The notes under the pieces: model-generated
Database searches by the model: none
What the model was told of the DNA's origin: nothing
Seen by the model: the letters and a program-made list of their open reading frames with translations, nothing else
Position numbers and translations under genes: made by a program
Source of the DNA: Desulfuromonadales bacterium
Lineage (GTDB): Bacteria > Desulfobacterota > JAENJC01
Length of the DNA stretch: 64,000 nucleotides
Reading direction: 5' to 3'
Assembly: GCA_919902985.1 (NCBI GenBank)
Contig: CAKKSC010000007.1
Coordinates: forward strand, 16,749 to 80,748
Shown here: positions 1-64,000 of the stretch, piece after piece
Layout: each line of letters begins with the position of its first letter
How positions within the stretch are numbered: the first letter of the stretch is position 1

Positions 1-15
1 AATTACAATGCCACC

Positions 16-669
16 ATGAGTGCAGCGGCGCCTATTGCATGTCTCACGCAACGTTACATTTCCGCGAAGAGTGAAGTTGCCCATGACTACACAGCCCCAG
101 TCTCTGCTGTTCTTGTCCCGGCATCCGGCAGGGCAAACCTTCTCATGAAAGAATATAAACGTTTCTTTCAGGCAAGACAGCTCCTTGTTTACTCTTCTTT
201 CTTGTTCCTTATATCCTCTTTTATAGGGGCGGGGTATGCTGCATATTCAACAAGTAAAATCGGTGAAATGAAAAAGCGGCTGATCTCTGCGAGGAAGACC
301 CTTCCCGGCATAGAAGGGATTATAACAGCGTACGACAGCAAAAATGAGGAGTTAAACCGCTATGCCCCTTATCTTGCCTTGATAAATAGTTCTGCTTCAA
401 TTCCTGACCTCCAGGGTTTCCTCTATTTGCTCTCAAAGTTGAATATGGACAGTGTTCAACTTGTCTCCATATCCGTGACACCCGGAGAGCGTGTCCTTCA
501 TTCCGAACTGAAAGGGAGCGTAAAATCAGATAGTTATGGGGATGCTCAAAGGGATTACCAACTCCTTGTTGATCGGATAGGCAAATTGAAGGGGGTTGCT
601 GTTACAGATCATAGTCTCGACTTAATAAAGAAGGAGTTCCAGATAAAGGCGGACTTCAATGATTTATGA
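16..669 (+). CDS. pilus assembly inner-membrane protein, PilN/MshI-like (may extend upstream of window)
   Basis: 217 aa. One central TM segment follows a 50-aa cytoplasmic N-terminus, then a periplasmic domain. First gene of a run: PilO-like, PilP-like, secretin, GspE, GspF. No in-frame stop upstream, so it may be 5'-partial. Confidence 0.4.
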   Translation: MSAAAPIACLTQRYISAKSEVAHDYTAPVSAVLVPASGRANLLMKEYKRFFQARQLLVYSSFLFLISSFIGAGYAAYSTSKIGEMKKRLISARKTLPGIEGIITAYDSKNEELNRYAPYLALINSSASIPDLQGFLYLLSKLNMDSVQLVSISVTPGERVLHSELKGSVKSDSYGDAQRDYQLLVDRIGKLKGVAVTDHSLDLIKKEFQIKADFNDL

Positions 670-1207
670 GAGACTGAAAAAAAATCTGATATACTACCTC
701 CTGACCGGTATTGTCCTGGGGGTTGTAGTTATTGCCGTTGTTTTGATCGGGAAATATGAGGAGAATCTCGCCCAAAGCATTGACAGCTTTGAGAGGATAA
801 GGATGAATTCGATAAGGATGTCAAAGGCTACAGAGGAGAAGGAAAGGATAATCAGGGATATAAAAGAGCTGCTCCCTGCCAGGTATCACTCTACAAGTAA
901 TGAAGAGCTTCTTTTATCAGCGATTGATAGTATAAAGGCCAATATTAGAGGATGTGATATAACGATTGCAAACATTGAAAAAAAGGGAGGAGAGTTAACC
1001 CTTCCGGTCAGCATAAGGATATCTTCTGACAGTTACGGTATGCTGGTCGACAGGGTCGGGTTCCTGCAAGGTCTGACTTACCCTCATTTCAGGGTGGAGA
1101 GTATCCTTATCGAGCGGTCGGAAGAAATGGGAGGCCTCATCTGCAAGATTTCCGGGGCATTTACAATCCCTGCCGAAAAGGTCGAGGGTGAGAGACATAA
1201 TGGATAA
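659..1207 (+). CDS. PilO/MshJ-like pilus assembly protein
   Basis: 182 aa with N-terminal TM helix (LIYYLLTGIVLGVVVIAVVLIG) and periplasmic coiled-coil. Position between PilN-like and PilP-like genes. Confidence 0.4.
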   Translation: MIYERLKKNLIYYLLTGIVLGVVVIAVVLIGKYEENLAQSIDSFERIRMNSIRMSKATEEKERIIRDIKELLPARYHSTSNEELLLSAIDSIKANIRGCDITIANIEKKGGELTLPVSIRISSDSYGMLVDRVGFLQGLTYPHFRVESILIERSEEMGGLICKISGAFTIPAEKVEGERHNG

Positions 1208-1688
1208 TATCTTAAAGATCAAGATTGCCTTTCCTTTTTTGTTTGTTGCTATCGGTTTATTCGCTGTAAGGTTTATTGATTACAAGCTGGTGCTCAACCC
1301 TTCCGAGATGCGGATAGCTGATTTTGTCCAGGAGGAGGTCTTGCTTCAGGCAAAGAGAGATCGCCCCGTTATAGCTGCTAATCTGAAGAGTCCCATAGAA
1401 ATGCCGTCTTCACCAGCGAACGGGTTCCCCCCGGTGCCTTTGGATCAGCTTGTTCCGCAGCAGGGTAAGCCAGAGGCTGATTCCCCTGAATTCAAGGTTA
1501 CGATGATCGTCATTGGCGCTAAAACAAGAATGGCGATTCTAAATGGGTCGGTTGTCATGGAGGGAAGTTTTGTTGATAAGGTGGTTGTGAAAAGGATAGA
1601 AAAAGACAGGGTACTGCTTGCCGAGCATGATGTAAAAAGCGGTAAGCTCAGTCCCGTTTGGTTTTCTCTGGAGGGGACAAAGAAATGA
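1188..1688 (+). CDS. PilP/MshK-like pilus assembly protein
   Basis: 166 aa with N-terminal TM. C-terminal beta-domain (RMAILNGSVVMEGSFVDKVVVKRIEKDRVLL) typical of PilP/GspC-type proteins that contact secretins. Overlaps the secretin start by ATGA. Confidence 0.4.
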   Translation: MRDIMDNILKIKIAFPFLFVAIGLFAVRFIDYKLVLNPSEMRIADFVQEEVLLQAKRDRPVIAANLKSPIEMPSSPANGFPPVPLDQLVPQQGKPEADSPEFKVTMIVIGAKTRMAILNGSVVMEGSFVDKVVVKRIEKDRVLLAEHDVKSGKLSPVWFSLEGTKK

Positions 1689-3292
1689 TAAAGAGAAGAT
1701 GGTGTCTGCTGATACCGATAGTTTTGGCTTGCAGCGCATGTGCCACAAGCAGGAAGGCTGAAGGTCCGACGGCTGCAAAAGAGGAGAAATTAAATACTTC
1801 TGCTGACGGTTCCGGGACGGAACAGAGTGGCAGTGAGAAAGTAGCTGGGGAGGTTGCCGTCAATCCGGCTTTATCGGTGCCGGAGTTCGTCCCTCTTTCG
1901 GAGGACCTCTCGCCCTTAAAGACAAGGATAGTTTCAATCTCTGCACGCAGCACTCCACTAAAGGACGTCCTTTTCGTGGTTTCCGAGGCGACAAGACTCA
2001 ATGTTATCATGGATGCAGGGGTGAACCCTGAGCTTCCAGTGACACTTGTGTTGAATAACGTAAGCGCCGAGGATGCCCTGAATATGGTCTCTTCATCCGC
2101 CGGCTATTTTTATTCGATCAAGGGGAATGTGCTTACAGTGAAGGCGCTGGATACTATGATGTTTGAGTTTGGGCAGCCCTCGGTCATACAGGATTATGCC
2201 GTGAATGTTGGCGGAGATATATTGGGTGGGTCTTCAGGGACTACGGGGGGGACCAGCGGCATTAAGGGAAATGTTTCACAGTCGGTGCAATCTGACAAAG
2301 ACGCTACCAAATTATGGGATTCCATAGAGAAGACCATAGGAAGCCTCGTCGGGGCGACGGTATCTTCTTCAACTTCTGCATCCTCTGCTCCTGGTCTTCA
2401 GGCCGCATCTGCAAAAGCCGAACAGCCTCATATAAATGTCAACAGGATGACCGGGACCATAGTTGTTACAGCTGCAAAGAAAGACCTGGAAAAGGTAGAG
2501 GACTATTTGACACGTCTCAAGAAGATCCTTGGCCGTCAGGTGATTATCGAGGCAAGGGTCGTAGAGGTTCAGTTGTCCGATGGGCTCAAATACGGGATTG
2601 ACTGGACTTCCATCAACGCCCTGAATGTGGCCGGAACTACGAGCGTAGGAACCAGTAACTTCACAAATGTATTAGACAAGAGCCTTCCATCTTTTAACAT
2701 CGGGGTCACAAGGAACAACTTCAATGCGGTATTAACTGCCCTTAATCAACAGGGGAACATAAAGACCCTTTCCAACCCAAGGGTAAATATAATGAATGGT
2801 CAGACGGCCCTGTTGAGTGTTGGCCGCAATACTAATTTTATCTCAAAGGTGGAGACTACGACTACACCAGGGAGTTCAGGAACAGCAGCTACAACAACTT
2901 TTTCAGTCACGACCCAGAACGTCCTGTCAGGAGTCATGATCGGCATGGCCCCCATCGTCAACGAAAACGGAGAGATCTCTATGGCCATTACACCTATAAT
3001 CTCTGACCTTGTGAAGCTGGAGGACAGGACTGTCGGGACTGTTGGACAGAACACAATTCAGATATCCCTGCCCACTGTTGATCTGAGGGAGCTGAATACA
3101 ACAGTTAAGATAAAAGACGGTGAAATGGTCATTATCGGAGGGCTCATACAGAACAGAGACAGGACCCAGGACAATCAGGTCCCGTTTCTGGGACGGATAC
3201 CAATTCTTGGATATCTCTTCAAAAGCAGGGAGGTGATCAAGGAGAAGACAGAGCTTGTAATAATGCTTAAACCAACGGTGGTGGTCTTCTGA
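1685..3292 (+). CDS. secretin (MshL/PilQ/GspD family) lipoprotein
   Basis: Signal peptide with lipobox (VLACSAC). C-terminal secretin signature IIGGLIQNRDRTQDNQVPFLGRIPILGYLFKSR...ELVIMLKPTVV. Start moved to ATG 1685, which overlaps the upstream stop. Confidence 0.85.
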   Translation: MIKRRWCLLIPIVLACSACATSRKAEGPTAAKEEKLNTSADGSGTEQSGSEKVAGEVAVNPALSVPEFVPLSEDLSPLKTRIVSISARSTPLKDVLFVVSEATRLNVIMDAGVNPELPVTLVLNNVSAEDALNMVSSSAGYFYSIKGNVLTVKALDTMMFEFGQPSVIQDYAVNVGGDILGGSSGTTGGTSGIKGNVSQSVQSDKDATKLWDSIEKTIGSLVGATVSSSTSASSAPGLQAASAKAEQPHINVNRMTGTIVVTAAKKDLEKVEDYLTRLKKILGRQVIIEARVVEVQLSDGLKYGIDWTSINALNVAGTTSVGTSNFTNVLDKSLPSFNIGVTRNNFNAVLTALNQQGNIKTLSNPRVNIMNGQTALLSVGRNTNFISKVETTTTPGSSGTAATTTFSVTTQNVLSGVMIGMAPIVNENGEISMAITPIISDLVKLEDRTVGTVGQNTIQISLPTVDLRELNTTVKIKDGEMVIIGGLIQNRDRTQDNQVPFLGRIPILGYLFKSREVIKEKTELVIMLKPTVVVF

Positions 3293-3293
3293 T

Positions 3294-4943
3294 ATGGCGC
3301 TGAGACTTGGAGAGCTGTTAAAGTCAAAGGGTTTTGTATCCGACGCCCAGTTGAACGTGGCAATGGCACAGCAGACCATAACAGGAGACCTCCTGGGCGA
3401 CACGCTTGTAAAGCTTGCCTTTGTCTCTTCGAGGGAAATGGCCCAGGTACTTGCAGAGCAGGCGGGGACGGAGTTCCTCGACCTCTTTGAATACCCGCCA
3501 ACGGACGAGGCCCTGCGCCTTGTCCCCAGGGACATAGCAGAAAAGACAGGGTTCCTGCCACTCAGTGTTGGGGAAAAGGGGATAGCTATTGGGGTTACAA
3601 ACCTGACTAACATTCTTGCCATAGATACTGCTGCCAAGCTCACCGGTAAGCCTCCCAGGGTTTATATGGTGGATTCAGACAGTTTTTATGCAACCCTTGA
3701 GCGGGCCTATTATTTTCTTGAAAATCCAATACATAAGCGTATAGATGCCATAGTCAACGATATAAAAAACGCAGTCGCCCAGACAGCAGCAACCGTCGCG
3801 TCTCTTTCCGAAATGATAATAATGGACGGCATTAAAAGAAATGCGACAGATATCCATATCATGCCGGCGGCAGAGACAGTCCATATCCTTTACAGGATAG
3901 ACGGAGTGCTTCAACATGCCAGATGCCTTCCAAGAAGCACGCAGAATGGAATTGTGTCGAGGATAAAGATCCTTTCCCAGTTAGACATTGCGGAGCAGAG
4001 GCTCCCCCAGGACGGGTCTTTTACTTTTTCCTTCCTTAGCAGAAAGTATGATATGCGTATCTCTACAATCCCCACAATATATGGAGAGAACGTTGTCATC
4101 AGGGTCCTTGGCGGGTCAGGTCTTCTTCTACGCATATCAAGCCTTGGGTTTGATGAGCAGGACACGGAGAGACTGAAACTCCTGTTCTCAAAGCCTTACG
4201 GGATAATCCTGATTACCGGACCCACCGGTAGCGGTAAGACCACTACCCTTTATGCTGCGTTAAGGGAGATTGACCTTCTTGAAAAGAATGTCATAACTGT
4301 TGAAGACCCGGTTGAATACAAGTTGAGCTTTGTGCGGCAAACTGAAGTAAACGAAAAGGCCGGGTACGATTTTGCCCTGGCAGGCAGGAACTTCATGCGT
4401 CAGGACCCGGACGTGATCCTCCTGGGTGAGATAAGGGACGAGGAGACGTCGAAGATTGCCATACGGTCGTCCATTACGGGACATCTGGTCCTCGCTACAC
4501 TCCATACTAACGATGCCGTCACATCAATACCCCGTCTTGTGGACCTTAATGTTGACAGGTATCTCTTATCTGCTTCCATCCTTGCTGTGGTTGCCCAGAG
4601 GCTGGTGCGAAAGATATGCATGAACTGCAAGGCCGAGGTTGATATAGAAAATGGTTATTTAAGGTCTATCGGACTTCCAGACCTGGAGGGAAAGGTAAAG
4701 AAGGCCCACAAAGGCGCTGGCTGTGTCCTGTGTAGCCATACAGGATATGCAGGCAGGATATCTATAGGAGAAATACTCATTGTTAACGATGAAATAAAGG
4801 AACTGATATATTCAGGGGCTTCCGTGCAGGCAATAAAGGAAGCTGCCTCAAGAAACGGCATGAAGACACTCAGGGATGCGGGTATAAGGAAGGCCATTGC
4901 AGGGATTACGACCTTTGAAGATGTGGTAAGGGTGGCAGGCTGA
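3294..4943 (+). CDS. type IV filament assembly ATPase, GspE/MshE/PilB family
   Basis: Walker A LITGPTGSGKTTTLYAAL. Asp/His boxes and tetracysteine motif (CMNCK...CVLCSHTGYAGR). N-terminal GSPII_E_N domain with an RLGELL...motif that resembles the MshEN c-di-GMP-binding motif. Confidence 0.9.
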   Translation: MALRLGELLKSKGFVSDAQLNVAMAQQTITGDLLGDTLVKLAFVSSREMAQVLAEQAGTEFLDLFEYPPTDEALRLVPRDIAEKTGFLPLSVGEKGIAIGVTNLTNILAIDTAAKLTGKPPRVYMVDSDSFYATLERAYYFLENPIHKRIDAIVNDIKNAVAQTAATVASLSEMIIMDGIKRNATDIHIMPAAETVHILYRIDGVLQHARCLPRSTQNGIVSRIKILSQLDIAEQRLPQDGSFTFSFLSRKYDMRISTIPTIYGENVVIRVLGGSGLLLRISSLGFDEQDTERLKLLFSKPYGIILITGPTGSGKTTTLYAALREIDLLEKNVITVEDPVEYKLSFVRQTEVNEKAGYDFALAGRNFMRQDPDVILLGEIRDEETSKIAIRSSITGHLVLATLHTNDAVTSIPRLVDLNVDRYLLSASILAVVAQRLVRKICMNCKAEVDIENGYLRSIGLPDLEGKVKKAHKGAGCVLCSHTGYAGRISIGEILIVNDEIKELIYSGASVQAIKEAASRNGMKTLRDAGIRKAIAGITTFEDVVRVAG

Positions 4944-6154
4944 TGCCTAATTTCTCATTTAAGGCAGTAGATTCTAACGGTGCTCTGGTAAGAGGCTCCA
5001 TAGAGGCCTCTGATCTGGAAGCGGCCGCCGAAACTATTTTTCACGGCGGGCTTAACGTTCTTGAAATAAGAAAAGCGAACGAACTTCTTGCATCGATCAG
5101 AAAAAGATACCTTGCCAGAACCATAAAGAGAAAGGACATTATTGAGTTTGCAAATAACCTTTCCGTGATGTTAAAGACAGGTGTTCCCATTGTTACAGCC
5201 CTTTACGACATAGCTGAAACAACGGACAACGTTTATCTGAGGCGAAACATCCAGAATATAGGCCACCTGGTTGAATACGGCTCAAGATTTTCTGATGCAG
5301 TGTCCCTTCACAAAGATATATTCCCGGAGGTATTTATTCATCTTGTGGTAGTTGGCGAGGAGACTGGGGGACTGGATAAAAGTCTTGCTGATCTGGCAAT
5401 GCATCTGGGAAAGATGGATGATCTGGCCGAAGCGATAAAGAGCGCCTTGATGTATCCGACCTTTGCCATTATTACCACAACCGGGGCCCTTCTTTTCTGG
5501 CTGAAGTTTGTATTGCCGGGTACTATGAGCATGTTTAAGGGCATGGGTGTGGCCCTTCCCCTTCCAACGAGGATACTCCTTCAGATGAGTAATTTTACCG
5601 AATCCTACTGGTATCTTATGCTTATGACTCCATTTGCCCTTTTTACCCTGGTAATGGCGATGAATAGAAGAGCGGAAACCAGATATTACATTGATGCGGC
5701 CAAGATCAAGATGCCAGTAATGAAGCACATCGTTTACAATAAACTCCTGGCCCTGTATGCTGAGCAGATGCGTATACTCAGCGTCGCAGGAATAACTGTC
5801 ACCAGGTCCATGGACATAGTAGCCAGGATTATAGGGAACGAGGTTTTCAGGTTGGCCATAGAGGGGTCTCTGCAGGACATTTCAGCCGGGAGCGGGATAT
5901 CGGAAGCCATGAAAAAGCGGGAGGTCTTCCCAAAGATGATGACCAGGATGGTCTTTATAGGGGAATCCAGTGGAAGCCTTGATGAGCAGTTTGGCTACCT
6001 CTCTGAGTACTACCTGAAGAGGTTGGACGATGTAGCCGAGAGGATTGGCAAAATGATTGAGCCGATAGTCATAGTCGTCATAGGGTTGATGTTTGTATTT
6101 ATGATTATAGGCCTGCTGTTGCCGATATACGACCTGGTAACGAAGATGAAGTAG
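4943..6154 (+). CDS. type IV filament platform protein, GspF/PilC/MshG family
   Basis: 403 aa. Two GspF repeats and three TM segments. Directly follows the ATPase. Confidence 0.85.
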   Translation: MPNFSFKAVDSNGALVRGSIEASDLEAAAETIFHGGLNVLEIRKANELLASIRKRYLARTIKRKDIIEFANNLSVMLKTGVPIVTALYDIAETTDNVYLRRNIQNIGHLVEYGSRFSDAVSLHKDIFPEVFIHLVVVGEETGGLDKSLADLAMHLGKMDDLAEAIKSALMYPTFAIITTTGALLFWLKFVLPGTMSMFKGMGVALPLPTRILLQMSNFTESYWYLMLMTPFALFTLVMAMNRRAETRYYIDAAKIKMPVMKHIVYNKLLALYAEQMRILSVAGITVTRSMDIVARIIGNEVFRLAIEGSLQDISAGSGISEAMKKREVFPKMMTRMVFIGESSGSLDEQFGYLSEYYLKRLDDVAERIGKMIEPIVIVVIGLMFVFMIIGLLLPIYDLVTKMK

Positions 6155-6167
6155 GGCACGATCTTGA

Positions 6168-6252
6168 AAATCCCCCTTAATCCCCCTTTTCCAAAGGGGG
6201 AAAAGTTAGGTCCCCCTCTTTGGCAAAGAGGGGTTAGGGGAGATTTTTGGAG
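6168..6252. repeat. poly-C/poly-G tandem hairpin repeat, copy a
   Basis: CCCCCTTTtccAAAGGGGG followed by CCCCTCTTTggcAAAGAGGGG, then AGGGGAGATTTT. Intergenic between gspF and the exeA-like gene. Confidence 0.7.
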
Positions 6253-6260
6253 TAGACTAA

Positions 6261-7175
6261 ATGAATATTCTCGAATTCTTCGGATTAAAGGAAGATCCGT
6301 TCAGGCTGACGCCGGATCCTGCCTATTTCTTCCCTTCCACAGGGCACAATGAAGCCTTGCAGTCCCTAAACTACCTGGTGGAGCAGAGAGAAGGATTTGG
6401 TCTCGTCTCCGGGGAGCCTGGAACAGGGAAGACCACCCTTATCAGTGTCTTTATGGAAAGCTGGAAGGACAAGGCGGAGATCGCCATGATACTCACTCCT
6501 CGCTTGTCTCCTGAAGAGTTTCTAATGTCTGTCCTGGACGACTTAAATGTAAAGTCTGAAAAAACAAATAAGAACGATATACTGAAGGCCTTCCGGGACT
6601 TCCTTGTGGACAGGTCTCAGGCCGGCCGGCCTGTGATTATCATCGTTGATGAGGCCCAGAACCTTCCTGATGAGACCCTTGAAGAGCTGAGGCTCCTTTC
6701 CAACCTTGAGACCGATAAAAACAAGCTCCTGCAGATAATCCTGATGGGTCAGCCGGAGATTAACGAAAGGCTGCGGCAAAACAATTTCCGCCAGTTGAAC
6801 CAGAGGATCACAGTCAGAATAAGGCTTTACCCTCTTTCCACTGAGGAGGCCCTGGACTACATTAACTACAGGCTTATCAAGGCAGGAAAGGGGTTTTTAA
6901 GGATGGATGAGAAGCTGAAGAAGCCAATCCACAGACATTCAGCGGGAGTCCCAAGGTTAATCAATATCCTTTCATCGCGGGCAATTATGATTGCCTATCT
7001 TGAGGGCAGCAATGTGGTAAGCAAGAAGCACGTTATGTATGCCGTGAGGCATCTCAGGGAAGACCAGGAAATGCCTGAGAGCAGGTTGTCTCCTTACAAT
7101 GCATTGATATATATGATCCCGGCGGCGATGCTTCTTTTAGTCGGGTATTATGCAATAGTTAGATGGAAAGGATAG
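6261..7175 (+). CDS. ExeA/GspA/MshM-like AAA ATPase
   Basis: N-terminal FFGLKEDPFRLTPDPAYFF motif and Walker A GEPGTGKTT, both characteristic of the ExeA/MshM family. 304 aa, with no peptidoglycan-binding C-terminal extension. Confidence 0.7.
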   Translation: MNILEFFGLKEDPFRLTPDPAYFFPSTGHNEALQSLNYLVEQREGFGLVSGEPGTGKTTLISVFMESWKDKAEIAMILTPRLSPEEFLMSVLDDLNVKSEKTNKNDILKAFRDFLVDRSQAGRPVIIIVDEAQNLPDETLEELRLLSNLETDKNKLLQIILMGQPEINERLRQNNFRQLNQRITVRIRLYPLSTEEALDYINYRLIKAGKGFLRMDEKLKKPIHRHSAGVPRLINILSSRAIMIAYLEGSNVVSKKHVMYAVRHLREDQEMPESRLSPYNALIYMIPAAMLLLVGYYAIVRWKG

Positions 7176-7178
7176 TTT

Positions 7179-8093
7179 TTACGGCATCCGTTCTAATCTC
7201 TGCATACCCAGTTCACCGTTTTTATCCCCCAGCTTCCTGAGTCTCGAGAAATAATCCCTTGCCTGATCGTATCTCTTCTCCCTTTCATAAAGAAGGGCAA
7301 TGTTCAGCAGGGCCGACTGGCTGGTTCCGTCAATGGAGATGGCCTTCAGAAGAGAGTTTTCAGCCTCTATGTTTTCCCCTGTTTTAGCGGATACAATCGC
7401 CGAATTGACCAGGGCAGGGATATAATCCGATCTGATATTCAATGAATTCTTCAGATATCCGGCTGCCTCATCATGTCTGCCCATTTTTATCAGCAGGGCA
7501 GCGATCTTGTTTATAATCCTGTAGTTATCGGGCTCTATCTCAAGGGCCTTATTATACTCCGATGCTGCGCTTAACAGGTCATCACCTTTTTCATACCCCA
7601 CAGCCGCGTATATGTGCTGTTCTTTTGCCCCTGGGATGTGTTCCTCCTGAATGGGCACAGGATGTTGCATTTCTACCGGTATTTCCGGCTTTCGGGATTC
7701 AATGGCTTCTGTCGGATGTTTGGCAGGTAGTGCTTCAGGTTTTGTGAGAACGTAATGGGTCTTATTTTTAGCCGGTGCTGCGACAGGTTCTATTTTAGGC
7801 GTAGTTGTTGGAAGGGTGGGCTCCACCGGCATGGCAGTCTGATTGATGCCGTCCGCCCTGGTTTCCTGTGATGCAGTGACACTGTCTTTATTTAAGGCGT
7901 AGCGATCAGTCAGATAAATCGCAGCCAGGCCGAGGCCTGTAAATATTGAAATAATGGTTGCGAAGAGGAGTATCTTTCTGCGCCTGGATTCCTCCTGCTT
8001 TATGGCCGAGACGCTGCTGCTGAGGCCGGGATGAACATCCCTCTTGGGTTGCTGCTGTTTTACCCTGGATAATATGTCGGATAGTATGCTCAT
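7179..8093 (-). CDS. TPR-repeat membrane protein (MshN/GspB-like candidate)
   Basis: N-terminal cytoplasmic segment, one TM, Pro-rich linker, C-terminal TPR repeats. Sits next to the ExeA-like gene, as in MSHA loci (mshM-mshN), but on the opposite strand. Confidence 0.5.
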   Translation of the reverse strand: MSILSDILSRVKQQQPKRDVHPGLSSSVSAIKQEESRRRKILLFATIISIFTGLGLAAIYLTDRYALNKDSVTASQETRADGINQTAMPVEPTLPTTTPKIEPVAAPAKNKTHYVLTKPEALPAKHPTEAIESRKPEIPVEMQHPVPIQEEHIPGAKEQHIYAAVGYEKGDDLLSAASEYNKALEIEPDNYRIINKIAALLIKMGRHDEAAGYLKNSLNIRSDYIPALVNSAIVSAKTGENIEAENSLLKAISIDGTSQSALLNIALLYEREKRYDQARDYFSRLRKLGDKNGELGMQRLERMP

Positions 8094-8096
8094 AAA

Positions 8097-8600
8097 TTAG
8101 TCGTTGCTGTCCTTTACACTGAACGAAAGGGATGATGTTGTCCGCTCAGGATTGGCGGCTATTTTCTTATATCCGGTCTTTTGCAACTTCGCGTATTTTT
8201 TTAGCTGATTATAAACTTTCCACGAGTACTTTGTCCTCTTTCCCTTTGATACCGCGTTGTAGCAACCCACAGCCTCCCATGTGTATCCGTGTTTTTTAAC
8301 ACATGTATTAAGTATCCTGGCTCCGGCGCTGACATTGTAACATGGATCACTGATAAGCCTTTGCCGGTCAAGCCCCAGCGGCCTGATCCAGGACGAGTTT
8401 ATCTGCATAAGCCCGATATCAAAAGAACCATCGTGGTTTTTGTGTATGACTTTTGTGTTGAAATTTGATTCCGTCTCAGCTATACTCTGCAAAAGCTTGG
8501 AATTAATGCCGTAGATGCCTTCCTGCTGGCTGAAACAAAAGGCCTGTGCAATGGAAGGTAAAGTCAGTAAAATAGTGATAGTCAGCTTCAAGGTATCCAT
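8097..8600 (-). CDS. lytic transglycosylase (SLT domain)
   Basis: Signal peptide. Catalytic ETESNF (ExESxF-like) motif and GLMQI motif. Confidence 0.8.
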   Translation of the reverse strand: MDTLKLTITILLTLPSIAQAFCFSQQEGIYGINSKLLQSIAETESNFNTKVIHKNHDGSFDIGLMQINSSWIRPLGLDRQRLISDPCYNVSAGARILNTCVKKHGYTWEAVGCYNAVSKGKRTKYSWKVYNQLKKYAKLQKTGYKKIAANPERTTSSLSFSVKDSND

Positions 8601-8723
8601 TCAGGCCGTAAGTTTAGCAGATAACAGGCAAGCAAATCAAGACAATTGCAAACGGTCTCTCCTCGCCGAATGTTTCTATCGGGGATAGAGTTTTAAGAAA
8701 ACCGGATTTTTGATTGACCCATT

Positions 8724-8739
8724 TGGAATAACAATTGCA
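8724..8739 (+). promoter_or_regulatory. candidate sigma-54 (-24/-12) promoter TGGAAT-N5-TTGCA upstream of the major pilin gene
   Basis: GG and GC dinucleotides are spaced exactly as in the TGGCAC-N5-TTGCW consensus. It lies about 50 nt upstream of ATG 8792. Type IV pilin genes are commonly RpoN-dependent. Confidence 0.4.
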
Positions 8740-8791
8740 TATTTCTTTTGTAGCATAGCAATTAAATTCACATGTCTGAAAGGAGAGTCAA

Positions 8792-9448
8792 ATGCAGAGA
8801 ATCAGGAATCAGAAAGGTTTTACCCTGATCGAGTTGTCGATAGTCCTTGTGATTATCGGGATCATCCTCGGGGCTGTGCTGAAGGGCCAGGAGTTGATAA
8901 ATAACTCCAAGGCAAAGAGGATACAGAGTGATTTGAAAGGCATAGAAGCAATGATATGGACCTATTATGACCGTAAAGGTAGATTCCCTGGTGACTGTAA
9001 CTTAGGTGGGACTTATACCTATATTCCACCACTTTTGGCCATCGGGACCGCAACGCCTCCCAGCAATAATGCCGTTCCAACAGCAGATTATTGTGCTACG
9101 GCTGCAACTCTTGAAACGATAAATACCTCATTTTCGGATATGCGCGTATCTCGACTTTTTTCAACTTCAACTCCAAACATTATTCTTGCAAAGCATCAGC
9201 AGGGTGATTACTTTAAAATAGGAAGTACCGCGCTAATTGCAGGCGTTTCGTATAATATAATAGTGACTTACGGTTTGCCGGCATGGATGGCAAAGATGTT
9301 AGATGTAGCGATTGATGGTGCGGAAGATGGAACTGCCGGCAGAATTAGAAATTATTCCGCCGCTCCTGCGTCAGGTACTGCATGGCCTTTGGACACGCTC
9401 AATGACCAGATAGTCTCAATGTCATATTTCTTTGATAAGAACCCATAG
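8792..9448 (+). CDS. type IV major pilin / GspG-like pseudopilin (MshA-like candidate)
   Basis: Prepilin leader and N-methylation motif KGFTLIELSIVLVIIGIILGAV. 218 aa. Followed by a strong stem-loop. Confidence 0.8.
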   Translation: MQRIRNQKGFTLIELSIVLVIIGIILGAVLKGQELINNSKAKRIQSDLKGIEAMIWTYYDRKGRFPGDCNLGGTYTYIPPLLAIGTATPPSNNAVPTADYCATAATLETINTSFSDMRVSRLFSTSTPNIILAKHQQGDYFKIGSTALIAGVSYNIIVTYGLPAWMAKMLDVAIDGAEDGTAGRIRNYSAAPASGTAWPLDTLNDQIVSMSYFFDKNP

Positions 9449-9466
9449 ATTAATGCGTGACGATGT

Positions 9467-9497
9467 AATAGAGGCAGGCCCACTGCCTGCCTCTATT
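9467..9497 (+). terminator. perfect 12-bp stem-loop after the pilin gene (no T-run)
   Basis: AATAGAGGCAGG-cccactg-CCTGCCTCTATT, 19 nt downstream of the pilin stop. Read directly from the sequence. Confidence 0.5.
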
Positions 9498-9699
9498 ATC
9501 AGGCAATCCCATTGTTGACTTTATTAGTAGCAATAATCTCGATTGTTTCCGGCTATTACCTTTTAATATCTACATCACCTGATTTGCCTCTTGATTACGT
9601 TACCCGCAGGGCGATGTGGGGAATCATCCTGACCCTCATCGGAGGGATAATGGCTATGATCCATATTTTCAGACGTTCAAAATGATGGAAATAGAGGAT

Positions 9700-10911
9700 A
9701 TGATGCGGCTCTCTACACATCGCAAGTCACTCTTCACCAACAAAAATGGTTTTACCCTCATTGAACTGGCAATGGTCATGATAATTGTCGGTCTCCTTCT
9801 TACTATTGGGATGAGCCTGGTTGGCCCGTTGACAAAGAAGGCCAAGCTTATTGAGGCGAGGGAGGCGGTGAAGGCGGCAAAAGAGGCGGTGCTGGGTTTT
9901 ACTGTAAGGAATAATGGTTTATTGCCCCCACTCTTGCCTAATCCGCCTGGGCCGCTTGGAGCTTCTGGTGCTGCAACAATAGATGCTTGGGGGAAAAATC
10001 TCTTTTATATTAGCGAAACTGAGACTACGCAGGGGACAGGTGTTGATGTTTGCGGCCTTACGACCCCGGTGACTCCTATAACTGTGAGGATGTGTCCTAA
10101 TGTCGCCTGTGCAGCACCAACCAGCACTGTCAGTAATGTTGCCTTAGTGATAATAAGTGGTGCGGATAATTTCAATATACAGACAAACATTAGCGGCGCT
10201 AATAATGTTGATATCTACCCGGTTGATACACCAAACATCGACAATTATACGGTTGCTCCAGATCCGAACAGGCTGGAAAACTATGATGATGTTGTTGTAT
10301 ATGTCTCGCTGGATGAGATCAGGACAGCCAGAGGATGTGCGCAACCGTTGGTCATAACATCGCCGACTACGCTACCGCAGGGTGAAGAGGACTCTTTCTA
10401 TTCGTATTCTCTTCAAGCAATTGGTGGAAGACCTCCGTATACTTGGAGTATAGCCACTCAGCCCGGCAGCGGTCTCACTATGAATGCTTCAGGCTTAATA
10501 TCCGGGACTATTAATGTAAACAATGTGGTTCCCAATACCGGTGAGTTAACGGCATGCAATGGGACGATAAATGTGACGAATGCTACCCTCTCTGATTCTG
10601 GAGGTTCTCCTCCAGTTACGTTCACCGGCATAATCCCTGTGAGACCGAAACCTCTGGCAATATCAAATACCGAGATGCCGACGGCAAAGGTAGGAACGCC
10701 TTACACTGTCACCCTTAATGGATCAGCTGGGAATTCCACGACATACACATGGACACTTACCGCTGGGACCCTACCCACCGGCTTGAATTTGGTTTTAGGC
10801 CAGATAACTGGGACTCCATCGGCTGCCGGGGCACCCAGCTTCACAATCCAGTTGGCAGATCCGTGCCTTACAACAATATCAAAGAGTTTTACGATTACTG
10901 TGAATCCATAA
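9700..10911 (+). CDS. pilin-like protein with C-terminal 'putative Ig' (PF05345-like) domains
   Basis: Prepilin N-terminus NGFTLIELAMVMIIVGLLL. C-terminal repeats of G..Y.Y.L.A.GG.PPYTWS...P.GL.L...G.ISGT. Start taken at ATG 9700 because an AGAGGA RBS precedes it. Confidence 0.65.
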   Translation: MMRLSTHRKSLFTNKNGFTLIELAMVMIIVGLLLTIGMSLVGPLTKKAKLIEAREAVKAAKEAVLGFTVRNNGLLPPLLPNPPGPLGASGAATIDAWGKNLFYISETETTQGTGVDVCGLTTPVTPITVRMCPNVACAAPTSTVSNVALVIISGADNFNIQTNISGANNVDIYPVDTPNIDNYTVAPDPNRLENYDDVVVYVSLDEIRTARGCAQPLVITSPTTLPQGEEDSFYSYSLQAIGGRPPYTWSIATQPGSGLTMNASGLISGTINVNNVVPNTGELTACNGTINVTNATLSDSGGSPPVTFTGIIPVRPKPLAISNTEMPTAKVGTPYTVTLNGSAGNSTTYTWTLTAGTLPTGLNLVLGQITGTPSAAGAPSFTIQLADPCLTTISKSFTITVNP

Positions 10912-10946
10912 TTGCTAAGGGTTGGGCGGTTTTGGGGTCAGCATTT

Positions 10947-10984
10947 CTCCCTCTTTGGAAAAGAGGGGGCAGGGGAGATTTTCA
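10947..10984. repeat. poly-C/poly-G hairpin repeat, copy b
   Basis: CTCCCTCTTTggaAAAGAGGGGG followed by CAGGGGAGATTTT. Lies between convergent genes. Confidence 0.65.
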
Positions 10985-11025
10985 GATAAATGTCTTCTTG
11001 TTTGTGAACTCATTAGTATTTACGG

Positions 11026-12834
11026 TTATTGTACTGTCCCCACCGCATCGTCCTTGCACTCAGTCAACCCTTCCGTAGGAGTGACCGTCACTGTCAGAGT
11101 AGATGCATCCACCGTGGTATCCGTGTCGGCGTCAGTCAGCACAAATGAGATTACAAGCGGTCCTTTTGAAAGCCTGTCAGTCAATGTATGGCTTGTAGTC
11201 CCGCTCAGTGTCCCGATGGTTGCAGAAATGCTTACAGTTGTACCGGAGGGCAGCCAGTTCATGTTCTCGTCCCCCAGCGTGAATGTGAAGGCCTGGGAAG
11301 AGCCGTTTGTAATCGTAAACGGCGTGGATGGCGAAATATCGCAATACACCGGATTTCCTGAAAAGACAAGCCTTAAGGATACCCAGATAGTTTTGCTCGT
11401 CAGACAATTGGCTACTGAACAGCCCGGGCCGTCCCAGACGCCGTTTGCCCCATCGTAGACGCCATTTCCATTTGCATCTATAAATTCTTCAAACGGGTCC
11501 GTGCTTGCGGAAACCACACCGTTGCAATTTTTGATTGTGCCGCTGTTCCAGCATCCGTCATCGTTTTTGTCAATAAACGGCTCTCCGGTATCGGTAAATT
11601 TTTCTCCTGCATCGTAGATGCCGTTGCCGTTGATGTCTTCAAAACCCTCTTCCCCTTGAACAGTAGCTAAAATCGTTGCCCATCCGTCCCGCGGATTATA
11701 GGTAGTGGCCGATGGTTCACTGAGGTCGTTAAAAAATGCATTTGAGACTGGGTCACCTGCAACAGCCGGCGTCACATTAACCGGGATTGGCCACTGGGTT
11801 CTGAACTTTACGGTTGTAAGTCCCGATTCATCGGTCACATTGCTGCTGTCAATGGCCCCGGCCTCTGCATAAAAAGAGACCGTAGTGCTTTTAAGCACAT
11901 TGTAGTTTCCAAATCTGTCGGCAATAAAAGCGCTGATGTCGGCCGTTTTGTTAGACCAAACCAGGCCCGGAAGATTAACTTTTGTTGTTGCAATATTAAA
12001 GTGGGATGCAGACGGGAGCCCGCCGCCAATGGAGATAGCGGAAGATGATGCTGAAAATACCTGGCTTCCTGATGTGACAGAAGCGGCAATGGTAACAGTT
12101 CCCGCTACCGATCCGCTGTTAAGGGTCGTTGAGGCATATCCAGATACTGTGGATGCACTGGCAGTAGTTGGAGTTGTATCCGGGTCCCCTATGTATTCCC
12201 CTCCGGCAGACGGGAGTTTGCCGCCGCCAGGACCTACCATGGCGAAACTGACTGATGTCCCGTCGATTGCAGGGTTCCCGTTAATGTCTTTCACGAGGAA
12301 TTTTATAGTGGAGGTGGATGCCTGTCCGCTCCCTTTGATCCCTATCTTCTGTGGGGAGGCTGAAACGAACTCGACGTTCCCAGTGGCGGGGGCTGATATG
12401 ATAATTACCGCAGTATTGCTCAAGGAGCCGACCTTGGCCGTTACGGTTACGGTGCCTGGAACGGTGGATGCAGTAAAGGTCACACTGGCAACGCCATTTG
12501 AGGTAATGGCCTGGGAGGTTATAGTCCCCATGGCGCTGCTGCTCAGGGTGAAAGATACCGCCGTCCCGTCGGCGACATTCCCTCCTGTTGAGGTGGTAAC
12601 AGCGGCCTTGATGCTTGATGTCGTGCCGGTAGTTATAGTGGAAGGGGTTGCAGTCACCTCCATATTGGCGGCGGTTGCCGCCCCGCTTCCTGAGCCCGTT
12701 CCAATGCTTGCGGCCACTCCGCCATTGTTCTCCGGCAGACCGCTCCCGCCGCATGAATAAAGCATCGACAAAAAGACAATCGCCAATAGGGTACTTGCGG
12801 TACGACTAAGTTTCCATGACTCGTTACTCATCAC
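11026..12834 (-). CDS. large surface lipoprotein with bacterial Ig-like (Big) domains and Asp-rich Ca-binding-like repeats
   Basis: Signal peptide plus Cys. Several Big-like repeats (GTVTVTAKVGS; IKFLVKDINGNPAIDGTSVSF). Paralog of 56012..57781. Confidence 0.6.
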   Translation of the reverse strand: MMSNESWKLSRTASTLLAIVFLSMLYSCGGSGLPENNGGVAASIGTGSGSGAATAANMEVTATPSTITTGTTSSIKAAVTTSTGGNVADGTAVSFTLSSSAMGTITSQAITSNGVASVTFTASTVPGTVTVTAKVGSLSNTAVIIISAPATGNVEFVSASPQKIGIKGSGQASTSTIKFLVKDINGNPAIDGTSVSFAMVGPGGGKLPSAGGEYIGDPDTTPTTASASTVSGYASTTLNSGSVAGTVTIAASVTSGSQVFSASSSAISIGGGLPSASHFNIATTKVNLPGLVWSNKTADISAFIADRFGNYNVLKSTTVSFYAEAGAIDSSNVTDESGLTTVKFRTQWPIPVNVTPAVAGDPVSNAFFNDLSEPSATTYNPRDGWATILATVQGEEGFEDINGNGIYDAGEKFTDTGEPFIDKNDDGCWNSGTIKNCNGVVSASTDPFEEFIDANGNGVYDGANGVWDGPGCSVANCLTSKTIWVSLRLVFSGNPVYCDISPSTPFTITNGSSQAFTFTLGDENMNWLPSGTTVSISATIGTLSGTTSHTLTDRLSKGPLVISFVLTDADTDTTVDASTLTVTVTPTEGLTECKDDAVGTVQ

Positions 12835-12844
12835 AAACCCCTGT

Positions 12845-13288
12845 CTAAGAGACGGTTAATGTCGCAGATGCAAAAGCGGAACCTGAGCGGATTTCGAGAT
12901 TGCTCGTAAATGAAGTTCCGCCGCCGGAAAGATAGTCAACCCGCAGGTAATAGACCCCATCGGCATTTGTCGTAGCAATAAATGGCGAGTTTTTTGGTGT
13001 AGAGCCGTCGTAAAGCTGGGCATAGCCCAAAGGATCGGGAATTGCCACAGGCAGGGAGATTGAGACCTCGGCATTCTGAACAGGATTGTCTTTTTCATCC
13101 TTAATGGTGATCGTAAAATATTGAGTATGGGTGGCAGAGGGGTTAGTGTCGCTGACGGACATGCTAAGTGGATTAATAGAAACAACACTTCCAGTTGGCG
13201 CGGTGATTTTATCGCCTGAGCACCCGGCAATCGCCAGGATCAGAAATATTGTAACAAGAAGCTGATACCACGAGTATTCTTTTCTCAT
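12845..13288 (-). CDS. small Ig-like lipoprotein (paralog of 55491..55943)
   Basis: Lipobox LAIAGC. 147 aa. Clearly similar to the 150-aa protein at 55491 (e.g. IRSGSAFASATLTVS versus VRSGAAFISISITLS at the C-termini). Lies upstream of the large Ig-like gene in the same operon orientation. Confidence 0.5.
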   Translation of the reverse strand: MRKEYSWYQLLVTIFLILAIAGCSGDKITAPTGSVVSINPLSMSVSDTNPSATHTQYFTITIKDEKDNPVQNAEVSISLPVAIPDPLGYAQLYDGSTPKNSPFIATTNADGVYYLRVDYLSGGGTSFTSNLEIRSGSAFASATLTVS

Positions 13289-13436
13289 ACCCTCTCCTGA
13301 CCTGAACTGTACCGCAAATCAATCGATCCAGATACTATCACAACGTATTTAATATTCCAATACTTTAAAGCGCTCCAATATTTCCTGATTTATTCATCCT
13401 TGAATCCTTCCGGTTAATCCCCTATACTTAGCTTGT

Positions 13437-15434
13437 ATGAAAGAAAACAAGCTTGCAGAAGTAGCTGTCCCGGCCCCTCTTGACAGGACATTCCATTATC
13501 TCCTCCCTGAAACCCTCGCTGACAAAGCCGCAGTGGGGATGAGGGTTACTGTCCCCTTTGGCAGGAGGTCTGTGACAGGGTATATCGTCGGTTTTCCTAA
13601 GGATGAAGAACCTGATGATTCCTTTGAGTTGAAGGAGATCAAGGATTTCCCTGATCCTGAACCTGTTTTCAGCCCGGATATGCTCAAGCTTTACAAGTGG
13701 ATTGCTGACTACTATATTGCACCGTTGGGCGAGGTAATCAGCACGGCACTGCCGCCGATTATGAAGAGGATAAAAAAGCAGGGGGCAGTGGTCAGGGATC
13801 AGGGGTCAGTAAGAGTCGAACTGACGGAAATGCAGAGAGAGGCCTTTTCAACCATCATTGCTGCTATGGATGCGAACGAGTTTGCCCCTTACCTGCTTCA
13901 TGGCGTAACCGGCAGTGGAAAGACGGAAGTGTACCTGAGGGTAATTGAAGAGTCTCTTGCGCGAGGGAAGGGGGCCATTGTCCTTGTCCCTGAGATATCC
14001 CTTACGCCTCAGCTCCTGGGACGTTTCAGGTCTCGATTTGGTGATAAGGTGGCCGCCCTTCACAGTGCCCTGTCTGACGGCGAGAGGTATTCGGAGTGGA
14101 TGCGGATAAAAAGGGGGGAGGCCAGGATTGTTGTCGGGGCCAGGTCTGCAATATTTGCGCCCATGGATGAACTTGGCGTTCTGGTGGTGGATGAGGAACA
14201 CGACCATTCATACAAGCAGGAAGAATCTCCGCGATATAACGCCCGAGACCTTGCCGTTGTCAGGGGAAAGATGGTTAAAGGGGTTGTCGTACTTGGCTCC
14301 GCTACTCCGTCAATGGAGTCTTATCATAATGCAAAGACAGGAAAGTTTAATTACCTGAACCTCCCCCACAGGGTTGAGGAGCGACCTATGCCCCAGATCG
14401 CAGTAGTTGATATGAAGGATACAGGCAAAAGGCGGATTTTTTCCAGTCAAATGACGGAATCCTTGAACAGGTGTATCGGGGAGAAAAAGCAGGCGCTACT
14501 CTTTTTGAACAGGAGGGGATTTTCCACGTTCCTGATGTGTTCCGACTGTGGCTTCACCTTTGGCTGTCCCAATTGCAGCATATCTCTGATATACCACCAG
14601 GGAGAAGGGTTGCTCAGGTGTCATTACTGTGACTATGTACAAAAGGCCTTTCCTGTGTGTCCTGCCTGCAAAGGTGTAAATGTGGGGCATTTGGGCCTTG
14701 GGACCGAAAAGGTTGAGGACGAGATAAAAAAGTCCTTCCCCGATTCCAGGGTTGCCAGGATGGACAGGGATACGGTTTCAAGGAAAGGCTCCCACGAACG
14801 AATCCTCAAGAGGATGGAAGAGGGGGATCTGGACATACTTATAGGGACCCAGATGGTGACAAAGGGACATGACTATCCAAATATTACTATGGTTGGCGTT
14901 ATCTCTGCAGATATATCCTTAAACCTGCCCGATTTTAGAGCGGCTGAAAGGACATTCCAGCTTCTTACTCAGGTGTCGGGCAGGGCTGGAAGAGGAGACG
15001 TCCTTGGGAAGGTGATAATCCAGACATTTAACCCCGATCACTATAGCATTGTTGCTGCCAGGAGCCATGATCTGGATGGTTTTTACAGGGAGGAGACGAC
15101 CTTCAGGAAGGAACTGGGGTATCCTCCTTTTTCCAGACTGATAAGCATAAGGCTCAGGGGGAACAGCGAGGCCAGAACTGCCTTAGCCGCTAATAATCTT
15201 GGCGAGCTTGCCAGGAATGAGATGAAGGCGTGGAAGGGTGTAACCATACTTGGCCCCAGCAAGGCCACTATATATAAGATCCGAGGGAAATACCGCTGGC
15301 ATATCCTGGTCAAAGGAAAAGACAGCGGCAAGCTTCATTCCTTTGTAAGGAAGCTGATTTCTCTGACGAGGGAGGGGTCGGGTTTCAGGGGGGTTGAGCT
15401 ACAGGTGGATGTAGACCCGTTGAACATGCTTTAG
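13437..15434 (+). CDS. priA: primosomal protein N' (replication restart helicase PriA)
   Basis: Walker A GVTGSGKTEVY, DEEHD box, and a Cys-rich zinc-binding region CSDCGFTFGCPNCS...CHYCDY. Confidence 0.9.
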   Translation: MKENKLAEVAVPAPLDRTFHYLLPETLADKAAVGMRVTVPFGRRSVTGYIVGFPKDEEPDDSFELKEIKDFPDPEPVFSPDMLKLYKWIADYYIAPLGEVISTALPPIMKRIKKQGAVVRDQGSVRVELTEMQREAFSTIIAAMDANEFAPYLLHGVTGSGKTEVYLRVIEESLARGKGAIVLVPEISLTPQLLGRFRSRFGDKVAALHSALSDGERYSEWMRIKRGEARIVVGARSAIFAPMDELGVLVVDEEHDHSYKQEESPRYNARDLAVVRGKMVKGVVVLGSATPSMESYHNAKTGKFNYLNLPHRVEERPMPQIAVVDMKDTGKRRIFSSQMTESLNRCIGEKKQALLFLNRRGFSTFLMCSDCGFTFGCPNCSISLIYHQGEGLLRCHYCDYVQKAFPVCPACKGVNVGHLGLGTEKVEDEIKKSFPDSRVARMDRDTVSRKGSHERILKRMEEGDLDILIGTQMVTKGHDYPNITMVGVISADISLNLPDFRAAERTFQLLTQVSGRAGRGDVLGKVIIQTFNPDHYSIVAARSHDLDGFYREETTFRKELGYPPFSRLISIRLRGNSEARTALAANNLGELARNEMKAWKGVTILGPSKATIYKIRGKYRWHILVKGKDSGKLHSFVRKLISLTREGSGFRGVELQVDVDPLNML

Positions 15435-15502
15435 TTGTGGCATTGTAATTGCAACCGTTCTATTCATTCTCAAGGCGATATGTTTTTTTGGGTTTTATAA
15501 TA

Positions 15503-17599
15503 ATGAAAAAAAAGCTGATAATGGGTTTGGGCTCTATCCTCCTCCTGTTTGCTGTTGGGGGAGCGATTACGGTCCGGAACCTCGAATCCCTGACAAATAA
15601 TCAAAAAAGCGTCGAGAGGGCGTTGAACGAGCATCATGACTACCTTTGGGCTGTATCAAACCTGCTCACGATCCAAGCCGAGCTTTACAGGTACCAGGCA
15701 GGATATGCCGGAAAACTCTCGGACATTAAAAGTTCTGTCGACAGCCTTGACAATGATGTTTTACATCTTATGACCGGTAACCCTGATGAATCTAAAAAGA
15801 CGTCGTTTAAGGAGGTTCTGTTTCTGCTGGATAGCTATAAGCAAAAGGTGAGCCTGATCCTTATAAACGAGGAGAGGGAGGTTAGATTAAAGCTCGAGAA
15901 AGAGGCCTCGGAGCTTGGGGACAGGCTAAAGGAAAGGCTTTTGGGCCTGTACGCTGTTTCCCAGGCCGAGACGGATCAGCTTACCCCAATAATGGAAAGA
16001 ATAGTTTCTCTGTCCATGATGGTTACCTATCTTACCCTGTTTTTTAGCGGAGCACTAGCAATAGTCGGTTCTGTATGGCTGACAAAGGGGATAACAGGGC
16101 CTGTTAACAGGCTTATTGCTGGTACTAGTGCTATTTCTGCAGGTGACTTCGCTAAGCGCGTTAATATAACGTCTGGCGACGAACTGGGTGTTCTCTCAGA
16201 AAGATTCAACCAGATGGCTGAGGCAATTTCCACGAGGGATGAGGAGGTTAAGTCCACCCTGGAGAAACTGGAATCAACTAATGAGGAACTCCAGGCCTCT
16301 TACAGCCAGATGAAGGCGTTAACGCATGACCTGGAGCATGCAAAGAACGAGCTGGAGGTTGAACAAAGAAGGCTTGTTGAGTCGAGGGAATATCTGCAAA
16401 GCGTCCTCGAAGACTCCCCTGATATAATAGTAACAACCGATACCGAGGGAAACATAGTGGAATTCAACAAAGGCGCAGAGGAGATACTCAGATACACGAG
16501 GAAGGAGCTGATTGGCACTCCGGCAGAGCTTCTGTATCAGGATGAAGCAGAAAGGCGGGATATATTAAAGATCGTTGAGGAAAAGGGGAGAGCAACCAAT
16601 TACGAGGCAAGGCTGAAGACAAAAAATGGAAAGGTCCTGGATGTTAGTCTTACTATTTCCCTGCTGCGGGATGGGATTGGCAATGTTGTCGGAACCGTTG
16701 GCATAAGCAGAGATATAACTGAGATCAAGAAAAAGAGGGAAGAGCTCTTGTCCCTAAACAGGAAACTGCAGGAGACAACTCTGGCCCTTGAGGCAGCAAG
16801 GGCTGATCTCGAAAAGAAGGTCGAAGAAAGAACCAGTGAGCTTCGCGAGGCAAATGAAAAGTTGATAGATTCCAACATAAGGATAAAGGAGGGAGATCGC
16901 CTTAAATCCGAGTTTATGGCCAATATGAGCCATGAACTCCGTACCCCTTTAAATGCCATAATCGGATTTTCTGAGGTGTTGCTGGATGGGATAGACGGGG
17001 AGATAAGCGAAGTTCAGGAGATAGATGTCACCCATATCCACGATAGCGGTCTGCATCTGCTGGGAATAATAAATGACATCCTTGACCTCTGTAAGATAGA
17101 GGCAGGAAAGATGGACCTCGTGAAGGAAGAGGTGGACCTTAATGCCGTTGTCGCTGGTGTTGCCTCTGTAGCAAAGACACTGATTAAAGGAAAGGATATA
17201 ATCCTGAAGACTCAAATAGACGAAAAGTTGCCGACAATAATAGCAGACGGCAAAAAACTGAAGCAGATCATCCTGAACCTTCTCTCCAATGCAGCCAAGT
17301 TTACGGAGGAAGGCGAGATAGCAATAAAGGTCGGCCCAGCGGAGGACGGGTATTTTCTGATTAGCGTCACGGATACCGGGATTGGTATAAAGGAAGAGGA
17401 TATGCCGAAGCTGTTTGAAAAATTCAGGCAGATAGACATGTCGAGCACAAGAAATAAGGGTGGGACCGGCCTTGGCCTGGCTATAACAAAGAAGCTTGTG
17501 GAGATGCACGGAGGAACTATCTCGCTCGACAGCAAGGTTGGAGCGGGGACTACATTTTATGTAAAACTGCCGTTAATTTATAACGTAAGTAATGTATAA
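15503..17599 (+). CDS. sensor histidine kinase (TM-HAMP-PAS-HisKA-HATPase)
   Basis: H-box MSHELRTPLNAIIGFSE, N/G boxes, PAS region, coiled-coil. Start moved to ATG 15503 (MKKKLIMGLG). Confidence 0.85.
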   Translation: MKKKLIMGLGSILLLFAVGGAITVRNLESLTNNQKSVERALNEHHDYLWAVSNLLTIQAELYRYQAGYAGKLSDIKSSVDSLDNDVLHLMTGNPDESKKTSFKEVLFLLDSYKQKVSLILINEEREVRLKLEKEASELGDRLKERLLGLYAVSQAETDQLTPIMERIVSLSMMVTYLTLFFSGALAIVGSVWLTKGITGPVNRLIAGTSAISAGDFAKRVNITSGDELGVLSERFNQMAEAISTRDEEVKSTLEKLESTNEELQASYSQMKALTHDLEHAKNELEVEQRRLVESREYLQSVLEDSPDIIVTTDTEGNIVEFNKGAEEILRYTRKELIGTPAELLYQDEAERRDILKIVEEKGRATNYEARLKTKNGKVLDVSLTISLLRDGIGNVVGTVGISRDITEIKKKREELLSLNRKLQETTLALEAARADLEKKVEERTSELREANEKLIDSNIRIKEGDRLKSEFMANMSHELRTPLNAIIGFSEVLLDGIDGEISEVQEIDVTHIHDSGLHLLGIINDILDLCKIEAGKMDLVKEEVDLNAVVAGVASVAKTLIKGKDIILKTQIDEKLPTIIADGKKLKQIILNLLSNAAKFTEEGEIAIKVGPAEDGYFLISVTDTGIGIKEEDMPKLFEKFRQIDMSSTRNKGGTGLGLAITKKLVEMHGGTISLDSKVGAGTTFYVKLPLIYNVSNV

Positions 17600-17644
17600 T
17601 ACGAACAATAGAAGCATGCGGGAGACTCAGGGGTAAGTGCATTT

Positions 17645-18733
17645 ATGAATATGACCATTCTACAGGTAGAAGACAATGAGGCCAACAGAACCCTGGTCAG
17701 AAGGGTGCTTGAGTCCAGAGGGTATACTGTGTTCGATGCGGAAGACGGGCTCAGCGGGATACAAAGGGCACAGGAGCTGAAGCCAGCCCTCATCCTCATG
17801 GATATAAATATCCCAGGCCTTGACGGTTGTGAGGCTGCAACCAGGATAAGGACCTTAAGGGAGCTCGAAAACACACCTATTGTGGCCATAACTGCCGGCA
17901 CAACAAATGGAGACAGGGAGAGGAGCCTTTCTGCAGGTTGCATAGGGTATATACAGAAGCCCATAGATGTCAAGATATTTCCCGAACAGATAAGGGAGTT
18001 CCTTTCAGGCAGGCAGGAGTCACTTGCCCCTGAGGAGGAAAGGAGCAACCTCAAGGATTACAGTCAAAGGCTGGTGACAAGGTTGCAGGAGAAGGTGATG
18101 GCCCTTGGGGTGAAAACCCTGCAACTTGAAGCCAAGGAAAAGGAGATGGAGGACACATATCTAAACGTCATGGCATCCCTCGCAAGGGCAATGGAAGAGA
18201 AGGACCCTTATACGGCAGGGCATTCGGAGAGGGTGACCTATTTTGCCGTTGAGACAGGAAAGTTCATGGAGCTTGAAAGTGATAGGATCAAGGTACTTAC
18301 AAGGGCGGCGAAGCTTCATGATATTGGGAAGATTGTCGTTGACCTTTCCCATATAAACAAACCAGGCAAGTTAAATGAGGAAGAATGGGAGCAGATGAGG
18401 AGGCACCCGGAGATCGGGGCAAACATACTTAAGCCTCTCGGTTTTTTAAACGAGGAGATAGAGATCATCAGGACCCACCATGAGAGGTGGGACGGCAAGG
18501 GATATCCAAATTGTATAGAGGGGCACAAGCTTAATATTATGAGCTGTATAGTGAGCGTTGCTGACAGTTACGATGCCATGGTCAGCAACAGGCGTTACAG
18601 GGCAATGGTTTCACCAAAAGATGCTATTGCAGAGCTTGAGCGTTGCAAGGGAAGCAAGTATCACCCTGTTATTGTGGATGCCTTTGTTGAGTTTATGAAT
18701 ATAAAGGGATTTGATAACCATAAAAGTCATTGA
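17645..18733 (+). CDS. response regulator receiver fused to HD-GYP c-di-GMP phosphodiesterase domain
   Basis: REC domain (LILMDINIPGLDG) and HD-GYP signature HHERWDGKGYP. Confidence 0.85.
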   Translation: MNMTILQVEDNEANRTLVRRVLESRGYTVFDAEDGLSGIQRAQELKPALILMDINIPGLDGCEAATRIRTLRELENTPIVAITAGTTNGDRERSLSAGCIGYIQKPIDVKIFPEQIREFLSGRQESLAPEEERSNLKDYSQRLVTRLQEKVMALGVKTLQLEAKEKEMEDTYLNVMASLARAMEEKDPYTAGHSERVTYFAVETGKFMELESDRIKVLTRAAKLHDIGKIVVDLSHINKPGKLNEEEWEQMRRHPEIGANILKPLGFLNEEIEIIRTHHERWDGKGYPNCIEGHKLNIMSCIVSVADSYDAMVSNRRYRAMVSPKDAIAELERCKGSKYHPVIVDAFVEFMNIKGFDNHKSH

Positions 18734-18766
18734 CATTAAGGACTGATGGTGTTTATTATATTAAAA

Positions 18767-18839
18767 CCAAGTTGCTTTCAAACATCTACTGTTGAACCTG
18801 ATGAATTCTTACTTGGTATTTATACCCGGATGGGTATTA
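18767..18839. repeat. direct repeat unit 1 upstream of tRNA-Gly (CCAAGTTGCTTTCAAACAT ... TACCCGGATGGGTATTA)
   Basis: Both motifs recur in the same order at 19097..19162, downstream of the tRNA. Confidence 0.65.
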
Positions 18840-18891
18840 TACCTGAGCATTCAAAAGCCTTTATTTGAATGTGAATTTGGTATAACAAAAT

Positions 18892-18967
18892 GCGGGCGTA
18901 GCGCAGCTGGTAGCGTAGAAGCTTCCCAAGCTTTTGGTCGCGGGTTCGAATCCCGTCGCCCGCTCCA
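18892..18967 (+). tRNA. tRNA-Gly (anticodon CCC)
   Basis: Cloverleaf folded by hand. Acceptor stem GCGGGCG/CGCCCGC, anticodon loop TTCCCAA, T-loop TTCGAAT, discriminator U and encoded CCA. Confidence 0.85.
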
Positions 18968-18978
18968 ATGAAAAAAAG

Positions 18979-19008
18979 AGGCGGCATCTGCCGCCTTTTA
19001 TTTTTTTC
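18979..19008 (+). terminator. rho-independent terminator after tRNA-Gly
   Basis: AGGCGGCA-tc-TGCCGCCT followed by TTTATTTTTTT. Confidence 0.6.
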
Positions 19009-19068
19009 TTGCATGATAATTAACTTTGTGCTAAAAAAATAGGAGTATTAGCATCCGGGTATACAAAA

Positions 19069-19093
19069 GTGGGCGCGAGCCCACTTTTTTTTT
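19069..19093 (+). terminator. second rho-independent terminator
   Basis: GTGGGC-gcga-GCCCAC followed by a T9 run. Confidence 0.55.
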
Positions 19094-19096
19094 ATA

Positions 19097-19162
19097 CCAA
19101 GTTGCTTTCAAACATTAAATTAATGGAATTATAAAAAGCTTCCTTGACCCGGATGGGTATTA
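19097..19162. repeat. direct repeat unit 2 downstream of tRNA-Gly, upstream of rimP
   Basis: ATACCAAGTTGCTTTCAAACAT and ACCCGGATGGGTATTA. Ends 9 nt before the rimP ATG. Confidence 0.65.
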
Positions 19163-19170
19163 GGTTTTAT

Positions 19171-19632
19171 ATGGCTGAAGACGGTGTTGTTGAAAAGGTT
19201 GCTTCCCTTGCGGTTCCTGCCCTCGAAGAGATGGGAATGGAGCTTGTGTCTCTTGAGTACAGGAAAGAAGGGAGCGGCTGGGTCCTCAGGCTTTTTATAG
19301 ACAGGGACGGCGGAGTTACGCTTGACGACTGCGCTGATGCAAGCAGAGTGGTAGAGGCGTTCCTTGATGCTGCTGATATCATCCCTCATGAATACAGTCT
19401 TGAGGTTTCATCCCCCGGCCTTAACAGGCCGTTGAAAAAAGATGTCGATTTCAGGCGTTTTATCGGGAAGACTGCAAAGATCAAAACCTTTGAGATAATA
19501 GATGGCAGCAGGAACTTCAAGGGACGCATAGAGGGTTGTGAAGATAATATTGTACTTCTAAATGTTGACGGGACTATCCACCATATACCATTAAAAAAGA
19601 TCGCCAAGGCTAATATTGAATACGAGTTTTGA
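19171..19632 (+). CDS. rimP: ribosome maturation factor RimP
   Basis: DUF150/RimP fold immediately upstream of nusA. Start at MAEDGVV (ATG 19171), inside the longer ORF that the track starts at 19144. Confidence 0.85.
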   Translation: MAEDGVVEKVASLAVPALEEMGMELVSLEYRKEGSGWVLRLFIDRDGGVTLDDCADASRVVEAFLDAADIIPHEYSLEVSSPGLNRPLKKDVDFRRFIGKTAKIKTFEIIDGSRNFKGRIEGCEDNIVLLNVDGTIHHIPLKKIAKANIEYEF

Positions 19633-19647
19633 TGAATGGAGGTAAAA

Positions 19648-20778
19648 ATGATTCTTGAACTTAACCGGGTTTTGGAACAGGTAGGAAAGGACAAAGGGAT
19701 AAGCAAGGCAATACTTATTGAAGCAATTGAGTCGGCTGTGCTCATGGCAGCCAAGAAGAAGTATGGCGCAGACAAGGAGATTGAGGCCCACTTCAATGAA
19801 GAGCTGGGGGAGGTTGAGCTTTTCCAGTTCAAGACCGTAGTGGAGAATGTTGTTGACCCTGATAATGAAGTATCTCATCAAAAGGCTGTGAAAGAGGACC
19901 CGGGGGTCGAGGTCGGGGACAGCCTCGGAATGAAACTGGATGCATCAGGTTTTGGCAGGATCGCAGCACAGGCGGCTAAACAAATTATCGTCCAGAAGCT
20001 GAGGGACGCAGAGAGGGACAATATTTATAATGAGTTCAGGGAACGGAAGGGAGAGATCCTAAACGGTATAGTCAAGAGATTTGAGCACGGAGATATGATA
20101 GTAGATCTCGGTAAGACAGAGGCCGTTCTTTCCCAGAAGGAGCAGGTCCCAGGTGAAAATTACAGGCCTACTGAGAGGGTAAGAGCATATCTTGTTGACG
20201 TGAAAAAGACCTCAAAGGGCCCCAACATAATACTTTCAAGGACGCATCCAGGGATGGTTGCAAAGCTCTTTGAGCTTGAGGTCCCTGAGATTCATGAGGG
20301 GATCGTAAAGATAAAGAATGTTGTAAGGGAGCCCGGCAGCAGGGTCAAGATCGCGGTTGTAAGCGAGGACAGGGACATTGACCCGGTTGGAGCATGTGTC
20401 GGGATGAAGGGGAGCCGGGTGCAGGCTGTAGTCCAGGAGCTAAAGGGCGAGAAGATCGATATTGTGGAGTGGGTGGATGACCCTGCCAGATTTGTGTGCA
20501 ATGCCCTGTCTCCGGCCCAGATAGCGAAGGTTATAGTGCACGACTCTGAAAAGTCGATGGAGGTTATAGTCCCCGACAACCAGCTCTCTCTCGCTATCGG
20601 CAAGAGGGGTCAGAACGTAAGGCTTGGCGCAAAGCTGACCGGATGGAAGATAGATATATTCAGCGAGTCCAAGAAGTCCCTGGCTATGGAGGCTGAGAAG
20701 GCCTTATGGGAGATCCCCACTGTTACGGATGAGGAAGAGAATGTGGAAGGAATAGAAAGTCCAGAGGCTAATGAATAA
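19648..20778 (+). CDS. nusA: transcription termination/antitermination factor NusA
   Basis: S1 and KH domains (GMKGSRVQAV; GKRGQNVRLG). Start at ATG 19648, preceded by a GGAGGT RBS. Confidence 0.9.
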   Translation: MILELNRVLEQVGKDKGISKAILIEAIESAVLMAAKKKYGADKEIEAHFNEELGEVELFQFKTVVENVVDPDNEVSHQKAVKEDPGVEVGDSLGMKLDASGFGRIAAQAAKQIIVQKLRDAERDNIYNEFRERKGEILNGIVKRFEHGDMIVDLGKTEAVLSQKEQVPGENYRPTERVRAYLVDVKKTSKGPNIILSRTHPGMVAKLFELEVPEIHEGIVKIKNVVREPGSRVKIAVVSEDRDIDPVGACVGMKGSRVQAVVQELKGEKIDIVEWVDDPARFVCNALSPAQIAKVIVHDSEKSMEVIVPDNQLSLAIGKRGQNVRLGAKLTGWKIDIFSESKKSLAMEAEKALWEIPTVTDEEENVEGIESPEANE

Positions 20779-21469
20779 GAAAATGGTAAAGGCCGGCAGC
20801 GGATTCACTCCGGGGCGGCCGCGGGGTGGGGCGGCATCGGAGGAGCGAAGCGACGTACGGGTCTCCGATAAGATCAGTAAGATTAGAACATGTCTGGGTT
20901 GCAGGGTCTCTAAGGAAAAGGAAGAGCTTGTAAGGCTCATGAAATCTCCAGACGGGATTGTAGTTATAGACTATAAAAGAACCCTCCCCGGCAGAGGTGC
21001 TTATGTCTGCCCGACAGAGTCATGCATCAGGGATGCATTTTCAAGGAAGCAGATTACAAGGGTGTTTAAAGTTTCACAGATTGAGGGAGTGGATGAGTTC
21101 CTTGACCGCTTAAGGAAGCTGATTCTTTACAGGATTTCATCGCTCCTTTCCCTTGCAAGAAAGGCAGGGAAGGTTGTGGATGGAAGAGAGGCTGTCGAAA
21201 AGGGGATGGAGAAAGGGACTATAAAACTTCTCGTCTTTGCTGAAGACCTTTCTCCCCTGAGTTTGAAGGATATGAAAGATATATGTCTCAAGAGAGGAAT
21301 AATGTATTATACATACATCTCAAAGGACGGTATGGGTGGCCTTATAGGTAAGGGAGAGAGGGGTGCACTCGGCATAGCGGATGAATCTTTCTCATCCTTA
21401 TTGGGAAAGGAATTTGAAAGGTTTAAGAGTCTGGGAAGTATGGGCTCAGGGGGTGGAAAAAATGGCTAA
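20771..21469 (+). CDS. YlxR (DUF448)-L7Ae/YlxQ-like fusion protein
   Basis: N-terminal part carries the CLGCR...YVC zinc-ribbon motif of YlxR. C-terminal part has the L7Ae-like ARKAGKVV...[10 protein letters not shown] motif. One continuous ORF between nusA and infB. Confidence 0.6.
20801..20869 (+). repeat. about 70-nt conserved element, copy A (nusA-ylxR junction, overlaps the annotated ylxR 5' region)
   Basis: GGATTCACTCCGGGGCGGCCGCGGGGTGGGGCGGCATCGGAGGAGCGAAGCGACGTACGGGTCTCCGAT. About 80% identical to copy B. Confidence 0.6.
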
Positions 21470-23840
21470 GATAAGGATTCACGAACTTGCGAAGGAATTG
21501 GGCTTGGAAAACAAGGATGTAATAGCCAAGTGCAAACAGCTTGGATTTGGAGATAAGAGCCCTTCTCACGGCCTTGAAAACAGCGAGGCGGATAGTGTCA
21601 GGAAGGCCTTTAAGCCCCGCGAAGAGGCCTTGCCGGAAGAGATGCAGATTGTTGTAGAGAAAAAGGTCACCCTTGAGGACAGGGAGTTGTCTGTTGAAGA
21701 AAGGCGGGTAAAGTCCACTGTTATCAGGAGGAGGACTAAAGAGATAGAGGTCAAGCCCCAGGTTGTCGAGCCGGTTGAGCCTGTTAAGGTTGAAAAGGTC
21801 CCAGCAGTCCATGAGCTTCCATCCGAGCTGGCGGAGGTTGCCGTTCCTGTGATAGGGCCGCAAATTCCAGAAATGCAGCTGGTGCGTGTCATTGAAGAAG
21901 AGAAGCCTAGGGAAGAGGCCACGGGGAAGAAGAAGGATAAGAAGGAGATACTTAAGAAGGTGGAAAGCTTGGAGCTCAAGGAGCGTGTGTTTAAACCCGT
22001 GCCCGCTTTCAGGGGAAAGAGGCGAGGGGCAAAGGCTGCGCCTGCGGCAGGTTCCAAGAAGACTGAGATAACAGTTCCCAAGGCTATAAAAAGGGTCATT
22101 AAGGTCTCGGACGTGATACAGGTCGGGGAACTGGCCAAGAGGATGGGGATTAAGGCGGGTGAGGTTATAAAGAAGCTGTTCGGGCTTGGTATCATGGCCA
22201 CGATAAACCAATCAGTTGACATAGATGCTGCTACCCTTATCGCCCAGGACTTCGGGTACGAGGTCGAGAGGGTTGGAATGGAGATAGTGGAGGAAATGCT
22301 TGAAGAGACTGCGGATATAGCCGAGAATAAGGTTTTGAGGCCTCCCGTAGTTACAGTTATGGGTCATGTTGACCACGGTAAGACATCACTTCTGGACGCC
22401 ATAAAACAGACCGATGTGGCTGCAGGAGAGGCTGGGGGGATAACGCAGCATATAGGTGCCTATCACGTGAAACTCGATAAGGGAGACCTTGTGTTTCTGG
22501 ATACACCAGGGCATGAGGCGTTCACTGCCATGAGGGCGAGGGGTGCCCAGGTTACCGACTTTGTTGTCCTTGTGGTTGCTGCTGACGATGGGGTAATGCC
22601 CCAGACTGTGGAGGCCATAAACCATGCCAAGGCAGCCAACGTTCCGATCATTGTTGCGGTCAACAAGATAGACAAGCCTGGCGCCAACCCTGATAAGGTT
22701 AAACAGTCTTTATCCGAGCATGGACTTCAACCTGAGGGTTGGGGAGGGGACACCATCTTTGTGAATGTCTCTGCAAAACAGAGGACTGGGATCAAGGAAC
22801 TCCTTGAGATGATAATCCTTCAGGCAGAGGTAATGCAGCTTAAGGCCAACCCTGACAAGTTTGCCAAGGGAACTATAATAGAGGCAAGGCTTGACAAGGG
22901 TAGAGGGCCTGTGGCAACTGTCCTAGTTCAGGAGGGGACCCTTAAGGTAGGAGACCCCTTCGTTGCAGGGGTCCACTACGGAAGGGTCAGGGCCATGCTT
23001 GACGACAAAGGGGCAAAGGTTCTGGAGGCAGGCCCATCAATGCCGGTGGAGGTGCAGGGCCTTCCTGGAGTGCCTCAGGCTGGAGAGAGGTTCGTAGTCG
23101 TCTCTGATGAGAAAAAGGCAAAGGAGATAGGAACATACAGGCAGATGAAGCAGAGGGAGACTGAACTTTCCAAGAGCAGCAAGGTCTCTCTTGAGGACCT
23201 CTACAATAAGATAAAAGATGGAGAGGTAAAAGAACTGGGGATCATCATCAAGGCCGATGTTCATGGTTCCGTAGAAGCATTGACCGAGTCACTCCAGAAG
23301 CTCTCGACCGACGCTATAAAACTGAAGGTGCTTCACGGTTCCGTTGGGGCCATAACAGAGACCGACGTGCTTCTGGCTGCTGCTTCCAACGCCATAATAA
23401 TAGGTTTCCATGTCCGCCCTGATGTCAAGGTGCAGGCGTTGGCAGATGAAGAAGGGGTGGATGTAAGGCTTTACAGCATTATCTATGAGGTCACGGAGGA
23501 TGTGAAGAAGGCCATGGAGGGCCTCCTTGCACCGACCATCAAGGAGGTAGTCCTTGGAAGGGCTGAGATCAGGGAGATATTCAGCGTTCCAAAGATTGGG
23601 AACATCGGCGGCTGCTTTGTGACGGATGGAAAGATAACGAGAGGCTCCATGATAAGGCTTATAAGGGACGGGATAGTGATCCATGACGGCAAGCTGGCCT
23701 CCTTGAGAAGGTTCAAGGACGATGTTAAAGAGGTGCAGTCCGGGTATGAATGCGGTATCGGCATAGAGAACTATAACGACATCAAGACCGGTGATGTGAT
23801 TGAGGCTTATATACACGAAAAGATAGCAGCAAAATTATAG
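21462..23840 (+). CDS. infB: translation initiation factor IF-2
   Basis: GTP-binding domain [25 protein letters not shown]. Start at [13 protein letters not shown] (ATG 21462), after a GGGGGTGGA RBS. Confidence 0.95.
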
Positions 23841-23907
23841 TGGACAGTGGCCGGTGATCGGTGATCAGTTGATGCCGACCACTGACGTCTGACCACTGAC
23901 CACTGAA
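23841..23907. repeat. heptamer-array inverted pair (GTGGNCN x4 / CTGACCA x4) directly after the infB stop
   Basis: (GTGGACA)(GTGGCCG)(GTGATCG)(GTGATCA)...(CCGACCA)(CTGACGT)(CTGACCA)(CTGACCA). The arms are imperfectly complementary. Confidence 0.7.
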
Positions 23908-23910
23908 TTT

Positions 23911-24198
23911 ATGGTAGTAGGTGTTTGTTATATAAATCTCAGTATCCCGGGTGCTCACTCTCTGAAGGAGAAGAGGCATGTGCTTAAAAGCCTTACGACC
24001 AGGGTCAGGGGGAGCTTCAATGTGTCTGTAGCCGAGGTCGGTGACAATGAAGTGTGGCAGAGCTCGGTGATAGGGATTGCGGTTGTTGGCAATGCGAGGG
24101 GATTTGTAAACTCAGTCCTGGATAAAATAATAGATTTTATTGAAGGATTAAAAAGTGTGGAGATCATGAGCCACGAGATTGAGATAATGAATTATTAA
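23911..24198 (+). CDS. DUF503 (YlxP-like) protein
   Basis: 95 aa between infB and rbfA, the conserved position for this family. Hydrophobic N-terminal core VVGVCYINLSIPGAHSLKEKRHVLKS. Confidence 0.65.
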   Translation: MVVGVCYINLSIPGAHSLKEKRHVLKSLTTRVRGSFNVSVAEVGDNEVWQSSVIGIAVVGNARGFVNSVLDKIIDFIEGLKSVEIMSHEIEIMNY

Positions 24199-24200
24199 AT

Positions 24201-24272
24201 ACCGTGAGCCGTGAACTGTGAGGCGTAAGGAGTAAAGAATTATAAACACACCACACGTCTCACGTCTTACGG
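24201..24272. repeat. heptamer-array inverted pair (CCGTGAG-type / CTCACGT-type)
   Basis: (CCGTGAG)(CCGTGAA)(CTGTGAG)(GCGTAAG), then a 29-nt spacer, then (CACACGT)(CTCACGT)(CTTACGG). Lies between the DUF503 gene and rbfA. Confidence 0.7.
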
Positions 24273-24280
24273 ATTTTATT

Positions 24281-24655
24281 ATGGAATACAAAAGAAAAGA
24301 CAGGGTCGCAGATCTGCTCCACCACGAGATATCACAGCTCCTTATAAAGGGGATTAAAGACCCGAGGATTGGGTTTGTGACCATCACCGGTGTTGAAGTC
24401 AGTGATGACCTCAAAGAGGCAAAGGTCTACTACAGCCTGATTGGAAACGATGAGGATAAAAAGGCGGCTGCAGACGGCCTAAGAAGTTCTACCGGTTTCA
24501 TAAGGAGTACGCTGAGAAAGGTGCTTGCCCTGAAGCATATCCCGAATCTGCACTTCAGGTTTGACAGCTCCCTTGAGTATGGAGAAAGAATAGAGAGGCT
24601 GCTCAAAGAGGTAAAAGTGGAAGAGGTGAAGGAAGATGATGGAGAGGATAGTTAA
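24281..24655 (+). CDS. rbfA: ribosome-binding factor A
   Basis: RVADLLHHEISQLL...DPRIGFVTITGVEVSDDLK, a KH-like RbfA signature. Confidence 0.85.
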   Translation: MEYKRKDRVADLLHHEISQLLIKGIKDPRIGFVTITGVEVSDDLKEAKVYYSLIGNDEDKKAAADGLRSSTGFIRSTLRKVLALKHIPNLHFRFDSSLEYGERIERLLKEVKVEEVKEDDGEDS

Positions 24656-25592
24656 GGAACTACAAAACAACAATACCTTTCTGATTGTATCCCATATTAA
24701 CCCTGATGGAGATGCCATAGGCTCGTCGCTTGCCCTTGCAGCCGGTCTAACGGCCACAGGGAAAAAGGTTACTGTATTCAACAATGACAGTGTCCCTGAT
24801 ATAGTCAGATTTTTACCTGGCTCAAGCGAGATAGTACATGAACTATTAGCTGGCGATCAGTTTGATGCTGCCATTGTTGTGGACTGCGGCACCCCGAAGC
24901 AGCTTGGCGATAAGTTCAATGCCTTCAAGGGTTACAAGAAACTCCTTAATATAGACCACCATGCAACAAACCTCAATTTTGCAGATGTAGTTTTCCTTGA
25001 CCCCGATGCCTGTGCCACAGGGGCGATGATTTACAGGATACTCAAGAGTATGCAGGTTGAGATAACAAGGGCGATCGCCCTGTCTATTTACACAACCATT
25101 GTTGTGGATACCGGCTCCTTCCATTATGGAAACTCAAACCCGGAGGCTTTCAGGATCGCAGGTGAGATGGTGGATATAGGAGTTGAGCCGTGGTTTGTGG
25201 CTGAAAACCTTTATGAGAGCCAGCCTGAAGGAAGGATAAGGCTTCATTCTATGGCGTTAAATACCCTCACCACCCATTATGACGGCAAGATCGGGTTCAT
25301 CATGGTATCAAAAGAGATGTACAAGGCCACTGGGACAACGGCAGAGGACACAGACGGGATTGTGAATTATGCCAGGTCTCTGAGGGGTGTGGAGGTGGCA
25401 ATATTTATTAGAGAGATATCACCTGATAAGTACAAGGCCTCTCTCCGCTCCAAGGGTAGGGTGGATGTTACAAAGATTGCGGGAAGGTATGACGGAGGAG
25501 GTCATGTTAACGCAGCAGGCTGTGTGCTTAAGGGAAGCCTGCCGGAGGTAAAGAAGAATCTGTTAGAGGCAACTGAGGAGATACTGAAATAA
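24636..25592 (+). CDS. DHH/DHHA1 phosphoesterase (NrnA-like oligoribonuclease/pAp phosphatase)
   Basis: DHH motifs SHINPDGDAIGS and NIDHH. DHHA1 GGGH motif near the C-terminus. Confidence 0.8.
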   Translation: MMERIVKELQNNNTFLIVSHINPDGDAIGSSLALAAGLTATGKKVTVFNNDSVPDIVRFLPGSSEIVHELLAGDQFDAAIVVDCGTPKQLGDKFNAFKGYKKLLNIDHHATNLNFADVVFLDPDACATGAMIYRILKSMQVEITRAIALSIYTTIVVDTGSFHYGNSNPEAFRIAGEMVDIGVEPWFVAENLYESQPEGRIRLHSMALNTLTTHYDGKIGFIMVSKEMYKATGTTAEDTDGIVNYARSLRGVEVAIFIREISPDKYKASLRSKGRVDVTKIAGRYDGGGHVNAAGCVLKGSLPEVKKNLLEATEEILK

Positions 25593-25594
25593 AA

Positions 25595-25676
25595 GTGCAA
25601 AATGTAAAATGCAAATGATAAAATTAATACACCTCCATTTTACGCTTTACACTTTGAAATTTGCACTTTGAAATTT
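25595..25676. repeat. AT-rich heptamer-array inverted pair (TGCAAAA-type / CACTTTG-type)
   Basis: (TGCAAAA)(TGTAAAA)(TGCAAAT)...(CATTTTA)(CGCTTTA)(CACTTTG)(AAATTTG)(CACTTTG). Lies between nrnA and truB. Confidence 0.65.
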
Positions 25677-25679
25677 ATT

Positions 25680-26558
25680 ATGGATGGTATTCTGGTCATT
25701 GATAAACCTGAAGGGGTTACATCCCATGATGTTGTTAACTCTGTCAGAAGGATTGCCGGGACAAGAAAGGTCGGACATGCGGGAACCCTCGACCCCTTTG
25801 CTACCGGGGTGTTGATAGTAGGGATCAATCAGGGGACAAAGCTACTCCCTTTTCTGCAAATAGATGAGAAGGAATATGAGGCCACAGTCAGGCTCGGTGT
25901 TGAGACTGATACCCTTGACAGGGACGGCAGGATTTTGAGAGAGACCCAATGTCCTTCCATCGGGTACGAAGAGATGGAAAAGACACTGGCCTCATTTGTC
26001 GGGAGGCAGAATCAGATTCCCCCGATATATTCGGCTATAAAGAAGGAAGGTGTTCCTCTCTACAAGCTTGCAAGAAAAGGGGTCGAGGTTGAGGTTCTCC
26101 CCAGAGAGATTGATGTATACGGGATTACCCTCAGCACCCTTGATATACCTCAAGTTTCATTTACGGTGAGATGTTCAAGCGGCACTTATATAAGGAGCCT
26201 GGCGCGGGACATAGGTATAAAACTCGGCTGTGGTGGACATCTGAAGTCATTAAGAAGGACCAGGAGCGGAAGGTTTGGTGCTGATAAGGCTATACCTTTA
26301 TGCATGCTTAAGGAAATGGGAAATAAATGGGCTGATCGAGCCATATCGCTTAAAGATGCCCTTTCTCTTCCAGAGGTAATGGTAGATCCGTTAAAGGCCG
26401 AGATGATAAGGATGGGGAAGGAGCTTGACTCTGAAGATATCTGCTCCAGTGCAGTTTTATCCGGCAGGTTTATGCTGACCTGCAACAGGGAGCTGGTGGC
26501 TGTGGCTGAAGTGGGAGAGGGTGCGAAGCTGCTGTTGATAAGGGTTTTTAACCCTTGA
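25680..26558 (+). CDS. truB: tRNA pseudouridine-55 synthase TruB
   Basis: GILVIDKPEGVTSHDVV...GHAGTLDPFATGVL, the catalytic Asp motif. The track ORF starts at TTG 25668; ATG 25680 is preferred. Confidence 0.9.
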   Translation: MDGILVIDKPEGVTSHDVVNSVRRIAGTRKVGHAGTLDPFATGVLIVGINQGTKLLPFLQIDEKEYEATVRLGVETDTLDRDGRILRETQCPSIGYEEMEKTLASFVGRQNQIPPIYSAIKKEGVPLYKLARKGVEVEVLPREIDVYGITLSTLDIPQVSFTVRCSSGTYIRSLARDIGIKLGCGGHLKSLRRTRSGRFGADKAIPLCMLKEMGNKWADRAISLKDALSLPEVMVDPLKAEMIRMGKELDSEDICSSAVLSGRFMLTCNRELVAVAEVGEGAKLLLIRVFNP

Positions 26559-26627
26559 TTTGCTTCTTTACATTACCATTATAATATGGTAAAAACAATT
26601 TTTATTTAGAAAGGGGGTGATGAGAAA

Positions 26628-26897
26628 ATGGCAATAACGACTGAGAAAAAGAGAGAATTGATAGAATCGTATAAGACCCATGACGGGGATACCGGCTCTG
26701 CTGATGTCCAGATAGCGATCTTAAGTGAAAGGATCGGCTATCTGACTGAGCACTTCAAGACCCATGCAAAGGACCACCACTCCCGCAGGGGACTCCTTAA
26801 ATTGGTTAGCCAGAGAAGGAGGCTTCTCGATTACCTGAAAAGGAAAAACCAGGCAAGGTATGAAGGACTTATTTCAAGGCTTGGATTGAGAAAATAA
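26628..26897 (+). CDS. rpsO: 30S ribosomal protein S15
   Basis: 89 aa with typical S15 sequence ([32 protein letters not shown]). Confidence 0.95.
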
Positions 26898-27026
26898 AGA
26901 CTATTCACGCAAAGACGCAAAGAGCGCAAAGATAAATAGAAATGGACTAAATCCTTTCTTGGCGTACTGGCGCCTTTGCGAGCAGAATATGGTTTTTGAG
27001 TTGAATAATAATATAAGGTCCGCAAA

Positions 27027-27096
27027 GGATTCAATCCGGGCTGACCGCGGGGTACGGGGACATCGGAGGAGAAGAGCGACGCACGTGTCCCCGATC
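27027..27096 (+). repeat. about 70-nt conserved element, copy B (rpsO-pnp leader)
   Basis: GGATTCAATCCGGGCTGACCGCGGGGTACGGGGACATCGGAGGAGAAGAGCGACGCACGTGTCCCCGAT. Contains an 8-bp stem CGGGGACA/TGTCCCCG. Confidence 0.6.
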
Positions 27097-27136
27097 AAAA
27101 TAAATACTGGGAAACTATCCAGGAAAGTGGGAGAAC

Positions 27137-29224
27137 ATGGTAAATAGAGTTGAGGTTGAGCTAAGCGGTAAGCCCCTGTCGATAGAGACAGGGAAGATGG
27201 CTAAACAGGCAGACGGATCAGTTATCGTCAGGTATGGCGATACAATGGTAATGGTCACAGCCGTGGCAGCAAAGGCGCCGAGGGAGGGAATAGACTTTTT
27301 CCCACTGACGGTCGACTACCTTGAGAGGACCTATTCTGCGGGTAAGATACCTGGGGGGTTCTTTAAGAGAGAGGGAAGGCCTACTGAAAAGGAGGTACTG
27401 ACATCAAGGTTCATAGATAGGCCATTAAGACCGCTGTTCCCAGAAGGGTTCGCGTGCGAGACACAGATAATTGCCACTGTCCTTTCTTCAGACCTGGAGA
27501 ATAACTCAGACGTTCTTGCAATACTCGGAGCGTCTGCAGCAATAGAAGTGTCGGACATACCTTTTAACGGTCCCATTGCCGGAGTAAGGGTTGCAAGGGT
27601 AAAGGGCAAGCTCGTATGCAATCCCACATTTGCTGAGATAGCGGAGAGTGATATCGAACTGATCGTGGCAGGCTCCAGGGATGCCGTAGTAATGGTGGAG
27701 GGTGGAGCAAACTTTGCATCAGAGGAAGACCTTCTTTCAGCCATACTATTTGCCCATAAGGAGATGCAGGTACTGTTGGACATACAGGATGAACTTCGCG
27801 CCAAAGTAGGAAAGGGCAAAAGAGAGGTTGTTCTTCCCCATGTGGATGAATGCATGGTTCAGAAGATAAAAGAGATCGCGACCAGCCGCATTAAAGAGGC
27901 AGTGACTATATCCAAAAAGCAGGACAGGAAGGGCAGGATTTCTGAGATTGGGAAAGAGGTACTGGAAACCCTGGCTGCCGAATTTCCTGACAGGGAAAAA
28001 CAGATCAAGGCTGTACTTGGAGACATTGAATATCATGCAGTAAGGCAGTTGGCGGTAAAGAACAGGGTCAGGATAGACGGCAGGGGCCTGAAGGACATAA
28101 GACCCATTGCCTGCGAAGTGGGGGTTTTGCCGAGGACACACGGTTCAGGTTTATTCACAAGGGGAGAGACCCAGGCACTCGTTGTTGCAACCCTTGGGAC
28201 ATCAGATGATGAACAGAGGATCGACGCAATTGAGGGAGAGAGGACAAAAGCCTTTATGCTCCACTATAATTTTCCACCGTATTCAACCGGAGAGACGAAG
28301 CCGATGAGGAGTCCGGGAAGAAGAGAGGTTGGTCACGGAGCGCTGGCTGAGAGGGCACTGGCAAAGGTACTTCCCTCTAAGGAAGAGTTCCCATACACCA
28401 TAAGGATTGTCTCAGACATCCTTGAGTCAAACGGATCCTCCTCCATGGCCTCTGTTTGCGGAGGAAGCCTTTCTCTTATGGATGCCGGAGTTCCTGTTAA
28501 GGATTCAGTAGCAGGTATTGCCATGGGCCTTATAAAGGAAGGGGATGAATTCGCAGTCCTCTCAGACATCTTAGGAGATGAGGACCACTTGGGGGACATG
28601 GATTTCAAGGTGACAGGCAGCAAGAACGGCATCACTGCCCTTCAAATGGACATCAAGATAGGTGGAGTCAGCAGGGAGGTGCTCTTCATGGCCCTTGAAC
28701 AGGCCAGGGAGGGAAGGCTCCACATATTGTCAGAGATGGCGAAGTGCATGACCCAGCCAAGGACAAACATTTCCATATATGCGCCGCGGATCATAACTAT
28801 GCAGGTAAAACCTGATAAGGTAAGAGAAGTCATAGGTCCGGGCGGAAAGGTCATAAAGGGCATTATAGAGCAGACAGGTGTAAAGATAGATATAGAGGAC
28901 AGCGGTAAGATAAATATCGCATCCTCCGACTACAAGGCAATTGAGAAGGCCATTGAGATAATAAAGAGCATAACCCAGGAGGTGGAGGTAGGAAAGATAT
29001 ACCTCGGGACAGTCAGGAAGATCATGGACTTCGGGGCATTCGTAGAGGTGCTCCCTGGGACTGACGGACTGGTGCATATATCCCAGCTGGCCCACGAAAG
29101 GGTCCAGAACGTGGCAGATGTCCTCAAGGAAGGGGACAAGGTCATGGTAAAGGTGCTTGAGGTTGACAAGCAGGGTAAGATAAGGCTAAGCAGGAAAGAT
29201 GCATTAGGTCACAGCGAAGGGTAG
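27137..29224 (+). CDS. pnp: polyribonucleotide nucleotidyltransferase (PNPase)
   Basis: Two RNase PH domains, KH and S1 domains. 695 aa. Conserved rpsO-pnp synteny. Confidence 0.95.
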
Positions 29225-29253
29225 AGGGCTTAGAAGGAGAATACCGATCCAAG

Positions 29254-29288
29254 AGGCACCTCCAGGGTATTGGAAGGTGCCTTTTGTG
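29254..29288 (+). terminator. stem-loop terminator candidate after pnp
   Basis: AGGCACC(tcc...gga)GGTGCCT followed by TTTTGTG. Weak T-tract. Confidence 0.45.
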
Positions 29289-29313
29289 CTATTGTAGTAA
29301 CGTCGTATAATAT

Positions 29314-29386
29314 TATCCCATCCCCACCTCAATCCTCCCCTTGAAGGCGAGGAAGTCTCCCTCTCCTTCAGGGAGAGGGTGGGTTC
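29314..29386. repeat. poly-C/poly-G tandem hairpin repeat, copy c (nearly identical to copy e)
   Basis: TATCCCATCCCCACCTCAATCCTCCCCTTGAAGGCGAGGAA...CTCCCTCTCCTTCAGGGAGAGGGTGGG. Upstream of the M16 peptidase gene. Confidence 0.7.
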
Positions 29387-29401
29387 AATTAAAGGAGCTT
29401 A

Positions 29402-30661
29402 ATGTACCAGAAAACGGTATTGGATAATGGAGTACGCATCTTAACGGAAGAACTCCCTCATGTGCGTTCTGCGGCCATTGGCATATGGGTCAACGTCGGA
29501 GCCCGTCATGAGGAGAAGAATATAAACGGGATTGCCCACTTCATTGAGCACATGCTTTTTAAGGGGACAAAGAGACGGACTGCTGTGGACATTGCAAAGG
29601 AGATGGATTCAGTCGGAGGGATACTGAATGCATTTACAAACAGGGAGTACACCTGCTTTTATGCAAAGGTCCTGGAGAAGCACATCCCCATGGCTGTAGA
29701 CCTCCTCTCCGATATATTCCTTAATTCTAAATTCGATCCAGAGGAGTTGGAGAAGGAGAGAAAGGTGGTCCTCCAGGAGATCAGCATGGTGGAGGATACC
29801 CCTGATGACTATGTCCATGATTTTTTCAATGAGCTGGTCTGGCCTGATGATTCTTTGGGAAGGCCTGTCCTTGGCACAGTTAAGAGCATAAATTCCCTTT
29901 CAAGAGAGGACATGACCGGATATATGAGGGACAGGTACATAGCTGGAGATGTTATTGTCTCGGCGTCCGGCTCAATAAAACATCATGAGTTGGTTAAGCT
30001 CTTTTCAGATAACGGTTTTGCCTCTTTGAAGCCTCAAGTAAAAAGCAAGGGATATAATACCCCCGGATTTTCCCAGCAAGTTGCGGTTCATAAGAAGAAA
30101 CTTGAGCAGGTGCATCTATGCATGGGGACTAGCTCCATCGAACAGACCAATCCTCTAAGGTACCATAACTTTGTGTTGAATACTGTCCTTGGCGGAGGGA
30201 TGAGTTCCAGGCTGTTTCAGGAGATACGCGAGAAGAGAGGGCTTGCATACTCGGTTTACTCGTACCTGAACACATATTCGGATACGGGATACCTGAGCGT
30301 TTACGTGGGGACAGGAGAGGGCGAGTATAAGCAGGTAATCGGCCTTGTCAGAGATGAGCTTGGGAGGTTAAAGGATAATCTTATTGACACCGAAGAACTC
30401 CAGTCTGCCAAGGAACAGATCAAGGGAAATCTGGTACTGGGCATGGAGAGCACAGACAGCTGGATGACCAAGCTCGCAAAGAATGAGATCTATTTTGGCA
30501 GAGACGTTACTATAGATGAGGTTATGGAGAGTATTGATGCGGTGACTGCCGAAGGGGTGAGAGGGCTTGCGCAGAAGATGTTCACAAGAGATTCCCTGGC
30601 CCTAGCAATAGTGGGCGGGGTTGATAAAGAGGATATACCGGTGGAACTGTTGAAATTATAG
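29402..30661 (+). CDS. M16 family zinc peptidase (insulinase-like)
   Basis: Inverted zinc-binding motif HFIEH...E. 419 aa. Commonly follows pnp. Confidence 0.85.
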   Translation: MYQKTVLDNGVRILTEELPHVRSAAIGIWVNVGARHEEKNINGIAHFIEHMLFKGTKRRTAVDIAKEMDSVGGILNAFTNREYTCFYAKVLEKHIPMAVDLLSDIFLNSKFDPEELEKERKVVLQEISMVEDTPDDYVHDFFNELVWPDDSLGRPVLGTVKSINSLSREDMTGYMRDRYIAGDVIVSASGSIKHHELVKLFSDNGFASLKPQVKSKGYNTPGFSQQVAVHKKKLEQVHLCMGTSSIEQTNPLRYHNFVLNTVLGGGMSSRLFQEIREKRGLAYSVYSYLNTYSDTGYLSVYVGTGEGEYKQVIGLVRDELGRLKDNLIDTEELQSAKEQIKGNLVLGMESTDSWMTKLAKNEIYFGRDVTIDEVMESIDAVTAEGVRGLAQKMFTRDSLALAIVGGVDKEDIPVELLKL

Positions 30662-30742
30662 GTTTGTTCCTCCCCTTGCCAAGGGGAGGCTGGGTGGGGT
30701 AAATCCACCACCCCTGCCCCTCCTTATCAAGGAGGGGATTAT
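30662..30742. repeat. poly-C/poly-G tandem hairpin repeat, copy d
   Basis: CCTCCCCTTgccAAGGGGAGG ... CCCCTCCTTatcAAGGAGGGG. Confidence 0.65.
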
Positions 30743-30763
30743 TTGTGAAAAGGAGTTGTTGAT

Positions 30764-32032
30764 ATGGGAATGACAATTACGGAAAAGATACTTGCAGCTC
30801 ATGCAGGCCTGGAAAGGGTAGAGCCTGGGCAACTTATAAATGCCAGGGTTGATATAGCCCTTGGTAATGATATAACTGCCCCAATAGCCATAAAGGAGTT
30901 CAATAAGGCCGGGGCCACAAAGGTCTTTGACAGGGACAAGGTTGTCCTTGTCCCTGACCATTTCGCGCCGAACAAGGACATCCAGTCCGCAGAGCAGTGC
31001 AAGATGCTCCGGGAGTTTGCCAGGGAACAGGACCTGACCCACTACTATGAGACCGGGGAGATGGGTGTAGAACATGCCCTGTTGCCTGAGCAGGGGGTCG
31101 TCCTTCCCGGAGACCTGGTTATAGGTGCAGATTCCCATACATGTACATATGGCGGACTTGGCGCATTTGCGACCGGGGTCGGCTCTACAGACCTTGCTGC
31201 CGCCATGATAACCGGAGAGGCATGGTTCAAGGTACCAGAGTCGATGAAGTTTATCTTCAAGGGTAAGCTCAATAAATGGGTGGAGGGTAAGGACCTTATA
31301 CTCTACACCATAGGCGATATAGGGGTTGACGGGGCCCTTTACAGGGCGATGGAGATCTGCGGCGAGACGATAGAGGATATGGGGATGGCTGGACGTATGA
31401 CCATAGCCAATATGGCGATAGAAGCAGGGGCCAAAAACGGGATCATTGCCCCGGACAAGATCACCGAGGAGTATGTGAAGTCGAGGGCAAAGAGGACGTA
31501 TAAATTCTATCAAAGCGATCCTGATGCAAAGTATGTAGATGTAAGAGAGTATGACTGCGCAAAGATAGAGCCCCAGATCGCATTCCCTCATCTCCCTGAG
31601 AACACGAAGGGGCTTTCCGAGGCCGTCTCTCTTAATGTGAGAATAGACCAGGCTGTGATAGGTTCCTGCACCAACGGGAGGCTTGAGGACCTGCGGGTTG
31701 CCGCAAATGTTATCAAGGGTCAAAAGGTTCATAAATACGTAAGGCTTCTTGTGATACCTGCAACCCAGTGGATTTACAGGCAGGCAATGAAAGAGGGACT
31801 TTTTGACATATTCCTTGATGCTGGGGCGGCAATAAGCACCCCCACCTGCGGGCCGTGCCTTGGCGGGCATATGGGGATACTGGCAAAGGGTGAGAGGGCG
31901 ATCGCCACCACCAACCGGAACTTTGTCGGGAGGATGGGGCACCCTGAGAGCGAGGTCTACCTTTCAAACCCGGCCATAGCTGCGGCATCAGCAGTTCTAG
32001 GAAGGTTAGCAAGCCCGGACGAGTTGAAATGA
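30764..32032 (+). CDS. leuC: 3-isopropylmalate/homoaconitate dehydratase large subunit (short LeuC/HacA type)
   Basis: Aconitase-family motifs [18 protein letters not shown] and Fe-S cluster cysteines. About 420 aa, as in the archaeal-type large subunit. Confidence 0.75.
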
Positions 32033-32150
32033 ACGAATATATGCCCTTAGACAAGGCTTCGGCGTGAGCTCAGCCGAACGCTCAGGGCGAGCGGCACTCA
32101 ATCCGTGCATGGTGAGCCTGTCGAACCATTATTGCTTTAATTTATTGAGC

Positions 32151-32175
32151 AGGCGGGGGATTCCCCGCCTTTTTG
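32151..32175 (+). terminator. rho-independent terminator
   Basis: AGGCGGGG-gatt-CCCCGCCT followed by TTTTT. Confidence 0.6.
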
Positions 32176-32251
32176 CATTTCACTCTAACATTTTCTCTCA
32201 CCTCAGAGGGAGAGGATCAAGGTGAGGGGTGGTTTAAATTAGGAGGTTTTT

Positions 32252-34633
32252 TTGAAGAGTTTTTTTAATAGAAGATCAGGAAAAAAGGGAAAGATGGGAA
32301 ATTCCCTGAGGTTTTTCCTCGGGTTCATTGCCTTTTTATTTCTTATTATTGCCTCTTTTGGATTCGGGGCATATTTTTATATAATCGGCGCCCTTCCAAA
32401 GCTGGACACACTGAATGATTATCGCCCAAATATAGTATCCACTGTATATTCCGATGATGAAAAGGAAATCGGCGAGTTCTTTCTCGAGAAGAGGGTTGTA
32501 GTTCCATATTCAAGGATACCAAAGGTACTGATAAACGCCTTTGTTGCTGCAGAGGACGGTCGTTTCTTCGAACATAAGGGGATAAGCTTAGTTGCAATAC
32601 TCAGGGCTGCCGTAAAAAATATAGAGGCAGGCGGTGTTGTTCAGGGAGGAAGCACAATAACGCAGCAGGTGGCAAAGGCCATGCTACTTTCACCGGAGAG
32701 GAAGCTTCTTAGAAAGATAAAGGAGGCGATCCTTGCCCACAGGATGGAAAAGAAATTTTCTAAGGAAGATATCCTCTCCCTTTACCTGAATCACATCTAT
32801 CTTGGTGAGGGGGCTTACGGAGTAGAGGCCGCCTCCATGACTTACTACGGCAAGCATGTTGAGGAGATTTCCTTGCCTGAGGCAGCCTTGCTTGCTGGTC
32901 TTACAAGTTCTCCATCAAGACACTCTCCTGTCAGTCACTTCGAGAAGGCCAAGGAAAGACAGGTTTACGTCCTTGAACGGATGCTGGAGGAGGAATATAT
33001 AACTCCGGATGAGCAGAGGAATGCCCTGAATGAAATCCTGATCCTCAGAAAAAAGGAGGACATCAACAGGCCCCTGGCTCCTTATTTTACCGAGCATATT
33101 CGCAGGTATATATCGGAAAAATACGGCGATGATGTCCTTTATCATGACGGCCTCAAGATATTCACCCAACTCAACATAAAGATGCAGGAATCAGCAGAAA
33201 GGGCGGTTATTGAGGGTGTCAAGGAGATAGATAAGAGACAGGGTTTCCGGGGGCCTGCAAAGAGGCTCAAGCCTGAAGAGGCTGATCTTTTTACAAGCAA
33301 GCTTTCGGAGGCCATTCTTAAAAGCCCTCTTGAGGTTGGTAAAAACGTGGAAGGCCTTGTAGAGAAGATTGATAACAAAGGAAAGTTTGTAAGCGTAAGG
33401 ATAGGAGATATAAGGGCGAAATTGGACTTTTTGGAGATGGCGTGGGCTGAGCCCTATATTCCAAAAATCGGCGATCTGCTGCTTGTTCAGGTAAAGAGCA
33501 TACACCCTAAATCCGGCGAAGTCAGGGTGACCCTGGACCAGGAACCGGAGGTGCAGGGCGCCCTGGTCGCCATTGACCCTTATACCGGATATGTAAAGGC
33601 TCTTGTGGGCGGATACGATTATAAGAAGACCGAGTTCAACAGGGTCGTCCAGTCGAGGAGGCAGCCAGGTTCATCATTTAAACCCATAATATATGCTGCT
33701 GCCCTTGATAAGGGGTATACACCTGCAAGCATTATCATGGATTTGCCGGTGATCTTTGAGCAGTCCCTTGAGGGGCAGACGTGGAAGCCAAAGAATTATG
33801 ATGCCGTTTTCCATGGACCTACGACCTTCAGGGAGGCCCTTATCCATTCAAGGAATGTGGTATCAATAAAGATACTGAATGACATAGGTATCGACTATCT
33901 CATGGATTACGCTGCGAGACTTGGTATAACCTCCGCTCTGAACAGGGACCTTTCGCTTGCCTTGGGTTCCAGCGGAGTCTCTCTCCTGGAGCTTACCAGC
34001 GCATACGGAGTCTTTGCCGCTCAAGGTGATAAGGCGGACCCCGTCTTTATCACAAAGATAGTAGACAGGGATGGTAAGGTACTTGAGGAGAATTCCCCTG
34101 TGGTCATCAATGTCCTCAGTAAGGAGACTGCTTATATAATGACAAATCTGATGGAGGGTGTTGTCCAGTCAGGTACGGGCCAGGGGGTGAAGCCCCTTGG
34201 CAGACCGGCTGCCGGAAAGACTGGAACCACCAACGATCTGAGCGATGCCTGGTTTATGGGATATACTCCTGATTTAGTAGCAGGCACATGGGTTGGTTAC
34301 GACCATATGAAACCGCTTGGTAAGGCCGAAACCGGCGGAAGGGCTGCGGCGCCTGTATGGCTCAAGTTCATGCAGGGAGCGGTGGCCGGTACCCCGGTCA
34401 GAGGATTCCCTGTGCCGGAAGATGTTGTTTTTGTCAAGATAGACAAGGAAACAGGACTTCTGGCTACAGCAAAATCAACAGAAACGGTCTTCGAGTGTTT
34501 TAAGGAGGGGACGGCCCCGACAGAATATTCAGATCCAGAGACTCTTCAGGAGACCGATTTCTTCAGGTATGAGGCAGGAACGGAGTCAGGCGATGTGGCG
34601 CCTGTAATGCCCCCCGAGCATGAGCTGGAGTAG
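32252..34633 (+). CDS. mrcA: penicillin-binding protein 1A (bifunctional transglycosylase/transpeptidase)
   Basis: GT51 motifs (EDGRFFEHKGIS, GGSTITQQ). Transpeptidase SSFKP, SRN, KTGT motifs. The track start is a TTG with an AGGAGG RBS; an in-frame ATG at 32294 is an alternative. Confidence 0.9.
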   Translation: MKSFFNRRSGKKGKMGNSLRFFLGFIAFLFLIIASFGFGAYFYIIGALPKLDTLNDYRPNIVSTVYSDDEKEIGEFFLEKRVVVPYSRIPKVLINAFVAAEDGRFFEHKGISLVAILRAAVKNIEAGGVVQGGSTITQQVAKAMLLSPERKLLRKIKEAILAHRMEKKFSKEDILSLYLNHIYLGEGAYGVEAASMTYYGKHVEEISLPEAALLAGLTSSPSRHSPVSHFEKAKERQVYVLERMLEEEYITPDEQRNALNEILILRKKEDINRPLAPYFTEHIRRYISEKYGDDVLYHDGLKIFTQLNIKMQESAERAVIEGVKEIDKRQGFRGPAKRLKPEEADLFTSKLSEAILKSPLEVGKNVEGLVEKIDNKGKFVSVRIGDIRAKLDFLEMAWAEPYIPKIGDLLLVQVKSIHPKSGEVRVTLDQEPEVQGALVAIDPYTGYVKALVGGYDYKKTEFNRVVQSRRQPGSSFKPIIYAAALDKGYTPASIIMDLPVIFEQSLEGQTWKPKNYDAVFHGPTTFREALIHSRNVVSIKILNDIGIDYLMDYAARLGITSALNRDLSLALGSSGVSLLELTSAYGVFAAQGDKADPVFITKIVDRDGKVLEENSPVVINVLSKETAYIMTNLMEGVVQSGTGQGVKPLGRPAAGKTGTTNDLSDAWFMGYTPDLVAGTWVGYDHMKPLGKAETGGRAAAPVWLKFMQGAVAGTPVRGFPVPEDVVFVKIDKETGLLATAKSTETVFECFKEGTAPTEYSDPETLQETDFFRYEAGTESGDVAPVMPPEHELE

Positions 34634-34635
34634 TT

Positions 34636-35355
34636 ATGAAGAAACGTTTCAAAGCCGAAGAGGCCGGTAGATACGATGATGTCATAAGAAGAAGGGTCCC
34701 TTTGTATAATGAGATACAGACCCTTATGGTATCCCTCCTACCATTTTCCAAGAAGGAATATCTGCGGGTGCTTGACCTTGGTTGCGGTACAGGTGGAACC
34801 AGTGTGGCCCTCCTTAAAGAGTTCCCCCTGTCAAGAGTCACTGGTATTGACAGTTCATCGGATATGTTGGCGGTGGCCGCTGCCAAGGTCAAGCAGACTA
34901 CATGGAGGATCAATTTTATCTGTCGGGACATAAAGGAAGTAGGGGCGTATAGCAATACGCCCGTACAAGGGCCGGTGGCCAGTGGTGAGGGTGGGTTCGA
35001 CGCCATAATCTCCGCCTTTTCTCTCCACTTTCTCACTGAAGACGAAAAGAAGGCGCTATTCAGTAAATGCTACGAGGCCTTGAAGCCTGGCGGGATATTC
35101 ATAGATGCGGAGGCAGTAATATCTCCATCCGCAAAGGTTTACCAGTTATATATGGAGAAATGGAAGGAGTTTCAGCGCTCAAACGGTTTCAGCGAAGACG
35201 AGATAGGCGCACATATGCTGAAGTTTGTCAGGGACGTGAAACCTTTAACAGTTGAAAGACAGCTTGGCCTGATGAATGACGCAGGTTTTGCTGATGTTGA
35301 GTGTTACTTTAAATACCTTAACCTGGCGGTGTTTGGGGGATATAAGAATTTGTAA
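34636..35355 (+). CDS. class I SAM-dependent methyltransferase
   Basis: Motif I VLDLGCGTGG. 239 aa. Confidence 0.75.
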   Translation: MKKRFKAEEAGRYDDVIRRRVPLYNEIQTLMVSLLPFSKKEYLRVLDLGCGTGGTSVALLKEFPLSRVTGIDSSSDMLAVAAAKVKQTTWRINFICRDIKEVGAYSNTPVQGPVASGEGGFDAIISAFSLHFLTEDEKKALFSKCYEALKPGGIFIDAEAVISPSAKVYQLYMEKWKEFQRSNGFSEDEIGAHMLKFVRDVKPLTVERQLGLMNDAGFADVECYFKYLNLAVFGGYKNL

Positions 35356-35384
35356 GGGCGAATGGCATACGCCAATTTCTTATA

Positions 35385-35412
35385 TTGACAGTGAGACCGT
35401 AATGGATTAAAT
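35385..35412 (+). promoter_or_regulatory. sigma-70-like promoter TTGACA-16-TTAAAT upstream of the TA-like pair
   Basis: Consensus -35 hexamer and a 16-nt spacer. A CAGGAGG RBS precedes ATG 35440. Confidence 0.45.
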
Positions 35413-35439
35413 TTGCAGCAGTGGAACAGGAGGTGAAAG

Positions 35440-35760
35440 ATGATTACCGCTGAACTTCATAAGAGAGTGGAAAGGATTGCCCATAATGCAGGGATGGAAG
35501 AAGATCTTTTTGTCTTGAAGGCTTCCGTATCCTATCTGACAGAAAAAAAGAGGGCTTATCTGAAAGAGAGATTTGAAATACTCTCCAGGTATGGATCTAT
35601 CTCTGTCGCCGACCTGCAGGCGAAGATTAAGAATGGAATGGTTCCCGAACATCCAGCATGGGAAGACATGATCGAGGTGGAAAATGTTGAAGCTGAGGTC
35701 AGGGAGATGGATGATGCCATTAGAGATTTACAAAAAACTGCGGGGGCTGGCCCTCACTGA
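35440..35760 (+). CDS. hypothetical small acidic protein (candidate antitoxin partner)
   Basis: 106 aa. Overlaps the downstream TumE-like gene. No domain recognised. Confidence 0.4.
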   Translation: MITAELHKRVERIAHNAGMEEDLFVLKASVSYLTEKKRAYLKERFEILSRYGSISVADLQAKIKNGMVPEHPAWEDMIEVENVEAEVREMDDAIRDLQKTAGAGPH

Positions 35761-36097
35761 GTTCAGTGACATTGTTGAAGATAGCGACTTTATAAGATCC
35801 GAGACGGATAGGCCGCGAAAATTGCGTATTTACCTGATTGATGGGACATTTCTGGATATATGGTATTCACAACAAGAACAACATTATTCCTATCACTGGG
35901 AGCGGAAGGATATAAACGGTACGCTTTATAGGCATGACAATGCTCCACACCACCGATGGGCTAACATAAAAACATTTCCTAAACATTTTCATAACGGTTC
36001 CGATGAAAACGTTATTGAAAGCAAACTTCCTGAAGATCCTAAAAAAGCCCTCTCTATCTTTCTATCATTCTGCCGCGAAAAATTATCCGAATTATAA
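35684..36097 (+). CDS. TumE/DUF6516-like toxin-antitoxin family protein (candidate toxin)
   Basis: YRHDNAPHH...FPKHFH segment resembles the R-Y-D-N...H-H-x-H core I recall for TumE-family proteins. Start could be ATG 35711 or 35714. Confidence 0.45.
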   Translation: MLKLRSGRWMMPLEIYKKLRGLALTEFSDIVEDSDFIRSETDRPRKLRIYLIDGTFLDIWYSQQEQHYSYHWERKDINGTLYRHDNAPHHRWANIKTFPKHFHNGSDENVIESKLPEDPKKALSIFLSFCREKLSEL

Positions 36098-36347
36098 ATA
36101 CAATCCAGCTACGAAAAATTTTCATACCTATGCAACAAGTTCAAGGTTGCGACATCGTTTTGGATGCTTAATCTATTGATTTTAAAGGATTATATTAACG
36201 GCACGATGGTTGCATCTTACATTGACAGAGGTTTTTTTGATGAGGATTTTTTGGCTGAAAGAAATTATTATCGCTCTTGCAATATTGTTTGCGGTTACAG
36301 CAATTATATATAAGCTGTATATAGTTCATTATTGAGGGGACCTGGCA

Positions 36348-36833
36348 ATGAAATCTGAAGATGGTTTTACCCTGATTGAACTTCTCATAACGGTTGCCCT
36401 CATAGGCATTCTCGGCGCCATTGCGGTTATGAGCACTCCCCAGATGCTTAATAACTACAGGGTAAAGGGTGCTGCAAGGCAAGTATATTCCGATATGCAA
36501 ATGGCGAGATTAAGGGCGATAAAAGAGGGGAAGCGGTTTGCAGTGGAGTTTACAAGTGCCACTGCCTATTGTGTTAAAAGCGAGGTTAACACTGTTACAA
36601 CCCTTCCAGATGATTTCACCAATGGATGCACAACTGCTAATGATACTATTTTAAAGAATATAGATATTGCAGCAGATTATTCAGGGGTAACATCAAGTTG
36701 TACAAATACCAGAGTGGTATTCAACCCGAATGGAACTGCGGGTGGTTGCGGTAGTAGTTTTACTATATCTAAGGATCTCAAGACTCAAACAATTTCAATC
36801 AATACTGGTACAGGAAATATAAGAATGAATTAG
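36348..36833 (+). CDS. minor pilin, GspH/FimT family
   Basis: Prepilin N-terminus DGFTLIELLITVALIGILGAIAV. 161 aa. Confidence 0.7.
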   Translation: MKSEDGFTLIELLITVALIGILGAIAVMSTPQMLNNYRVKGAARQVYSDMQMARLRAIKEGKRFAVEFTSATAYCVKSEVNTVTTLPDDFTNGCTTANDTILKNIDIAADYSGVTSSCTNTRVVFNPNGTAGGCGSSFTISKDLKTQTISINTGTGNIRMN

Positions 36834-36853
36834 TTTACAAGACAGGGGCTGCT

Positions 36854-37303
36854 ATGAATATTAAAAATCAAAAAGGCTTTACCCTTATTGAGGTACTTAT
36901 ATCCGTATTCCTTCTTTCGGTTGGCCTTCTGGCTGTAGCTGCCATGCAGACAACCGCCATGACGGGGAGCACCTCCTCTAATAACACCACCCTTAGCTCT
37001 CAGCTGGCCGAGGAGATGGTGGACAGGATAAGGGTGAACGGGGGAAGTGCGCCGAATATTTACGGCACTCTTGACACAGCCAACTGCACTGGGCTGGGGC
37101 TGGTTGACCCTGCTCTTGGGGACTGCACCCAGTGGAGGGACAGGTTGCAGAGCTCAGGACTTCCGGGAGTAACCGGGACTGTGACGGTAGTGCCGGACTC
37201 CCCGATTTCAAAGACTGCAACGGTCACCGTAACGGTTACCTGGGGCCTTACTGGAACCAGGAGCACGAGGCTCATTACTATAATAGAGACATGGCTGGCG
37301 TAG
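36854..37303 (+). CDS. pilV: type IV pilus minor pilin PilV
   Basis: KGFTLIEVLISVFLLSVGLLAVAAMQ. Confidence 0.75.
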   Translation: MNIKNQKGFTLIEVLISVFLLSVGLLAVAAMQTTAMTGSTSSNNTTLSSQLAEEMVDRIRVNGGSAPNIYGTLDTANCTGLGLVDPALGDCTQWRDRLQSSGLPGVTGTVTVVPDSPISKTATVTVTVTWGLTGTRSTRLITIIETWLA

Positions 37304-37310
37304 GAGAATA

Positions 37311-37372
37311 TAAAATGCAAAATGCAAAATTAAAAACTAAAATTTGCAATTTACAATTTGCATTTGATCAAC
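37311..37372. repeat. AT-rich heptamer-array inverted pair that encodes the PilW leader
   Basis: (ATGCAAA)(ATGCAAA)(ATTAAAA)(ACTAAAA)(TTTGCAA)(TTTACAA)(TTTGCAT). Translated as MQNAKLKTKICNLQFAFDQ. Confidence 0.6.
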
Positions 37373-38364
37373 GCGGGTTTACCCTCGTTGAGCTCCTTGT
37401 TGCAATGGCCATAGCCTCAGTTATTGGAATGGCCGGGGTCTCCCTGTTCTCAACCAGCAACTGGGCTTATAAGGTTAATGAGGACGTGGCTGAGGCCCAG
37501 CAGAACGGCAGGGTGTCGTTGGATAGGCTCGCCAAAGACATAAGGACAGCCGGGTTCGGTCTACCTGACCCGCCGTTTACCCTCTCCATTGGGGGGCAGA
37601 ACTGGACTTCTCCGATTACCGTTACGACCAGCGGTGGATCAGGGGGCCCGGACAGCATAACTATCCTCGGGATAGGGTATGAGGCTGGGACGCTGGAGAA
37701 CGACGCTGACAATAATGGTACCGAGGATGATAATACCTGCAACGGTGGCGCCGATAGCAAGATATGTCTCGATAGCGTAGATCCCAGCACTAATAGCTTC
37801 TTTAGCAGCGATTTGACTACCTTCAAGACTTCAAGGATGTATATAAGCCTCAATGGATCAACATTTATAGAACTCTCTAATACCCAAACGGAGAGGGCGG
37901 CTGGGAAACTTGCTTTAGGAACCCCTTCTACCCTCGACAGGCTCTACCCCGACGGCACCCCAGTCTATATCATCCAGGCTGTTACATATTCCATAGAAAC
38001 TACCGGTGTGGGATGTTCATCTTCAAATCCATGCCTTAAAAGCAATGACCTCACAGAACTACGTGGCAGCGGTACTCAGACCATTGCCGAGAACATAGAG
38101 GACATCCAGTTTGCTTATGGTGTGGACGCAGACCGGGATGGAAATATGGATTCGAGTACTTTATCTAATGATCCGGCAGATGATTCCAGTATACTGGCTG
38201 TGAGGGCATGGGTGGTTGCGATGACGAGGAACAGGGATATGAAGGGCTCGACTTTTACAAGGCCTGTTATTGAAGACCATTCTGCCAGCGCATCCGACAA
38301 CTACAGGCGAAGGATCCTTACTAAGATCATAAAGCTGAGGAATCCAAGGACCGGAGGGTCGTAA
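37315..38364 (+). CDS. pilW: type IV pilus minor pilin PilW
   Basis: RGFTLVELLVAMAIASVIGMAG preceded by a 20-aa leader. Start ATG 37315. Confidence 0.65.
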   Translation: MQNAKLKTKICNLQFAFDQRGFTLVELLVAMAIASVIGMAGVSLFSTSNWAYKVNEDVAEAQQNGRVSLDRLAKDIRTAGFGLPDPPFTLSIGGQNWTSPITVTTSGGSGGPDSITILGIGYEAGTLENDADNNGTEDDNTCNGGADSKICLDSVDPSTNSFFSSDLTTFKTSRMYISLNGSTFIELSNTQTERAAGKLALGTPSTLDRLYPDGTPVYIIQAVTYSIETTGVGCSSSNPCLKSNDLTELRGSGTQTIAENIEDIQFAYGVDADRDGNMDSSTLSNDPADDSSILAVRAWVVAMTRNRDMKGSTFTRPVIEDHSASASDNYRRRILTKIIKLRNPRTGGS

Positions 38365-38365
38365 T

Positions 38366-38456
38366 GTATCCCATCCCCACCTTAATCCTCCCCTTGAAGG
38401 GGAGGAAATAAGCATTCTCCCTCTCCCTCAGGGAGAGGGTTGGGGTGAGGGTGGAT
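38366..38456. repeat. poly-C/poly-G tandem hairpin repeat, copy e
   Basis: The first 40 nt match copy c with 2 mismatches. Two hairpins. Lies between pilW and pilX. Confidence 0.7.
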
Positions 38457-38472
38457 TTAGAGAGGTATTGAA

Positions 38473-38985
38473 ATGAAGACATTGAATAATGAAAGAGGAG
38501 CGGTCCTTATAACAACACTCCTGTTGATTGTGATAATTACCCTCATCGGGCTTATTGCAATAAACACAGCGACAGTAGACATACAGATATCTGGGCAGAC
38601 CAAGAGATCCTCAATGGTCTTTGGGGGTGCAGAAGCAGGGGTTGATCTTGCAATACCTGTGATCGAGGGCACCCTTGGCAGCGGGGCTCTTGTACCCCCC
38701 GCACCGACCGGGATCATTACAAATCTTGATACCGGAGCTTCCCCAAATTTACTCGGTGAGATAACCGCCAGTTCGGACAATAACGCAGATACCGCCTCAG
38801 GCACGCCTGATATAACAGCTGGACTTAACGGAGTAAATGTTCAGATTGACATAGACAGGTTATACTCCTATCAGATTCCGGGCGGGGCCATAGAGTTTGC
38901 TGCGGGTTATGAAGGAGTTGGCGCAGGGGCAGCAGGCGGTGGGACCGGTGTTCTTTACAGAATTGACAGTCAGGGGACTTTATAG
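38473..38985 (+). CDS. pilX: type IV pilus minor pilin PilX
   Basis: PilX_N-like N-terminus ERGAVLITTLLLIVIITLIGLIAINTATVD. Confidence 0.65.
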   Translation: MKTLNNERGAVLITTLLLIVIITLIGLIAINTATVDIQISGQTKRSSMVFGGAEAGVDLAIPVIEGTLGSGALVPPAPTGIITNLDTGASPNLLGEITASSDNNADTASGTPDITAGLNGVNVQIDIDRLYSYQIPGGAIEFAAGYEGVGAGAAGGGTGVLYRIDSQGTL

Positions 38986-39016
38986 GACGATGATTAAGGG
39001 AGAGGAGGGACCTATT

Positions 39017-39319
39017 ATGAAAAGGATAAAAATACTGTTTGGACTGTTACTGGTTGCGATCGCAATCTCTATGGCGCCTGAGAACGCCCTTTCTGGAGAG
39101 AAGGGTAAGGCCTCAGGGAGGATAACCGCAATTCAGCAGGATGGTACTGTCATGATCGACGCAAAGGTTTATAAGGTTGACGGGTTGGCAAGGATTACAA
39201 GTTGGGAAGGGAAACAGATTTCTTTGCGGGAAGTAGAACTTCCTGCTCGTGTTTCCTTTGAATATGAAGCTACAGAGGAAGGTCGCGTAATCAAGCTTCT
39301 GCGGGAGATCCCGCAATAG
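39017..39319 (+). CDS. small secreted protein of unknown function
   Basis: Signal peptide MKRIKILFGLLLVAIAISMA. About 100 aa. AAGGGAGAGGAGGG RBS. Lies between pilX and pilY1. Confidence 0.4.
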   Translation: MKRIKILFGLLLVAIAISMAPENALSGEKGKASGRITAIQQDGTVMIDAKVYKVDGLARITSWEGKQISLREVELPARVSFEYEATEEGRVIKLLREIPQ

Positions 39320-39335
39320 GACAAGGGAGGATGTC

Positions 39336-42300
39336 ATGAAAAAGATATGGATGTGCGTATTGTTGATACTGCCGGTGTCTCTTTCACTTTCTGTAAATAA
39401 GGCGCACCCGGCAACTAACGCAGACTACACAGCTGCTCCCCCGTTTATCGGGGCAGTTAATCAGCCAAACGTGATGATTGTGCTGGACAACTCAGGAAGC
39501 ATGAACGAGGGGGCATATACAGGTTCTTTCAATGCTACCCAGTTCGCCTCAGGGTACTACGGATATTTCGATCCTGTCAAAAACTACCAATATACCGGTA
39601 GCGGCAGGTGGGAGGTTACGACCCTGGCCATGACCAGCGGAACTAGCGCCAACCCTATTGCGACAGGAAACTTCCTGAACTGGGCCACAATGCGCAGGAT
39701 CGACATAGCAAAAAAGCTCCTGATCGGCGGCAAGGCCGCCCCGAAGTCTCCATCTGCCGGGGTAACGGTCAAGCTGTTAGGCGAGACCGCAAGCACATCA
39801 TGGAACTTCTTTAAAGACCATGATAACACCGCAATGACAGAGATGTACCCGTTTGGCGCGAATTATCGATTCTGGATGTCGCAGGACAAATTGTCTATAG
39901 TCCCTGTCAGCACCAATCCCGGCAACATACGTCCAAGCAGTCAGATATTTAAGGACGAGGTGGAAAACGGGGCAGGAGGGTGGACCGCAACCGGCCTCTG
40001 GCACAGGGAAACCGGGCCGGACTGTCTTCAGACCCATAGCGGCCTGGCAAGCTGGTACTACGGGCAATATGTCTCTACTGCAACACCGACATGCAACTAT
40101 AATAAAACAGTTACCTCAGGGGCTATCCCCCTTACCTTTGTGTCATCAGGCAGCAAGATATCAAGATCAACAGGGAGTTTCATAACAGACGGTTTTTCCG
40201 CAGGCACTATATGGACAACCTCAACCATAAATCCAGGCCCTTTTACTATAATATCGGTATTTGCTAACGAAATAAACGTTTCAGAGCTTGTCACAGACGA
40301 GAGCGTCACAGCGACTATTACCAGTAATTCTTCAGTGACAAATTCAGGGACTCTTACCAGCGGGAACATAGTTCTCGCTGCAGGGAGCGCTCCGCAGTTG
40401 AGCTTCTGGTACTATTATCAGACGGAGAGCTCAGGCACATCCTATGACCAGAGATGGGTCAAGATATCCACAGACGGCGGGACAACATGGGCGAACCTGA
40501 CCCAGCTTTCCGGCGACACCATGAGCACATGGATTCAAAAGAGCATAGACCTGTCCGCGTATGCGGGCCAGACCATCAAGCTGCAGTTTTACTTTAATAC
40601 CGTCGATACCGTTTTGAACAACAGTGCGGGTTGGTACATAGACGATATCTCGATAACCGGCAATACCGCTTCATGCGGGATAAGCGTACCCGCTGCCTGG
40701 ACCCTTGGCGGGACAGGGGTCCCTGCAACCGCTTGCGATGCTGTTGATGAGTCCTCGTCGGATGGAGACACAACCTATATCCAGAACACAACCACCGCCA
40801 CCGATGCCTCGGCGGTTATCTTCAATTACAATTATTATAATGTCCCGGACTTCAGCAGCGCCACAATAAGCAGCGTGGCAGTAAAAGTGGTGGCCAAGAG
40901 GATTGGCGGGTCTGGTACAACCCGCAAACTGAACGGCGCGCTTCAGATTAATGGAACCAACTATTTCTCAGCGGCCTCATCGAGTCTCACTTCATCCTAC
41001 AGCACTTATACCTTTACCTGGGGGAGCAAACCAGCGGGTGCCGGTGGTGGAGCATGGACATGGAGCGATATCAAGTCAGGCGGGATAGGGAGCATTGGCG
41101 GGTTCGGGCTGAAAAATAATTCAACATCCGCCACTATATATCCCCGCATAACGCAAGTATACATGGTAATCACTGTCTCGTTGCCGACAGGCGGACCTTT
41201 TAATGTCATAGTTGATCAGGGGATGGTAAAGGCGGAGGGTATTATCGACACCCTGAGCAGCGGGGCCAGGTTCGGCCTGGCTTATTATAATACCGACTCC
41301 CAGGGCGGAGAGATTGACACTTACGTTGACTTCAGCTCTCCCACGAACATGGTTACATCAATACACAATAAGACAGCCGATACGTGGACCCCCCTTGCGG
41401 AGACACTCTATGAGGTTATCAGGTATTTCAAACAGGACTCTCCGTATTACGCCCACTCTCCTGTAGATTATCAGACTGGCCTGAACTATGACCCCTATTA
41501 TTATCAGTTTTCCGCGTCAAACAAGGTTTATGTGCCGTGCGCGAAGTCATTCATCCTTTTCCTTACAGACGGAGAGCCGACGCAGGACACCAGTATCCCT
41601 GCCAGCTTACAGGGTTATGCCGCGGCTAACGGCGGATACGGCACAGGTTATTTTGCAGATGTGGCCCTGTGGATGAGGCAGCAGGACGCGGGCAAAACCG
41701 GGGATATTCGCCCCGGCACCTGCACGACCGTTCCTACTGCGTTCCAGCAGTGCATCCCGGAAGTCCAGAGCCTGGTACTGTATCCCGTGTTCCTGTTCGG
41801 GCATGGATCGTCGCTGTTAAAAAATACCGCGATAAACGGAGGGTTTGACGACCTGGATCAAGACGGCATTCCAGACTGCTCAACAACCCCGAAGGAGTGT
41901 TACAGGGATTCGAACGGGGACGGAACCGTCTCATCGGACGGCAGTGACTTCCCCATTACCTATTTTGAGGGAGACGACGGATATGAGCTTCAGGGCAGCA
42001 TCACGAACGCCCTTGCCGATATAATGAAGCGCGGCGCATCAGGGACATCGGTCTCCATTCTTGCGACCTCTGCGGAAGGCGAGGGCGGTCTCTATCAGGC
42101 CTATTTCTACCCTCAGAAGATACTGTCCGACGGGACGAAGAGGGACTGGCTCGGGTACTGCAGAGGGCTCTTCGTGGACGGCGAGGGGAACCTGAGGGAG
42201 GACACAGACCAGGACGCAAAGCTCATTTACAAAGATGACAAGATCCTGAGGATGCGCCTGGACACCGTCACAAATCTGGTGTACGGGGACCTTTATAAGG

Positions 42301-44537
42301 ATGTTTCCCCTGAAGATGGAACGGCCGATTCAGCCACCGCAGATTCAACGGCGTACGTCGACGACTTAATGGCGCTATGGGAGGCCGGCAAAGATCTGGC
42401 TACCAAGGATAAGGCCCAAAGGAACATATATGTATGGACAGACACGGACAACGACGGGATTGTAGATGACGGGGATTTTTCCGCCGCTACTCCGACAGAG
42501 GCGCTGTCCTTCTCAACAACAAACTCCGCAACCCTTCAACCAAGTCTGCGGGCCGCTGATTCTACCGAGGCGGGCAATATTATAAATTTCATAAGGGGCA
42601 TCCCTGTCTCCGGATACAGGAACAGGTGCATACCTCTCACTGGGGAGACACAGGAGACAGGTTGCTCAGCATCAACGGAGAGGATATGGGGCCTCGGTGA
42701 CGTCATTTATTCGACCCCTACAGTCGTTTCTGGCACCAGGGAGCAGTACGATCAGCTGTACGGATCTGATGCGCTGACATACCTGGCCTTCAGGAATCGA
42801 TATAACAGCAGGAGGCAGGTCGTTTATGTGGGGGCAAATGACGGCATGCTTCACGCGTTCAACGCAGGGGTCTATCTTTCAGGGGATGACACCGCCACCG
42901 GAGGGGAAACGGAGCACGGGAGGTTCATCGCAAACCCCACAAGCGGCAACGGCTGGACCTCACCAGCCGCCCCCGCCCTGGGGGAGGAACTATGGTCCTT
43001 TATCCCCTACGACAATCTGCCGCATCTGAAGTGGCTTACCAGCCAGAGTTACAGTCATGTATATTATGTCGACCTCAAGCCTAAGCCTACAGATGTGAGG
43101 ATATTCTGCGATACAGATATCACGCTGAATCCTCCCACCGGGGCTAATTGCATCAATGGCCAGACAGGCGCTTCCCATCCCGGCGGATGGGGGACCATAC
43201 TTATAGTAGGGATGCGGCTTGGAGGGGGGGCAATTGATGTTGATCTGAACGGGGATGGCGATACCGTTGATGCCGGCGAGAGGTTCAGGTCGTCATACTA
43301 TGTTCTTGATGTCACAGACCCTGAGAAACCGCCGAGGCTCCTCTGGAGGTTTACGGATCCAAACCTTGGCTTTACGACTTCTTATCCTGCCATAGCCCAT
43401 ATAAAAGGCTCACCGGAGAAATGGTTCATGGTAGTAGGCTCCGGCCCTGACAATAACGTCCCAACCGGAACAAGAGGGTATGAAGGGACGAGCACTCAGA
43501 CGGGCAGGGTATTTGTGGTTAACCTCCTGAATGGCATTAAAGCAAAGGAATTTACCACCGATACGAATGCATTCATGGGAGATCCGACGATTGTGGACGG
43601 GGACATGGATTTTACAACTGATGTTGTATACATTGGAAGCGTCAACTCGACAACCAGTGGAAAGGTTTACAGGATAAATACAAACAGCGACCTCAATCCA
43701 ACCAACTGGACTATATCAACCCTGATAGATACGGGGAGACCTCTCCTCGTGGGGCCTTCTGTTTCAAAGGACAGCTTCAACAACTTATGGGTATTCTTCG
43801 GCACAGGGAGGCTGTTTGGAGTTGCGGACAAGACCAATGGCGATCAACAGAGCCTGTGGGGTATAAAGGACGGGTGCTGGAAGGGGGGAGGGACCGTCAG
43901 GCTTGCTTCAGTAAGCGCCGGCAATGTTGTTACCGCAGGCACCACTGATACTGCATGCCCTGTTACTTATACCACAGCCAGACTTTTAGATGTGACCAAT
44001 ACGCAGGTCACTCTTGCAGGAGGCGCCTCTCAAGTGAGCGGTTTAACTGGCAGCGCAATTTCATACCAGACTCTGCTCAGCACGGCAAGATCCGCCCATG
44101 GCTGGTATTCAAAACTATCTTCTTCCGCTCCAACCGAAAAGGTGCTGTCCAGGAGCGTGGTGATTGGAGGCCTTGTCCTGTTTACGACATTTACGCCCAC
44201 CACTGACATATGCGGTTTTCAGGGAGACAGCTCCATCTATGCCCTTTATTATGAGACAGGTACGGCATATATCAAACCCGTTATAGGCACTACAGGCAGC
44301 GGTGCAACGGAGACGGTATTGAAAACCAAGACTCTGGGCAAAGGAATGCCGACCACTGTTGGAATCGCGGTGGGTAAGAAGACAAAGGGGTACGTTCAGA
44401 CATCTACAGGTACCATCGTAGAGGTGGAGGCAGCACCTCCATTAGCCGTCAGGAGCGGAGCCGCCGGATGGCGCGAGAAGACTGGCGGGGGCGGGGCAGT
44501 AGATATCGAGGAGATATACAAACATATCGTGAAATAA
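39336..44537 (+). CDS. pilY1: PilY1-like type IV pilus tip adhesin (giant, 1733 aa)
   Basis: Signal peptide. vWA-like VMIVLDNSGSMNE. C-terminal PilY1 beta-propeller signature SYYVLDVTDPEKPPRLLWRF. Central jelly-roll/MAM-like segment. Confidence 0.85.
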   Translation: MKKIWMCVLLILPVSLSLSVNKAHPATNADYTAAPPFIGAVNQPNVMIVLDNSGSMNEGAYTGSFNATQFASGYYGYFDPVKNYQYTGSGRWEVTTLAMTSGTSANPIATGNFLNWATMRRIDIAKKLLIGGKAAPKSPSAGVTVKLLGETASTSWNFFKDHDNTAMTEMYPFGANYRFWMSQDKLSIVPVSTNPGNIRPSSQIFKDEVENGAGGWTATGLWHRETGPDCLQTHSGLASWYYGQYVSTATPTCNYNKTVTSGAIPLTFVSSGSKISRSTGSFITDGFSAGTIWTTSTINPGPFTIISVFANEINVSELVTDESVTATITSNSSVTNSGTLTSGNIVLAAGSAPQLSFWYYYQTESSGTSYDQRWVKISTDGGTTWANLTQLSGDTMSTWIQKSIDLSAYAGQTIKLQFYFNTVDTVLNNSAGWYIDDISITGNTASCGISVPAAWTLGGTGVPATACDAVDESSSDGDTTYIQNTTTATDASAVIFNYNYYNVPDFSSATISSVAVKVVAKRIGGSGTTRKLNGALQINGTNYFSAASSSLTSSYSTYTFTWGSKPAGAGGGAWTWSDIKSGGIGSIGGFGLKNNSTSATIYPRITQVYMVITVSLPTGGPFNVIVDQGMVKAEGIIDTLSSGARFGLAYYNTDSQGGEIDTYVDFSSPTNMVTSIHNKTADTWTPLAETLYEVIRYFKQDSPYYAHSPVDYQTGLNYDPYYYQFSASNKVYVPCAKSFILFLTDGEPTQDTSIPASLQGYAAANGGYGTGYFADVALWMRQQDAGKTGDIRPGTCTTVPTAFQQCIPEVQSLVLYPVFLFGHGSSLLKNTAINGGFDDLDQDGIPDCSTTPKECYRDSNGDGTVSSDGSDFPITYFEGDDGYELQGSITNALADIMKRGASGTSVSILATSAEGEGGLYQAYFYPQKILSDGTKRDWLGYCRGLFVDGEGNLREDTDQDAKLIYKDDKILRMRLDTVTNLVYGDLYKDVSPEDGTADSATADSTAYVDDLMALWEAGKDLATKDKAQRNIYVWTDTDNDGIVDDGDFSAATPTEALSFSTTNSATLQPSLRAADSTEAGNIINFIRGIPVSGYRNRCIPLTGETQETGCSASTERIWGLGDVIYSTPTVVSGTREQYDQLYGSDALTYLAFRNRYNSRRQVVYVGANDGMLHAFNAGVYLSGDDTATGGETEHGRFIANPTSGNGWTSPAAPALGEELWSFIPYDNLPHLKWLTSQSYSHVYYVDLKPKPTDVRIFCDTDITLNPPTGANCINGQTGASHPGGWGTILIVGMRLGGGAIDVDLNGDGDTVDAGERFRSSYYVLDVTDPEKPPRLLWRFTDPNLGFTTSYPAIAHIKGSPEKWFMVVGSGPDNNVPTGTRGYEGTSTQTGRVFVVNLLNGIKAKEFTTDTNAFMGDPTIVDGDMDFTTDVVYIGSVNSTTSGKVYRINTNSDLNPTNWTISTLIDTGRPLLVGPSVSKDSFNNLWVFFGTGRLFGVADKTNGDQQSLWGIKDGCWKGGGTVRLASVSAGNVVTAGTTDTACPVTYTTARLLDVTNTQVTLAGGASQVSGLTGSAISYQTLLSTARSAHGWYSKLSSSAPTEKVLSRSVVIGGLVLFTTFTPTTDICGFQGDSSIYALYYETGTAYIKPVIGTTGSGATETVLKTKTLGKGMPTTVGIAVGKKTKGYVQTSTGTIVEVEAAPPLAVRSGAAGWREKTGGGGAVDIEEIYKHIVK

Positions 44538-44639
44538 AGACGCAAGGGTGGGTACGCCCCACCCTTGAACTAAATTCAGTAATCTGCCATTAATGATGCG
44601 AATGAAATTAAGGCATCAGCAAGTTTTAGGGAGGGTACA

Positions 44640-45383
44640 GTGGTAAGGCTTACTCATCTGATATTTATCGTTTGCATTATCACATTAGGTTGCACATCCA
44701 GGAAGGTCGAGGAGCCTGCGCCACAAGCAAAACCTGCCGAAGTCCAGACAAAGGTTGCGGAAGGGGGAGGGGTTCAACCTCCGACTTTGCAGGAATCCAG
44801 ACCAGAGGCGGTATCCGCTGCTCCCACAACTCCTTCTGCCCCAAAAAATAAGCTGCCTGAGATAGTCACAATAAGGCTTACCCCCAGGCTTGTTTATCCT
44901 GGCACAAAGGTCAAGGCTGAACCGGAGGCAAGAGATGAGGACGGCGATACAGTCAGCTATTATTATGAGTGGAAAAGAAATGATGACGTCCTTTCCGGAG
45001 AGATGCTGGATGAGATTGGCACTGACGGGTTCAAAAAAGGGGATTTCATAACAGTATCCGTTACTCCATATGATGGGAAGGAAAAGGGGAAGCCGAGAAG
45101 GTCTCTCCCCCTTGTTGTTGCAAACAGACCGCCGGAGATAACCTCATCAGCGCCGTCAGAGCTTTCCAAGGGCATATATATTTATGAAGTAAAGGCTGCC
45201 GATCCGGACGGAGACAAACTATCTTTTTCAATTGAAGGTGCGCCTTCCGGGATGACCATTGACTCCGTCACAGGAACGGTCCGGTGGGATGGACCTCAAC
45301 CTGGTACTTATAATATAAAGATCGAGGTGAGCGACGGTGATGCCAAGGCCTTCCAGGGATTTGAGCTGAGCTTTACCAGATAA
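44640..45383 (+). CDS. lipoprotein with two cadherin-like/putative Ig repeats
   Basis: Lipobox ITLGCTS. DEDGDTVSYYYEW and DPDGDKLSFSIEGAPSGMTIDSVTGTVRWDG repeats. GTG start with an AGGGAGGG RBS. Confidence 0.5.
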   Translation: MVRLTHLIFIVCIITLGCTSRKVEEPAPQAKPAEVQTKVAEGGGVQPPTLQESRPEAVSAAPTTPSAPKNKLPEIVTIRLTPRLVYPGTKVKAEPEARDEDGDTVSYYYEWKRNDDVLSGEMLDEIGTDGFKKGDFITVSVTPYDGKEKGKPRRSLPLVVANRPPEITSSAPSELSKGIYIYEVKAADPDGDKLSFSIEGAPSGMTIDSVTGTVRWDGPQPGTYNIKIEVSDGDAKAFQGFELSFTR

Positions 45384-45404
45384 TTTCCATATCTGAATTA
45401 AAAA

Positions 45405-45438
45405 TAATGCCACAAGATATTGTGGCATTATTTTTTTT
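45405..45438 (+). terminator. rho-independent terminator
   Basis: 10-bp stem TAATGCCACA-agatat-TGTGGCATTA followed by a T8 run. Confidence 0.65.
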
Positions 45439-45542
45439 GGGCTCTATATGTAGAGCTTTTTATATAATTTAACATAATTATGCTTAATTTATAATAATTA
45501 GATTTGACACAGTGTATGAATTATGGAATTTTATAGTGCAAT

Positions 45543-45797
45543 ATGAAGCAGAATATAAACAACGTTAGGAAGTTGAGAGAGGCCAAGCTGATGAGCAAGG
45601 CCGAATTGGCAAGAAAGGCCGGGATATCAGTCCTGACAGTGGACAGAATAGAGAAGGGTCACCCATGCAGGCTGGACACGAAAAGGAAGGTGGTCATTGC
45701 CCTGGGTCTCAGGGTTCCTGAGGCGGACAAGGTTTTTAAGAGCAGCCAGAAATCAGAAGACAGGGGTCAGGGGTCAAGGGTCAGGGGTCAGAAGTAA
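45543..45797 (+). CDS. XRE-family helix-turn-helix transcriptional regulator
   Basis: HTH LMSKAELARKAGISVLTVDRIEKG. The C-terminal tail GQGSRVRGQK is encoded by a GGGGTCA heptamer array. Confidence 0.6.
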   Translation: MKQNINNVRKLREAKLMSKAELARKAGISVLTVDRIEKGHPCRLDTKRKVVIALGLRVPEADKVFKSSQKSEDRGQGSRVRGQK

Positions 45798-45855
45798 CCG
45801 TGAGGTTAATATCATTAGCTTTTACCTCTCACGTCTTACGTTTCACGTCTCACGG
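45761..45855. repeat. composite heptamer arrays: (CAGGGGT)x5 in the XRE C-terminus, then a CCGTGAGG / CTCACG inverted pair
   Basis: CAGGGGTCAGGGGTCAAGGGTCAGGGGTCAGAAGT...CCGTGAGG...CCTCTCACGTCTTACGTTTCACGTCTCACGG. Upstream of pilM. Confidence 0.7.
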
Positions 45856-45872
45856 AAGTTATAGGGGTTTAA

Positions 45873-46931
45873 ATGAATCTGTTCAGTAAGAAGAAAAATG
45901 TCATAGGGGTAGATATAGGCTCCTCAGCGATCAAGATAGTGGAGCTGAAGGATACCAAAAAGGGGTACCAGCTGGTCAAATATGGTATAGCCCCGATCCC
46001 TTCCGAGGTTATTGTTGACGGCGCAATAATGGATTCTTTCGCCGTAGTAGAGGCCATAAAGAACCTCCTTGCTGAGAAAAAGATAAAGACTAAGGATGCT
46101 GCCATATCGGTGTCCGGTCATTCAGTGATAATAAAAAAGATTACTCTTCCCGCCATGACAGAGGAGGAGTTGGAAGAGTCTATCCAGTGGGAAGCGGAGC
46201 AGTATATTCCATTCCCCATAGGCGATGTGAACATGGACTTCCACATCCTTGAGATGGCCACTGGGCAGCCTCAGATGGATGTCTTGATCGTTGCTGTAAA
46301 GAAGGACATGATAAACGATTATACCGCAGTCATGTCGGAGGCAGGGCTGAATGCCGTAGTGGTTGACGTGGACTCATTTGCGCTGGAAAATATGTACTGC
46401 ATTAACTACGATGTGGCGCCTGAAGAGACGGTGGCGCTGGTAAATCTTGGGGCCAATGTGATAAACATAAATATCCTTAAGGGAGGGACATCAACCCTTA
46501 CCAGGGATGTTTCTGTTGGAGGAAGGCAGATAACCAATGAGATACAGAAGCATCTCGGTGTGAGCTTTGAGGATGCGGAGATTTTGAAGTGCGGCGGGGA
46601 AGTAAGTGGTGTTGACGCCAAGAATATGGATGAGATTGTCAAAACAGCCTCGAATAACCTTGTGACAGAGGTGCAGAGGTCTTTTGATTTTTATCTTTCA
46701 ACAGTTCAGGAAGGCAGGATTGATAAGGTTTACTTAAGTGGCGGCTCATCAATGCTGAAGGGGATAGTCGAGGCGATATCGGAGCGGACCGGTATCTCGA
46801 CCGAAATGGCAAACCCCTTCCTGAAGATAGGGCTTAATAAGAAAACTTCTGACGCCGAAAATCTGAAGAAAGATGCAGGATTATTATGTGTCGGTGTTGG
46901 GTTGGCAATCAGGAGACCTGGCGATAAATGA
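45873..46931 (+). CDS. pilM: type IV pilus assembly protein PilM
   Basis: Actin-like ATPase fold. VIGVDIGSSAIKIVELK. Confidence 0.9.
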   Translation: MNLFSKKKNVIGVDIGSSAIKIVELKDTKKGYQLVKYGIAPIPSEVIVDGAIMDSFAVVEAIKNLLAEKKIKTKDAAISVSGHSVIIKKITLPAMTEEELEESIQWEAEQYIPFPIGDVNMDFHILEMATGQPQMDVLIVAVKKDMINDYTAVMSEAGLNAVVVDVDSFALENMYCINYDVAPEETVALVNLGANVININILKGGTSTLTRDVSVGGRQITNEIQKHLGVSFEDAEILKCGGEVSGVDAKNMDEIVKTASNNLVTEVQRSFDFYLSTVQEGRIDKVYLSGGSSMLKGIVEAISERTGISTEMANPFLKIGLNKKTSDAENLKKDAGLLCVGVGLAIRRPGDK

Positions 46932-47509
46932 TAAAAATAAACTTACTACCGGTCAGGGCAGCAAAGAAGAAGGAGACGCTAAGGCAACAGATCTCTGTAG
47001 CAGTCATGTCTCTTGTCTTAGTGTTGATTGTTATTGGATATTTCCATTTCAGGATAGTGAAGAATATTGCGGAAGTTACTGCCAAAATAGCGTCTACTGA
47101 GGGGGAACTTCAGAAGACAAAGACCCAGATAGGCGAGGTGTCCAAGTTTAAGGAGGCCAAAAAGGTCTTAGAGAATAAGCTTGGGGTGATTGAATCGCTC
47201 AAGAAGGGGAAGGCTGGCCCAGTAAAGATGCTGGACGAACTGAGCAGTGTGACCCCGGAAAAGCTCTGGCTGGTTTCATTTAAGGAGCAGGGTCGGAATA
47301 TAAATATTGAAGGCACGGCAATAAGTAATGAGGTAATTGCCCAGTTCATGACTGATATGGAGAAGTCATCTAATTTCAAGGATATAGAGCTTGTTGTAAC
47401 CGAACAGATTGAACAGGGCGGTATGAAACTGAAGAAATTCAGCTTGACCGGAAAACTGGAAATAGAAGGCGCTACCCCCCCAGTTACCGCGCCGGATGTA
47501 CGCAAGTAG
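46928..47509 (+). CDS. pilN: type IV pilus assembly protein PilN
   Basis: MIKINLLPVR followed by a TM segment. Overlaps pilM by ATGA. Confidence 0.85.
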   Translation: MIKINLLPVRAAKKKETLRQQISVAVMSLVLVLIVIGYFHFRIVKNIAEVTAKIASTEGELQKTKTQIGEVSKFKEAKKVLENKLGVIESLKKGKAGPVKMLDELSSVTPEKLWLVSFKEQGRNINIEGTAISNEVIAQFMTDMEKSSNFKDIELVVTEQIEQGGMKLKKFSLTGKLEIEGATPPVTAPDVRK

Positions 47510-47524
47510 GTAAAGAGGTATACA

Positions 47525-48115
47525 ATGGCCATAAAAATAACAGCCGAATCACTGATAAAGCTTCCTCCAAAGCAGAAGGTATATATTCTGGTTGGTGTGC
47601 TTGCGCTCATTGCCGGGTTATACTGGTATCTGATTTATAAACCCAAATCAGCTGAACTTGTGGAGATTAATGTCAGGCAGGAGAAGTTACAGGCAGAGTT
47701 GAATGAAAGCTTGGCAATTGCTGCCGATCTTCCACGGTTCAAGGCTGAGGTGGCAAGACTCAACGATGAATTAACAAAGGCCCTTCTGGAGCTTCCCGAT
47801 AAAAAGGAGATACCTTCGCTGCTGACAAATATCTCAAAGCTTGGAATCGAATCAGGTCTTGAATTTATTCGCTTTAAGCCGATGAATGAGGTCCCTTCAG
47901 GATTTTATGCAAAGGTCCCTGTGGAGATAAGTCTGAGGGGATCATATCACGAGGTGGCCACTTTTTTTGATAAGGTCTCCAAGCTTTCAAGGATAGTCAA
48001 TATAACGGACATAAACGTGAGCGGCGCTAAGGAAGAGGGAGGGAAAGTTATACTTACCACACCCTGCCTTGCAACAACTTACAGGTTTATTGAGGGTGAA
48101 AGTGTTAAAAAATAG
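47525..48115 (+). CDS. pilO: type IV pilus assembly protein PilO
   Basis: TM segment plus coiled-coil. Gene order M-N-O-P-Q. Confidence 0.8.
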   Translation: MAIKITAESLIKLPPKQKVYILVGVLALIAGLYWYLIYKPKSAELVEINVRQEKLQAELNESLAIAADLPRFKAEVARLNDELTKALLELPDKKEIPSLLTNISKLGIESGLEFIRFKPMNEVPSGFYAKVPVEISLRGSYHEVATFFDKVSKLSRIVNITDINVSGAKEEGGKVILTTPCLATTYRFIEGESVKK

Positions 48116-48124
48116 TTTAAAAAA

Positions 48125-48195
48125 TAGTGGTCAGTTGTCAGTGGTCAGTGGTCAGATTTGTCTAATGCTTATCTCTTACTGCTTATTGCTTACTG
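48125..48195. repeat. heptamer arrays (AGTGGTC x4, then CTTACTG x4) spanning the pilO-pilP junction
   Basis: The second array encodes the PilP signal peptide. The arrays are complementary in RNA only if G-U pairs are allowed. Confidence 0.6.
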
Positions 48196-48668
48196 TTGTT
48201 ACGGGATGCAACAAAGAAGAGGTTGCGCCAGCCCAGGTTGCGCCGGTCAAAAAGGTTGTTGCGCCTGTGCAGACCTCAGTAACTACCGAAAAAATGCCTG
48301 AGTATGTCTATAACCCGGCAGGCAAGAGAGATCCATTTAAATCTTTTATAGAAGTAGTTACAAGTAAAAGGGAGCGTGCAGTTGCTCCGATAACACCTCT
48401 TCAGAGTTATGACCTGGCGGCCCTCAGGCTTGTGGGGATCATGCTGCTGCCCGGGAAGAGGGTAGCAATAATAGAGGACCCCACAGGTAAAGGCTACCAC
48501 GTTAAAGTAGGGACATCAATAGGAATGAACGATGGGGTAGTAGTTGAGATTTTAAAGGATGAGTTGATCGTTGAAGAGAAATACCTGGATGAAACTGCAC
48601 AAACAAAGGCAAGAAAGGTTTCAGTAAAGATCCCGAAAGAAGAGGATAGAGGAGGAGAAGGCCGATGA
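48165..48668 (+). CDS. pilP: type IV pilus assembly lipoprotein PilP
   Basis: Signal peptide with lipobox LLLTVVTGC at ATG 48165. C-terminal beta-domain. Overlaps pilQ. Confidence 0.7.
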   Translation: MLISYCLLLTVVTGCNKEEVAPAQVAPVKKVVAPVQTSVTTEKMPEYVYNPAGKRDPFKSFIEVVTSKRERAVAPITPLQSYDLAALRLVGIMLLPGKRVAIIEDPTGKGYHVKVGTSIGMNDGVVVEILKDELIVEEKYLDETAQTKARKVSVKIPKEEDRGGEGR

Positions 48669-51640
48669 GAATCGATGCTATAGTAAATAAAACCAACATG
48701 TTATCGCTCTTGAGTCTGATTATCTTATTGTCGGCCTGTTCGCCAAAAGTCGCGCAGGTAAGGCCGGAAGAACAGGCAAAAGCCATATCCATTAGCAGTC
48801 TGGAGATTGGAAAGAGTGATGACAGGTCTATCCTGACTATTAAGGCAACTGAATCATTGCAGGGAAATTACACGGTCATTAAGGTGTCAGAACCGCCCAA
48901 GGTGTTTATAGAGATGCCAACTGCGGATGTGGGAAATTTCGAAGGCACGATAGATGCTGTTAATGGAGTCATCTCAAAGGTAGTGACCTCAAGGCGTGAT
49001 GTTTCCGGCGCCATGATAGAGATTAGCCTTTTGTCCTTAGTAGAGCATGAGGTCAAGGCAGATGGAAATACGCTGGAGATATATTTGGGAGCGCCTCATG
49101 GAGAAGGAGCCCCATCTGAGAAAGTAGAAGAAGCCCCTATAGAAGAGAAAGCGGAGGCCGGCTCTACAACAGATAGTAAGGAGCAGTCACCCGCCGAAAT
49201 AGTTGTGGAGCCAAAGACAGAAGAAAAGGCTGAAGCTCCCCAGAAGGCCTTAAAAGTGAAGGCAGTTGAGATTAAAAAGGAGGGAAAATTTACAAGGGCA
49301 GAAATAATTACTGACGGCGAAGTTTCGGATTATAATGTCTTTGACTTAAAGTCCCCTAACAGGGTTGTTGTTGATGTCAGGAATGCCAGGGAGATATTGA
49401 CAAAAAGGGATATTAAGGCTGTCTCGCCTCACATCAATGGCGCCAGGCTTGGGCGGCATGACGGGCAGGTGAGGGTCGTATTTGACTATAAGGGAGGTGT
49501 CAAGCCTTATGAGGTAGTTAAGGAGAGTGACAGGATCTCCATTATATTTGGAAAGAAGCCAACAACTGTAGTGGCAAAAGTCGAGAAGGCAGCCGTAAAG
49601 GAAGAAGCCCCGAAGATAGAGGAAAAGGTAGAGGTAGAGAAAAAGTCAGAGACGACTACAGTAGAACCGGAGCCTGCTGCCACTGCTGAGGCCCCAAAAA
49701 AGGCTTTAAAAATAACAGATGTGAAGATTCAGAAGTCAGGCAAGTTCACAAGTGCAGAGATAATAACAGATGGAGACCCGTCCACATACAAGGTCTATGA
49801 CCTTAAGTCGCCGGACAGGGTTATCGTTGACATCATGAATGCAAGGGACATTTCTGCAAAAAAGAAGATCAAGGCAGTTTCCCCTCATATCAAGGGCGCA
49901 AGACTCGGGCGTCATGACGGACAGGTGAGGGTTGTATTTGACTATAAGGGGAGCATTGAGCCTTATTTTGTATTAAAAGGGGCTGACAGGATCACGATAT
50001 TGTTTGGAAAGAAGCCAGAAACTACTGAAGCAAAAGTCGAGAAAGCAGCAAAGGAAGAGGCACCGAAAATAGAAGAAAAGGCAGAGGAGGCGCCTGCTGC
50101 AGTCGAGGCAACGCCTGAGGTTAAGGAAGAGGTAAAGACAGAGACCAAGGCGGAGATCCAGAAAGAAGAGTCAAAGGTAGAAGAGGCTGCAAGCGCCAAG
50201 CCTGTTGAGGTTCCTGCCGAAGTAAAACACGCGGTAGAAAAGGAAGAGATAAAGACAGAGGAAAAAACCGAAGCAAAAGAGAAGGCTGTCGCCGCTCCTT
50301 CAGTCGAAGCGGCGGTCGAGGAGAAGACCGAGCCGGAACCAGAAAAGAAAACTGCTGCCGAGAGTGCATCTGAGGAGATGGCAAAGGTTTATAATGGACA
50401 GAAGGTCACCCTGGAGTTCAAGGATGCTGACATAAAAAATATATTCAGGATTATTGCAGAGGTAAGCGGCTACAATATGATAATTGACAGCGCGGTGGTC
50501 GGAAAGGTCACCATCAGGCTTGTAAACGTCCCATGGGACCAGGCACTTGATATATTGCTGGAGACAAATAACCTGGGGATGAAAAAGGTGGGAAATGTAA
50601 TCAGGGTGCTGCCAGCCGCAATAGTGAAAAAGGAGGAAGAGGAGAAGCTGGCTTCAAAGAAGGCTATGGAAAAGCTTGAAGATATGGTGACTAAAGTCAT
50701 ACCTGTCAGCTATGCAACGGCATCCGATATCTCTTCCAAGTTGAAGGGCGTTATGACGGACAGGGGCACTGCCATTGTTGATGATAGGACAAATACCATA
50801 ATCCTGAAGGATATACAGAAAAGTGTTGATGAAGCGGAAAAGCTTGTGATGGGTTTGGACGAACCGACAAAGCAGATTATTATAGAGGCCAGGATTGTGA
50901 CGGCAAACACAAACTTCGCGAGAGACCTCGGAGTTCAATGGGGCGCTGGCTATGCGGCTGATGCCGCACATGGAAACCCGACAGGTTATTACTTTCCGAA
51001 TTCATACAATGTATCCGGTGGGGGAGGCGGTTCCTTCGCCCTCAATCCACCAGCATCAGGTGGCGTCGGCGCATCCTCGGGCGGGGGAGGTGTTGTGGGT
51101 ATCAATTTCGGGTCGATTAATAATACCTTGAACTTGGACCTTCGGTTGAGCGCGCTTGAGAGTCAGGGTTGGGGAAAGGTTGTCTCCAGCCCGAAGATAA
51201 TAACCCTTGACAATAAGCTGGCATCTATCTCGCAGGGAATTTCCATACCATTTGAGACCACATCTGCTTCAGGCACACAAACGACTTTCGTGGATGCAAA
51301 CCTCAATCTGACTGTAACGCCGCACGTGACTAACGATGACAGGATAAGTATGAAGATAAAGGTCAGCAAGAACAGGCCGGATCTTGCCTTTAAAGGGGCC
51401 AGCGGAGCACCGTCGATTGATAAGAAGGAAGCAACTACGGAGATACTTGTTAAGGATGGAGATACTACCGTTATAGGCGGTATCTATGAGATTGATAAGG
51501 GTGAGAGCGAAACATTTACGCCATTCCTTGGCAGGATACCTATCCTCGGATGGTTATTTAAATCCAAGAAAAAAACTGAAACAAAGACAGAACTACTAAT
51601 ATTTATAACCCCCAAAATAGCACGCGATATAGCAGGATAA
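48665..51640 (+). CDS. pilQ: type IV pilus secretin PilQ (two AMIN domains)
   Basis: Two highly similar AMIN domains. Low-complexity E/K-rich linkers. Secretin C-terminus IGGIYEIDKGESETFTPFLGRIPILGWLFKSKKK...ELLIFITPKI. Confidence 0.9.
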   Translation: MRIDAIVNKTNMLSLLSLIILLSACSPKVAQVRPEEQAKAISISSLEIGKSDDRSILTIKATESLQGNYTVIKVSEPPKVFIEMPTADVGNFEGTIDAVNGVISKVVTSRRDVSGAMIEISLLSLVEHEVKADGNTLEIYLGAPHGEGAPSEKVEEAPIEEKAEAGSTTDSKEQSPAEIVVEPKTEEKAEAPQKALKVKAVEIKKEGKFTRAEIITDGEVSDYNVFDLKSPNRVVVDVRNAREILTKRDIKAVSPHINGARLGRHDGQVRVVFDYKGGVKPYEVVKESDRISIIFGKKPTTVVAKVEKAAVKEEAPKIEEKVEVEKKSETTTVEPEPAATAEAPKKALKITDVKIQKSGKFTSAEIITDGDPSTYKVYDLKSPDRVIVDIMNARDISAKKKIKAVSPHIKGARLGRHDGQVRVVFDYKGSIEPYFVLKGADRITILFGKKPETTEAKVEKAAKEEAPKIEEKAEEAPAAVEATPEVKEEVKTETKAEIQKEESKVEEAASAKPVEVPAEVKHAVEKEEIKTEEKTEAKEKAVAAPSVEAAVEEKTEPEPEKKTAAESASEEMAKVYNGQKVTLEFKDADIKNIFRIIAEVSGYNMIIDSAVVGKVTIRLVNVPWDQALDILLETNNLGMKKVGNVIRVLPAAIVKKEEEEKLASKKAMEKLEDMVTKVIPVSYATASDISSKLKGVMTDRGTAIVDDRTNTIILKDIQKSVDEAEKLVMGLDEPTKQIIIEARIVTANTNFARDLGVQWGAGYAADAAHGNPTGYYFPNSYNVSGGGGGSFALNPPASGGVGASSGGGGVVGINFGSINNTLNLDLRLSALESQGWGKVVSSPKIITLDNKLASISQGISIPFETTSASGTQTTFVDANLNLTVTPHVTNDDRISMKIKVSKNRPDLAFKGASGAPSIDKKEATTEILVKDGDTTVIGGIYEIDKGESETFTPFLGRIPILGWLFKSKKKTETKTELLIFITPKIARDIAG

Positions 51641-51694
51641 CTAAATAAATAGTGAAAAAATAAATAAACAGTCGATTTGGGAAAATGAGTTAAG

Positions 51695-52960
51695 ATGAGC
51701 ACTCTGAGATATCTGACTGCTGGCGAGTCGCACGGTAAAGGACTATCAGCTTTAATGGAGGGTATTCCGGCTAACCTTGAATTAACAGCTGAGTATATTA
51801 ACAATGAACTTGCCCGCCGACAGATGGGTTATGGACGCGGTGGAAGGATGAAGATCGAGACCGATACCGCGGAGATACTTTCAGGTATAAGGTTTGGCAG
51901 GACACTTGGCTCACCTATAGCCCTGTTCATTGAAAACAGAGATTGGGAAAACTGGCAGGAAGTGATGAGTTCACCCCCCCCTCAATCCCCCCCTTTAATA
52001 AAAGGGGGGGTAGAGGGAGTTGTCACCCGCCCCCGCCCAGGCCATGCAGACCTTTCTGGCGCAATCAAGTACAACCAAAAGGACATCAGGAACATATTAG
52101 AGAGGTCGAGTGCGCGGGAGACGGCTGCAAGGGTAGCAGTAGGTTCTGTTGCAAAAAAACTTCTTGAGGAGTTCGGCATAAGGGTTTTCAGCTGGGTTAC
52201 AGAGATAGGAGGACAGCAGTGGTCAGAGGTCAGTGGTCGGAGCTCAGTCTATTACTCGCCGCTCCTCGCTTCTCGCTCCTCGCTTTCTGAGTTATACGAG
52301 AAGGCTGAAAAATCCGAGGTTAGATGTCCAGATGCGGCAGCAACAGAGGCCATTAAGAAAAGGATAGACGAGGCCAGAAACAGCGGAGATTCTCTCGGCG
52401 GAATATTTGAGATTGTCGTAAGCGGCGCTCCGGTTGGCCTTGGGAGTCACGTCCAGTTTGACAGGAAGCTGAATGCGAGGCTTTCCATGGCCCTTATGAG
52501 CATACAGGCTATCAAAGGGGTAGAGTTTGGACTTGGATTTGAGGCGGCGACACGGCACGGCTCTGAGGTGCATGATGAGATATGCTTCAGGGGTCAGGGG
52601 TCAGGGGTCAAGGGTCAGGAATTCAAACCACCGACCACTGGGTTTTACAGGAAGACCAACAATGCGGGTGGCATAGAGGGCGGGATGTCGAATGGTGAGG
52701 ATATAGTCATCAGGGCGGCAATGAAACCGATACCTACTCTGTATAAACCGCTTCGCTCAGTGGACATAGTAACAAAAGAGGTCTTTGAGGCCACTGTCGA
52801 GAGGTCGGATATATGTGCCGTCCCAGCCGCTTCAGTTGTGGGCGAAGCCGTTGTAGCTTTCGAGATCGCCAATGCCGTGCTTGATAAATTCGCCGGCGAC
52901 TCGATGGAAGAGATGATGAAGAATTACAACAGCTATATGGAATATGTGAAGGGGTTTTAG
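51695..52960 (+). CDS. aroC: chorismate synthase (carrying three in-frame repeat insertions)
   Basis: Motifs [33 protein letters not shown]. 421 aa versus about 360-390 for typical AroC. Confidence 0.9.
51972..52036. repeat. poly-C/poly-G hairpin repeat, copy g, in frame inside aroC
   Basis: CCCCCCCCTCAATCCCCCCCTTTaataAAAGGGGGGGTAGAGGGAG. Translated as [19 protein letters not shown] immediately before the conserved RPGHAD motif. Confidence 0.7.
52216..52288. repeat. heptamer arrays (CAGTGGT x3, then TCCTCGC x4) in frame inside aroC
   Basis: Translated as [26 protein letters not shown]. There is about 20 aa extra here relative to canonical AroC. Confidence 0.6.
52588..52619. repeat. (GGGGTCA)x4 array in frame inside aroC
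   Basis: CAGGGGTCAGGGGTCAGGGGTCAAGGGTCAGG translated as GQGSGVKGQ. The same unit occurs at 45761. Confidence 0.65.
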
Positions 52961-52983
52961 AATAAGAGATTAACAAACCCTAG

Positions 52984-53100
52984 TAACTCCCCTCCCTTGG
53001 CGGGAGGGGATTGAGAGGAGGGGGATCGAATTTGGTGACGTTTCACCCTCACCCTGACCCTCTACCCATCCGGGCATAAATCCCGTCAAGGGAGAGGGAA
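52984..53100. repeat. poly-C/poly-G tandem hairpin repeat, copy f
   Basis: CCCCTCCCttggcgGGAGGGGA...GAGGAGGGGG...CCCTCACCCTGACCCTCTACCCATCCGGGCATAAATCCCGTCAAGGGAGAGGG. Between aroC and aroK. Confidence 0.65.
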
Positions 53101-53106
53101 AATTAT

Positions 53107-53619
53107 TTGAAGAAGAATATTGTCCTTACCGGCTTCATGGGCACAGGTAAGACCTCTACAGGCAGAGTATTAGCAATGAAGCTTGGAACAAGGTTTATAG
53201 ATACCGATAAGCTGATTGAAAAAGAGGCCGGGACTCTCATCCGTGAGATATTTAAAAAGTTAGGAGAGCCGCATTTCAGAGGTCTTGAAAGGGAGATAGT
53301 AAGAAAGGTTTCAGAGGAAAACGGAGTAGTTATAGCAGTCGGAGGTGGGGCGATCGTGAATCCCGCTAATCTTGCAGATCTAAAAAGGCACGGGATAGTG
53401 GTATCGCTTACTGCCTCACCTGAGGTGATTCTATCCAGGGTTGAGAGGAATTTAGACCGACCGCTCCTCAAGGTTGAAGATAAGTTAGGAAAGATAAAAG
53501 AGTTGATTGCGGTCAGGGCGCATTTTTATGAGAAGTCGGATATCACGGTTGACACTGATTTTAAGAACCCCGAGCAGGTGGCAGATGAGATTTTAGAGGC
53601 CGTAAGACGTGAGATGTAA
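53107..53619 (+). CDS. aroK: shikimate kinase
   Basis: NIVLTGFMGTGKTSTGRVLA. TTG start in the track. Confidence 0.85.
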   Translation: MKKNIVLTGFMGTGKTSTGRVLAMKLGTRFIDTDKLIEKEAGTLIREIFKKLGEPHFRGLEREIVRKVSEENGVVIAVGGGAIVNPANLADLKRHGIVVSLTASPEVILSRVERNLDRPLLKVEDKLGKIKELIAVRAHFYEKSDITVDTDFKNPEQVADEILEAVRREM

Positions 53620-53625
53620 GAAGAA

Positions 53626-54702
53626 ATGGAATCTATAAAAGTAAACCTTGGAGAGCGCAGCTATCCGATATATTTCGGCAGTTCGATTTTAAAGGACTTT
53701 GGAAAGACCTACAATAATTTTTTTAAGAGTAAGAAGGTTATTGTAGTTACAAATCCAACTGTTGGCAGTCTGTATTTCAATGAAATTCATGACAGCCTTA
53801 TAAAAGAGGGGTTTGAGGTCAACCGCATAGATGTGCCTGATGGAGAGGAATATAAGACCCTCACGTGGGCATCCAAGCTCTTTGACAAATTAATAGCACT
53901 GAAGGCAGACAGGGAGACGCCACTCATAGCGTTGGGCGGAGGTGTGATTGGGGACCTGACAGGTTTTGTAGCCGCAACTTACCTGCGGGGTGTTCCCTTT
54001 GTCCAGGTTCCCACAACCCTACTTGCCCAGGTAGATTCAAGTGTTGGTGGTAAGACAGGGGTCAACCACAGGAGGGGAAAGAATCTGATAGGGGCCTTCT
54101 ATCAGCCCAGGTTTGTTTATATAGATGTCGACACCCTGAAGACCCTTGATAAGCGGGAGATGAAGGCGGGTCTTGCCGAGGTAATAAAGTATGGTGTCAT
54201 AAGAGACCCTAAGCTATTTAAATACCTTGAAGATAATGTTAATATTTTAACAAAAAACTCAAAAATCAAATCTCAGAACTCGGCTCTTTTGTATATAGTA
54301 AAGAGATCATGCGCCATAAAGGCCTCTGTAGTTGAGGCAGATGAAAGGGAGACTGGAATTAGGGCAATATTGAATTTTGGTCATACCTTTGGTCATGCTG
54401 TTGAGGCTGTAACGAAGTATAAGGAATACAAGCATGGAGAGGCAGTAGCAGTTGGGATGGTATATGCCTCTGAACTTTCTCATAGAACTGGAGTGTGTAA
54501 TAAAAGTGTTGTTGAAAGGGTGCGTAATGTGATTAAGAAGGCCGGACTTCCCACCACAGGGCCGGATTTTCCAAGAAAGAGCTTTTTAAAGGCGATGGAG
54601 ATAGACAAGAAGGTCGTTGGAGGGGAGTTAAGGTTTGTGCTGGTGGAAAAGATCGGCAGTGTGAGGATTGAGAAGGTAGATATAAGAACGCTCACTCATT
54701 GA
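53626..54702 (+). CDS. aroB: 3-dehydroquinate synthase
   Basis: GGGVIGDLTGFVAATYLRG and metal-binding His motifs (FGHTFGHAVE). Confidence 0.9.
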   Translation: MESIKVNLGERSYPIYFGSSILKDFGKTYNNFFKSKKVIVVTNPTVGSLYFNEIHDSLIKEGFEVNRIDVPDGEEYKTLTWASKLFDKLIALKADRETPLIALGGGVIGDLTGFVAATYLRGVPFVQVPTTLLAQVDSSVGGKTGVNHRRGKNLIGAFYQPRFVYIDVDTLKTLDKREMKAGLAEVIKYGVIRDPKLFKYLEDNVNILTKNSKIKSQNSALLYIVKRSCAIKASVVEADERETGIRAILNFGHTFGHAVEAVTKYKEYKHGEAVAVGMVYASELSHRTGVCNKSVVERVRNVIKKAGLPTTGPDFPRKSFLKAMEIDKKVVGGELRFVLVEKIGSVRIEKVDIRTLTH

Positions 54703-54724
54703 TAAAGATATCGCCGGAGTTAAG

Positions 54725-55450
54725 ATGAGGATTGGAGAAGTTGAATTAGGGAAGATACCCGTAGTGATCGGGACGCTCTCCGGGAATATCGAGCATCCGG
54801 TTGAGATCGTTAATAAAATTGATCTCTTTGAACTCCGTATCGATACGTTTAAGACACAAGAAGTTGCGTATATCACCGAAATTATACATTCGCTCAAACG
54901 TGTTTATGGAAAACCGTTACTTGCAACAGTCCGGTCCAAGGCAGAGGGCGGCGCTATAGAGATCGATGACGATAGAAGATATGAGATATACAAAGAGGTT
55001 CTTACTCTGGTTGACGCAGTAGATGTTGAGTTAAGCTCATCCGGATTATTAAAGAGGGTACTGCCTTTATGCAGGCGAAAAGAGAAGGTCTTGATCGCCT
55101 CTTATCATAACCATGACGAGACGCCGAGGGAGAGGCAACTTGAAAAGCTGGTTTCCGATGGTAAGGAGATAGGGGCTGATATAGTGAAGATTGCGGTTAC
55201 TGCCAATTCGAAAGAGGACTTAAGCAGGCTGATATCCTTTACAATCAAAAACAGGGACAAAGGCCTGATTACCATTTCTCAGGGGAAGATAGGGACCATC
55301 TCGCGGATCGTTACCCCGATCCTGGGCTCTCTTATGACTTACGGGTATATAGATATGCCCTCAGCGAAAGGACAGTTGTCGGCATTTGAAATTGTTGAGC
55401 ATCTGAGGTTGTTTGACCCGGAATATAACGAGAGATTTAAGGTAAGATGA
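54725..55450 (+). CDS. aroD: type I 3-dehydroquinate dehydratase
   Basis: ELRID, SYHNHDETP, ADIVKIA, and an SAKGQ (catalytic Lys) motif that matches the type I fold. Confidence 0.75.
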   Translation: MRIGEVELGKIPVVIGTLSGNIEHPVEIVNKIDLFELRIDTFKTQEVAYITEIIHSLKRVYGKPLLATVRSKAEGGAIEIDDDRRYEIYKEVLTLVDAVDVELSSSGLLKRVLPLCRRKEKVLIASYHNHDETPRERQLEKLVSDGKEIGADIVKIAVTANSKEDLSRLISFTIKNRDKGLITISQGKIGTISRIVTPILGSLMTYGYIDMPSAKGQLSAFEIVEHLRLFDPEYNERFKVR

Positions 55451-55490
55451 GTTGGCGAGGTAAAGACAGAGTCTACATATCAGGGAGGGA

Positions 55491-55943
55491 ATGATGAAAA
55501 ATAGATATTTTATAACTTATGGATTGCTCATTGCAGGACTATTATCACTATGGGGATGCAGCTCAGGTAGTTTCACTGCCCCTTCCGGCAGCACAATGAC
55601 AGTAAATCCAAGCTCAATAAGTGAATCTATATCAGCAGATACCACTCATAATTTTACTGTAACAGTATCAGATGCAGACGGTAAGCCGCTTAATGGTGCG
55701 GAGGTTTTTATAACAGGGGCATTTGCGGCTCCACGCACAGTTGCACGCTACCAGTTTTACAGGGATGTTGGTGCTGTTACCTCAGTCAACTCAGGTTTTA
55801 GCGGTAAGACAGACGAATTTGGCAATTATTATTTTTCAATTGTTGTCCCTGCAACAGTTGGCGGCGCTGCAAATGTCTTTACGGATACTATAGATGTTCG
55901 ATCCGGTGCGGCATTTATTTCCATATCTATAACCCTGTCATAG
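55491..55943 (+). CDS. small Ig-like lipoprotein (paralog of 12845..13288)
   Basis: Lipobox LWGCSS. 150 aa. Shares the C-terminal VRSGAAF motif with its paralog. Confidence 0.5.
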   Translation: MMKNRYFITYGLLIAGLLSLWGCSSGSFTAPSGSTMTVNPSSISESISADTTHNFTVTVSDADGKPLNGAEVFITGAFAAPRTVARYQFYRDVGAVTSVNSGFSGKTDEFGNYYFSIVVPATVGGAANVFTDTIDVRSGAAFISISITLS

Positions 55944-56011
55944 ATGGCAGTTATTTAGATGATGTATTCTGATAAATAGGTCATGAAATTTGCGATCTTC
56001 AGGAGGATAGT

Positions 56012-57781
56012 ATGATAAAAATGCAGCCGGCTAATATAATGAGCCTAAGATTAATTATACTGACAGCATTCTTGATGTTGTTCTCGGCCTGTGGGGCTTC
56101 AGACAGTGGATTACCCAATGGGACGGCAGGAACAACCGGCACTACTGCTACAGGAGCAGCGTCTGCGAGCAGCATCTCTTTAACTGCCACGCCGTCATCA
56201 ATAATGACGACTGCGACATCCGGTATCCAGGCCACGGTCACTACGAGTACCGGGGCTAATGTCACAGATGGGACATCTGTAACATTCACGTTGAGCAGCA
56301 GTCTTATGGGGACTATAACGTCCACGGCAACCACGTCAAGCGGTGTAGCAGCGGCAACATTTACAGCCGGAACAACACCCGGAACCGTCACAGTTACGGC
56401 CACGTCGGGAAGTATAACTCAAACAGCTGCGGTAGTAATAAGTGCGCCATCAACCGGCAGTTTGGAATATGTATCAGCCACACCGCAGGTCATCGGGATT
56501 AAGGGTGGCGGACAGACGGCATCGTCCGCTGTGAAATTCCTTGTAAAAGATATTAACGGGAATCCGGTTGTTGACGGGACACAGGTAAGCTTTGTAATGA
56601 GCGGCCCGAGTGGAGGCAAGCTCCCATCAGCAGGCGGAGAGTATGTCGGCGATATAGATGCGTCTCCTACTACTGCAACAGCATCAACCGTGGGTGGAAA
56701 CGCTACTGTTACTTTAAACAGTGGCTCTGTAGCAGGACCTGTAACAATTGCTGCCTCTGTTACATTCGGTTCTCAGACATTTTCAGCCTCTTCAGCGGCA
56801 ATTTCCATTGGCGGCGGCGCTCCTTCCGCATCCCATTTCAATCTGGCAACAACTAAGTTTAATCTTCCTGGGCTTGTGAAATCAGACAGTCAGGCGACAA
56901 TCAGTGCATACGTTGCGGACAGGTTTGGCAACTACAATGTTCTGACAGGGACGTCTGTCTCTTTCTATGCTGAGGCTGGAGCTATAGATAATAGCAATGT
57001 GACCGATGCCACTGGAAAGACAACAGTAACATTCAGGACACAGGCCCCTGATCCTGCAGAAGTTTCTATTACAGCGGCTGAAACAACTCTGATAAATAAT
57101 TTAAATACGACATTTACTACGAGCATTCCGACGGATGGTTCTTATCACCCAAGGGATGGATGGGTCACAGTATTGGCGTCTGTCCAAGGTGAGGAGGCAT
57201 TTGAGGATGCAAATGCGAATGGTATATACGATAGCGGGGAGACATTTAGTGATTTAGGAGAACCATTTGTTGATAAAGATGATGATGGAGTTAGAGATAC
57301 CAGCCCATTTGAAGAGTATATCGATGTAAATGGCAACGGCAGCTACAACGCTCCCAACGGCGTTTGGGACGGTCCGGGTTGTGCAGGTTCAGGCTGTTTA
57401 TCCAGCAAAATGATATGGACGTCAATAACATTAGCGTTCACAGGAAATGGCTATTATTGCGCGATAAGTCCTTCAAACTTTGCCATTGCAAATGGAGGGT
57501 CTCAGTCATTTTCTGCGATGGTTGGTGATATTAATGCCAACAGGCTTGTTTCCGGTGCTACAATCGCCGTTGCTGCATCGGTAGGTACACTTGCCGGTCA
57601 AACGAGTCATACAGTGCCGGATGGTGTCCCGTCTGGGCCCTCGGTGCTTTCTTTTAACCTTTCAGATTCTGCGCCAACAACAGTGGCAGCTCCTGCGGCT
57701 GTATCTATTGTAACCGTTACTGTAACATCTTCAGAAGTTGTTGCATGTCCTCCGTTTACTGCCGCAGGTACGATACAGTAA
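56012..57781 (+). CDS. large Ig-like (Big domain) surface lipoprotein (paralog of 11026..12834)
   Basis: LEYVSATPQVIGIKGGGQTASSAVKFLVKDINGNPVVDGTQVSF...GGKLPSAGGEYVGD is nearly identical to the block in the 11026 protein. Confidence 0.6.
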   Translation: MIKMQPANIMSLRLIILTAFLMLFSACGASDSGLPNGTAGTTGTTATGAASASSISLTATPSSIMTTATSGIQATVTTSTGANVTDGTSVTFTLSSSLMGTITSTATTSSGVAAATFTAGTTPGTVTVTATSGSITQTAAVVISAPSTGSLEYVSATPQVIGIKGGGQTASSAVKFLVKDINGNPVVDGTQVSFVMSGPSGGKLPSAGGEYVGDIDASPTTATASTVGGNATVTLNSGSVAGPVTIAASVTFGSQTFSASSAAISIGGGAPSASHFNLATTKFNLPGLVKSDSQATISAYVADRFGNYNVLTGTSVSFYAEAGAIDNSNVTDATGKTTVTFRTQAPDPAEVSITAAETTLINNLNTTFTTSIPTDGSYHPRDGWVTVLASVQGEEAFEDANANGIYDSGETFSDLGEPFVDKDDDGVRDTSPFEEYIDVNGNGSYNAPNGVWDGPGCAGSGCLSSKMIWTSITLAFTGNGYYCAISPSNFAIANGGSQSFSAMVGDINANRLVSGATIAVAASVGTLAGQTSHTVPDGVPSGPSVLSFNLSDSAPTTVAAPAAVSIVTVTVTSSEVVACPPFTAAGTIQ

Positions 57782-58057
57782 TTGATTGGATTAGAATGTA
57801 GGGTTTTTATCAGAGGGTCTGCATATTGTGACGCAATTCAGAAGAAGGTGCACCATACGAGGCACGGGATTAAAGAGTTCTGGATAGCTGGCCCGAAAGA
57901 GAAGATGGAAGAGGCATATGAACCGAAGTATGGCCTATATCAACTTATCGGGACTTAAGTTTAGAATGATACTCATGACTCTCGCGTGTTAATAAGTTTA
58001 AGGTTATTATGAATGAGATTTCGCATTCAAATAAAGATTTTTGAATTCTCAGGTGTA

Positions 58058-58110
58058 ATACCAAGCAAGCTTTCATTCGTCTCAGTTGTAGATGTTTGAA
58101 AGCAACTTGG
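58058..58110. repeat. inverted copy of the CCAAGTTGCTTTCAAACAT motif paired with a partial copy (palindromic site)
   Basis: ATACCAAGCAAGCTTTCAT...ATGTTTGAAAGCAACTTGGTAT. 20 nt upstream of the TPR gene ATG. Confidence 0.55.
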
Positions 58111-58130
58111 TATAAAAATATTATGAGCCT

Positions 58131-59177
58131 ATGACGGCAGAAATTAAAGATGATGCACCTATTCCGCCTGAGATAAACAAATACCTGGCAATTCTCAGTA
58201 AAGATCCCGGCTCGATGGTGTTCGCGCCACTGGCGGAGGCCTACAGGAAGGCTGGGATGCTGGATGAGGCGATTGCAACTGCCAGGGACGGCTTGAAGCT
58301 CCGTCCTGACTATGTGAGCGGAATGGTTGCCCTCGGGAGGGCATATTTTGAAAAGGGTTTATTGGCCGAGGCCAGAGAAAACCTGGAGAAGGTGCTTATA
58401 ATTGCGCCGGACAACATCATTGCAGCCGGGATATTAGAGGAGATAAAAAGCAAGTGGTCAGTGGTCAGGGGCCAGGGGCCAGAAAAGCCGGAACCTGTTA
58501 CCCCTGACCTTGAACCTGACAAGGCAGTCAGTCAGGAGTCAGAAGTCGGCAGTCAGAAGATAGATGAGCCGGAGATTGAAGAACTCACTGAACTGGAAGA
58601 GTTTATAGAGTTAGAAGAGGTAGATGCAGAAGAAAAGTCGGGAGATTTTCAGGTTGAGGAGATAAGCTTTGAGGCCCCGGAACCTGGATTGGGGCTTGCA
58701 AAAGAGGTAAAAGAGACAGAGGAAGAGAAAACTGCGGAAGATATAGGCATATGGGGGGAAGAAGCTGCAAGCGAGTTGGAAGCGGAACCGGCGATATCCG
58801 AGGTCATTGAACCTGAAGCACAGTTAAGAAGCCCGGAGGTTGAGGAGAAAGAGGCAAGGTCAAGGAAGGAAATAACCACAGAGACCATTGCCGACCTATA
58901 TATAAAGCAGGGCTATTTTGACAAGGCTATTGACATATACCAGACCCTGTATGATGCTGACCCTGGAAATGATGATATAAAGAGGAAACTTGATGAACTG
59001 AAAAAGCAGTTGTCAGGGGTCAGTGATCAGGGGGCAGAGGTAAAGAGACCAGAGGAAGAGTTAGTGGTAAGGTGGGCTGAGTCGACCGGACAAGGAGCGG
59101 AACTCAAAACTGATGAGAATATAGACAGGCTGGGATCATGGCTTAAGACAATTCAGAGCGAGAGGCGGAAGGGCTGA
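58131..59177 (+). CDS. TPR-repeat protein with acidic linker
   Basis: TPR repeats at the N-terminus and C-terminus. The E/P-rich middle region is partly encoded by heptamer arrays. Confidence 0.55.
   Translation: MTAEIKDDAPIPPEINKYLAILSKDPGSMVFAPLAEAYRKAGMLDEAIATARDGLKLRPDYVSGMVALGRAYFEKGLLAEARENLEKVLIIAPDNIIAAGILEEIKSKWSVVRGQGPEKPEPVTPDLEPDKAVSQESEVGSQKIDEPEIEELTELEEFIELEEVDAEEKSGDFQVEEISFEAPEPGLGLAKEVKETEEEKTAEDIGIWGEEAASELEAEPAISEVIEPEAQLRSPEVEEKEARSRKEITTETIADLYIKQGYFDKAIDIYQTLYDADPGNDDIKRKLDELKKQLSGVSDQGAEVKRPEEELVVRWAESTGQGAELKTDENIDRLGSWLKTIQSERRKG
58454..58558. repeat. heptamer arrays (AGTGGTC x2, AGGGGCC x2; inverted CCCCTGACC; AGTCAGN x5) in frame inside the TPR gene
   Basis: Translated as WSVVRGQGPEKPEPVTPDLEPDKAVSQESEVGSQK. 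Confidence 0.6.
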
Positions 59178-59536
59178 TGGAATTTAAGGAGATATTGGGA
59201 GAGTTTGTTGAAAGGGTAGACGGTGCAAGGGCTGCAACTCTTATGGGGTATGACGGCATTGCCATAGACGAATACCGCAAAGAAGGTGTTGACATAGACA
59301 TCCAGCTCATAGGGATTGAATATTCAAGTATACTCAAGGAAATGAAGCGTGCATCTGAGATCCTTGAAGCTGGAGAAGTGGTAGAGGTTTCAATCGTTAC
59401 AGGGAAGGGTATGGTTGTTGTCAGGGGCGTTACTGATGAATATTTCATTATGGTCAGCCTGACTGTTGATGGTAATCTTGGAAAGGCAAGGTATCTTATG
59501 AAAATGGCTGTGCCGAAACTCAAAGAGTTGTTATAA
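59177..59536 (+). CDS. Roadblock/LC7 domain protein (MglB-like)
   Basis: 119 aa. MEFKEILGEFVERVDGARAATLMGYDGIAID is a typical roadblock-fold N-terminus. Overlaps the TPR gene's stop (ATGG). Confidence 0.5.
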   Translation: MEFKEILGEFVERVDGARAATLMGYDGIAIDEYRKEGVDIDIQLIGIEYSSILKEMKRASEILEAGEVVEVSIVTGKGMVVVRGVTDEYFIMVSLTVDGNLGKARYLMKMAVPKLKELL

Positions 59537-59633
59537 TAATATATTTTGTTGTGTATATCCATATTAGTCATATAAAATCTGTGTATCTGTGTCTAAAATC
59601 CCTTCAAAAAAACCTTGCAAATAGGAATCTAAG

Positions 59634-60704
59634 ATGGTAATAAATAACCTTTCCAGCCTCAAGGACGTCATGAGGGCTGCGCGATGTGATGCCATCCTCA
59701 TCACTGGTATCGAAAATATCTGTTACTTAACTGGTTTTACTGGTTCAAGCGGTGTTTTACTGATAACAGATAAGGGAGGGATATTCTTTACTGATTCCCG
59801 ATATACAGAGCAGGCCGGCAAGGAAATAAAGGGAAAGGTAAAGATAAGGGAATACAAGAAACAGGTTCCTGAGTTGTCTGCCGCGATTATTGACGCAAGG
59901 TTGAAAGAAGTAGGGTTTGAGGATTCGGATTTAACGTTTCAACTATATCAGGCGCTGAAGAAGGAGCTTAAAGGGGTAAAGCTGGTTCCCTTGAAAGACA
60001 GGCTCACTCTCCTGAGAGGTGTGAAGACAAAGGGTGAACTCAGGCTTATATCCGGGGCTGTTGATATTGCTTATAAGGCATTTGAGAAACTCCTCCCCTC
60101 TATTAAACCCGGTAAGAGTGAGGATGATCTCGCTGTAGAGCTGGAATACCTGATCAGGAAGGGAGGTGCAGAGGGCCTGTCTTTTGATGTGATTGTGGCG
60201 TCAGGGGGACGTTCGGCCTTGCCTCACGGAAGGGCAAGCGATAAACTCCTGAAAATGGGAGACCCTGTTGTTATAGACTTCGGGGCCAGGTATAAAGGAT
60301 ATCACTCCGACGAAACGGTTACGCTCTTTATAGGGAAGGCGAGCGAAAGGCTTGCGAGGATTTACCAGACAGTTAAAGAGGCCCATGACAGGGCTATTGA
60401 TGCGGTTAAAACAGGGACAAGTTTTTCTGATATAGACAGGGCTGCCAGGGAGTATATAGAGAAGGCCGGCTACGGTAAATACTTCGGCCATGGGACAGGC
60501 CATGGTGTGGGACTCAATGTACACGAGGGGCCATCAATAAGCCCAAATTCAAAAGGCGTAGCTGAGGAAGGGATGGTATTTACTATCGAGCCTGGAATAT
60601 ATATACCGAAGATAGGGGGGGTAAGAATAGAGGATATGGTTGTTGTTACAAGGGATGGGTGCAGGGTCTTGACGAAGATACCGAAGGAGTTGACGATTAT
60701 TTAG
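59634..60704 (+). CDS. pepP: Xaa-Pro aminopeptidase (M24 family)
   Basis: Metal-ligand motifs HGTGHGVGLNVHE and ...FTIEPGIY. Confidence 0.85.
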   Translation: MVINNLSSLKDVMRAARCDAILITGIENICYLTGFTGSSGVLLITDKGGIFFTDSRYTEQAGKEIKGKVKIREYKKQVPELSAAIIDARLKEVGFEDSDLTFQLYQALKKELKGVKLVPLKDRLTLLRGVKTKGELRLISGAVDIAYKAFEKLLPSIKPGKSEDDLAVELEYLIRKGGAEGLSFDVIVASGGRSALPHGRASDKLLKMGDPVVIDFGARYKGYHSDETVTLFIGKASERLARIYQTVKEAHDRAIDAVKTGTSFSDIDRAAREYIEKAGYGKYFGHGTGHGVGLNVHEGPSISPNSKGVAEEGMVFTIEPGIYIPKIGGVRIEDMVVVTRDGCRVLTKIPKELTII

Positions 60705-60713
60705 TAAGGAGAT

Positions 60714-61277
60714 GTGATGTATTCAACAGCGGAATTCAAAAATGGATTAAAGATTGAGTTAGATGGAGAACCTTTTACCATAGTGGAGTTCCAGCATGTA
60801 AAGCCAGGGAAGGGTGGGGCTTTTGTGCGGACGAAACTGAAGGCTTTAAAGAGCGGAAAGGTCATAGAAAGGACATTCCGCTCCGGTGAGAAGGTGGACA
60901 AGCCTGATGTAGAGGAAAAGAAGATGCAGTTCCTTTATGAGGCAGCCGGCAGCTACCATTTCATGGATGTTGAGAGCTACGAGCAGTTTCAATTTTCCGG
61001 GGATCAGATAGGGAATGGGGTAGGCTTCCTCAAGGAGGAGACGGTGGTGACTGTACTTTTCCATAACCAGAAGGCCATAGGTGTCGATCTGCCGAACTTT
61101 GTTGAGATCGAAATAGCAGAAACAGATCCTGGATTGCGTGGTGATACAGTCTCCAGCAGTGGAAAACCTGCTAAATTAAAGACCGGAGCAATTGTTCAGG
61201 TACCGCTCTTTGTAAATATCGGGGATGTTATAAAGGTGGATACAAGGACAGGTGATTATATAGAAAGGGTTAAATAA
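60714..61277 (+). CDS. efp: elongation factor P
   Basis: STAEFKNGLKIELDGEPFTIVEFQHVKPGKGGAFVRTKLK. Confidence 0.95.
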   Translation: MMYSTAEFKNGLKIELDGEPFTIVEFQHVKPGKGGAFVRTKLKALKSGKVIERTFRSGEKVDKPDVEEKKMQFLYEAAGSYHFMDVESYEQFQFSGDQIGNGVGFLKEETVVTVLFHNQKAIGVDLPNFVEIEIAETDPGLRGDTVSSSGKPAKLKTGAIVQVPLFVNIGDVIKVDTRTGDYIERVK

Positions 61278-61278
61278 T

Positions 61279-61327
61279 GTAGAAACAGGCCTTTAGGCCT
61301 GTTAACATGGCTGAAGCCTGTTTCTAC
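61279..61327. repeat. 50-nt palindromic module GTAGAAACAGG...CCTGTTTCTAC (copy 1, efp-accB spacer)
   Basis: Outer 11-bp stem. The inner arm AACAGGCC can alternatively pair with GGCCTGTT. A second copy lies at 61850..61899. Confidence 0.6.
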
Positions 61328-61347
61328 GTTTAAAACCGGAGGTAGAT

Positions 61348-61809
61348 ATGGACTTAAAAGATATAAAGCAGATAATAAAGGTCTTGGAAGGTACCGATGT
61401 TACTGAGATAGAGGTTGAACAGGAAGGGGTCAAGGTAAGGGTTAAGAGGGGGGGGAACTACCCTGTTATTCCTTTGAGCCAGGTTCAAATGCTACCTCGC
61501 GAAGTTGAGGTACAGTCCGCTTCCTCTTCTGCAAAGGCCGAAAAACCGGTAGAAAAAGAGTCTCCAAAGCTGAAGACCATCGGTTCCCCTATGGTTGGAA
61601 CATTTTATCTCACACCTGCCCCGGACGCTCCGCCATTTGTTGAGGTGGGTGGCGTTGTTACCAAAGGGCAGACCCTTTGCATAATAGAGGCGATGAAGCT
61701 TATGAATGAGATAGAGGCGGAGTGTTCAGGCAGGATAGCATCAATACTTGTAGAAAATGCGAAGCCGGTGGAATATGGCGAACCGCTTTTTATGATAGAG
61801 CCGGCATAA
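61348..61809 (+). CDS. accB: acetyl-CoA carboxylase biotin carboxyl carrier protein
   Basis: Biotinyl-lysine motif [15 protein letters not shown]. Confidence 0.9.
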
Positions 61810-61922
61810 GAGACGTAAATCGTAAACCATGAGCCGTGAGCTGTGTGTCGTAGAAACATGGCTTTAGCCATGTCAACAGGCCTGAAGACCTGTTTCTACA
61901 AGGATTTAAGATTTACGTTTTT
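61810..61922. repeat. composite structured element: complementary outer heptamer arms enclosing a 50-nt palindromic module
   Basis: Left arm GAGACGTAAATCGTAAACC. Right arm GGATTTAAGATTTACGTTTTT. Inner module GTAGAAACA...TGTTTCTAC with nested hairpins. Confidence 0.6.
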
Positions 61923-61930
61923 GGAGATGC

Positions 61931-63265
61931 ATGTTTCAGAAGATACTTATAGCAAACAGGGGCGAGATAGCGCTTCGGATAATAAGGGCATCCAAAGAAC
62001 TGGGAATAAGAACGGTTGCGGTTCACTCCACTGCTGACAGCGAAGCGATGCATGTCAAGCTGGCAGATGAGAGCGTATGCATAGGCCCTCCGGAGAGCAG
62101 GTACAGCTACCTGAACATCCCTGCCATACTTTCAGCGGCAGAGATTACGGATGCAGAGGCGATACATCCTGGATACGGATTCCTTGCGGAAAACTCAGCA
62201 TTTGCTGAGATGTGCCAGGCTGCCGGGATTAAATTTATCGGGCCTACAGCCAGAAGCATAAAACTGATGGGCGATAAGATAAAGGCAAGGGAGACGATGA
62301 TAAAGGCAGGGGTGCCGGTTCTCCCAGGTAGTAAGAATGAGATAGGGTCTGATGATGAGGCGAGAAAGATTGCCGAAGAGATAGGATACCCGGTTATCAT
62401 AAAGGCGGCGGCCGGCGGCGGTGGAAAAGGGATGAAGATCGTCCATACGCCTGCCAGCCTGATAAGCTCTCTGATGATGGCAAAGTCAGAGGCCCAGGCG
62501 TCATTTGGAAATTCATCTGTTTATATCGAGAAGTTCTGTGAAAGACCAAGGCATGTGGAGATACAACTCCTTGCCGATAACTACTGGAATATCATTCATC
62601 TTGGCGAAAGGGACTGCTCTATTCAGAGGAGACATCAAAAACTAATAGAAGAGTCTCCGTGTCCCGTACTTACTGACAAGATGAGGGACAAGATGGGGAA
62701 GGCTGCTGTGGCAGCAGCTCAGGCTGTCAATTATACCAATGTGGGGACCGTTGAGTTCCTGCTGGATGGTGACAACTTCTATTTTATGGAGATGAACACC
62801 AGGATACAGGTGGAACACCCTGTTACAGAGATGGTTACAGGGATAGACCTTGTAAAAGAACAGATAAAGGCCGCTGCAGGGGAGAGGATGAAGATAAAGC
62901 AGAAGGATATCAGGATTAAGGGGCACAGTATAGAGTGCAGGATAAATGCCGAAGACCCTGTCAAATTCACACCATGCCCAGGCAGGATTGACGGATATCA
63001 TATCCCTGGAGGGCCGGGTGTCAGAGTGGATTCGGCGGCTTATAATCACTACATCATCCCCCCTTACTACGATTCAATGATAGCCAAGCTGATAGTGCAT
63101 GCAGACACCAGGGAAGAGGCTATAGCCAGGATGCTGAGGGCACTGGATGAGTATGTTATAGAGGGGATAAAGACCACCATTCCTTTCCACAAGAAGCTCC
63201 TTACCGACAAGGATTTTGTAGAGGGGAATTTTGATACTAACTTCTTGACAAGATATTTGGGATAA
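61931..63265 (+). CDS. accC: acetyl-CoA carboxylase biotin carboxylase subunit
   Basis: ATP-grasp fold. Conserved accB-accC synteny. 444 aa. Confidence 0.95.
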
Positions 63266-63371
63266 GATAAAAAGCAGGCGAAGGTAAGAAGCTGAGAAGG
63301 TGAGAAGATGGAAGCTCAACCCCTTAATTTCTCAACCTCTCAACTTCATAATTAGAAAAGGAGGTATAGCA

Positions 63372-63761
63372 ATGGATTTTCCAAAGGAACTAAAATACCA
63401 CAAAGAACATTGTTGGGTTAAGGTTGAGGGGAACAGGGCGCTTATCGGGATTACGGAGCATGCCCAGGAGGAGCTTGGGGATATTGTTTATGTTGAGCTG
63501 CCGGAGAGGGGATCAGAAACGGAGCAGGACGAGTCATTCGGCACAGTGGAGTCAGCAAAGGCGATATCAGAGCTGTTTGCTCCGGTAAGCGGCCATGTAG
63601 TTGATATAAATGATGATCTTGCAGACCAGCCGGAGTTGATAAACGATGACCCTTACGAAAGCGGCTGGATGATAGAGATTGAAATGAGCGATACCTCTGA
63701 ACTGAAGAATCTCCTTACCGCTGACCAGTATAAGAAGTATATTGAAGAAGAAAAGGGATAA
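63372..63761 (+). CDS. gcvH: glycine cleavage system H protein
   Basis: Lipoyl-lysine motif ESAKAISEL. Start ATG 63372 after an AAAGGAGG RBS. Confidence 0.9.
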   Translation: MDFPKELKYHKEHCWVKVEGNRALIGITEHAQEELGDIVYVELPERGSETEQDESFGTVESAKAISELFAPVSGHVVDINDDLADQPELINDDPYESGWMIEIEMSDTSELKNLLTADQYKKYIEEEKG

Positions 63762-63767
63762 ACTATA

Positions 63768-63850
63768 TTGCAAACTGTAAATTGCAAAATTAAGATGTGG
63801 ATTAGAAAGCTTTTTGTACTTTTCACTTTGCATTTTGCAATTTGAAATCT
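63768..63850. repeat. AT-rich heptamer-array inverted pair after gcvH
   Basis: (TTGCAAA)(CTGTAAA)(TTGCAAA)ATT...(CACTTTG)(CATTTTG)(CAATTTG)AAATC. Confidence 0.6.
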
Positions 63851-63905
63851 TCAATGCGGACATGGCGTCTTATTATCTCCCCCCCATCTGATGGATTCAC
63901 AAATA

Positions 63906-64000
63906 TGGCTATTGATGAGGCCTTATTCAAAGCTGTTTCAGCAGGAACCTCTTTGCCTACGTTAAGGTTTTATACCTGGGAGCCTCCCGCCGTATCTGTT
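63906..64000 (+). CDS. lipoate-protein ligase/octanoyltransferase family protein (5' fragment, runs off window)
   Basis: MAIDEALFKAVSAGTSLPTLRFYTWEPPAVS resembles LplA/LipM N-termini. Commonly found next to gcvH. Confidence 0.35.

Follow-up and report, generated by a model that had tools for sequence, protein, structure and literature searches.

A predicted modular pilin with tandem Ig-like domains in a two-pilin, MSHA-type locus of a Desulfuromonadales bacterium

A 64,000-nucleotide stretch of DNA from a Desulfuromonadales bacterium, called the window throughout, contains at 9700..10911 on the forward strand a gene whose product joins a prepilin N-terminus to Ig-type domains. The locus raises the question of whether this protein is a component of a pilus, where in the filament it would be placed, and what its Ig-type domains would do there. 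A sequence-only reading had suggested a pilus-displayed adhesin module. The gene, its relatives and its neighbors were examined computationally to follow up that suggestion.

The gene encodes 403 aa followed by a stop codon, or 409 aa from an annotated alternative start at 9682. The surrounding open reading frame spans 9616..10911 (+) and contains in-frame ATG codons at 9682/9685 and 9700/9703, of which ATG 9700 is the sole start retained in all four aligned loci (the window and three related ones). Extension of the coding region to GTG 9616 was rejected because substitutions in that segment show no preference for third codon positions and no start other than ATG 9700 is conserved. The NCBI protein model (P0001, from a Deltaproteobacteria MAG) begins at 9682, is 409 aa long and 100% identical, and already carries the name “putative Ig domain-containing protein”. 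Use of 9682 or 9700 leaves the mature protein unchanged and alters the length of the leader alone.

Start conservation defines a 17-aa leader peptide, MMRLSTHRKSLFTNKNG (9700..9750, +), with Gly-1 as its last residue, compared to a 9-aa leader in the neighboring major pilin. The prepilin motif KNG/FTLIELAMVMIIVG, in which the slash marks the processing site, is located at about 9745-9765, the motif scan placing its start at 9748, and includes Gly-1, Phe+1 and Glu+5. The N-terminus scored above cut-off against both Pfam N_methyl PF07963 (22.6 bits; cut-off 21.2) and TIGR02532 (25.7 bits; cut-off 16.3). The class III prepilin N-terminus recognized in the sequence-only reading is therefore present, with a complete G/F-x-x-x-E signal at the peptidase site. 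By this signal motif and by its linkage to pilus machinery, the product is classed from sequence as a type IV pilin. Glu5 is at least 90% conserved among 49 relatives, which argues against a GspK-like terminal cap and would permit incorporation along a filament. A motif scan detected no PilD-like GxGDxK prepilin peptidase motif within the 64-kb window; the leader would be cut after Gly17 by a prepilin peptidase encoded elsewhere, to yield a mature protein of 386 aa.

The mature protein is predicted to contain four segments. The mature N-terminus FTLIE (with Glu5) and the hydrophobic alpha1 helix, at residues 18-70 (9751..9909, +), were assigned by profile matches and the AlphaFold model. They are followed by a variable globular pilin head at residues 71-214 (9910..10341, +), a beta-sheet with four conserved Cys residues that ends in the junction YDDVVVYVSLDEIR..GC. 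Ig-like domain 1 occupies residues 215-318 (10342..10653, +) and contains the motif LPQGEEDSFYSYSLQAIGG.PPYTW, and Ig-like domain 2 occupies residues 319-403 (10654..10908, +). The Ig part (residues 215-403) measures about 189 aa, shorter than the 250 aa at first attributed to it. Pfam He_PIG (PF05345) matched the full-length protein with E=2.2e-14 and 54.1 bits (cut-off 24) in two stretches, the best at 320-402. The repeats had been described as PF05345-like, and this is clear for domain 2, which reached 45.7 bits when scanned by itself. Domain 1 by itself gave no Pfam match at E<=0.1 and resembles domain 2 only weakly in sequence (E=0.03), while its predicted fold is a confident beta-sandwich. 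On the basis of the model, domain 1 is a divergent He_PIG-like beta-sandwich.

With 49 relatives as input, AlphaFold2 gave a model with pLDDT averaging 87.7, in which a 50-residue alpha1 helix (20-70) is followed by a head of 5-6 strands forming a beta-sheet to residue 203, a short helix at 204-211, and all-beta domains at 215-315 and 320-403. The Ig region of the model contains strands only, with pLDDT mostly above 90. A Foldseek search against the PDB returned 386 matches at E<=0.001, and the top 50 are all of tandem Ig/cadherin type. The best matches for the Ig region are the cadherin-like (CDHL) modules of Staphylococcus aureus SraP (4m00 and 4m03, E 1e-8 to 9e-8), with a TM score of 0.68 normalised to the target for 4m03 and 16-20% identity. 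Ig-like folds were thus found by Pfam, AlphaFold2 and Foldseek, which together with the prepilin motif agree on the proposed fusion of a pilin to Ig-type domains.

The head gave no significant Foldseek match to solved pilins (best E>1), and a profile search of PDB sequences matched the common N-terminal helix alone. The model indicates that the head is a pilin-like fold without a close solved relative. The pilin part was also modelled alone, with a pLDDT of 86.4. As a side observation, the non-significant top Foldseek matches of this model are still pilins, namely Clostridioides difficile PilA1, Thermus PilA4 and GspG.

On sequence and model, this architecture is that of a modular pilin as defined by Raynaud et al. 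[quoted passage not shown] In the InterPro survey of that study (Dataset S1), IPR012902-PF05345 with one to four PF05345 copies is among the most frequent modular pilin architectures; He_PIG was placed there among domains with “no clear function”, and the survey, a database listing, did not analyse individual members, their gene context or the type of pilus (PMC8179133). The present protein resembles the listed IPR012902-PF05345 pilins in having an N-terminal prepilin methylation motif followed by at least one He_PIG domain. It differs from the listing in its MSHA-type two-pilin context and in one Ig domain too divergent for Pfam alone. A literature search found no paper studying a He_PIG pilin. 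Annotation and architecture of the protein were already known, and the present result mainly confirms and refines the existing annotation. What is added, all of it computational, is a conserved two-pilin MSHA-like locus, the apparent carrier nature of the pilin module, and a mosaic pattern suggesting exchange of head and Ig segments.

The machinery that would assemble this pilin is encoded beside it, with the secretin, ATPase and platform genes directly upstream of the pilin pair. The MshL-type secretin (1658..3292, +) scored 266 bits against TIGR02519 (cut-off 250). It is followed by an extension ATPase (3294..4943, +) with an MshE-type N-terminal c-di-GMP-binding domain (NF053729, 57 bits; cut-off 38) and matches to the PilB/GspE families. 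Family matches identified a platform protein of the GspF/PilC/MshG type (4943..6154, +), an ExeA/MshM-like AAA_22 ATPase (6261..7175, +) and an MshN/PilW-like TPR protein on the opposite strand (7179..8093, -). A soluble lytic transglycosylase (SLT) domain protein was identified by Pfam at 8097..8600 (-). Three small genes at 16..1688 (16-669, 659-1207 and 1188-1688, +) gave no significant family match and weak tblastn matches in two related loci (L016, L031); they were placed as putative MshI/J/K-type assembly proteins by position alone. The probable major pilin gene (8792..9448, +) encodes 218 aa with a 9-aa leader and the motif GFTLIE, and is preceded by a strong Shine-Dalgarno sequence. 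By the MshL and MshE tests, the cluster is of the MSHA type at the sequence level. It shares with Vibrio cholerae MSHA an MshL-type secretin, an MshE-type c-di-GMP-binding ATPase, an MshG-like platform, an MshM-like ATPase and a TPR protein. This gene context strengthens and supports the putative pilus-displayed adhesin reading.

The product could in principle belong to a T2SS-like secretion machine, as a pseudopilin or as a periplasmic protein anchored in the inner membrane, and would then never be exposed on the cell surface. The GspE/F/D families are also matched by the ATPase, platform and secretin, and both pilins weakly match GspG/GspH at the N-terminus. Type II secretion systems are known to include ExeA-like ATPases, and one such ATPase is encoded in the cluster. 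However, the secretin passed the MshL equivalog model, the MshE-type c-di-GMP domain is present, and the cluster showed no homologue of GspC/L/M or GspI/J/K. The matches to GspG/GspH span the common N-terminal helix alone and are far under the cut-offs. Lectin, PKD and RTX modules on relatives of the protein, described below, make most sense outside the cell. A T2SS-like role is consequently regarded as very improbable.

A six-frame motif scan showed that the cluster holds just two prepilin genes, with the modular pilin gene as the second. Vibrio MSHA has the major pilin MshA, the minor pilins MshB/C/D/O/P (of which MshD/O/P are homologous to PilI/J/K), and the large non-pilin protein MshQ as proposed tip adhesin. 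In contrast, the present cluster has one major and one modular pilin; it lacks a Vibrio-like multiple minor pilin set and has no large MshQ or PilY1-like gene alongside. Three further prepilin genes are located at 36-38 kb in a separate FimU/PilV/PilW/PilX/PilY1 set, and the description “sole minor pilin” therefore holds only for the locus and not for the genome.

The same layout is found in other lineages. Approximately 45 full-length relatives, 35-73% identical and 290-700 aa long, were collected from MAGs of Thermodesulfovibrio/Nitrospirota, Syntrophaceae and other “Deltaproteobacteria”. The order MshL-MshE-MshG-MshM, TPR and SLT genes (opposite strand), pilin, modular pilin is present in loci L003, L005/6, L008, L009, L010 and L017, with variants of it in other loci; the homologues in L001 and L002 have no pilus machinery nearby. 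Ten Desulfobacterota/Nitrospirota loci from different lineages were scanned over +/-10 kb. Nine contain exactly two prepilin genes, one for a pilin of ~180-220 aa and, after it, one for a modular pilin of 268-593 aa, and the tenth (L020) contains the modular pilin alone. Closed genomes with the two-pilin cluster include the 4.2-Mb chromosome OW818669.1 (L031) and Desulfurella acetivorans A63 (L029).

An exhaustive search with the pilin module as query retrieved 960 cluster representatives at E<=0.001, including 331 at E<=1e-10. A C-terminal extension of at least 60 aa is present in 130 of the 150 best representatives, with a median of 185 residues after the module. A Pfam scan of 100 sampled representatives identified He_PIG in 34. 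PKD, Big_9, fn3, Y_Y_Y, legume-lectin, ConA-like lectin and RTX repeats were found in fewer, and many of the sampled representatives have no recognised domain. Because 130 of the 150 best representatives are extended and the attached module types vary, the pilin module appears from these sequences to behave as a dedicated carrier for varied exposed modules. Distant standalone versions of the module (210-240 aa mature, 23-30% identical) are found in MSHA-like clusters of Beta- and Gammaproteobacteria. An attempt to match one of them (L043) with a particular Msh minor pilin was dropped, as NCBIfam and Pfam gave generic prepilin matches alone.

The presence of only two prepilin genes in the locus, and likewise in nine of the ten scanned relatives, is also what would be expected of a single assembly-priming minor pilin comparable to TcpB or CofB. 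The Ig domains of such a pilin would serve mainly to form or strengthen a homo-oligomeric tip, or to bring in a secreted partner, and not to bind a substrate directly. CofB of ETEC CFA/III and TcpB of V. cholerae TCP are similarly large minor pilins with beta-rich domains after the pilin module, and each is the sole minor pilin of its locus; the beta-rich domains of CofB are described in PMC8179133. They belong to type IVb machinery, in which loci with one minor pilin have homotrimeric tips (PMC13533445) known from solved structures, with CofB serving as adaptor to a secreted protein. The standalone homologues in proteobacterial MSHA-like clusters further suggest a core role of the pilin module that is independent of Ig domains. 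On the other hand, TcpB and CofB are not among the PDB profile search or Foldseek matches of the modular pilin, which has no likeness to them in sequence or fold. The machinery is of the MSHA and not the type IVb type, and other minor pilins are encoded elsewhere in the window. A mainly assembly-priming role is judged possible but doubtful.

The modular pilin gene had been placed right after the major pilin gene. It is indeed the next gene, but the two are separated by a conserved 251-nt spacer. Upstream of the major pilin gene by 52-68 nt, a sigma-54-like -24/-12 element, TGGAAT-N5-TTGCA, was read from the sequence (8723..8739, +). After the major pilin gene follows a conserved 15-bp hairpin (9465..9499, +) that is terminator- or attenuator-like, with a weak U tract; its loop differs among relatives and two of its basal pairs covary. 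Between the hairpin and the modular pilin gene lies a conserved non-coding leader (9500..9699, +), with 75-88% DNA identity to L008, whereas flanking coding DNA is just 35-50% identical between the two loci. The hairpin and conserved spacer fit, as far as sequence can indicate, a lower dose of modular pilin than of major pilin. Simple scans for sigma-70 promoters and terminators gave matches no more frequent than in shuffled sequence.

Several additional interpretations of the spacer were considered and rejected. Covariation, thin with four sequences, comprises double changes in 4 pairs, 2 of them in the hairpin, and a claim of RNA structure from it was dropped, since four sequences are too few. 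A riboswitch or other known RNA was rejected after Rfam returned nothing at gathering thresholds and a single weak, chance-level match at E<=1. An exact 20-mer scan of metagenome contigs for further copies of the conserved leader gave one locus (L090), a chance match without homology to the cluster.

Conservation within the protein was profiled over 40 family members as mean pairwise identity. The best-conserved part is the head-Ig junction YDDVVVYVSLDEIR..GC together with the first half of domain 1, including LPQGEEDSFYSYSLQAIGG.PPYTW, at 72%. Identity elsewhere is 63-67% in alpha1, 44% in the head and ~50% in the remaining Ig region.

These data bear on a further alternative, in which the modular pilin is built into the filament over its full length and not at the tip, as a decoration or an alternative structural subunit, so that the same machinery would build Ig-studded pili or a second filament type. 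Glu5 and the full-length alpha1 are conserved as in a body subunit, the extra domains lie at the C-terminus, which is the outward-facing end in pilins, and a body location is possible with a flexible linker according to Raynaud et al. (PMC8179133). However, the 72% conservation of the head-Ig1 junction suggests a fixed joint and not a flexible linker. Moreover, the mature protein of 386 aa is bulky, and a hairpin separates its gene from the preceding one, a typical major pilin gene that has a strong ribosome-binding site and is preceded by a sigma-54-like promoter. Incorporation along the whole filament is considered unlikely.

Sliding-window DNA identity among close relatives revealed a mosaic pattern. 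Compared to its closest relative, L009, the window shows ~95% identity from the major pilin gene across the spacer and into alpha1, as far as ~9880, and ~45% from there to the end of the gene; within the alpha1 segment (9751..9909) identity is ~80-97%, falling afterwards. Compared to L008, the window is 91-98% identical in the Ig region (10440-10700) and 35-50% identical in the head, and L008 and L009 are 72-84% identical to each other in the head. This is the pattern expected if head and Ig modules were exchanged by recombination at conserved segments, as for a surface-exposed, diversifying protein; the putative breakpoints would lie near 9880 and at 10300-10440.

The most likely role of the modular pilin is that of a low-abundance, possibly tip-located subunit displaying putative adhesive Ig domains. 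As a whole, it appears reasonably probable that the product is a minor pilin of modular build belonging to an MSHA-type pilus, and that it is processed, inserted into the filament at low abundance, probably placed at the tip, equipped with Ig domains as adhesive part or stalk, and subject to module exchange. After processing, the MshE/MshG/MshL machinery would insert the protein into the filament via its alpha1 helix. It would be made in small amounts, because its gene lies behind a hairpin and spacer after a strongly expressed major pilin gene. Because it is bulky and the locus encodes no other second pilin, it would most probably reside at or near the pilus tip; as the lone second pilin, it may also help to start assembly. 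The two Ig-like domains would point outward and could form the adhesive part, or its stalk, by which the cell attaches to surfaces, polymers or other cells. Recombination between strains would swap the exposed modules, head as well as Ig.

Adhesive binding by the Ig domains is inferred from fold and analogy. The lectin, PKD and RTX modules found on relatives of the pilin module are adhesion-type company. SraP, the best structural match, is a serine-rich repeat adhesin of the cell wall and not a pilin. In SraP the CDHL modules act chiefly as the stalk that carries a lectin module. The closest parallels among modular pilins are Streptococcus sanguinis PilB (pilin with vWA) and PilC (pilin with ConA-like lectin), in which a C-terminal module is attached to a pilin module, as here. 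Both are minor pilins with a proposed tip-exposed position and a direct role in adhesion, and some relatives of the present pilin module bear lectin domains, as PilC does. PilB and PilC belong to a monoderm type IV pilus and have other effector folds, a small pilin module and a short loop, whereas the present protein combines a diderm setting, MSHA-type machinery and a ~200-aa pilin module with tandem Ig/cadherin-like modules. No sequence relationship to PilB/PilC was detectable beyond alpha1.

A broader and tentative proposal, itself rather unlikely, is that a widespread lineage of MSHA-like pili in Desulfobacterota, Nitrospirota and related anaerobes operates with two pilins. A single modular pilin would there act as primer and exchangeable adhesin in place of a four-protein complex (PilI/J/K with PilC/PilY1, or MshD/O/P with MshQ), and its modules would be swapped by recombination at alpha1 and at the junction, both of them conserved. 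Should these systems need no more than two pilins, they would offer a minimal setting in which to study the initiation of pilus assembly. Modular pilins provide a simple explanation for how plain filaments acquire new binding functions, and the few that have been studied are mostly from pathogens. The same modular design is seen here in uncultured groundwater and sediment anaerobes, in which one carrier pilin bears many different Ig, lectin and RTX modules and is encoded next to an MSHA-type machine responsive to c-di-GMP. Such a carrier-pilin family could explain attachment to minerals, polymers or syntrophic partners.

The convergent genes downstream encode Ig-like lipoproteins, as initially noted: one of 602 aa with Big_1/Invasin_D3 domains and one of 147 aa whose match to Big_1 is too weak to reach the Pfam cut-off (E=0.0033). 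A functional tie between these lipoproteins and the modular pilin was dropped, as they are kept in the close relative L009 alone and in none of the other loci; the downstream lipoprotein is 91% identical at the protein level between the window and L009. Finally, an identical copy of the modular pilin is carried on a groundwater metagenome contig.

The two pilin genes, the probable major pilin gene and the downstream gene for the modular pilin, are separated by a spacer (9465-9699) that begins with a hairpin and ends with a predicted one. In comparison with L008, a close relative, DNA identity was 75-88% within the spacer and 35-50% in the adjoining coding DNA, such that the spacer is more conserved than the coding sequence on its flanks. 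The opening hairpin has a 15-bp stem and, across the relatives compared, a variable loop and two covarying basal pairs. In the predicted closing hairpin, the modular pilin's Shine-Dalgarno region is base-paired. The spacer gave an MFE z-score of -3.3 and no match in an Rfam search. It may act as an attenuator combined with a translational leader. Upstream, a candidate sigma-54-type -24/-12 element (TGGAAT-N5-TTGCA, 8723-8739) was read by eye approximately 55 nt 5' of the major pilin start codon, with GG-to-GC spacing that is correct by the same inspection.

Comparison of 9880-10911 with L008 and L009, a second close relative, demonstrated that the modular pilin alleles are mosaic. Breakpoints fall at ~9880, near the end of alpha1, and at ~10300-10440, at the pilin/Ig junction, and three close relatives combine head and Ig modules differently.

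Longer members of the family (P0004, P0015, P0021, P0024 and the pilins of loci L012, L017 and L018) carry a Cys-containing C-terminal module of ~85 aa, often preceded by Ser/Thr/Gly-rich linkers, with the pattern YRVWN...DF.vDG.C...NN.EIT...C...Y..A...D...C.VNF.GTDR. A Pfam search at E<=1 returned no match to this module, which may be an undescribed terminal domain. The modular pilin of the window is devoid of it.

A Wzy_C / O-antigen-ligase-like membrane protein is encoded between the major and modular pilins in one relative (L005/L006, 8195-9943). This protein, absent in the window, recalls the pilin O-glycosylation genes of the TfpO/PglL type. Standalone homologues of the pilin module, 210-240 aa when mature, were observed in MSHA-like clusters (L034-L089; e.g. 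L043, 9986-10723) of Beta- and Gammaproteobacteria, including Duganella, Thiobacillus, Gallionella and Massilia. Here the homologue lies ~3.5 kb 3' of the platform gene, among genes that gave no family match, together with one for an ABC-2-type membrane protein.

Downstream of the modular pilin gene and convergent with it, the reverse strand (11026-13288) encodes a 602-aa Big_1/Invasin_D3 lipoprotein and a 147-aa lipoprotein with a weak Big_1 match. Both are conserved beside the pilin in L009 (91% and 86% identity) and in no other locus compared. The region 15449-18733, which lies a few kb 3' of the pilus cluster, encodes a putative sensor histidine kinase of 716 aa. It also encodes a protein of 362 aa whose sequence resembles that of a response regulator carrying an HD-GYP-like domain. 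These neighbours may matter because the cluster ATPase carries an MshE-type c-di-GMP-binding domain.

Apart from this cluster, the window encodes a set of type IVa minor pilins within 36348-45383. It comprises GspH/FimU-like, PilV-like, PilW, PilX and PilY1 proteins, the last being 1733 aa in length and containing a MAM domain. The set is followed by a 247-aa lipoprotein (44640-45383) that likewise contains a He_PIG domain (42.8 bits), and He_PIG therefore adjoins pilus tip genes twice in one genome.

Follow-up and report, generated by a model that had tools for sequence, protein, structure and literature searches.

Paralogous pairs of Ig-like lipoproteins beside pilus genes in a Desulfuromonadales bacterium: a candidate surface accessory of type IVa pilus systems

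Introduction

What do two similar pairs of Ig-like lipoproteins do beside the pilus genes of a Desulfuromonadales bacterium? The question is raised by a window of 64,000 nucleotides, the whole stretch of DNA analysed here, in which a small lipoprotein gene is twice followed by a large one. The original prediction described the products as possible exported adhesins or S-layer-like components, perhaps substrates of an adjacent secretin system. To our knowledge, almost all detailed dissection of type IV pilus machines has been carried out in Proteobacteria, Myxococcus, Thermus, and cyanobacteria. Nitrospirota and Desulfobacterota, in which relatives of these genes occur, are important to the cycling of nitrogen, sulfur, manganese, and subsurface carbon. 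The source annotations of the family read only 'hypothetical' or 'adhesin/invasin', and no description of the family, nor of Ig-like lipoproteins in pilMNOPQ operons, was found in full-text searches of the literature. A family definition with motifs, as given below, provides a sharper annotation than these labels.

Two paralogous gene pairs

Pair A lies on the minus strand and pair B on the plus strand, and all four open reading frames are present:

11026..12834, minus strand: large lipoprotein A, 602 aa (ORF; Big_1 and Invasin_D3 matches; AF2 model)
12845..13288, minus strand: small lipoprotein A, 147 aa (ORF; paralog of small B)
55491..55943, plus strand: small lipoprotein B, 150 aa (ORF; 35% identity with small A; AF2 model)
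56012..57781, plus strand: large lipoprotein B, 589 aa (ORF; 58% identity with large A; Invasin_D3 and Big_1)

The pairs are true paralogs. In an alignment with compositional adjustment, large A and large B are identical at 349 of 598 positions from end to end (E=0), and small A and small B are related across their full length (E 2e-22). The small gene precedes the large one in both pairs, with an intergenic gap of 10 nt in A and 68 nt in B. The paralogy, the common internal order, and the long blocks shared by the large proteins, all proposed originally, are thereby confirmed. The prediction had also named what would overturn it, namely a similarity restricted to low-complexity T/S/G stretches. 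As the large proteins align end to end under compositional adjustment, their similarity is not confined to such stretches, and this artefact is ruled out. Scans for promoters and terminators around both pairs gave counts within shuffle expectation and are thus uninformative.

Lipoprotein signals

Lipobox-type ends close the hydrophobic N-terminal segments of all four window proteins (IAG, LWG, YS, and SA directly before the cysteine), in agreement with the lipoprotein signal peptides predicted for them. Among the homologs, the strict pattern, an N-terminal signal peptide ending in [LVI][ASTVI][GAS]C, was matched in 55 of 66 for the large protein and in 24 of 36 for the small one; in the N-termini listed, a lipobox-like ...GC or ...NC is present in most of the others, and the rest are N-terminally truncated or masked ORFs. 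The lipobox cysteine does not vary in family alignments A2 and A3 and is almost invariant in A1. For both proteins, the residue after the predicted lipid-modified cysteine is G or S; among the 55 large homologs, this +2 position holds G in 27, S in 20, and D in one. By the E. coli rule, G or S at +2 sorts a lipoprotein to the outer membrane. We know of no route in these phyla that carries such lipoproteins on to the cell surface.

Architecture of the large protein

The AF2 model of large A (pLDDT 82.6) was read together with its segment confidences and DSSP, giving the following residues:

1-24: signal peptide (AF2 pLDDT and DSSP)
28: cysteine
29-51: disordered tether (AF2 pLDDT and DSSP)
55-147: Ig1
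151-263: Ig2
267-345: Ig3
346-380: low-confidence linker
381-480: acidic loop-rich module
481-601: terminal beta-sandwich

In the model, the large protein is a rod in which a flexible tether of ~25 residues leads into three invasin/Big_1-type Ig domains and these into a C-terminal module specific to the family. Large A scores above the Pfam cut-offs for Big_1 (PF02369; 42.0 vs 34.9) and Invasin_D3 (PF09134; 34.8 vs 33), whereas large B exceeds that for Invasin_D3 (33.2 vs 33) and falls below that for Big_1 (32.4 vs 34.9). The Big-type domains read from the sequence at the outset are therefore found as Pfam matches at or around the gathering thresholds, along with Ig-like folds in the AF2 models. 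The top 50 Foldseek matches listed for the large model are tandem Ig/MG arrays only (such as invasin, FdeC, SbsB/SbsC, and alpha-2-macroglobulin), and no sequence relative was found in the PDB. The proposed S-layer-like role is not supported, as nothing beyond generic Ig-fold matches in Foldseek points to it.

The C-terminal module consists of ~85 acidic, loop-rich residues followed by the terminal beta-sandwich, and no Pfam model covers it. An EF-hand/dockerin-like Ca2+-binding loop would be expected to combine D-x-[DN]-x-[DNS]-G with a downstream acidic ligand and to be conserved in the family. Loops with this motif lie at residues 400, 422, and 453 in large A and at 399, 421, and 438 in large B, i.e. 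three in each window protein. Among the 64 homologs in which the anchoring motif was found, 61 carry at least one such loop, against 0.03 per shuffled segment. The family alignment also contains invariant acidic residues, and the Pfam search of the large proteins gave no match to a Ca2+-binding family. Characteristic family motifs are ADRFGNYNVL, HPRDGW, and GEExFxDxNGNGxYD.

A conserved Cys-containing tail had been noted at the end of both large proteins. The terminal G-[TS]-[IV]-[DQN] is indeed widely conserved across the large homologs, but only one subclade has the cysteine. Where homologs carry additional C-terminal domains, this strand lies internally, so it represents the last beta-strand of the final domain and not a sorting tag. 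A sorting role for the Cys tail was accordingly rejected: the cysteine is not conserved and a transmembrane helix is lacking. Likewise, no PEP-CTERM, LPXTG, MYXO-CTERM, or T9SS CTD-type tag was found; the proteins end in a beta-strand without a hydrophobic helix.

The small protein

Small B comprises a signal peptide, the lipobox Cys23, a short tether, and one Ig-like beta-sandwich (residues ~30-150), modelled by AF2 as a nine-strand sandwich (pLDDT 87.2). Only generic Ig-like fold matches appear among the top 50 Foldseek matches listed for this model, and all Pfam matches of small A and small B are below cut-off.

Genomic neighbourhood in the window

Both pairs lie next to pilus genes or to genes that follow them:

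16..10911, no overall strand: MSHA-type pilus cluster, convergent with pair A (Pfam/NCBIfam)
1658-3292: secretin of this cluster
3294-4943: MshE-type ATPase
4943-6154: platform
6261-7175: AAA_22
7179-8093, minus strand: TPR
8097-8600, minus strand: SLT
8792-9448 and 9616-10911: pilins
36348..45383, plus strand: minor pilins, PilY1 homolog, and He_PIG lipoprotein, directly upstream of pilM (prepilin N-termini in translations)
39336-44537, plus strand: the PilY1 homolog (T4P_PilY1)
44640-45383, plus strand: the He_PIG lipoprotein (He_PIG)
45873..51640, plus strand: pilM-pilN-pilO-pilP-pilQ, type IVa alignment complex and secretin (Pfam PilM_2, PilN, PilO, PilP, Secretin+AMIN)
51695..55450, plus strand: aroC-aroK-aroB-aroD between pilQ and pair B (Chorismate_synt; ORFs)

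The gene map agrees with the original prediction that pair A adjoins MSHA-type pilins and pair B the aro genes, with 40 nt between aroD and small B. The pilMNOPQ operon upstream of these aro genes, which is the main context of pair B, was absent from that prediction. Together with the minor pilins, PilY1, and He_PIG, pair B makes 36-58 kb of the window one pilus supercluster. The MSHA-type cluster is the context of pair A, to which it may possibly be tied in function. No TPR lipoprotein pilotin is encoded within the window; its TPR proteins (7179-8093 and 58131-59177) have no lipoboxes.

Synteny in relatives

A comparison of synteny in relatives had been suggested as a check. In 54 species-representative loci with enough upstream DNA, a sample chosen by presence of the large gene, pilQ lies upstream on the same strand as the large gene in 47 (37 directly, 10 with aro genes between). 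The pilQ-linked loci are found in Nitrospirota, Desulfobacterota, and some Proteobacteria. Furthermore, the large gene sits behind pilMNOPQ in all five long metagenomic contigs, and pilMNOPQ is within 4 kb but divergent in two further loci (L010 and L019). Adjacency and co-orientation with pilMNOPQ are thus conserved across taxa, as expected of an accessory gene of a type IVa cluster, and through the operon ahead of the aro genes the suspected tie to neighbouring pilus and secretin genes turns out stronger than claimed.

The details vary among lineages. In the Desulfobacterota loci the large gene begins 60-190 nt past pilQ, with no aro genes. One locus, L009, has the same pilQ-aroCKBD-small-large layout as pair B. 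The aro insertion after pilQ is found in L009 and in L084; elsewhere the aro genes follow the pair or are absent. In Nitrospirota-type loci, a small homolog is placed between pilQ and the large gene. The Desulfobacterota loci of the sample lack the small gene, so the small and large proteins need not always act together. A fusion of small to large in Desulfobacterota (Rosetta-stone test) was considered and rejected, as the extra N-terminal domain aligns to Ig1 of the large protein and the small-HMM matches are weak and generic.

The close relative L084 has a PilQ 84% identical to that of the window and the same pil-aro operon, and the minor pilin/PilY1/He_PIG region upstream of pilM is conserved. 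The large gene is absent at this position, where a 266-aa lipoprotein with a small-family domain fused to He_PIG is found instead. The large protein is therefore an accessory and not a core machine part, and the locus argues against a universal requirement for it in the pilus machine. A reverse search from PilQ in metagenomes returned five loci, all close relatives and not enough to derive a rate; one of them is the informative locus without the large gene.

An MSHA adjacency like that of pair A was not seen in its examinable relatives: the paralogs in L081, L082, and L083 are orphans, without pilus genes in their vicinity. The only analogous case is Desulfonema magnum, in which a distant homolog of 1,624 aa lies 33 nt upstream of a run of genes for AAA_22 (MshM-type), an MshE-type ATPase, and a T2SSF platform (MshG-type).

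Family size and phylogeny

Clustering at 50% identity gives at least 2,054 clusters for the family (E<=1e-30), with relatives spanning at least three bacterial phyla. Length ranges from 540 to over 3,500 aa, nearly all by N-terminal Ig insertions, and members of up to 7,473 aa exist. Between the lipid anchor and a conserved module of ~530 aa, which is usually C-terminal, 0 to ~2,880 residues are inserted. In a neighbour-joining (NJ) tree, large A groups with the non-pilQ copies of L010 and L011 as sister to the pair B lineage, and large B clusters with L009. As pilQ-linked copies are present in every major clade of the tree, the linkage to pilQ is ancestral. Pair B is the ancestral pilQ-linked copy, and pair A is a dispersed duplicate that now lies beside the MSHA-type cluster.

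Discussion

The favoured reading, to which we assign roughly even odds (probability about 0.5), is that the pairs constitute a variable, adhesin-like surface accessory, lipid-anchored and all-beta, that is made together with the type IVa pilus machine. Both lipoproteins would be delivered to the outer membrane. The working end would be the conserved C-terminal module, predicted to bind Ca2+, and the Ig stalk would hold it off the membrane, most plausibly at the cell surface; members of the greatest length cannot fit the periplasm, which implies a surface location. The anchor-stalk-head layout predicted here is typical of surface adhesins. The large protein may mediate attachment, or contact between cells or with a matrix, in step with the extension and retraction of pili, and the small lipoprotein would be its partner, either a co-anchor or an assembly helper. 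Pilus-linked Ig lipoproteins point to a lineage-specific addition to pilus biology, which could be a co-deployed adhesin or a new secretin partner.

Pilotins tend to be small lipoproteins whose genes lie next to that of their secretin. The small and/or the large protein might be lipoproteins that face the periplasm from the outer membrane and pilot, stabilise, ring, or plug PilQ, a role filled elsewhere by PilF/PilW/Tgl, TsaP, or SlkA/SlkB. The position directly behind pilQ with short gaps, the +2 G/S of both lipoproteins, the pilotin-like size of the 150-aa small protein, and the lack of a TPR lipoprotein pilotin in the window are all in line with such a role. In addition, paired secretin-binding proteins have a precedent in Pseudomonas, where SlkA and SlkB act as a pair on PilQ (PMC13392014). 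Against it, a fixed machine part should not range so widely in length by stalk insertions, the large gene is missing behind the pil-aro operon of L084, the small gene is absent in Desulfobacterota loci, orphan copies have no secretin gene anywhere near them, and among the matches listed neither model resembles a pilotin, TsaP, or Slk protein in fold or sequence. We regard this role as rather unlikely. Export through the secretin is more doubtful still. In some bacteria, proteins are secreted by way of type IV pilus systems, and PulA, a lipoprotein secretin substrate of type II secretion, shows how the large lipoprotein could reach the outer leaflet and be lipid-anchored there. Linkage to secretin operons of two pilus types and the surface location implied by the giant members fit this idea. 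Nevertheless, PulA keeps Asp at +2, avoiding Lol sorting, and the family has G or S there with a single D; a secretion signal is not recognisable, orphan copies exist, and a rod that can be thousands of residues long would be an unusual type II-like substrate.

It is also conceivable, though improbable, that the proteins are ordinary Ig-repeat lipoprotein adhesins with no pilus function, whose place behind pilMNOPQ has been inherited by descent. The pilMNOPQ neighbourhoods retain functionally unrelated genes such as aroK/aroB, and synteny alone is therefore no proof of shared function. The orphan paralogs and the loss at this position in L084 show that the genes are separable from the pil operon, and the 'hypothetical' and 'adhesin/invasin' annotations suit such a history. 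However, adjacency is kept across phyla while the aro genes shift before, after, or out of the locus, and the Desulfobacterota large genes start shortly past pilQ with no aro genes at all. Juxtaposition with MshE-type clusters has also arisen independently in the window and in Desulfonema, and gene order this deeply conserved is rare without co-regulation. A more ambitious joint reading, which we think has a small chance of being right, would make the pair an unrecognised type IVa apparatus component of Nitrospirota and Desulfobacterota. The putative Ca2+-binding C-terminal module of the lipid-anchored Ig-rod would dock on PilQ or the pilus fibre, for example by export through PilQ or as an extracellular or periplasmic collar; the small protein would be a dedicated pilotin-like partner, and duplicates like pair A would work for second pilus systems, for instance the MSHA-type.

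Comparison with known systems places the family near several types of protein. Like invasin, intimin, and FdeC, it has a tandem Big_1/Invasin_D3-type Ig rod (Pfam; Foldseek 1cwv and 4e9l) with a presumably functional distal end. Unlike them, it is anchored by a lipobox, without N-terminal beta-barrel, LysM anchor, or C-type-lectin tip, and its distal module is an acidic loop region plus a beta-sandwich without Pfam model; the 12-stranded beta-barrel translocator of inverse autotransporters (type Ve) was found neither in the Pfam search nor in the AF2 model. The concept of Periscope Proteins, rod-like 'stalk' surface proteins (PMC9704523), is similar in that the number of Ig-type repeats sets the distance from anchor to functional end. 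Their near-identical tandem repeats vary within populations, whereas the present family varies between species. Pilotins and other secretin-associated proteins (PilF/PilW/Tgl, PulS/AspS, MxiM/ExsB, TsaP, and SlkA/SlkB) are likewise small envelope proteins, mostly lipoproteins, that lie near or act on a secretin. The length variability and patchy presence of the family misfit an obligatory assembly factor, and no similarity to this group was detected: Pfam/NCBIfam gave no pilotin family, the PDB no sequence relative, and the top 50 Foldseek matches listed for each model are generic Ig-like folds.

PilY1 is a pilus-associated adhesin with a Ca2+ site and, like the large protein, a large type IV pilus-linked protein with EF-hand-like acidic loops. 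It differs in being a beta-propeller, encoded with the minor pilins and not a lipoprotein, and the window has its own homolog. PulA, too, is a lipoprotein with genetic linkage to a secretin system and a possible place on the cell surface, but it is an enzyme, and the family has no catalytic domain. The MG/Ig-like beta-sandwich arrays of bacterial alpha-2-macroglobulin lipoproteins are among the top Foldseek matches (5a42 and 4rtd); TM-scores are nonetheless <=0.27, and the family lacks a thioester or bait region and is about a third the length. The D-x-N-x-[DN]-G loops of the C-terminal module resemble those of dockerin and EF-hand proteins in sequence motif. Cultured carriers of the family are Desulfonema magnum and Desulfosudis oleivorans.

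Two paralogous lipoprotein gene pairs

The window carries two gene pairs, A and B, each encoding a small Ig-like and a large Big-domain lipoprotein.

Lipoprotein ORFs of pairs A and B
11026-12834, minus strand: large A, 602 aa
12845-13288, minus strand: small A, 147 aa
55491-55943, plus strand: small B, 150 aa
56012-57781, plus strand: large B, 589 aa

All four ORFs are present as originally predicted, and the pairs are paralogous. Large A and large B are identical at 349 of 598 positions (58%, E=0), and since this alignment spans their whole length, the similarity extends beyond the low-complexity stretches to which it might have been restricted. Small A and small B are 35% identical (E 2e-22). 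The lipoprotein signal peptides expected on all four proteins are seen at every N-terminus; their lipoboxes are IAG|C, LWG|C, YS|C, and SA|C. In Pfam, the large proteins match Big_1 and Invasin_D3 with scores that reach or lie close to the curated cut-offs, and the small ones give only sub-threshold Ig-type matches. None of the four has an NCBIfam model. Promoter and terminator scans around both pairs yielded counts within shuffle expectation. Additionally, long ORFs run across the large genes in another frame or on the other strand (11936-12760, plus; 12281-12754, minus; 55999-56403, minus). Their translations are of low complexity and rich in P, V, A, and T, and they are most likely shadows of biased composition in Ig-repeat coding sequence, not genes.

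Architecture and cellular location

The AlphaFold2 model of large A (pLDDT 82.6) is divided as follows.

Segments of large A
Residues 1-24: signal peptide (lipobox Cys is Cys28)
Residues 29-51: disordered G/S/T tether
Residues 55-147: Ig domain 1
Residues 151-263: Ig domain 2
Residues 267-345: Ig domain 3
Residues 346-380: low-confidence linker
Residues 381-480: acidic stretch, loop-rich yet confidently modelled
Residues 481-601: terminal beta-sandwich

These three Ig domains and the near-cut-off Pfam matches bear out the proposed Ig-like/Big architecture. Small B (pLDDT 87.2) is modelled as a single beta-sandwich of nine strands, carried on a short tether. The top 50 Foldseek matches listed for each model in the PDB are generic Ig/MG arrays (invasin, FdeC, SbsB/SbsC, alpha-2-macroglobulin, and C3), PDB sequence searches gave no match, and the C-terminal ~220 residues of the large protein have no Pfam model. 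Within the acidic stretch, whose acidic residues are invariant in the family alignment, are three loops of the form D-x-[DN]-x-[DNS]-G (DINGNGIYD, DKNDDG, and DANGNGVYD). At least one such loop occurs in 61 of the 64 homologs having the anchoring motif, against 0.03 each in shuffled segments; this conservation and enrichment predict that they bind Ca2+.

The conserved Cys-containing tail noted earlier calls for a correction. G-[TS]-[IV]-[DQN] is common at the C-terminus of the large family, but only one clade has the Cys, and where homologs bear added C-terminal domains, He_PIG- or FN3-like as judged by sequence motifs, this strand is internal. The tail was therefore rejected as a sorting tag and is simply the last strand of the final domain.

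Large proteins in the comparison loci range from 540 to 3,525 aa, and nearly all of the difference consists of Ig domains added between the lipid anchor and a conserved ~530-aa module, which usually forms the C-terminal end. Giant members retain the lipobox. Rod-like surface adhesins have the same layout of anchor, variable stalk, and conserved distal module (PMC9704523). The main argument for a surface location is that arrays of thousands of residues would be too long to fit the periplasm. Of 55 large homologs, 47 have G or S as the +2 residue. In E. coli, G or S at +2 directs lipoproteins to the outer membrane, a rule that may not hold in these phyla.

Linkage to pilus genes

Both pairs lie near pilus genes in the window.

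Pilus gene clusters
16-10911: MSHA-type type IV pilus cluster, neighbour of pair A (Pfam/NCBIfam)
36348-38985: four minor-pilin genes, before a PilY1 homolog
45873-51640: pilM-N-O-P-Q, upstream of the aro genes

The MSHA-type cluster comprises a secretin, an MshE-type ATPase with an MshEN domain, a platform protein, AAA_22, TPR, and SLT transglycosylase proteins, and two pilins, the last of which is convergent with pair A. One pilin (9616-10911, plus) is unusually long at 431 aa, with a prepilin N-terminus followed by C-terminal He_PIG Ig domains; He_PIG domains are also found as N-terminal insertions in many large-lipoprotein homologs.

Pair B follows pilMNOPQ and aroC-aroK-aroB-aroD. Upstream of pilM lie the minor pilins, a 1,733-aa PilY1 homolog (39336-44537, plus), and a 247-aa lipoprotein (44640-45383, plus; lipobox ITLG|C) with a C-terminal He_PIG Ig domain. 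The region 36-58 kb is thus a single type IVa pilus supercluster with pair B at its end. The PilY1 homolog has a T4P_PilY1 beta-propeller at residues ~1283-1532 and an N-terminal MAM/InhA-like domain. Just before the minor pilin genes are two short ORFs that overlap each other (106 and 137 aa; 35440-36097, plus). Immediately after pair B (58131-59536, plus), a cytoplasmic TPR protein gene overlaps by 1 nt a 119-aa Roadblock/LC7-like gene (Pfam E 1.4e-3, below cut-off). Genes of both kinds also follow the locus in L071 (2803-4121) and L084 (21121-22472), two comparison loci from other genomes or metagenomes, and could be MglB-like polarity or motility regulators.

Large-protein homologs number in the hundreds, mainly in Nitrospirota and 'Deltaproteobacteria' MAGs, under source names of only 'hypothetical' or 'adhesin/invasin'. 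A full profile search gave 7,637 clusters (50% identity) at E<=1e-3 and 2,054 at E<=1e-30, with members up to 7,473 aa. All five long contigs examined first have a ~150-aa ORF without Pfam match preceding the homolog, and pilMNOPQ directly upstream of the pair. Scanning one genome for each GTDB species, with the large gene as the condition for inclusion, yielded 72 loci from Nitrospirota (Thermodesulfovibrionia, Nitrospiria, and Manganitrophaceae), Desulfobacterota (including the cultured Desulfonema magnum, and Desulfosudis oleivorans), Nitrospinae, Muproteobacteria, and Acidiferrobacterales. Genes in these loci were identified through BLASTP searches using the proteins of the window and through a small-family HMM.

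Upstream DNA extends for 3 kb or more in 54 of the loci. In 47 of these, pilQ lies upstream on the same strand (37 directly, 10 with aro genes between), and two further ones (L010 and L019) have a divergently oriented pilMNOPQ less than 4 kb away. The small gene was detected in 31 of the 54. Neither BLASTP nor the small-family HMM found it in Desulfobacterota loci, where the large gene begins 60-190 nt past pilQ; an extra N-terminal domain of these large proteins was considered as the small protein and rejected, being a copy of Ig1. The linkage of aro to pil genes is well known. Since the aro genes vary by lineage, lying before, after, or outside the pair, the pair-to-pil linkage is at least as stable. 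In L045, a locus from a MAG labelled Proteobacteria, a further Ig-repeat ORF of 675 aa (7379-9406), which may be a tandem paralog, lies between pilQ and the large-family gene.

Origin and turnover of the pairs

In a neighbour-joining tree of the conserved module, pilQ-linked copies occur in every major clade. Large B clusters with L009, whose layout is likewise pilQ-aroCKBD-small-large, and large A with the non-pilQ copies L010 and L011. On this grouping, pair B is the ancestral-type copy and pair A a dispersed paralog. The suggested link to neighbouring pilus genes runs through pilMNOPQ. For the MSHA adjacency, no conservation was seen among the pair A relatives that could be examined, all of them orphans. 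Desulfonema magnum, however, has a 1,624-aa member with genes for AAA_22, an MshE-type ATPase, a platform protein, and a sigma-54 activator starting 33 nt behind it, so that a family gene lies next to an MshE-type pilus cluster independently for a second time.

A metagenome search from the window's PilQ found only five close relatives, of which L084 was long enough to inform. Its PilQ is 84% identical, and the PilY1 (49% identical, same place), He_PIG lipoprotein, pilMNOPQ, aroCKBD, TPR, and Roadblock arrangement is the same, so that the pilus cluster there too includes one more Ig-like lipoprotein. The large gene is absent at the pair B position (18396-20796), which holds a 183-aa ORF, a 266-aa lipoprotein, and two small ORFs. 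The 183-aa ORF is Uma2/DUF820 endonuclease-like by eye, and the small ORFs resemble a toxin-antitoxin pair. The lipoprotein fuses an N-terminal small-family domain (hhalign probability 94.9%, E 4e-8) to a He_PIG-type Ig domain (44% BLASTP match to the pilin at 9616-10911; PYTW-type repeat). These contents suggest turnover through insertion and replacement. With another lipoprotein in place of the large gene, the site behind the pil-aro operon is a variable Ig-lipoprotein locus, and the large protein is accessory rather than a component of a universal core.

Possible functions

Functional readings rest on sequence, models, and gene order. We put at about one half the probability that the large protein is an Ig-rod lipoprotein of the outer membrane or surface, linked to the pilus operon. 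It would be made together with the pilus machine, bind Ca2+ through its distal module, and act as a variable adhesin-like pilus accessory, with the small Ig lipoprotein as its partner where present. A role as secretin accessory, pilotin or plug, would agree with the gene position, the lipidation, and the small protein's size, but is unlikely given the stalk variability, patchy presence, and lack of a fold match. Export of the large protein through the secretin, by analogy with PulA, would offer an attractive route to the surface; the +2 residue is not Asp, and this route is considered very improbable.

The genes might also be hitchhikers with no functional tie to pili, as orphan copies and the aro precedent would allow. 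This is doubtful, as the linkage is deep and robust to rearrangement and juxtapositions with MshE-type clusters arose independently. The domains of the family are ordinary, and a full-text literature search found no description of the family. What appears to be new is the family as a unit, namely the module together with the consistent linkage of the family to pilMNOPQ across Nitrospirota and Desulfobacterota. The conserved module carries the motifs ADRFGNYNVL, HPRDGW, and GEExFxDxNGNGxYD.

Follow-up and report, generated by a model that had tools for sequence, protein, structure and literature searches.

Introduction

REP/BIME sequences protect upstream genes in enterobacteria, and RNase III, for which the rpsO-pnp and metY-nusA-infB leaders of Escherichia coli are known substrates, cleaves long duplexes. 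Rickettsia palindromic elements (RPEs) lie between genes and also in frame within open reading frames (ORFs), where they supply an extra peptide to proteins that are normal in other respects, and structured extragenic repeats cluster and nest (PMC10969869). YlxQ, a member of the L7Ae family, has been reported to bind kink-turns (K-turns) (Baird et al. 2012, as cited in PMC5061560).

Within the 64-kb stretch of DNA analysed here (64,000 nt; the window), the nusA-ylxR junction and the rpsO-pnp leader share a sequence that the original prediction took for a common cis-acting RNA or a small dispersed repeat. The dispersed repeat has held up, as has a conserved fold of one strand; a leader-specific role in RNase III processing has not. 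We propose, with a probability of about 0.7, that the two sequences (copies A and B) belong to an undescribed family of structured interspersed repeats of ~81 nt, which is dispersed rather than a dedicated regulator of nusA and pnp.

Results

Two copies of an 81-nt direct repeat in the window

Pairwise alignment defined an ungapped 81-nt direct repeat with 78% identity, with copy A at 20789–20869 and copy B at 27015–27095, both on the + strand; the similarity first described as ~70 nt at ~80% identity is thus genuine and a little longer. A degenerate 27-nt pattern built on the common 5′ part matches only A and B in the window, with 0.00 matches expected from 100 dinucleotide shuffles. Likewise, a covariance model run over the 64 kb with filters off scored A at 93.4 bits and B at 92.9 bits, the third-ranked match reaching 9.4 bits. 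Both copies recur across ten independent assemblies of this species, which excludes an assembly artefact. Copy A lies in frame in the ylxR-ylxQ ORF, where it spans codons 7–33, and its fold is partly degraded. Copy B is intergenic between rpsO and pnp, and 41 nt separate its 3′ end from the pnp ATG that follows.

A strand-specific fold with covarying helices

On the gene-sense strand, the element folds into a 7-bp helix (P1) around a 4-bp hairpin (P1a), followed by a linker and a second 7-bp helix (P2). The conserved G-rich linker between P1/P1a and P2 reads GCGGGGU, and P2 closes an invariant 25-nt loop, AUCGGAGGAGCNNAGCGACGNACGG. The repeat unit is not palindromic and consists of two unlike domains. 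In copy A, the 5′ domain (20791–20820, + strand) places P1 at 20791–20797/20814–20820 around P1a at 20800–20803/20809–20812 in the family alignment, and the 3′ domain (20829–20867, + strand) comprises P2 at 20829–20835/20861–20867 and the 25-nt loop AUCGGAGGAGCGAAGCGACGUACGG at 20836–20860. The corresponding 5′ domain of copy B (27017–27046, + strand) has P1 at 27017–27023/27040–27046 around P1a at 27027–27030/27034–27037 (GGAU/AUCC), and its 3′ domain (27055–27093, + strand) has P2 at 27055–27061/27087–27093, with 7/7 pairs, and the loop at 27062–27086.

Comparison of family members supported a covarying fold. In the family alignment, 91% of helix cells are paired and 7 pairs are altered on both sides (1/500 shuffles), while shifted registers, used as a control, gave only 31–45% pairing. 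P2 covaries among subfamilies (GGGGGC/GCCCCC, GUUCC/GGAAC, GUUUC/GAAAC and GCGCC/GGCGC), with 18 cells altered on both sides (0/500 shuffles). P1, P1a and P2 were independently recovered by RNAalifold, and intact copies of the family have folding z-scores of −3 to −4. If the opposite strand is folded instead, 16 G-U cells become mismatches.

The two window copies are less well preserved. Copy A retains 6/7 P1 pairs and 5/7 P2 pairs in the family alignment and has a folding z-score of −0.7; copy B scores −2.0 in the same calculation, and its P1 carries one C·U mismatch that its orthologues do not have. In a separate calculation on the two single sequences, neither A nor B is significant (z −0.7 and −1.2), and it took the family alignment to bring out the structure. 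The 8-bp stem originally drawn for copy B is real, corresponding to the family helix P2 plus one B-specific A-U pair. A rival pairing to P2, AUCGG/CCGAU, was considered, and covariation favours P2.

For L050 and L026 (contigs of relatives are denoted L001 to L055), RNAfold predicted that the G-rich linker pairs instead with the 3′ C-tract; G-tracts can pair with C/U-tracts in either register. Rfam searches at gathering and permissive thresholds, covering the window, both copies (E ≤ 10), 15 loci with intact copies and the loci of a sister family described below, returned only tRNAs and noise. Readings of the element as a hammerhead, a T-loop or tRNA-like structure, a boxA/nut site or a G-quadruplex were inspected by eye and set aside, the key positions being variable or missing.

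Copies at unrelated loci in relatives

One reading in the original prediction tied the element to two leaders. Further copies were sought by pattern scans and the covariance model, and the same element was found at about ten further, unrelated sites on contigs of related uncultured Deltaproteobacteria/Thermodesulfobacteriota; the host clade consists of uncultured groundwater and sediment bacteria carrying either label. Exact-core scans detected full copies between carA and orf218 (L008, L029), between amt and an ANTAR gene (L014), between thrS and infC (L018), 5′ of a gene for a 102-aa secreted protein (L024, L026) and in the nrdJ 5′ UTR (L027), and full tandem copies 5′ of a cox2-like gene (L020) and between secE and nusG (L030). 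With the covariance model, further copies, decayed or antisense, came to light between tRNA-Gly and rimP (L025, L044, L009) and between tuf and rpmG (L055), along with a partial copy in L053. Matches to the core pattern in L004–L007, L010, L012, L013, L015–L017 and L021 have no flanking helices and were rejected as chance. A core scan of viral contigs gave no match, and a literature search with the core sequence gave none either.

Across the family, some copies are tandem, nested, antisense, truncated, decayed, or absent at orthologous sites. At the secE-nusG site, for example, the element is intact in L030, has decayed in L053 and L054, and is missing from L055; in copy 1 of L030, the helices are intact and the entire core is lost. 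The orthologous copies of L024 and L026 differ by compensatory changes in P1. Nine of the ten intact copies lie 14–41 nt upstream of the start codon of the next gene, and at all nine loci the intact copies are in sense orientation, near the ribosome-binding site; the flanks of copies are A/U-rich.

The many unrelated sites, together with the tandem, nested, antisense, truncated and absent copies, argue for a dispersed and probably mobile repeat. There are two counterpoints. Few copies were seen together (2 in the 64-kb window, 3 in one GTDB MAG), with several copies grouped in the nusA-pnp super-operon, so that a low-copy, locus-biased element is possible. In addition, the uniform sense orientation near ribosome-binding sites at the nine intact loci also fits a cis-acting role.

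As to how the repeat spreads, in 9 copies the first 30 nt were aligned locally with the reverse complement of the 30 nt at the 3′ end and scored no higher than shuffled sequence, so terminal inverted repeats were not detected in them. Short A/T-rich direct repeats, candidate target-site duplications, adjoin some copies (ATTAAA in L050, AATTAA in L018, ATAAA in L020 and L030) and not others, and are expected by chance in such sequence. A Pfam scan of ten small ORFs of the window found no Y1/HUH transposase. The missing terminal inverted repeats, the strand-specific G-U pairing and the covarying helices suggest that the repeat probably does not spread by cut-and-paste transposition but via single-stranded RNA or ssDNA in folded form. 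Mobilisation would then depend on some trans-acting enzyme or on recombination.

A sister family (type 2) shares the same core and occurs as in-frame insertions in genes, on AT-rich contigs, one of them from an alphaproteobacterial MAG. Type-2 copies lie in frame in QueA, in a GNAT acetyltransferase and in the tail of a DEAD-box helicase, and the frame used is always ..SEERSD... The core resembles what we take to be a widespread 'GAGGAGCGAAGCGACG' repeat that gives ..EERSDE.. peptides. Structured repeat families of this sort often give rise to protein tails found in one lineage, and are often mistaken for 'riboswitch-like' candidates.

Copy A within the ylxR-ylxQ fusion gene

Copy A follows nusA (19636–20778, + strand) and lies in a 232-aa ylxR-ylxQ fusion ORF (20771–21469, + strand), which encodes a YlxR domain (aa 39–115) and an L7Ae/YlxQ-like domain (aa 122–209). 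The closest solved structures to the fusion protein are BH2414 (3on1) and Bacillus subtilis YlxQ (3v7q), the latter being nearest to the C-terminal domain. The start ATG of the ORF overlaps the nusA stop codon, an overlap conserved in relatives.

The placement of copy A in the ylxR ORF, noted in the original prediction, is confirmed as in frame, at codons 7–33. The suggestion that ylxR might start downstream of copy A did not survive, as the stretch from 20783 to the RTCLGC motif contains no ATG, GTG or TTG in frame; alternative starts would have to use ATC or ATT codons lying at least 27 nt from GGAGGAG. Given the lack of an alternative in-frame start and the conserved coupled start, translation of copy A, yielding a disordered tail at the N-terminus of YlxR-YlxQ, is most likely. 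The disorder is a prediction, covering the N-terminal ~30 residues with copy A included: in the AlphaFold model, pLDDT is <50 at residues 1–3, 7–10 and 18–32 and >90 in both domains.

Relatives vary widely in this stretch. A full copy is present in the window and L002, and in L001, L044 and L046 the full copy has a second one nested in it; L009 has the 3′ half only, L041, L045 and L047 have a relic, and L048 has no insert. All of these variants are in frame, the insertions and deletions in the ylxR 5′ stretch of relatives being frame-preserving throughout. Copy A would be an old insertion at the 5′ end of ylxR-ylxQ whose fold is eroding; its length of 27 codons, its freedom from stops in that frame and the disorder of the tail it encodes would account for its being tolerated. 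A translated repeat insertion of this kind would explain the odd and variable YlxR-YlxQ N-terminus of this clade.

Copy B in the rpsO-pnp spacer

Copy B lies between rpsO, which encodes S15 (26628–26897, + strand), and pnp, which encodes PNPase (27137–29224, + strand). A scan of the spacer for promoters and terminators found none on the + strand. Between copy B and pnp, the pnp-proximal leader (27096–27136, + strand) contains AUCAAAAUAAA, the small hairpin CUGG..CCAG (27107–27122) and the Shine-Dalgarno sequence GGGAG, and a comparison of filled and empty sites showed that this leader is kept with or without the repeat. The site is filled by orthologous copies in the window, L042 and L050–L052, is empty in L044, L045 and L047–L049, and is occupied by another repeat in L041 and L043. 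The expectation that the element would be conserved at both window sites therefore failed, the orthologous sites of close relatives being empty, relic-bearing or occupied by another repeat.

Where copy B is retained, it is well conserved. Between the window and L050, the pnp-site copies are 89% identical, compared with 79% for rpsO, 80% for pnp and 47–73% for the flanking spacer. This conservation, together with the compensatory P1 changes between L024 and L026, points to selection in situ or homogenisation between copies, and not to a purely neutral passenger. We propose that copy B is a passenger of the pnp 5′ UTR, inherited largely intact from an ancestor common to L042 and L050. As to the host, our best guess is that it forms a stable RNA structure, possibly with a protein bound, just before the ribosome-binding site, which might modestly influence mRNA stability or translation.

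Discussion

Alternative explanations

An unlikely alternative is that the invariant loop forms a K-turn bound by the YlxQ (L7Ae-family) domain of YlxR-YlxQ, so that the fusion gene would be autoregulated and pnp co-regulated; in relatives, infC, nusG, nrdJ and others would be co-regulated too, the repeat being the vehicle that recruits genes. The core CG-GAG-GA-GC...GC-GA-CG fits, as a sequence pattern, a K-turn with a 3-nt bulge and tandem G·A/A·G pairs: C52–G69 and G53–C68 would stand before the bulge G54-A55-G56, with G57·A67 and A58·G66, then G59–C65 and C60–G64, and a triloop behind it. The candidate 3b·3n pair is G-C, like that of the U4 K-turn, which folds only upon protein binding. Position 60 was not constrained by the search pattern, yet 22 of 24 copies have C there and one has U, pairing with G64, and L055 has lost both GA dinucleotides together, one per strand, so that its helix stays continuous. 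The C-terminal domain of copy A's own ORF is nearest to B. subtilis YlxQ, a likeness to the L7Ae-family K-turn systems (YlxQ/YbxF and archaeal L7Ae autoregulation), and the sense orientation, the distance of 14–41 nt to start codons and the apparent constraint on the pnp-site copy would fit such regulation. However, the proposed C-stem has just 2 bp, RNAalifold prefers a different inner pairing, and the K-turn positions, being invariant and partly fixed by the search pattern, give no covariation test. The same fusion protein is also found in relatives without the element at pnp or ylxR, many copies decay (copy 1 of L030 has no core despite its intact helices), and the sister family lies within coding regions.

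It is quite unlikely that both ideas hold, with the repeat being a mobile module whose protein-dependent K-turn is recognised by the YlxQ half and whose insertions, close before a ribosome-binding site or at the beginning of the fusion gene's coding sequence, would wire genes to a circuit centred on nusA-infB. If true, a selfish element would be building a post-transcriptional regulon of pnp, infC, nusG, nrdJ, carA and the fusion protein's own mRNA. A K-turn here would be a natural case of a mobile element spreading a protein-binding RNA switch, and would provide a defined RNA target for the YlxQ proteins of bacteria, about whose ligands in the cell little is known.

We also consider it improbable that the element is a host-selected module for mRNA stabilisation, insulation or translation, in which the two-hairpin structure guards or uncouples the downstream cistron and mobility is incidental. 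Such a role would account for the regular spacing before start codons in 9/10 intact copies, the sense orientation at all nine intact loci, the A/U-rich flanks, the compensatory changes that preserve structure even between the orthologues L024 and L026, and the conservation of the element above the flanking spacer at pnp. Nevertheless, orthologous sites are often lost or decayed without visible replacement, and an insertion preference combined with co-orientation of genes and replication could equally give the biases in orientation and position.

A leader-specific cis-acting RNA for RNase III processing or autoregulation, common to the nusA-infB and rpsO-pnp operons, is very unlikely. Its appeal lies in the gene order, both copies falling in one string (rimP-nusA-ylxR-infB-rbfA-truB-rpsO-pnp) at operon positions like those of the E. 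coli rpsO-pnp and metY-nusA-infB leaders, in the lack of a third copy in the 64 kb, in the additional copies that relatives have in the same operon, and in the orthology of the pnp copy over two diverged lineages. Yet the E. coli leaders have a long hairpin of about two turns in an untranslated leader, whereas the helices here are short (7+4 bp and 7 bp) with no long duplex, and copy A is inside coding sequence. Unlike those leaders, the element is neither specific to these sites nor conserved at them: it also occurs at carA, amt, thrS-infC, secE-nusG, nrdJ, the cox2-like gene and other loci, and close relatives miss either copy and keep the rest of the leader. A tempting wrong annotation, a conserved regulatory RNA joining the nusA and pnp leaders, is thereby removed.

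Finally, similarity by chance, through low-complexity G-rich sequence or through a common peptide-coding segment is rejected: the element is G+C-rich and the lone folds of A and B are non-significant, but the pattern expects zero random matches, more than 20 homologous copies have covarying helices, and copy B read in the frame of A hits a stop (GGA TTC AAT CCG GGC TGA), so that the likeness of A and B is at the nucleotide level.

Comparison with known repeat classes

The dispersed structured repeat that we favour most resembles several described classes in its general character. Like RPEs, it is short and dispersed, forms stable stem-loops and is found both in intergenic sites and as in-frame insertions, with copy A and its orthologues (27 codons) and the type-2 copies adding peptides to proteins. 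RPEs are ~150 bp long, compared with ~81 nt here, and the present element folds into two domains, one of them with the invariant 25-nt loop, rather than forming a simple palindrome; its hosts are Thermodesulfobacteriota-like MAGs and AT-rich contigs rather than Rickettsia, and the likening to the ten RPE families is by description only. The REP/BIME, ERIC, BOX/RUP/SPRITE and Correia repeats are alike in being intergenic, co-transcribed, hairpin-forming, tandem or nested, and polymorphic among strains. REP/BIME units, however, are imperfect palindromes of 20–40 nt with a 5′ GTAG-type head and a RAYT gene, and sit downstream of stop codons, whereas the element here is 81 nt long, has no GTAG head and lies mostly just before the next ribosome-binding site, with a fold that is strand-specific and contains G-U pairs. 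With MITEs it shares small size, a non-coding nature, A/T-rich sites, truncated and decayed copies, and operons left unbroken; MITEs have terminal inverted repeats, which this element lacks in the 9 copies compared, and target-site duplications, for which the A/T-rich flanks here give ambiguous signs. A covariation-backed, non-palindromic structured repeat family located near ribosome-binding sites is thus added beyond the usual model organisms: the family is new, and its general kind, the structured dispersed repeat, is already known.

A folded repeat at the ylxR and pnp sites

Repeat search and alignment within the window showed that positions 20789-20869 (copy A) and 27015-27095 (copy B) form an ungapped 81-nt direct repeat with 78% identity. 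A 27-nt degenerate pattern drawn from the shared 5' part matched only these two copies in the window and had 0 matches in 100 dinucleotide shuffles. Moreover, a covariance model run with filters off over the 64-kb window assigned 93.4 bits to copy A and 92.9 bits to copy B, with all else at ≤9.4 bits. The repeat originally predicted at both sites is thus real, and both copies recur in ten independent assemblies of the same species. Neither copy matched an Rfam family, even at E ≤ 10.

Pfam assignments place the copies in a gene string that follows a tRNA-Gly and comprises rimP (19144-19632), nusA (19636-20778), a ylxR-L7Ae fusion ORF (20771-21469) followed in order by infB and the genes for a DUF503 protein, RbfA, a DHH-family protein and TruB, and then rpsO (26628-26897) and pnp (27137-29224). 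Copy B lies inside the 239-nt rpsO-pnp spacer, with its 3' end 41 nt before the pnp ATG. Because the frame that is open in copy A meets a stop codon in copy B, the similarity of the two copies resides at the nucleotide level.

Twelve copies were aligned almost without gaps (alignment A3). The proposed fold consists of a 7-bp helix (P1) enclosing a 4-bp hairpin (P1a), the conserved linker GCGGGGU, and a 7-bp helix (P2) closing a 25-nt loop. In this register 91% of cells are paired, compared with 31-45% in shifted registers, and two-sided changes occur at seven pairs (1/500 shuffles); P1 covaries as GGCUGGC/GCCAGCC, GGCCAAC/GUUGGCU and GGCCAUC/GAUGGC. A 3'-domain alignment of 24 copies, including a second subfamily (type 2), contains the P2 variants GGGGGC/GCCCCC, GCUCC/GGAGC, GUUCC/GGAAC, GUUUC/GAAAC and GCGCC/GGCGC in one register, with both sides changed in 18 cells (0/500 shuffles). 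P1, P1a and P2 were independently recovered by RNAalifold, and folding z-scores were −3 to −4 for intact copies, −2.0 for copy B and −0.7 for copy A. Sixteen G-U cells place the fold on the gene-sense strand only, indicating that the folded form is RNA or one DNA strand rather than a duplex palindrome; no terminal inverted repeats were found in the repeat.

Copies at unrelated loci

GTDB species genomes and JGI metagenomes were scanned with the most conserved block, ATCGGAGGAGNNNAGCGACGNAC, and the flanks of each match were inspected; both scans used this one core pattern, and more divergent members were seen only within loci already fetched (L numbers). Full-length homologues were found on related contigs at the carA/orf218 junction (L008, L029), at an ammonium transporter/ANTAR protein junction (L014), between thrS and infC (L018), upstream of a gene for a 102-aa secreted protein (L024, L026) and in the nrdJ 5' UTR, downstream of apparent NrdR boxes (L027), as well as two in tandem both upstream of a cox2-like gene (L020) and between secE and nusG (L030). 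Homologues at the ylxR site (L001, L002, L009, L025) are halved or nested in some cases. One GTDB MAG (JAENJC01, "Deltaproteobacteria bacterium") holds a carA copy, a ylxR half copy and a decayed antisense copy. The viral contig scan with the core gave no match.

In L027 (~7420-7560, minus strand), the NrdR-box-like palindromes CCACAATATATTGTGG and ACACAATATAGGGT precede the repeat copy before the class II ribonucleotide reductase gene, which places this copy in a primary 5' UTR. Eleven other core-pattern matches lacked the flanking helices and architecture and were set aside as chance. Three of them, in L004, L010 and L012 (Acidobacteriota MAGs), are nearly the same over 130 nt although they come from different contigs and genomes; they probably stem from a repeated gene or an IS element with no relation to the 81-nt repeat.

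Patchy presence in relatives

The nusA-pnp region was fetched from relatives chosen by S15 identity and searched with the covariance model. The rpsO-pnp site is filled in the window's species and, among relatives, in L042 (98% S15 identity) and L050-L052 (85%, Thermodesulfobacteriota MAG), reading GAGTTGAATAAT[AATATAAGG...CCCC]GATCAAAATAAAT, and is cleanly empty in L044 and L045/L047 (94%) and L048/L049 (89%), reading GAGTTGAAAAAT|GATCAAAATAAAC; the remaining pnp leader is conserved at filled and empty sites alike. L041 and L043 carry a different inverted-repeat element of ~130 nt (CCGCAGAGATGCGGAGA...TCTCTGCGCCTCCGCGG) exactly at the copy B position (L041 10380-10520). The rpsO-pnp spacer is a hot spot for small repeats. 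An element reading CACAGAGACAC.../...CTCTGTGACCTCTGTGG lies upstream of the repeat copy in L050 (2880-2960).

The ylxR site holds a full copy in the window and L002, a full copy with a variant second copy nested inside in L001, L044 and L046, the 3' half alone in L009, a decayed copy in L003, a relic in L041, L045 and L047, and no insert in L048 (VSREGTVRTCIGC). At secE/nusG, L030 has two good copies. In relatives whose NusG is 88% identical, the site holds either relics that can no longer be recognised (L053, L054) or a spacer of 13 nt (L055). Decayed antisense copies occur between tRNA-Gly and rimP in L025, L044 and L009 (the window has no copy there) and between tuf and rpmG in L055. This pattern, with copies gained, lost, nested, in tandem or decaying, marks the element as an interspersed repeat and bears out the suggestion of a small dispersed repeat. 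The covariance search proposed for relatives showed patchy presence at the pnp and ylxR sites.

Other repeats were observed in the window. A word-repeat hairpin directly downstream of rpsO (26905-26995; CACGCAAAGACGCAAAGAGCGCAAAG ... GGCGCCTTTGCGAGC), kept in relatives with or without copy B, may serve as terminator or attenuator of rpsO, or belong to a further repeat family; a simple terminator scan of this region gave no match. Arrays of a 7-nt unit (GGGGTCA / GTGGTCA) occupy eight places (13767-13815, 23839-23868, 45735-45797, 48113-48161, 52218-52247, 52569-52631, 58440-58488 and 58995-59057), one of them directly after infB. Another dispersed repeat (TATCCCATCCCCACCT.AATCCTCCCCTTGAAGG.GAGGAA ... 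TCTCCCTCTCC.TCAGGGAGAGGGT.GG) is present at 29314-29383 and 38367-38443 (93-95% identical), with a weaker copy at 51967-52007; one copy lies directly downstream of pnp, and L014 has a reverse-complement-like copy upstream of its 81-nt repeat. A 37-nt hairpin-forming repeat (TCCCCCTCTTTGGCAAAGAGGGGTTAGGGGAGATTTT) links 6211-6247 and 10946-10982 (89% identity), and a 300-nt direct repeat (49229-49528 and 49685-49984, 72% identity) within a 991-aa ORF (48665-51640) is presumably an internal protein-domain repeat.

Copy A is part of a coding sequence

Copy A is not spacer but forms codons 7-33 of the fusion ORF, in frame, flanked by a start ATG that overlaps the stop codon of nusA and by the conserved RTCLGC motif, where the YlxR domain begins. 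Between 20783 and this motif, in-frame ATG, GTG and TTG codons are all absent. The overlapping start is kept among relatives as MNK, MSK or MDK, and the distance from start to RTCLGC is 132, 126, 204, 90 or 69 nt, every one a multiple of three. Copy A is therefore most likely translated as part of the fusion protein, and the proposal that ylxR starts downstream of it is not upheld. AlphaFold modeling with a 21-sequence alignment gave confident YlxR and L7Ae domains (pLDDT ~90) and pLDDT <50 at residues 1-3, 7-10 and 18-32, which fits a predicted disordered N-terminal tail able to take a 27-codon insert. Copy A retains 6/7 pairs of P1 and 5/7 of P2; with pairs lost in both helices, its fold seems to be eroding.

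The ORF at 20771-21469 joins YlxR (DUF448) and a YlxQ/L7Ae-like domain in 232 aa, an architecture common to all 30+ homologues found; in Bacillus, ylxR and ylxQ are two separate genes. Directly 3' of copy A, the window has a 9-nt tandem duplication (20864-20884; TAAGATCAG TAAGATTAG, encoding DKISKIRTC), whereas TAAGATT occurs only once at this point in relatives (DKIRTC).

Possible roles of the repeat

With 89-94% identity, the copies before pnp in the window, L042 and L050 group together; they also share the private P1 variant GGUCGGC/GCUGACC, and are thus orthologous. Between the window and L050, identity is 89% in the repeat, 79% in rpsO, 80% in pnp and 73% in the downstream spacer; the upstream spacer (47%) is essentially unalignable. 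Either copy B is under selection or the copies have been homogenised. Copy B has small defects without counterpart in its orthologues, a C.U mismatch in P1 and C60A in the loop hairpin. Two compensatory P1 changes distinguish the orthologous copies in L024 and L026. Given this and the conservation of copy B, some copies may still have a cis-acting RNA role.

At all nine loci with intact copies (>80 bits) the repeat is in sense orientation, and 9/10 intact copies end 14-41 nt before the next start codon, directly ahead of a strong Shine-Dalgarno sequence. A functional role could explain this bias, as could preferential insertion into the A/T-rich stretch ahead of the ribosome-binding site combined with gene/replication co-orientation.

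One possible drawing of the loop (AUCGGAGGAGCNNAGCGACGNACGG) is a hairpin with pairs C52-G69 and G53-C68, a G54-A55-G56 bulge, sheared G57.A67 and A58.G66, inner pairs G59-C65 and C60-G64, and an NNA triloop, a pattern that would fit a kink-turn bound by YlxQ. The 3b.3n pair would be G-C, as in the U4 kink-turn, which folds only on protein binding. Furthermore, the ORF containing copy A encodes a C-terminal domain closest to B. subtilis YlxQ (3v7q), an L7Ae homologue described as a kink-turn binder (Baird et al. 2012, as cited in PMC5061560). However, most of the proposed positions were fixed by the search pattern, and the C-stem has only 2 bp. RNAalifold prefers a different inner pairing, although its 73/74 partners vary without compensation, and L030 copy 1 is structurally intact yet lacks the core altogether. 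Although appealing, the link is therefore unproven, and we consider it improbable.

The leader-specific reading of the original prediction, in which the repeat would serve the nusA and pnp operons in particular, fails by that prediction's own criteria, since copies occur at many unrelated loci (carA, thrS/infC, secE/nusG, nrdJ and others) and orthologous sites in close relatives are empty or hold a relic or another repeat, which also counts against a conserved role at both leaders.

Relation to known repeats

Copies A and B are real members of a structured, previously uncatalogued interspersed repeat. Its spread probably depends on the folded single strand, and it may exert a mild RNA-level effect on the host. 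The sister repeat, type 2, occurs on five AT-rich contigs (L019 754-824, L028 5193-5273, L011 5914-5974, L022 and L023), one from an alphaproteobacterial MAG, and has the 25-nt loop and P2 of the window repeat behind a 5' part of its own, made of GAGCCGUCAGC and a hairpin. Of the five type 2 copies, three lie within coding sequences as in-frame insertions, one each in QueA, a GNAT acetyltransferase and the tail of a DEAD-box helicase, and all three use the ..SEERSD.. reading frame that copy A uses. This behavior mirrors the in-frame insertion of Rickettsia palindromic elements (PMC10969869), and we assign the window repeat to the REP-, RPE- or MITE-like small repeats.

Follow-up and report, generated by a model that had tools for sequence, protein, structure and literature searches.

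Heptanucleotide long-SSR arrays at operon junctions and inside genes of an uncultured sulfate-reducer-type bacterium

Introduction

The original example of short heptanucleotide tandem repeats is that of the STRR sequences, three heptanucleotides of Calothrix; the cyanobacterial units that Mazel and colleagues reportedly described in 1990 are CCCCAGT (STRR1), TTGGTCA (STRR2) and CAACAGT (STRR3). In enterobacteria and pseudomonads, REP/BIME elements are imperfect palindromes that lie in operon spacers near stop codons, vary between strains and have no T-tract, and REPs share a conserved consensus of 20–40 nt and are associated with RAYT transposases. Rickettsia palindromic elements (RPEs), which are 100–150 nt long, of fixed sequence and found in an obligate intracellular bacterium, are said by Ogata and colleagues (work of 2000) to be inserted in frame in conserved genes, at permissive places, and to be translated there.

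Repeats of this kind have been placed in a broader class, namely, long SSRs (LSSRs). As the work of Mrazek (2007) is relayed in part by later papers, LSSRs are head-to-tail tandem copies of a unit of 5–11 nt that extend beyond what chance would give (PMC4679880), and among the long SSRs of repeat-rich bacterial genomes, the class with heptanucleotide units ranks first in abundance, with slippage as the proposed cause (PMC4679880; PMC4692102). The GGGAATC repeats of Xanthomonas (Rehm et al., 2015) lie mostly between co-directional ORFs, at most 50 bp from a stop codon or overlapping it; they commonly comprise about four units, form 70–75 convergent pairs per genome with the potential for stem-loops, are intragenic in 7–11 % of cases, are mostly transcribed, and show differences in both length and sequence when Xcc is compared with Xac (PMC4692102, where the Calothrix heptanucleotides are cited as well). 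The TAACTGA repeats of marine Beggiatoaceae (MacGregor, 2015), of two to six copies, overlap upstream stop codons just before start codons that mostly lack a Shine-Dalgarno (SD) sequence; they are occasionally translated at protein termini or at the periphery, and their patchy distribution crosses phyla (PMC4679880).

Here we analyse heptamer arrays in a 64-kb stretch of DNA, the whole of which is called the window in what follows, and in syntenic loci of its relatives. The host is an uncultured sulfate-reducer-type bacterium. The product of its aroC gene is 100 % identical to a protein (P0001) of a MAG labelled 'Deltaproteobacteria bacterium', and the orthologues of its NrnA form a tight clade at 76–93 % identity, some of them labelled Thermodesulfobacteriota or Deltaproteobacteria, followed by a gap to about 51 % (Geobacter-like). 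The host is not a cyanobacterium; the original prediction on this DNA had judged the gene content not to be cyanobacterial.

Results

Heptamer arrays in the window

Arrays were detected with a custom period detector and with Tandem Repeats Finder. At a score of at least 10, the window holds 16 period-7 arrays against 0.2 expected from 30 dinucleotide-preserving shuffles; the arrays are therefore non-random, and tandem 7-nt units exceed chance in length and number, which is what defines an LSSR. Period 7 is uniquely enriched, as the other periods from 4 to 13 gave between zero and two arrays at the same threshold, and period 14 is a harmonic. Tandem Repeats Finder returned 20 period-7 rows, which cover all 11 loci named in the original prediction; heptamer arrays are present at each of them. 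One array had been overlooked, at positions 13778–13809 in priA. The units found in the window are those of a CAGNNGT group (GTGGTCA, GGGGTCA, AGTCAGC), together with CGTGAGA, TGCAAAA, CTTACTG and CGCTCCT. A scan of the window with Rfam 15 at the gathering threshold matched only a tRNA (18892–18964), and thus no family for the arrays.

Ten of the 20 arrays are intergenic, even though intergenic DNA makes up only 7.0 % of the window in a hand-curated gene map (binomial p = 3e-7). The other ten fall within coding sequence, in frame.

An independent assembly from the same population (L212) was found by a PriA homologue search with a truncated query, which otherwise matched mostly partial or distant proteins. 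L212 is 99.85 % identical to the window over 20.6 kb and differs from it by homopolymer indels; this indel-rich assembly serves as a control for artefacts and is unsuited to the study of microevolution. Since its arrays in priA, between infB and the DUF503 gene, and between the latter and rbfA are base for base identical to those of the window, the arrays are not assembly artefacts. That they are unchanged at this level of identity also means that any instability is invisible over short time scales.

Elements at stop-to-start junctions

The elements located between genes, or at gene ends, are the following (z, stability of the RNA fold relative to shuffled sequences):

23839 to 23906, + strand: inverted pair of a GTGGTCA-type arm and a TGACCAC arm, filling the infB/DUF503 spacer; z = −4.9
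24202 to 24274, + strand: inverted pair of CGTGAG-type arrays, filling the DUF503/rbfA spacer; z = −3.6
25592 to 25676, + strand: inverted pair of TGCAAAA-type arrays, filling the nrnA/truB spacer; z = −1.9
37312 to 37365, + strand: AAAATGC and AATTTGC arrays after pilV; z = −0.6, no better than shuffles
45798 to 45856, + strand: CCGTGAGG ... (CTCACGT)4 between the XRE gene and pilM, one left unit and a four-unit right array
48126 to 48155, + strand: (GTGGTCA)4 past the pilO stop and ahead of the pilP ATG (48165), complementary partner absent
61814 to 61922, + strand: CGTAAAY/CGTGAGC arrays across accB/accC, right arm complementary; z = −4.3
63287 to 63344, + strand: inverted arrays of period 8 (GAGAAGNT and TCTCAACN) in the accC/gcvH spacer; z = −1.45
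63769 to 63848, + strand: inverted pair of TGCAAAY-type arrays, 8 nt past the gcvH stop; z = −1.6

In the infB/DUF503 element the first unit overlaps the TAG stop codon of infB, and the last ends 4 nt ahead of the ATG of the DUF503 gene. Its sequence at 23841–23907, TAG followed by TGGACAGTGGCCGGTGATCGGTGATCAGTTGATGCCGACCACTGACGTCTGACCACTGACCACTGA, reads as GTGGTCA-like units, a short loop and TGACCAC units, with an RNA fold of −31.7 kcal/mol. The eight gene-end elements start between −2 and +10 nt relative to the upstream stop codon, so that the predicted closeness to stop codons is real for intergenic copies; the arrays at 52216, 52588 and 58454 do not follow stop codons and lie in frame within aroC and a TPR gene. 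At the other side, the 3' arm of the intergenic elements ends 3–16 nt ahead of the next start codon, and an element is therefore about as long as its spacer; closeness to stop codons is partly a consequence of spacer size. The genes that follow have weak anti-SD pairing, with a mean of −3.5 kcal/mol (n = 7) versus −7.0 kcal/mol for 46 other genes (Mann-Whitney p = 0.009), and where relatives have an empty allele, stop and start form a coupled junction of the classical kind (TAACTTATG, TGAATG).

Each locus was folded as RNA and compared with 200 dinucleotide shuffles. The expectation of long hairpins holds for four loci with clear folds (z from −3.5 to −4.9), namely, infB/DUF503, DUF503/rbfA, accB/accC and the TPR gene; nrnA/truB and gcvH give weak ones. 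It does not hold for six others, pilV/pilW, XRE/pilM, pilO/pilP, both aroC sites and priA, which fold no better than shuffles (z from +1.1 to −1.4). Likewise, an array of the reverse-complement heptamer, which had been read after every array, follows at about half of the loci; at 45761, 48126 and 52217 the second array is of a non-complementary unit (CTCACGT, CTTACTG and CGCTCCT, respectively). An imperfect palindrome of the REP/BIME type in a spacer is what we see at about six of 12 loci, the others being unpaired or coding. The claim of a strict 7-nt periodicity was also too strong, given the related period-8 inverted arrays in the accC/gcvH spacer, which show that units of another length occur as well.

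The two strands do not differ in folding, with five of 14 elements more stable in the sense than in the antisense orientation and a mean difference of +0.2 kcal/mol, and hence the sense RNA bears no mark of selection. When complete, a GTGGTCA or CGTGAGA hairpin has stop codons in all three frames of one arm, which restricts intact pairs to the space between genes and explains why coding copies fold poorly.

Hairpins that form near stop codons suggest rho-independent transcription terminators, and the original prediction had these elements replace the canonical ones at gene ends. In Xanthomonas, moreover, transcript starts or ends coincide with heptamer repeats capable of forming a G-quadruplex (G4) slightly more frequently than with control repeats (PMC4692102). 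Nevertheless, we consider this role very improbable. A pattern scan of the window found canonical terminators, with a GC stem and a T-run, at operon boundaries (19065–19088, 30717–30737, 32151–32170 and 45439–45458), but flagged none of the heptamer hairpins, which have no T-tract: they are followed by GAATTTATGG, GGATTTTATT and similar sequences instead of T/U runs. The elements do not sit at the ends of transcription units but within conserved operons (infB-DUF503-rbfA-nrnA-truB, pilMNOPQ), directly before SD-less start codons, and within ORFs; arrays are in frame in the essential genes priA and aroC, where termination would be lethal, and orthologous sites are empty in relatives. Heptamer hairpins should therefore not be annotated as terminators.

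A promoter in the AT-rich TGCAAAA arrays was considered as well and rejected, since the TTGAAA-16-TATTAT match overlaps the truB ATG, leaving no room for a transcript start; promoter-like matches are not above shuffles.

Arrays translated as part of proteins

The arrays that are read in frame are the following:

13778 to 13809, + strand: CAGNNGT-type array in priA, amino acids 114–125 (KQGAVVRDQGSV)
45747 to 45791, + strand: (CAGGGGT)4, encoding a 12-residue C-terminal tail of the XRE regulator
48166 to 48195, + strand: (CTTACTG)4, encoding the PilP lipoprotein signal peptide MLISYCLLLTVVTGC
52217 to 52284, + strand: aroC site i2, (CAGTGGT)3, centre GTCTATTACTC and (CGCTCCT)3.6, translated into 22 residues, arms non-complementary
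52587 to 52642, + strand: aroC site i3, (TCAGGGG)4.7 and a degenerate right arm CCACCGACCACTGGG with TGA changed to CGA, translated into 17 residues
58453 to 58567, + strand: (GTGGTCA)2(GGGGCCA)2, partial complement CCCCTGACCTTGAACCTGAC and (AGTCAGR)4, in frame in the TPR gene; z = −3.5

The priA array falls in the linker that connects the 3'BD with the helicase domain. In pilW, the probable start codon (ATG 37315, with AGGAG 8 nt upstream) lies within the first AAAATGC array, in which case the prepilin leader, MQNAKLKTKICNLQFAFDQRG/F, would be encoded by the element. When 25 chorismate synthases are aligned, the aroC arrays fall in two of three hypervariable patches, the third of which is occupied by a palindrome, CCCCCTTTAATAAAAGGGGG, in the window; these patches are missing from chorismate synthases of 74–78 % identity, and the Aquifex enzyme (1q1l) is gapped there.

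Wherever TGACCAC-type right arms are translated, TGA is replaced by CGA, a signature of selection for an open frame. A change of one unit shifts the frame, which makes the arrays in aroC and priA a liability and not a device. The presence of coding arrays argues for a strong mutational input filtered by selection. Translated arrays, as found in chorismate synthase, PriA, a lipoprotein signal peptide and the C-terminus of a regulator, are a source of protein length variation that adds to the intergenic variation; in practical terms, they lead to annotation errors, such as wrong starts, fused or split ORFs and spurious 'GQWSVVSGQ/LTTDH' peptides.

Two of these coding arrays bear on a regulatory role as G-quadruplexes (G4), as proposed for GGGAATC in Xanthomonas and GGGGAYT in Nostoc. 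With a G4 taken as at least four tracts of at least three G separated by short loops, (CAGGGGT)4 at 45761 and (TCAGGGG)4.7 at 52587 qualify, and about four units is a common array length here as in Xanthomonas (PMC4692102). We nonetheless give this reading hardly any credence: the other 18 arrays are devoid of G-tracts, with GTGGTCA, CGTGAGA, TGCAAAA, CTTACTG and CGCTCCT unable to form a G4, and one of the two capable arrays lies inside aroC.

Turnover among relatives

Syntenic loci were compared over the pilY1-accC region (L201–L206) and the nusA-pnp region (L207–L211). Array density ranges from none in 15 kb (L204) and one in 11 kb (L202, with an aroC product that shares 89 % identity with that of the window) to six per 10 kb (L205), and the relatives contribute the further units GAGTTCA, AAAACTC, TCATCCC/GGGATGA and AGTCAGC.

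The same junctions carry different alleles. First, the number of CAGGGGT units between the XRE gene and pilM is four in the window, about three in L203 and one in L201, and in L202 their place is taken by CGTAAAC units; and between pilO and pilP, (GTGGTCA)4 in the window is matched by (GGGGTCA)3 plus (CTCACGT)4 in L201, degenerate copies in L203 and nothing in L202. Second, the loop of the infB/DUF503 element is the same in the window, in L208 and in L210, where both arms vary in copy number and the spacers measure 70, 49 and 73 nt, respectively; L211 has a CGTGAGA-type hairpin at this place and L207 a small unrelated palindrome. Third, the CGTGAG hairpin at DUF503/rbfA corresponds to a heptamer hairpin of GAGGGAT/ATCCCTC in L208, to palindromic elements in L207, L209 and L211 that are not built of heptamers and differ in each of the three, and to TAA-CTT-ATG, a spacer of 3 nt, in L210. 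Fourth, nrnA and truB overlap by stop and start codon in L208, are separated by GTGGTCA-like arrays in L207 and L209, and in L211 by a 273-nt spacer with about 33 GGGATGA units and a short complementary arm. At truB/rpsO, with its conserved 69-nt leader, arrays are absent from the window, L207 and L208.

Coding arrays vary in the same manner. The PilP signal-peptide array has five copies at the same position in L205. In a codon-level alignment of aroC, site i3 holds a single seed in L203 (AGTCAG) and L204 (CAGGGT), (AGGGGTC)4 in the window and L201, (AGTGGYC)4 in L206 and (AGTCAGC)4 in L205, all of them CAGNNGT variants; the palindromic element that L202 has there is unrelated. Site i2 has a conserved centre, GTCTATTAYTC, flanked by (CAGTGGT)/(CGCTCCT) arms in the window versus (GAGTTCR)/(TCATCCC) arms in L205 and L206, where they are non-complementary too; L204 and other homologues have no i2 array.

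Orthologous sites thus range from one to about 33 copies, a polymorphism consistent with slippage and expected of LSSRs. Within a clade of 75–93 % protein identity, arrays expand, contract, collapse to a single seed and switch unit, and several small palindromic elements, unrelated to them, occupy the same hot-spot sites. Arrays survive only in places where they do no harm: at the stop-to-start junctions of packed operons, and in putative surface loops, linkers, tails and signal peptides. These comparisons provide snapshots of a repeat life cycle, in which a seed expands, switches unit, collapses and gives way to other palindromic elements.

The paired arrays could be RNA hairpins of the REP/BIME type, internal to operons, that protect the upstream mRNA, set processing sites or enforce translational coupling. 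Paired arrays would then shield upstream mRNA segments from 3' exonucleases or, in the coupling variant, the downstream start would be hidden until the upstream ribosome melts the 5' arm. The strong hairpins at four loci fit such a role, as do the position of the 5' arm at or within 10 nt of the stop codon and of the 3' arm shortly before a start codon usually without SD, and the fact that heptamer repeats are mostly transcribed in Xanthomonas (PMC4692102). The relatives point the same way in that they keep some hairpin-forming element at the same junction despite a different sequence family, and in that the arms still pair in the window, in L208 and in L210 although the copy number of both varies. 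We still regard such a role as unlikely, because half of the loci fold no better than shuffles, a sense-strand folding bias is absent and the same arrays are unpaired within coding regions; and the junctions of L210 (3 nt) and L208 (overlapping), which have no spacer, imply that the hairpin is dispensable.

The occurrence of the same units at many unrelated sites and in many phyla is reminiscent of non-autonomous mobile elements (MITE/REP-like), in which hairpin units would be moved in trans by an ssDNA transposase and the heptamer periodicity would be secondary. Hot-spot junctions and aroC loops colonised by several palindromic families, as well as a 50-nt palindromic element nested in the loop of the accB/accC hairpin (61850–61899), of which a second copy lies 570 nt away, are in line with this. 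However, the elements showed neither target-site duplications nor conserved termini, and their length is not fixed; a 12-nt tandem, TTAAAAAATAGT, before the pilO/pilP array is ordinary flanking sequence by comparison with L203. Copy number and unit identity vary continuously, the single-unit seeds of aroC i3 resemble collapse or birth of an SSR rather than excision, and the arms of aroC i2 switched unit around a conserved centre. We thus judge mobility in trans to be improbable.

Distribution across bacteria

The original prediction had asked whether the units are lineage-specific; an exact scan for (GTGGTCA)3G, with one genome per species, found at least 120 loci in at least six phyla. Among the matches listed are Acidobacteriota, Planctomycetota, Chloroflexota, Verrucomicrobiota, Cyanobacteria, Bacteroidales, Nitrospinota and MAGs of Deltaproteobacteria, and the cyanobacteria listed with (GTGGTCA)3 include Coleofasciculus, Microcoleus, Calothrix and Argonema. 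In the 120 listed (GTGGTCA)3 loci, period 7 reaches 40.7 arrays per 100 kb versus 0.7–3.7 for other periods, and about 27 heptamer arrays per 100 kb, made of many other units, remain when the selected array is removed. As an unselected background we used 80 loci from a metagenome scan with the DUF503 protein, whose best relatives, at 58 % identity, were too distant for site comparison; these have about 4 period-7 arrays per 100 kb, against about 25 per 100 kb in the window. Richness in heptamers therefore characterises whole genomes and is not tied to one lineage.

A bolder reading of this distribution is that an active, sequence-biased mechanism, operating at the DNA level in at least six phyla, inserts repeats that are self-complementary at stop-start junctions and in protein loops, the hairpin being selected because translational coupling across the insert is preserved. 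We hold this to be quite unlikely. The bias would be for a GTCAG/CAGT-type core, common to STRR1, STRR3 and TAACTGA, and the mechanism would cover the other small palindromic families at the same hot spots as well. If it were true, the repeats would quite generally supply proteins with new linkers, tails and signal peptides, and would offer a tractable way into the 35-year-old question of where STRR-type repeats originate.

Discussion

The explanation that we favour, and consider probable if not securely so, is that these are STRR-type SSR arrays and mainly products of mutational pressure, 'genomic weeds', which have at most secondary effects on mRNA structure and are not terminators. Growth of the arrays would occur by replication slippage that favours 7-nt units. 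The inverted arm may arise, and stay similar, through intrastrand template switching (quasipalindrome correction) or through inverted duplication. At translationally coupled junctions with a weak SD, an insert that folds on itself would be tolerated, as it keeps the upstream stop near the downstream start. Constraints of reading frame and stop codons filter the arrays.

Some observations sit uneasily with this explanation. In-situ slippage alone accounts neither for the recurrence of units at many unrelated sites, with GTGGTCA in at least six phyla, nor for the origin of the complementary arm. The pairing at infB/DUF503, kept in the window, L208 and L210 through changes of copy number, could reflect selection for the hairpin. 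The recurrence of units and the coordinated arm lengths at infB/DUF503 leave room for a REP-like role of the RNA or for mobilisation in trans.

With regard to known systems, the heptamer arrays of the window belong to the heptanucleotide long-SSR class, and what is new is the lineage and the units. The likeness to the cyanobacterial STRR heptamers that the original prediction had noted is sound: the class is the same, the units and the host are different. As with STRR, a single genome contains several heptamer flavours, each dispersed in short tandem arrays. GTGGTCA is one base apart from STRR2 TTGGTCA, and no unit in the window is identical to a rotation of the canonical STRR1, STRR2 or STRR3. 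Inverted pairing and coding copies, both documented in the window, are not defining features of STRR.

The Xanthomonas repeats share with the window tandem units of 7 nt, inverted pairs near stop codons, some intragenic copies and variation between close species. They consist, however, of one G-rich, G4-capable unit in a gammaproteobacterium, whereas the window has many units, mostly not G4-capable, in a Thermodesulfobacteriota MAG, with in-frame copies in housekeeping enzymes and in a signal peptide. The TAACTGA repeats of Beggiatoaceae are made of a single unit and are almost only direct repeats, with one inverted case, in contrast with the many units and frequent inverted pairs seen here. 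Palindromes within operons, near stop codons and without a T-tract, are typical of REP/BIME elements and are seen at about half of the loci of the window, where the arms are SSR arrays of variable unit and length. Similarly, RPEs and the arrays of the window are both translated in-frame inserts, but the latter are tandem heptamers that change unit and copy number. STRR-type heptamer repeats are thereby extended to an uncultured clade of Thermodesulfobacteriota.

Palindromic repeats and arrays beyond the heptamers

The repeat-hairpin phenomenon goes beyond heptamers. The accC-gcvH spacer of the window carries a pair of inverted arrays of period 8, which a GAGAAGT hairpin between nrnA and truB in L210, a relative compared over the nusA-pnp region, resembles. 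Three other short tandem arrays, in spacers of the window, have no obvious inverted partner, and two palindromic families are also present, as follows.

Arrays and palindromes in the window
63287-63344: period-8 inverted array pair, GAGAAGNT / TCTCAACN, accC-gcvH spacer
26907-26932: short tandem array, (ACGCAAAG)3, rpsO-pnp leader
53043-53067: short tandem array, (TCACCC)4, 5' of the gene at 53107
45459-45499: short tandem array, AT-rich, period 10, 5' of the XRE gene
61279-61327: palindrome of roughly 48 nt, first copy, efp-accB spacer
61850-61899: the same palindrome, second copy, nested within the loop of the accB-accC heptamer hairpin
51971-52022: C5-7/G5-7 palindrome, aroC residues 93-109, translated in frame as 16 residues
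6169-6240: C5-7/G5-7 palindrome, two copies, inside the 6155-6260 spacer (fold z -3.5 to -3.7)

The element of roughly 48 nt, GTAGAAAC...GTTTCTAC, is present twice, with fold z values of -7.1 and -5.0. Its two inner sub-hairpins, CAGGCC and CATGGC, trade places between the copies while pairing is kept. The element resembles a small, dispersed mobile repeat.

As for the C5-7/G5-7 palindromes, which are of the type CCCCCTTTAATAAAAGGGGG, members of this family also fill insertion site i3 of aroC, the chorismate synthase gene, in L202 ('ISPDPSLLKRGKSSPPLEKGDKGG'), and occur at intergenic junctions in L209.

At least three further palindromic families were found in the relatives, at junctions and at the aroC loop that the window repeats also use: GTAGGGGCAACC...GGCCGTCCCTAC; CACCAAGACAC.../...GTGTCTTGGTG; and CCCTCTCCCGCAAGGGGCGAGGG (L207, 4068-4145; L211, 4035-4130; L210, 6423-6593; L203 and L205, aroC site i1). 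Small hairpin repeats form a diverse community in these genomes.

At an operon boundary of the window, a tRNA gene (18892-18964; Rfam match, 67 bits) lies directly 5' of a canonical terminator (19065-19088) and of the rimP-nusA-infB operon.

Heptamer arrays in a signal peptide and in an extended spacer

Two relatives have a (CTTACTG)4-5 heptamer array (48165-48209 in the window; 6912-6947 in L205) that codes for the hydrophobic core of the signal peptide of the lipoprotein PilP; here a simple repeat apparently supplies a functional signal peptide. The longest array found, by a wide margin, occupies the nrnA-truB spacer of L211, a 77 % relative (5467-5739), where about 33 tandem copies of GGGATGA are followed by a short complementary arm. 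It is tempting to speculate that its transcript, with its many GGA motifs, could act as a sponge for a CsrA-type protein.

Comparison with known heptamer repeats

Once rotated, many heptamer units, from the window and from the literature, have a CAGT/GTCAG core in common. Those of the window include CAGTGGT and CAGGGGT, and the cyanobacterial STRR units become CAGTCCC (STRR1) and CAGTCAA (STRR3). The TAACTGA direct repeat of Beggiatoaceae (PMC4679880) shares the CAGT core as well, its rotated reverse complement being CAGTTAT. This common core may hint at one sequence bias in whatever generates heptamer repeats.
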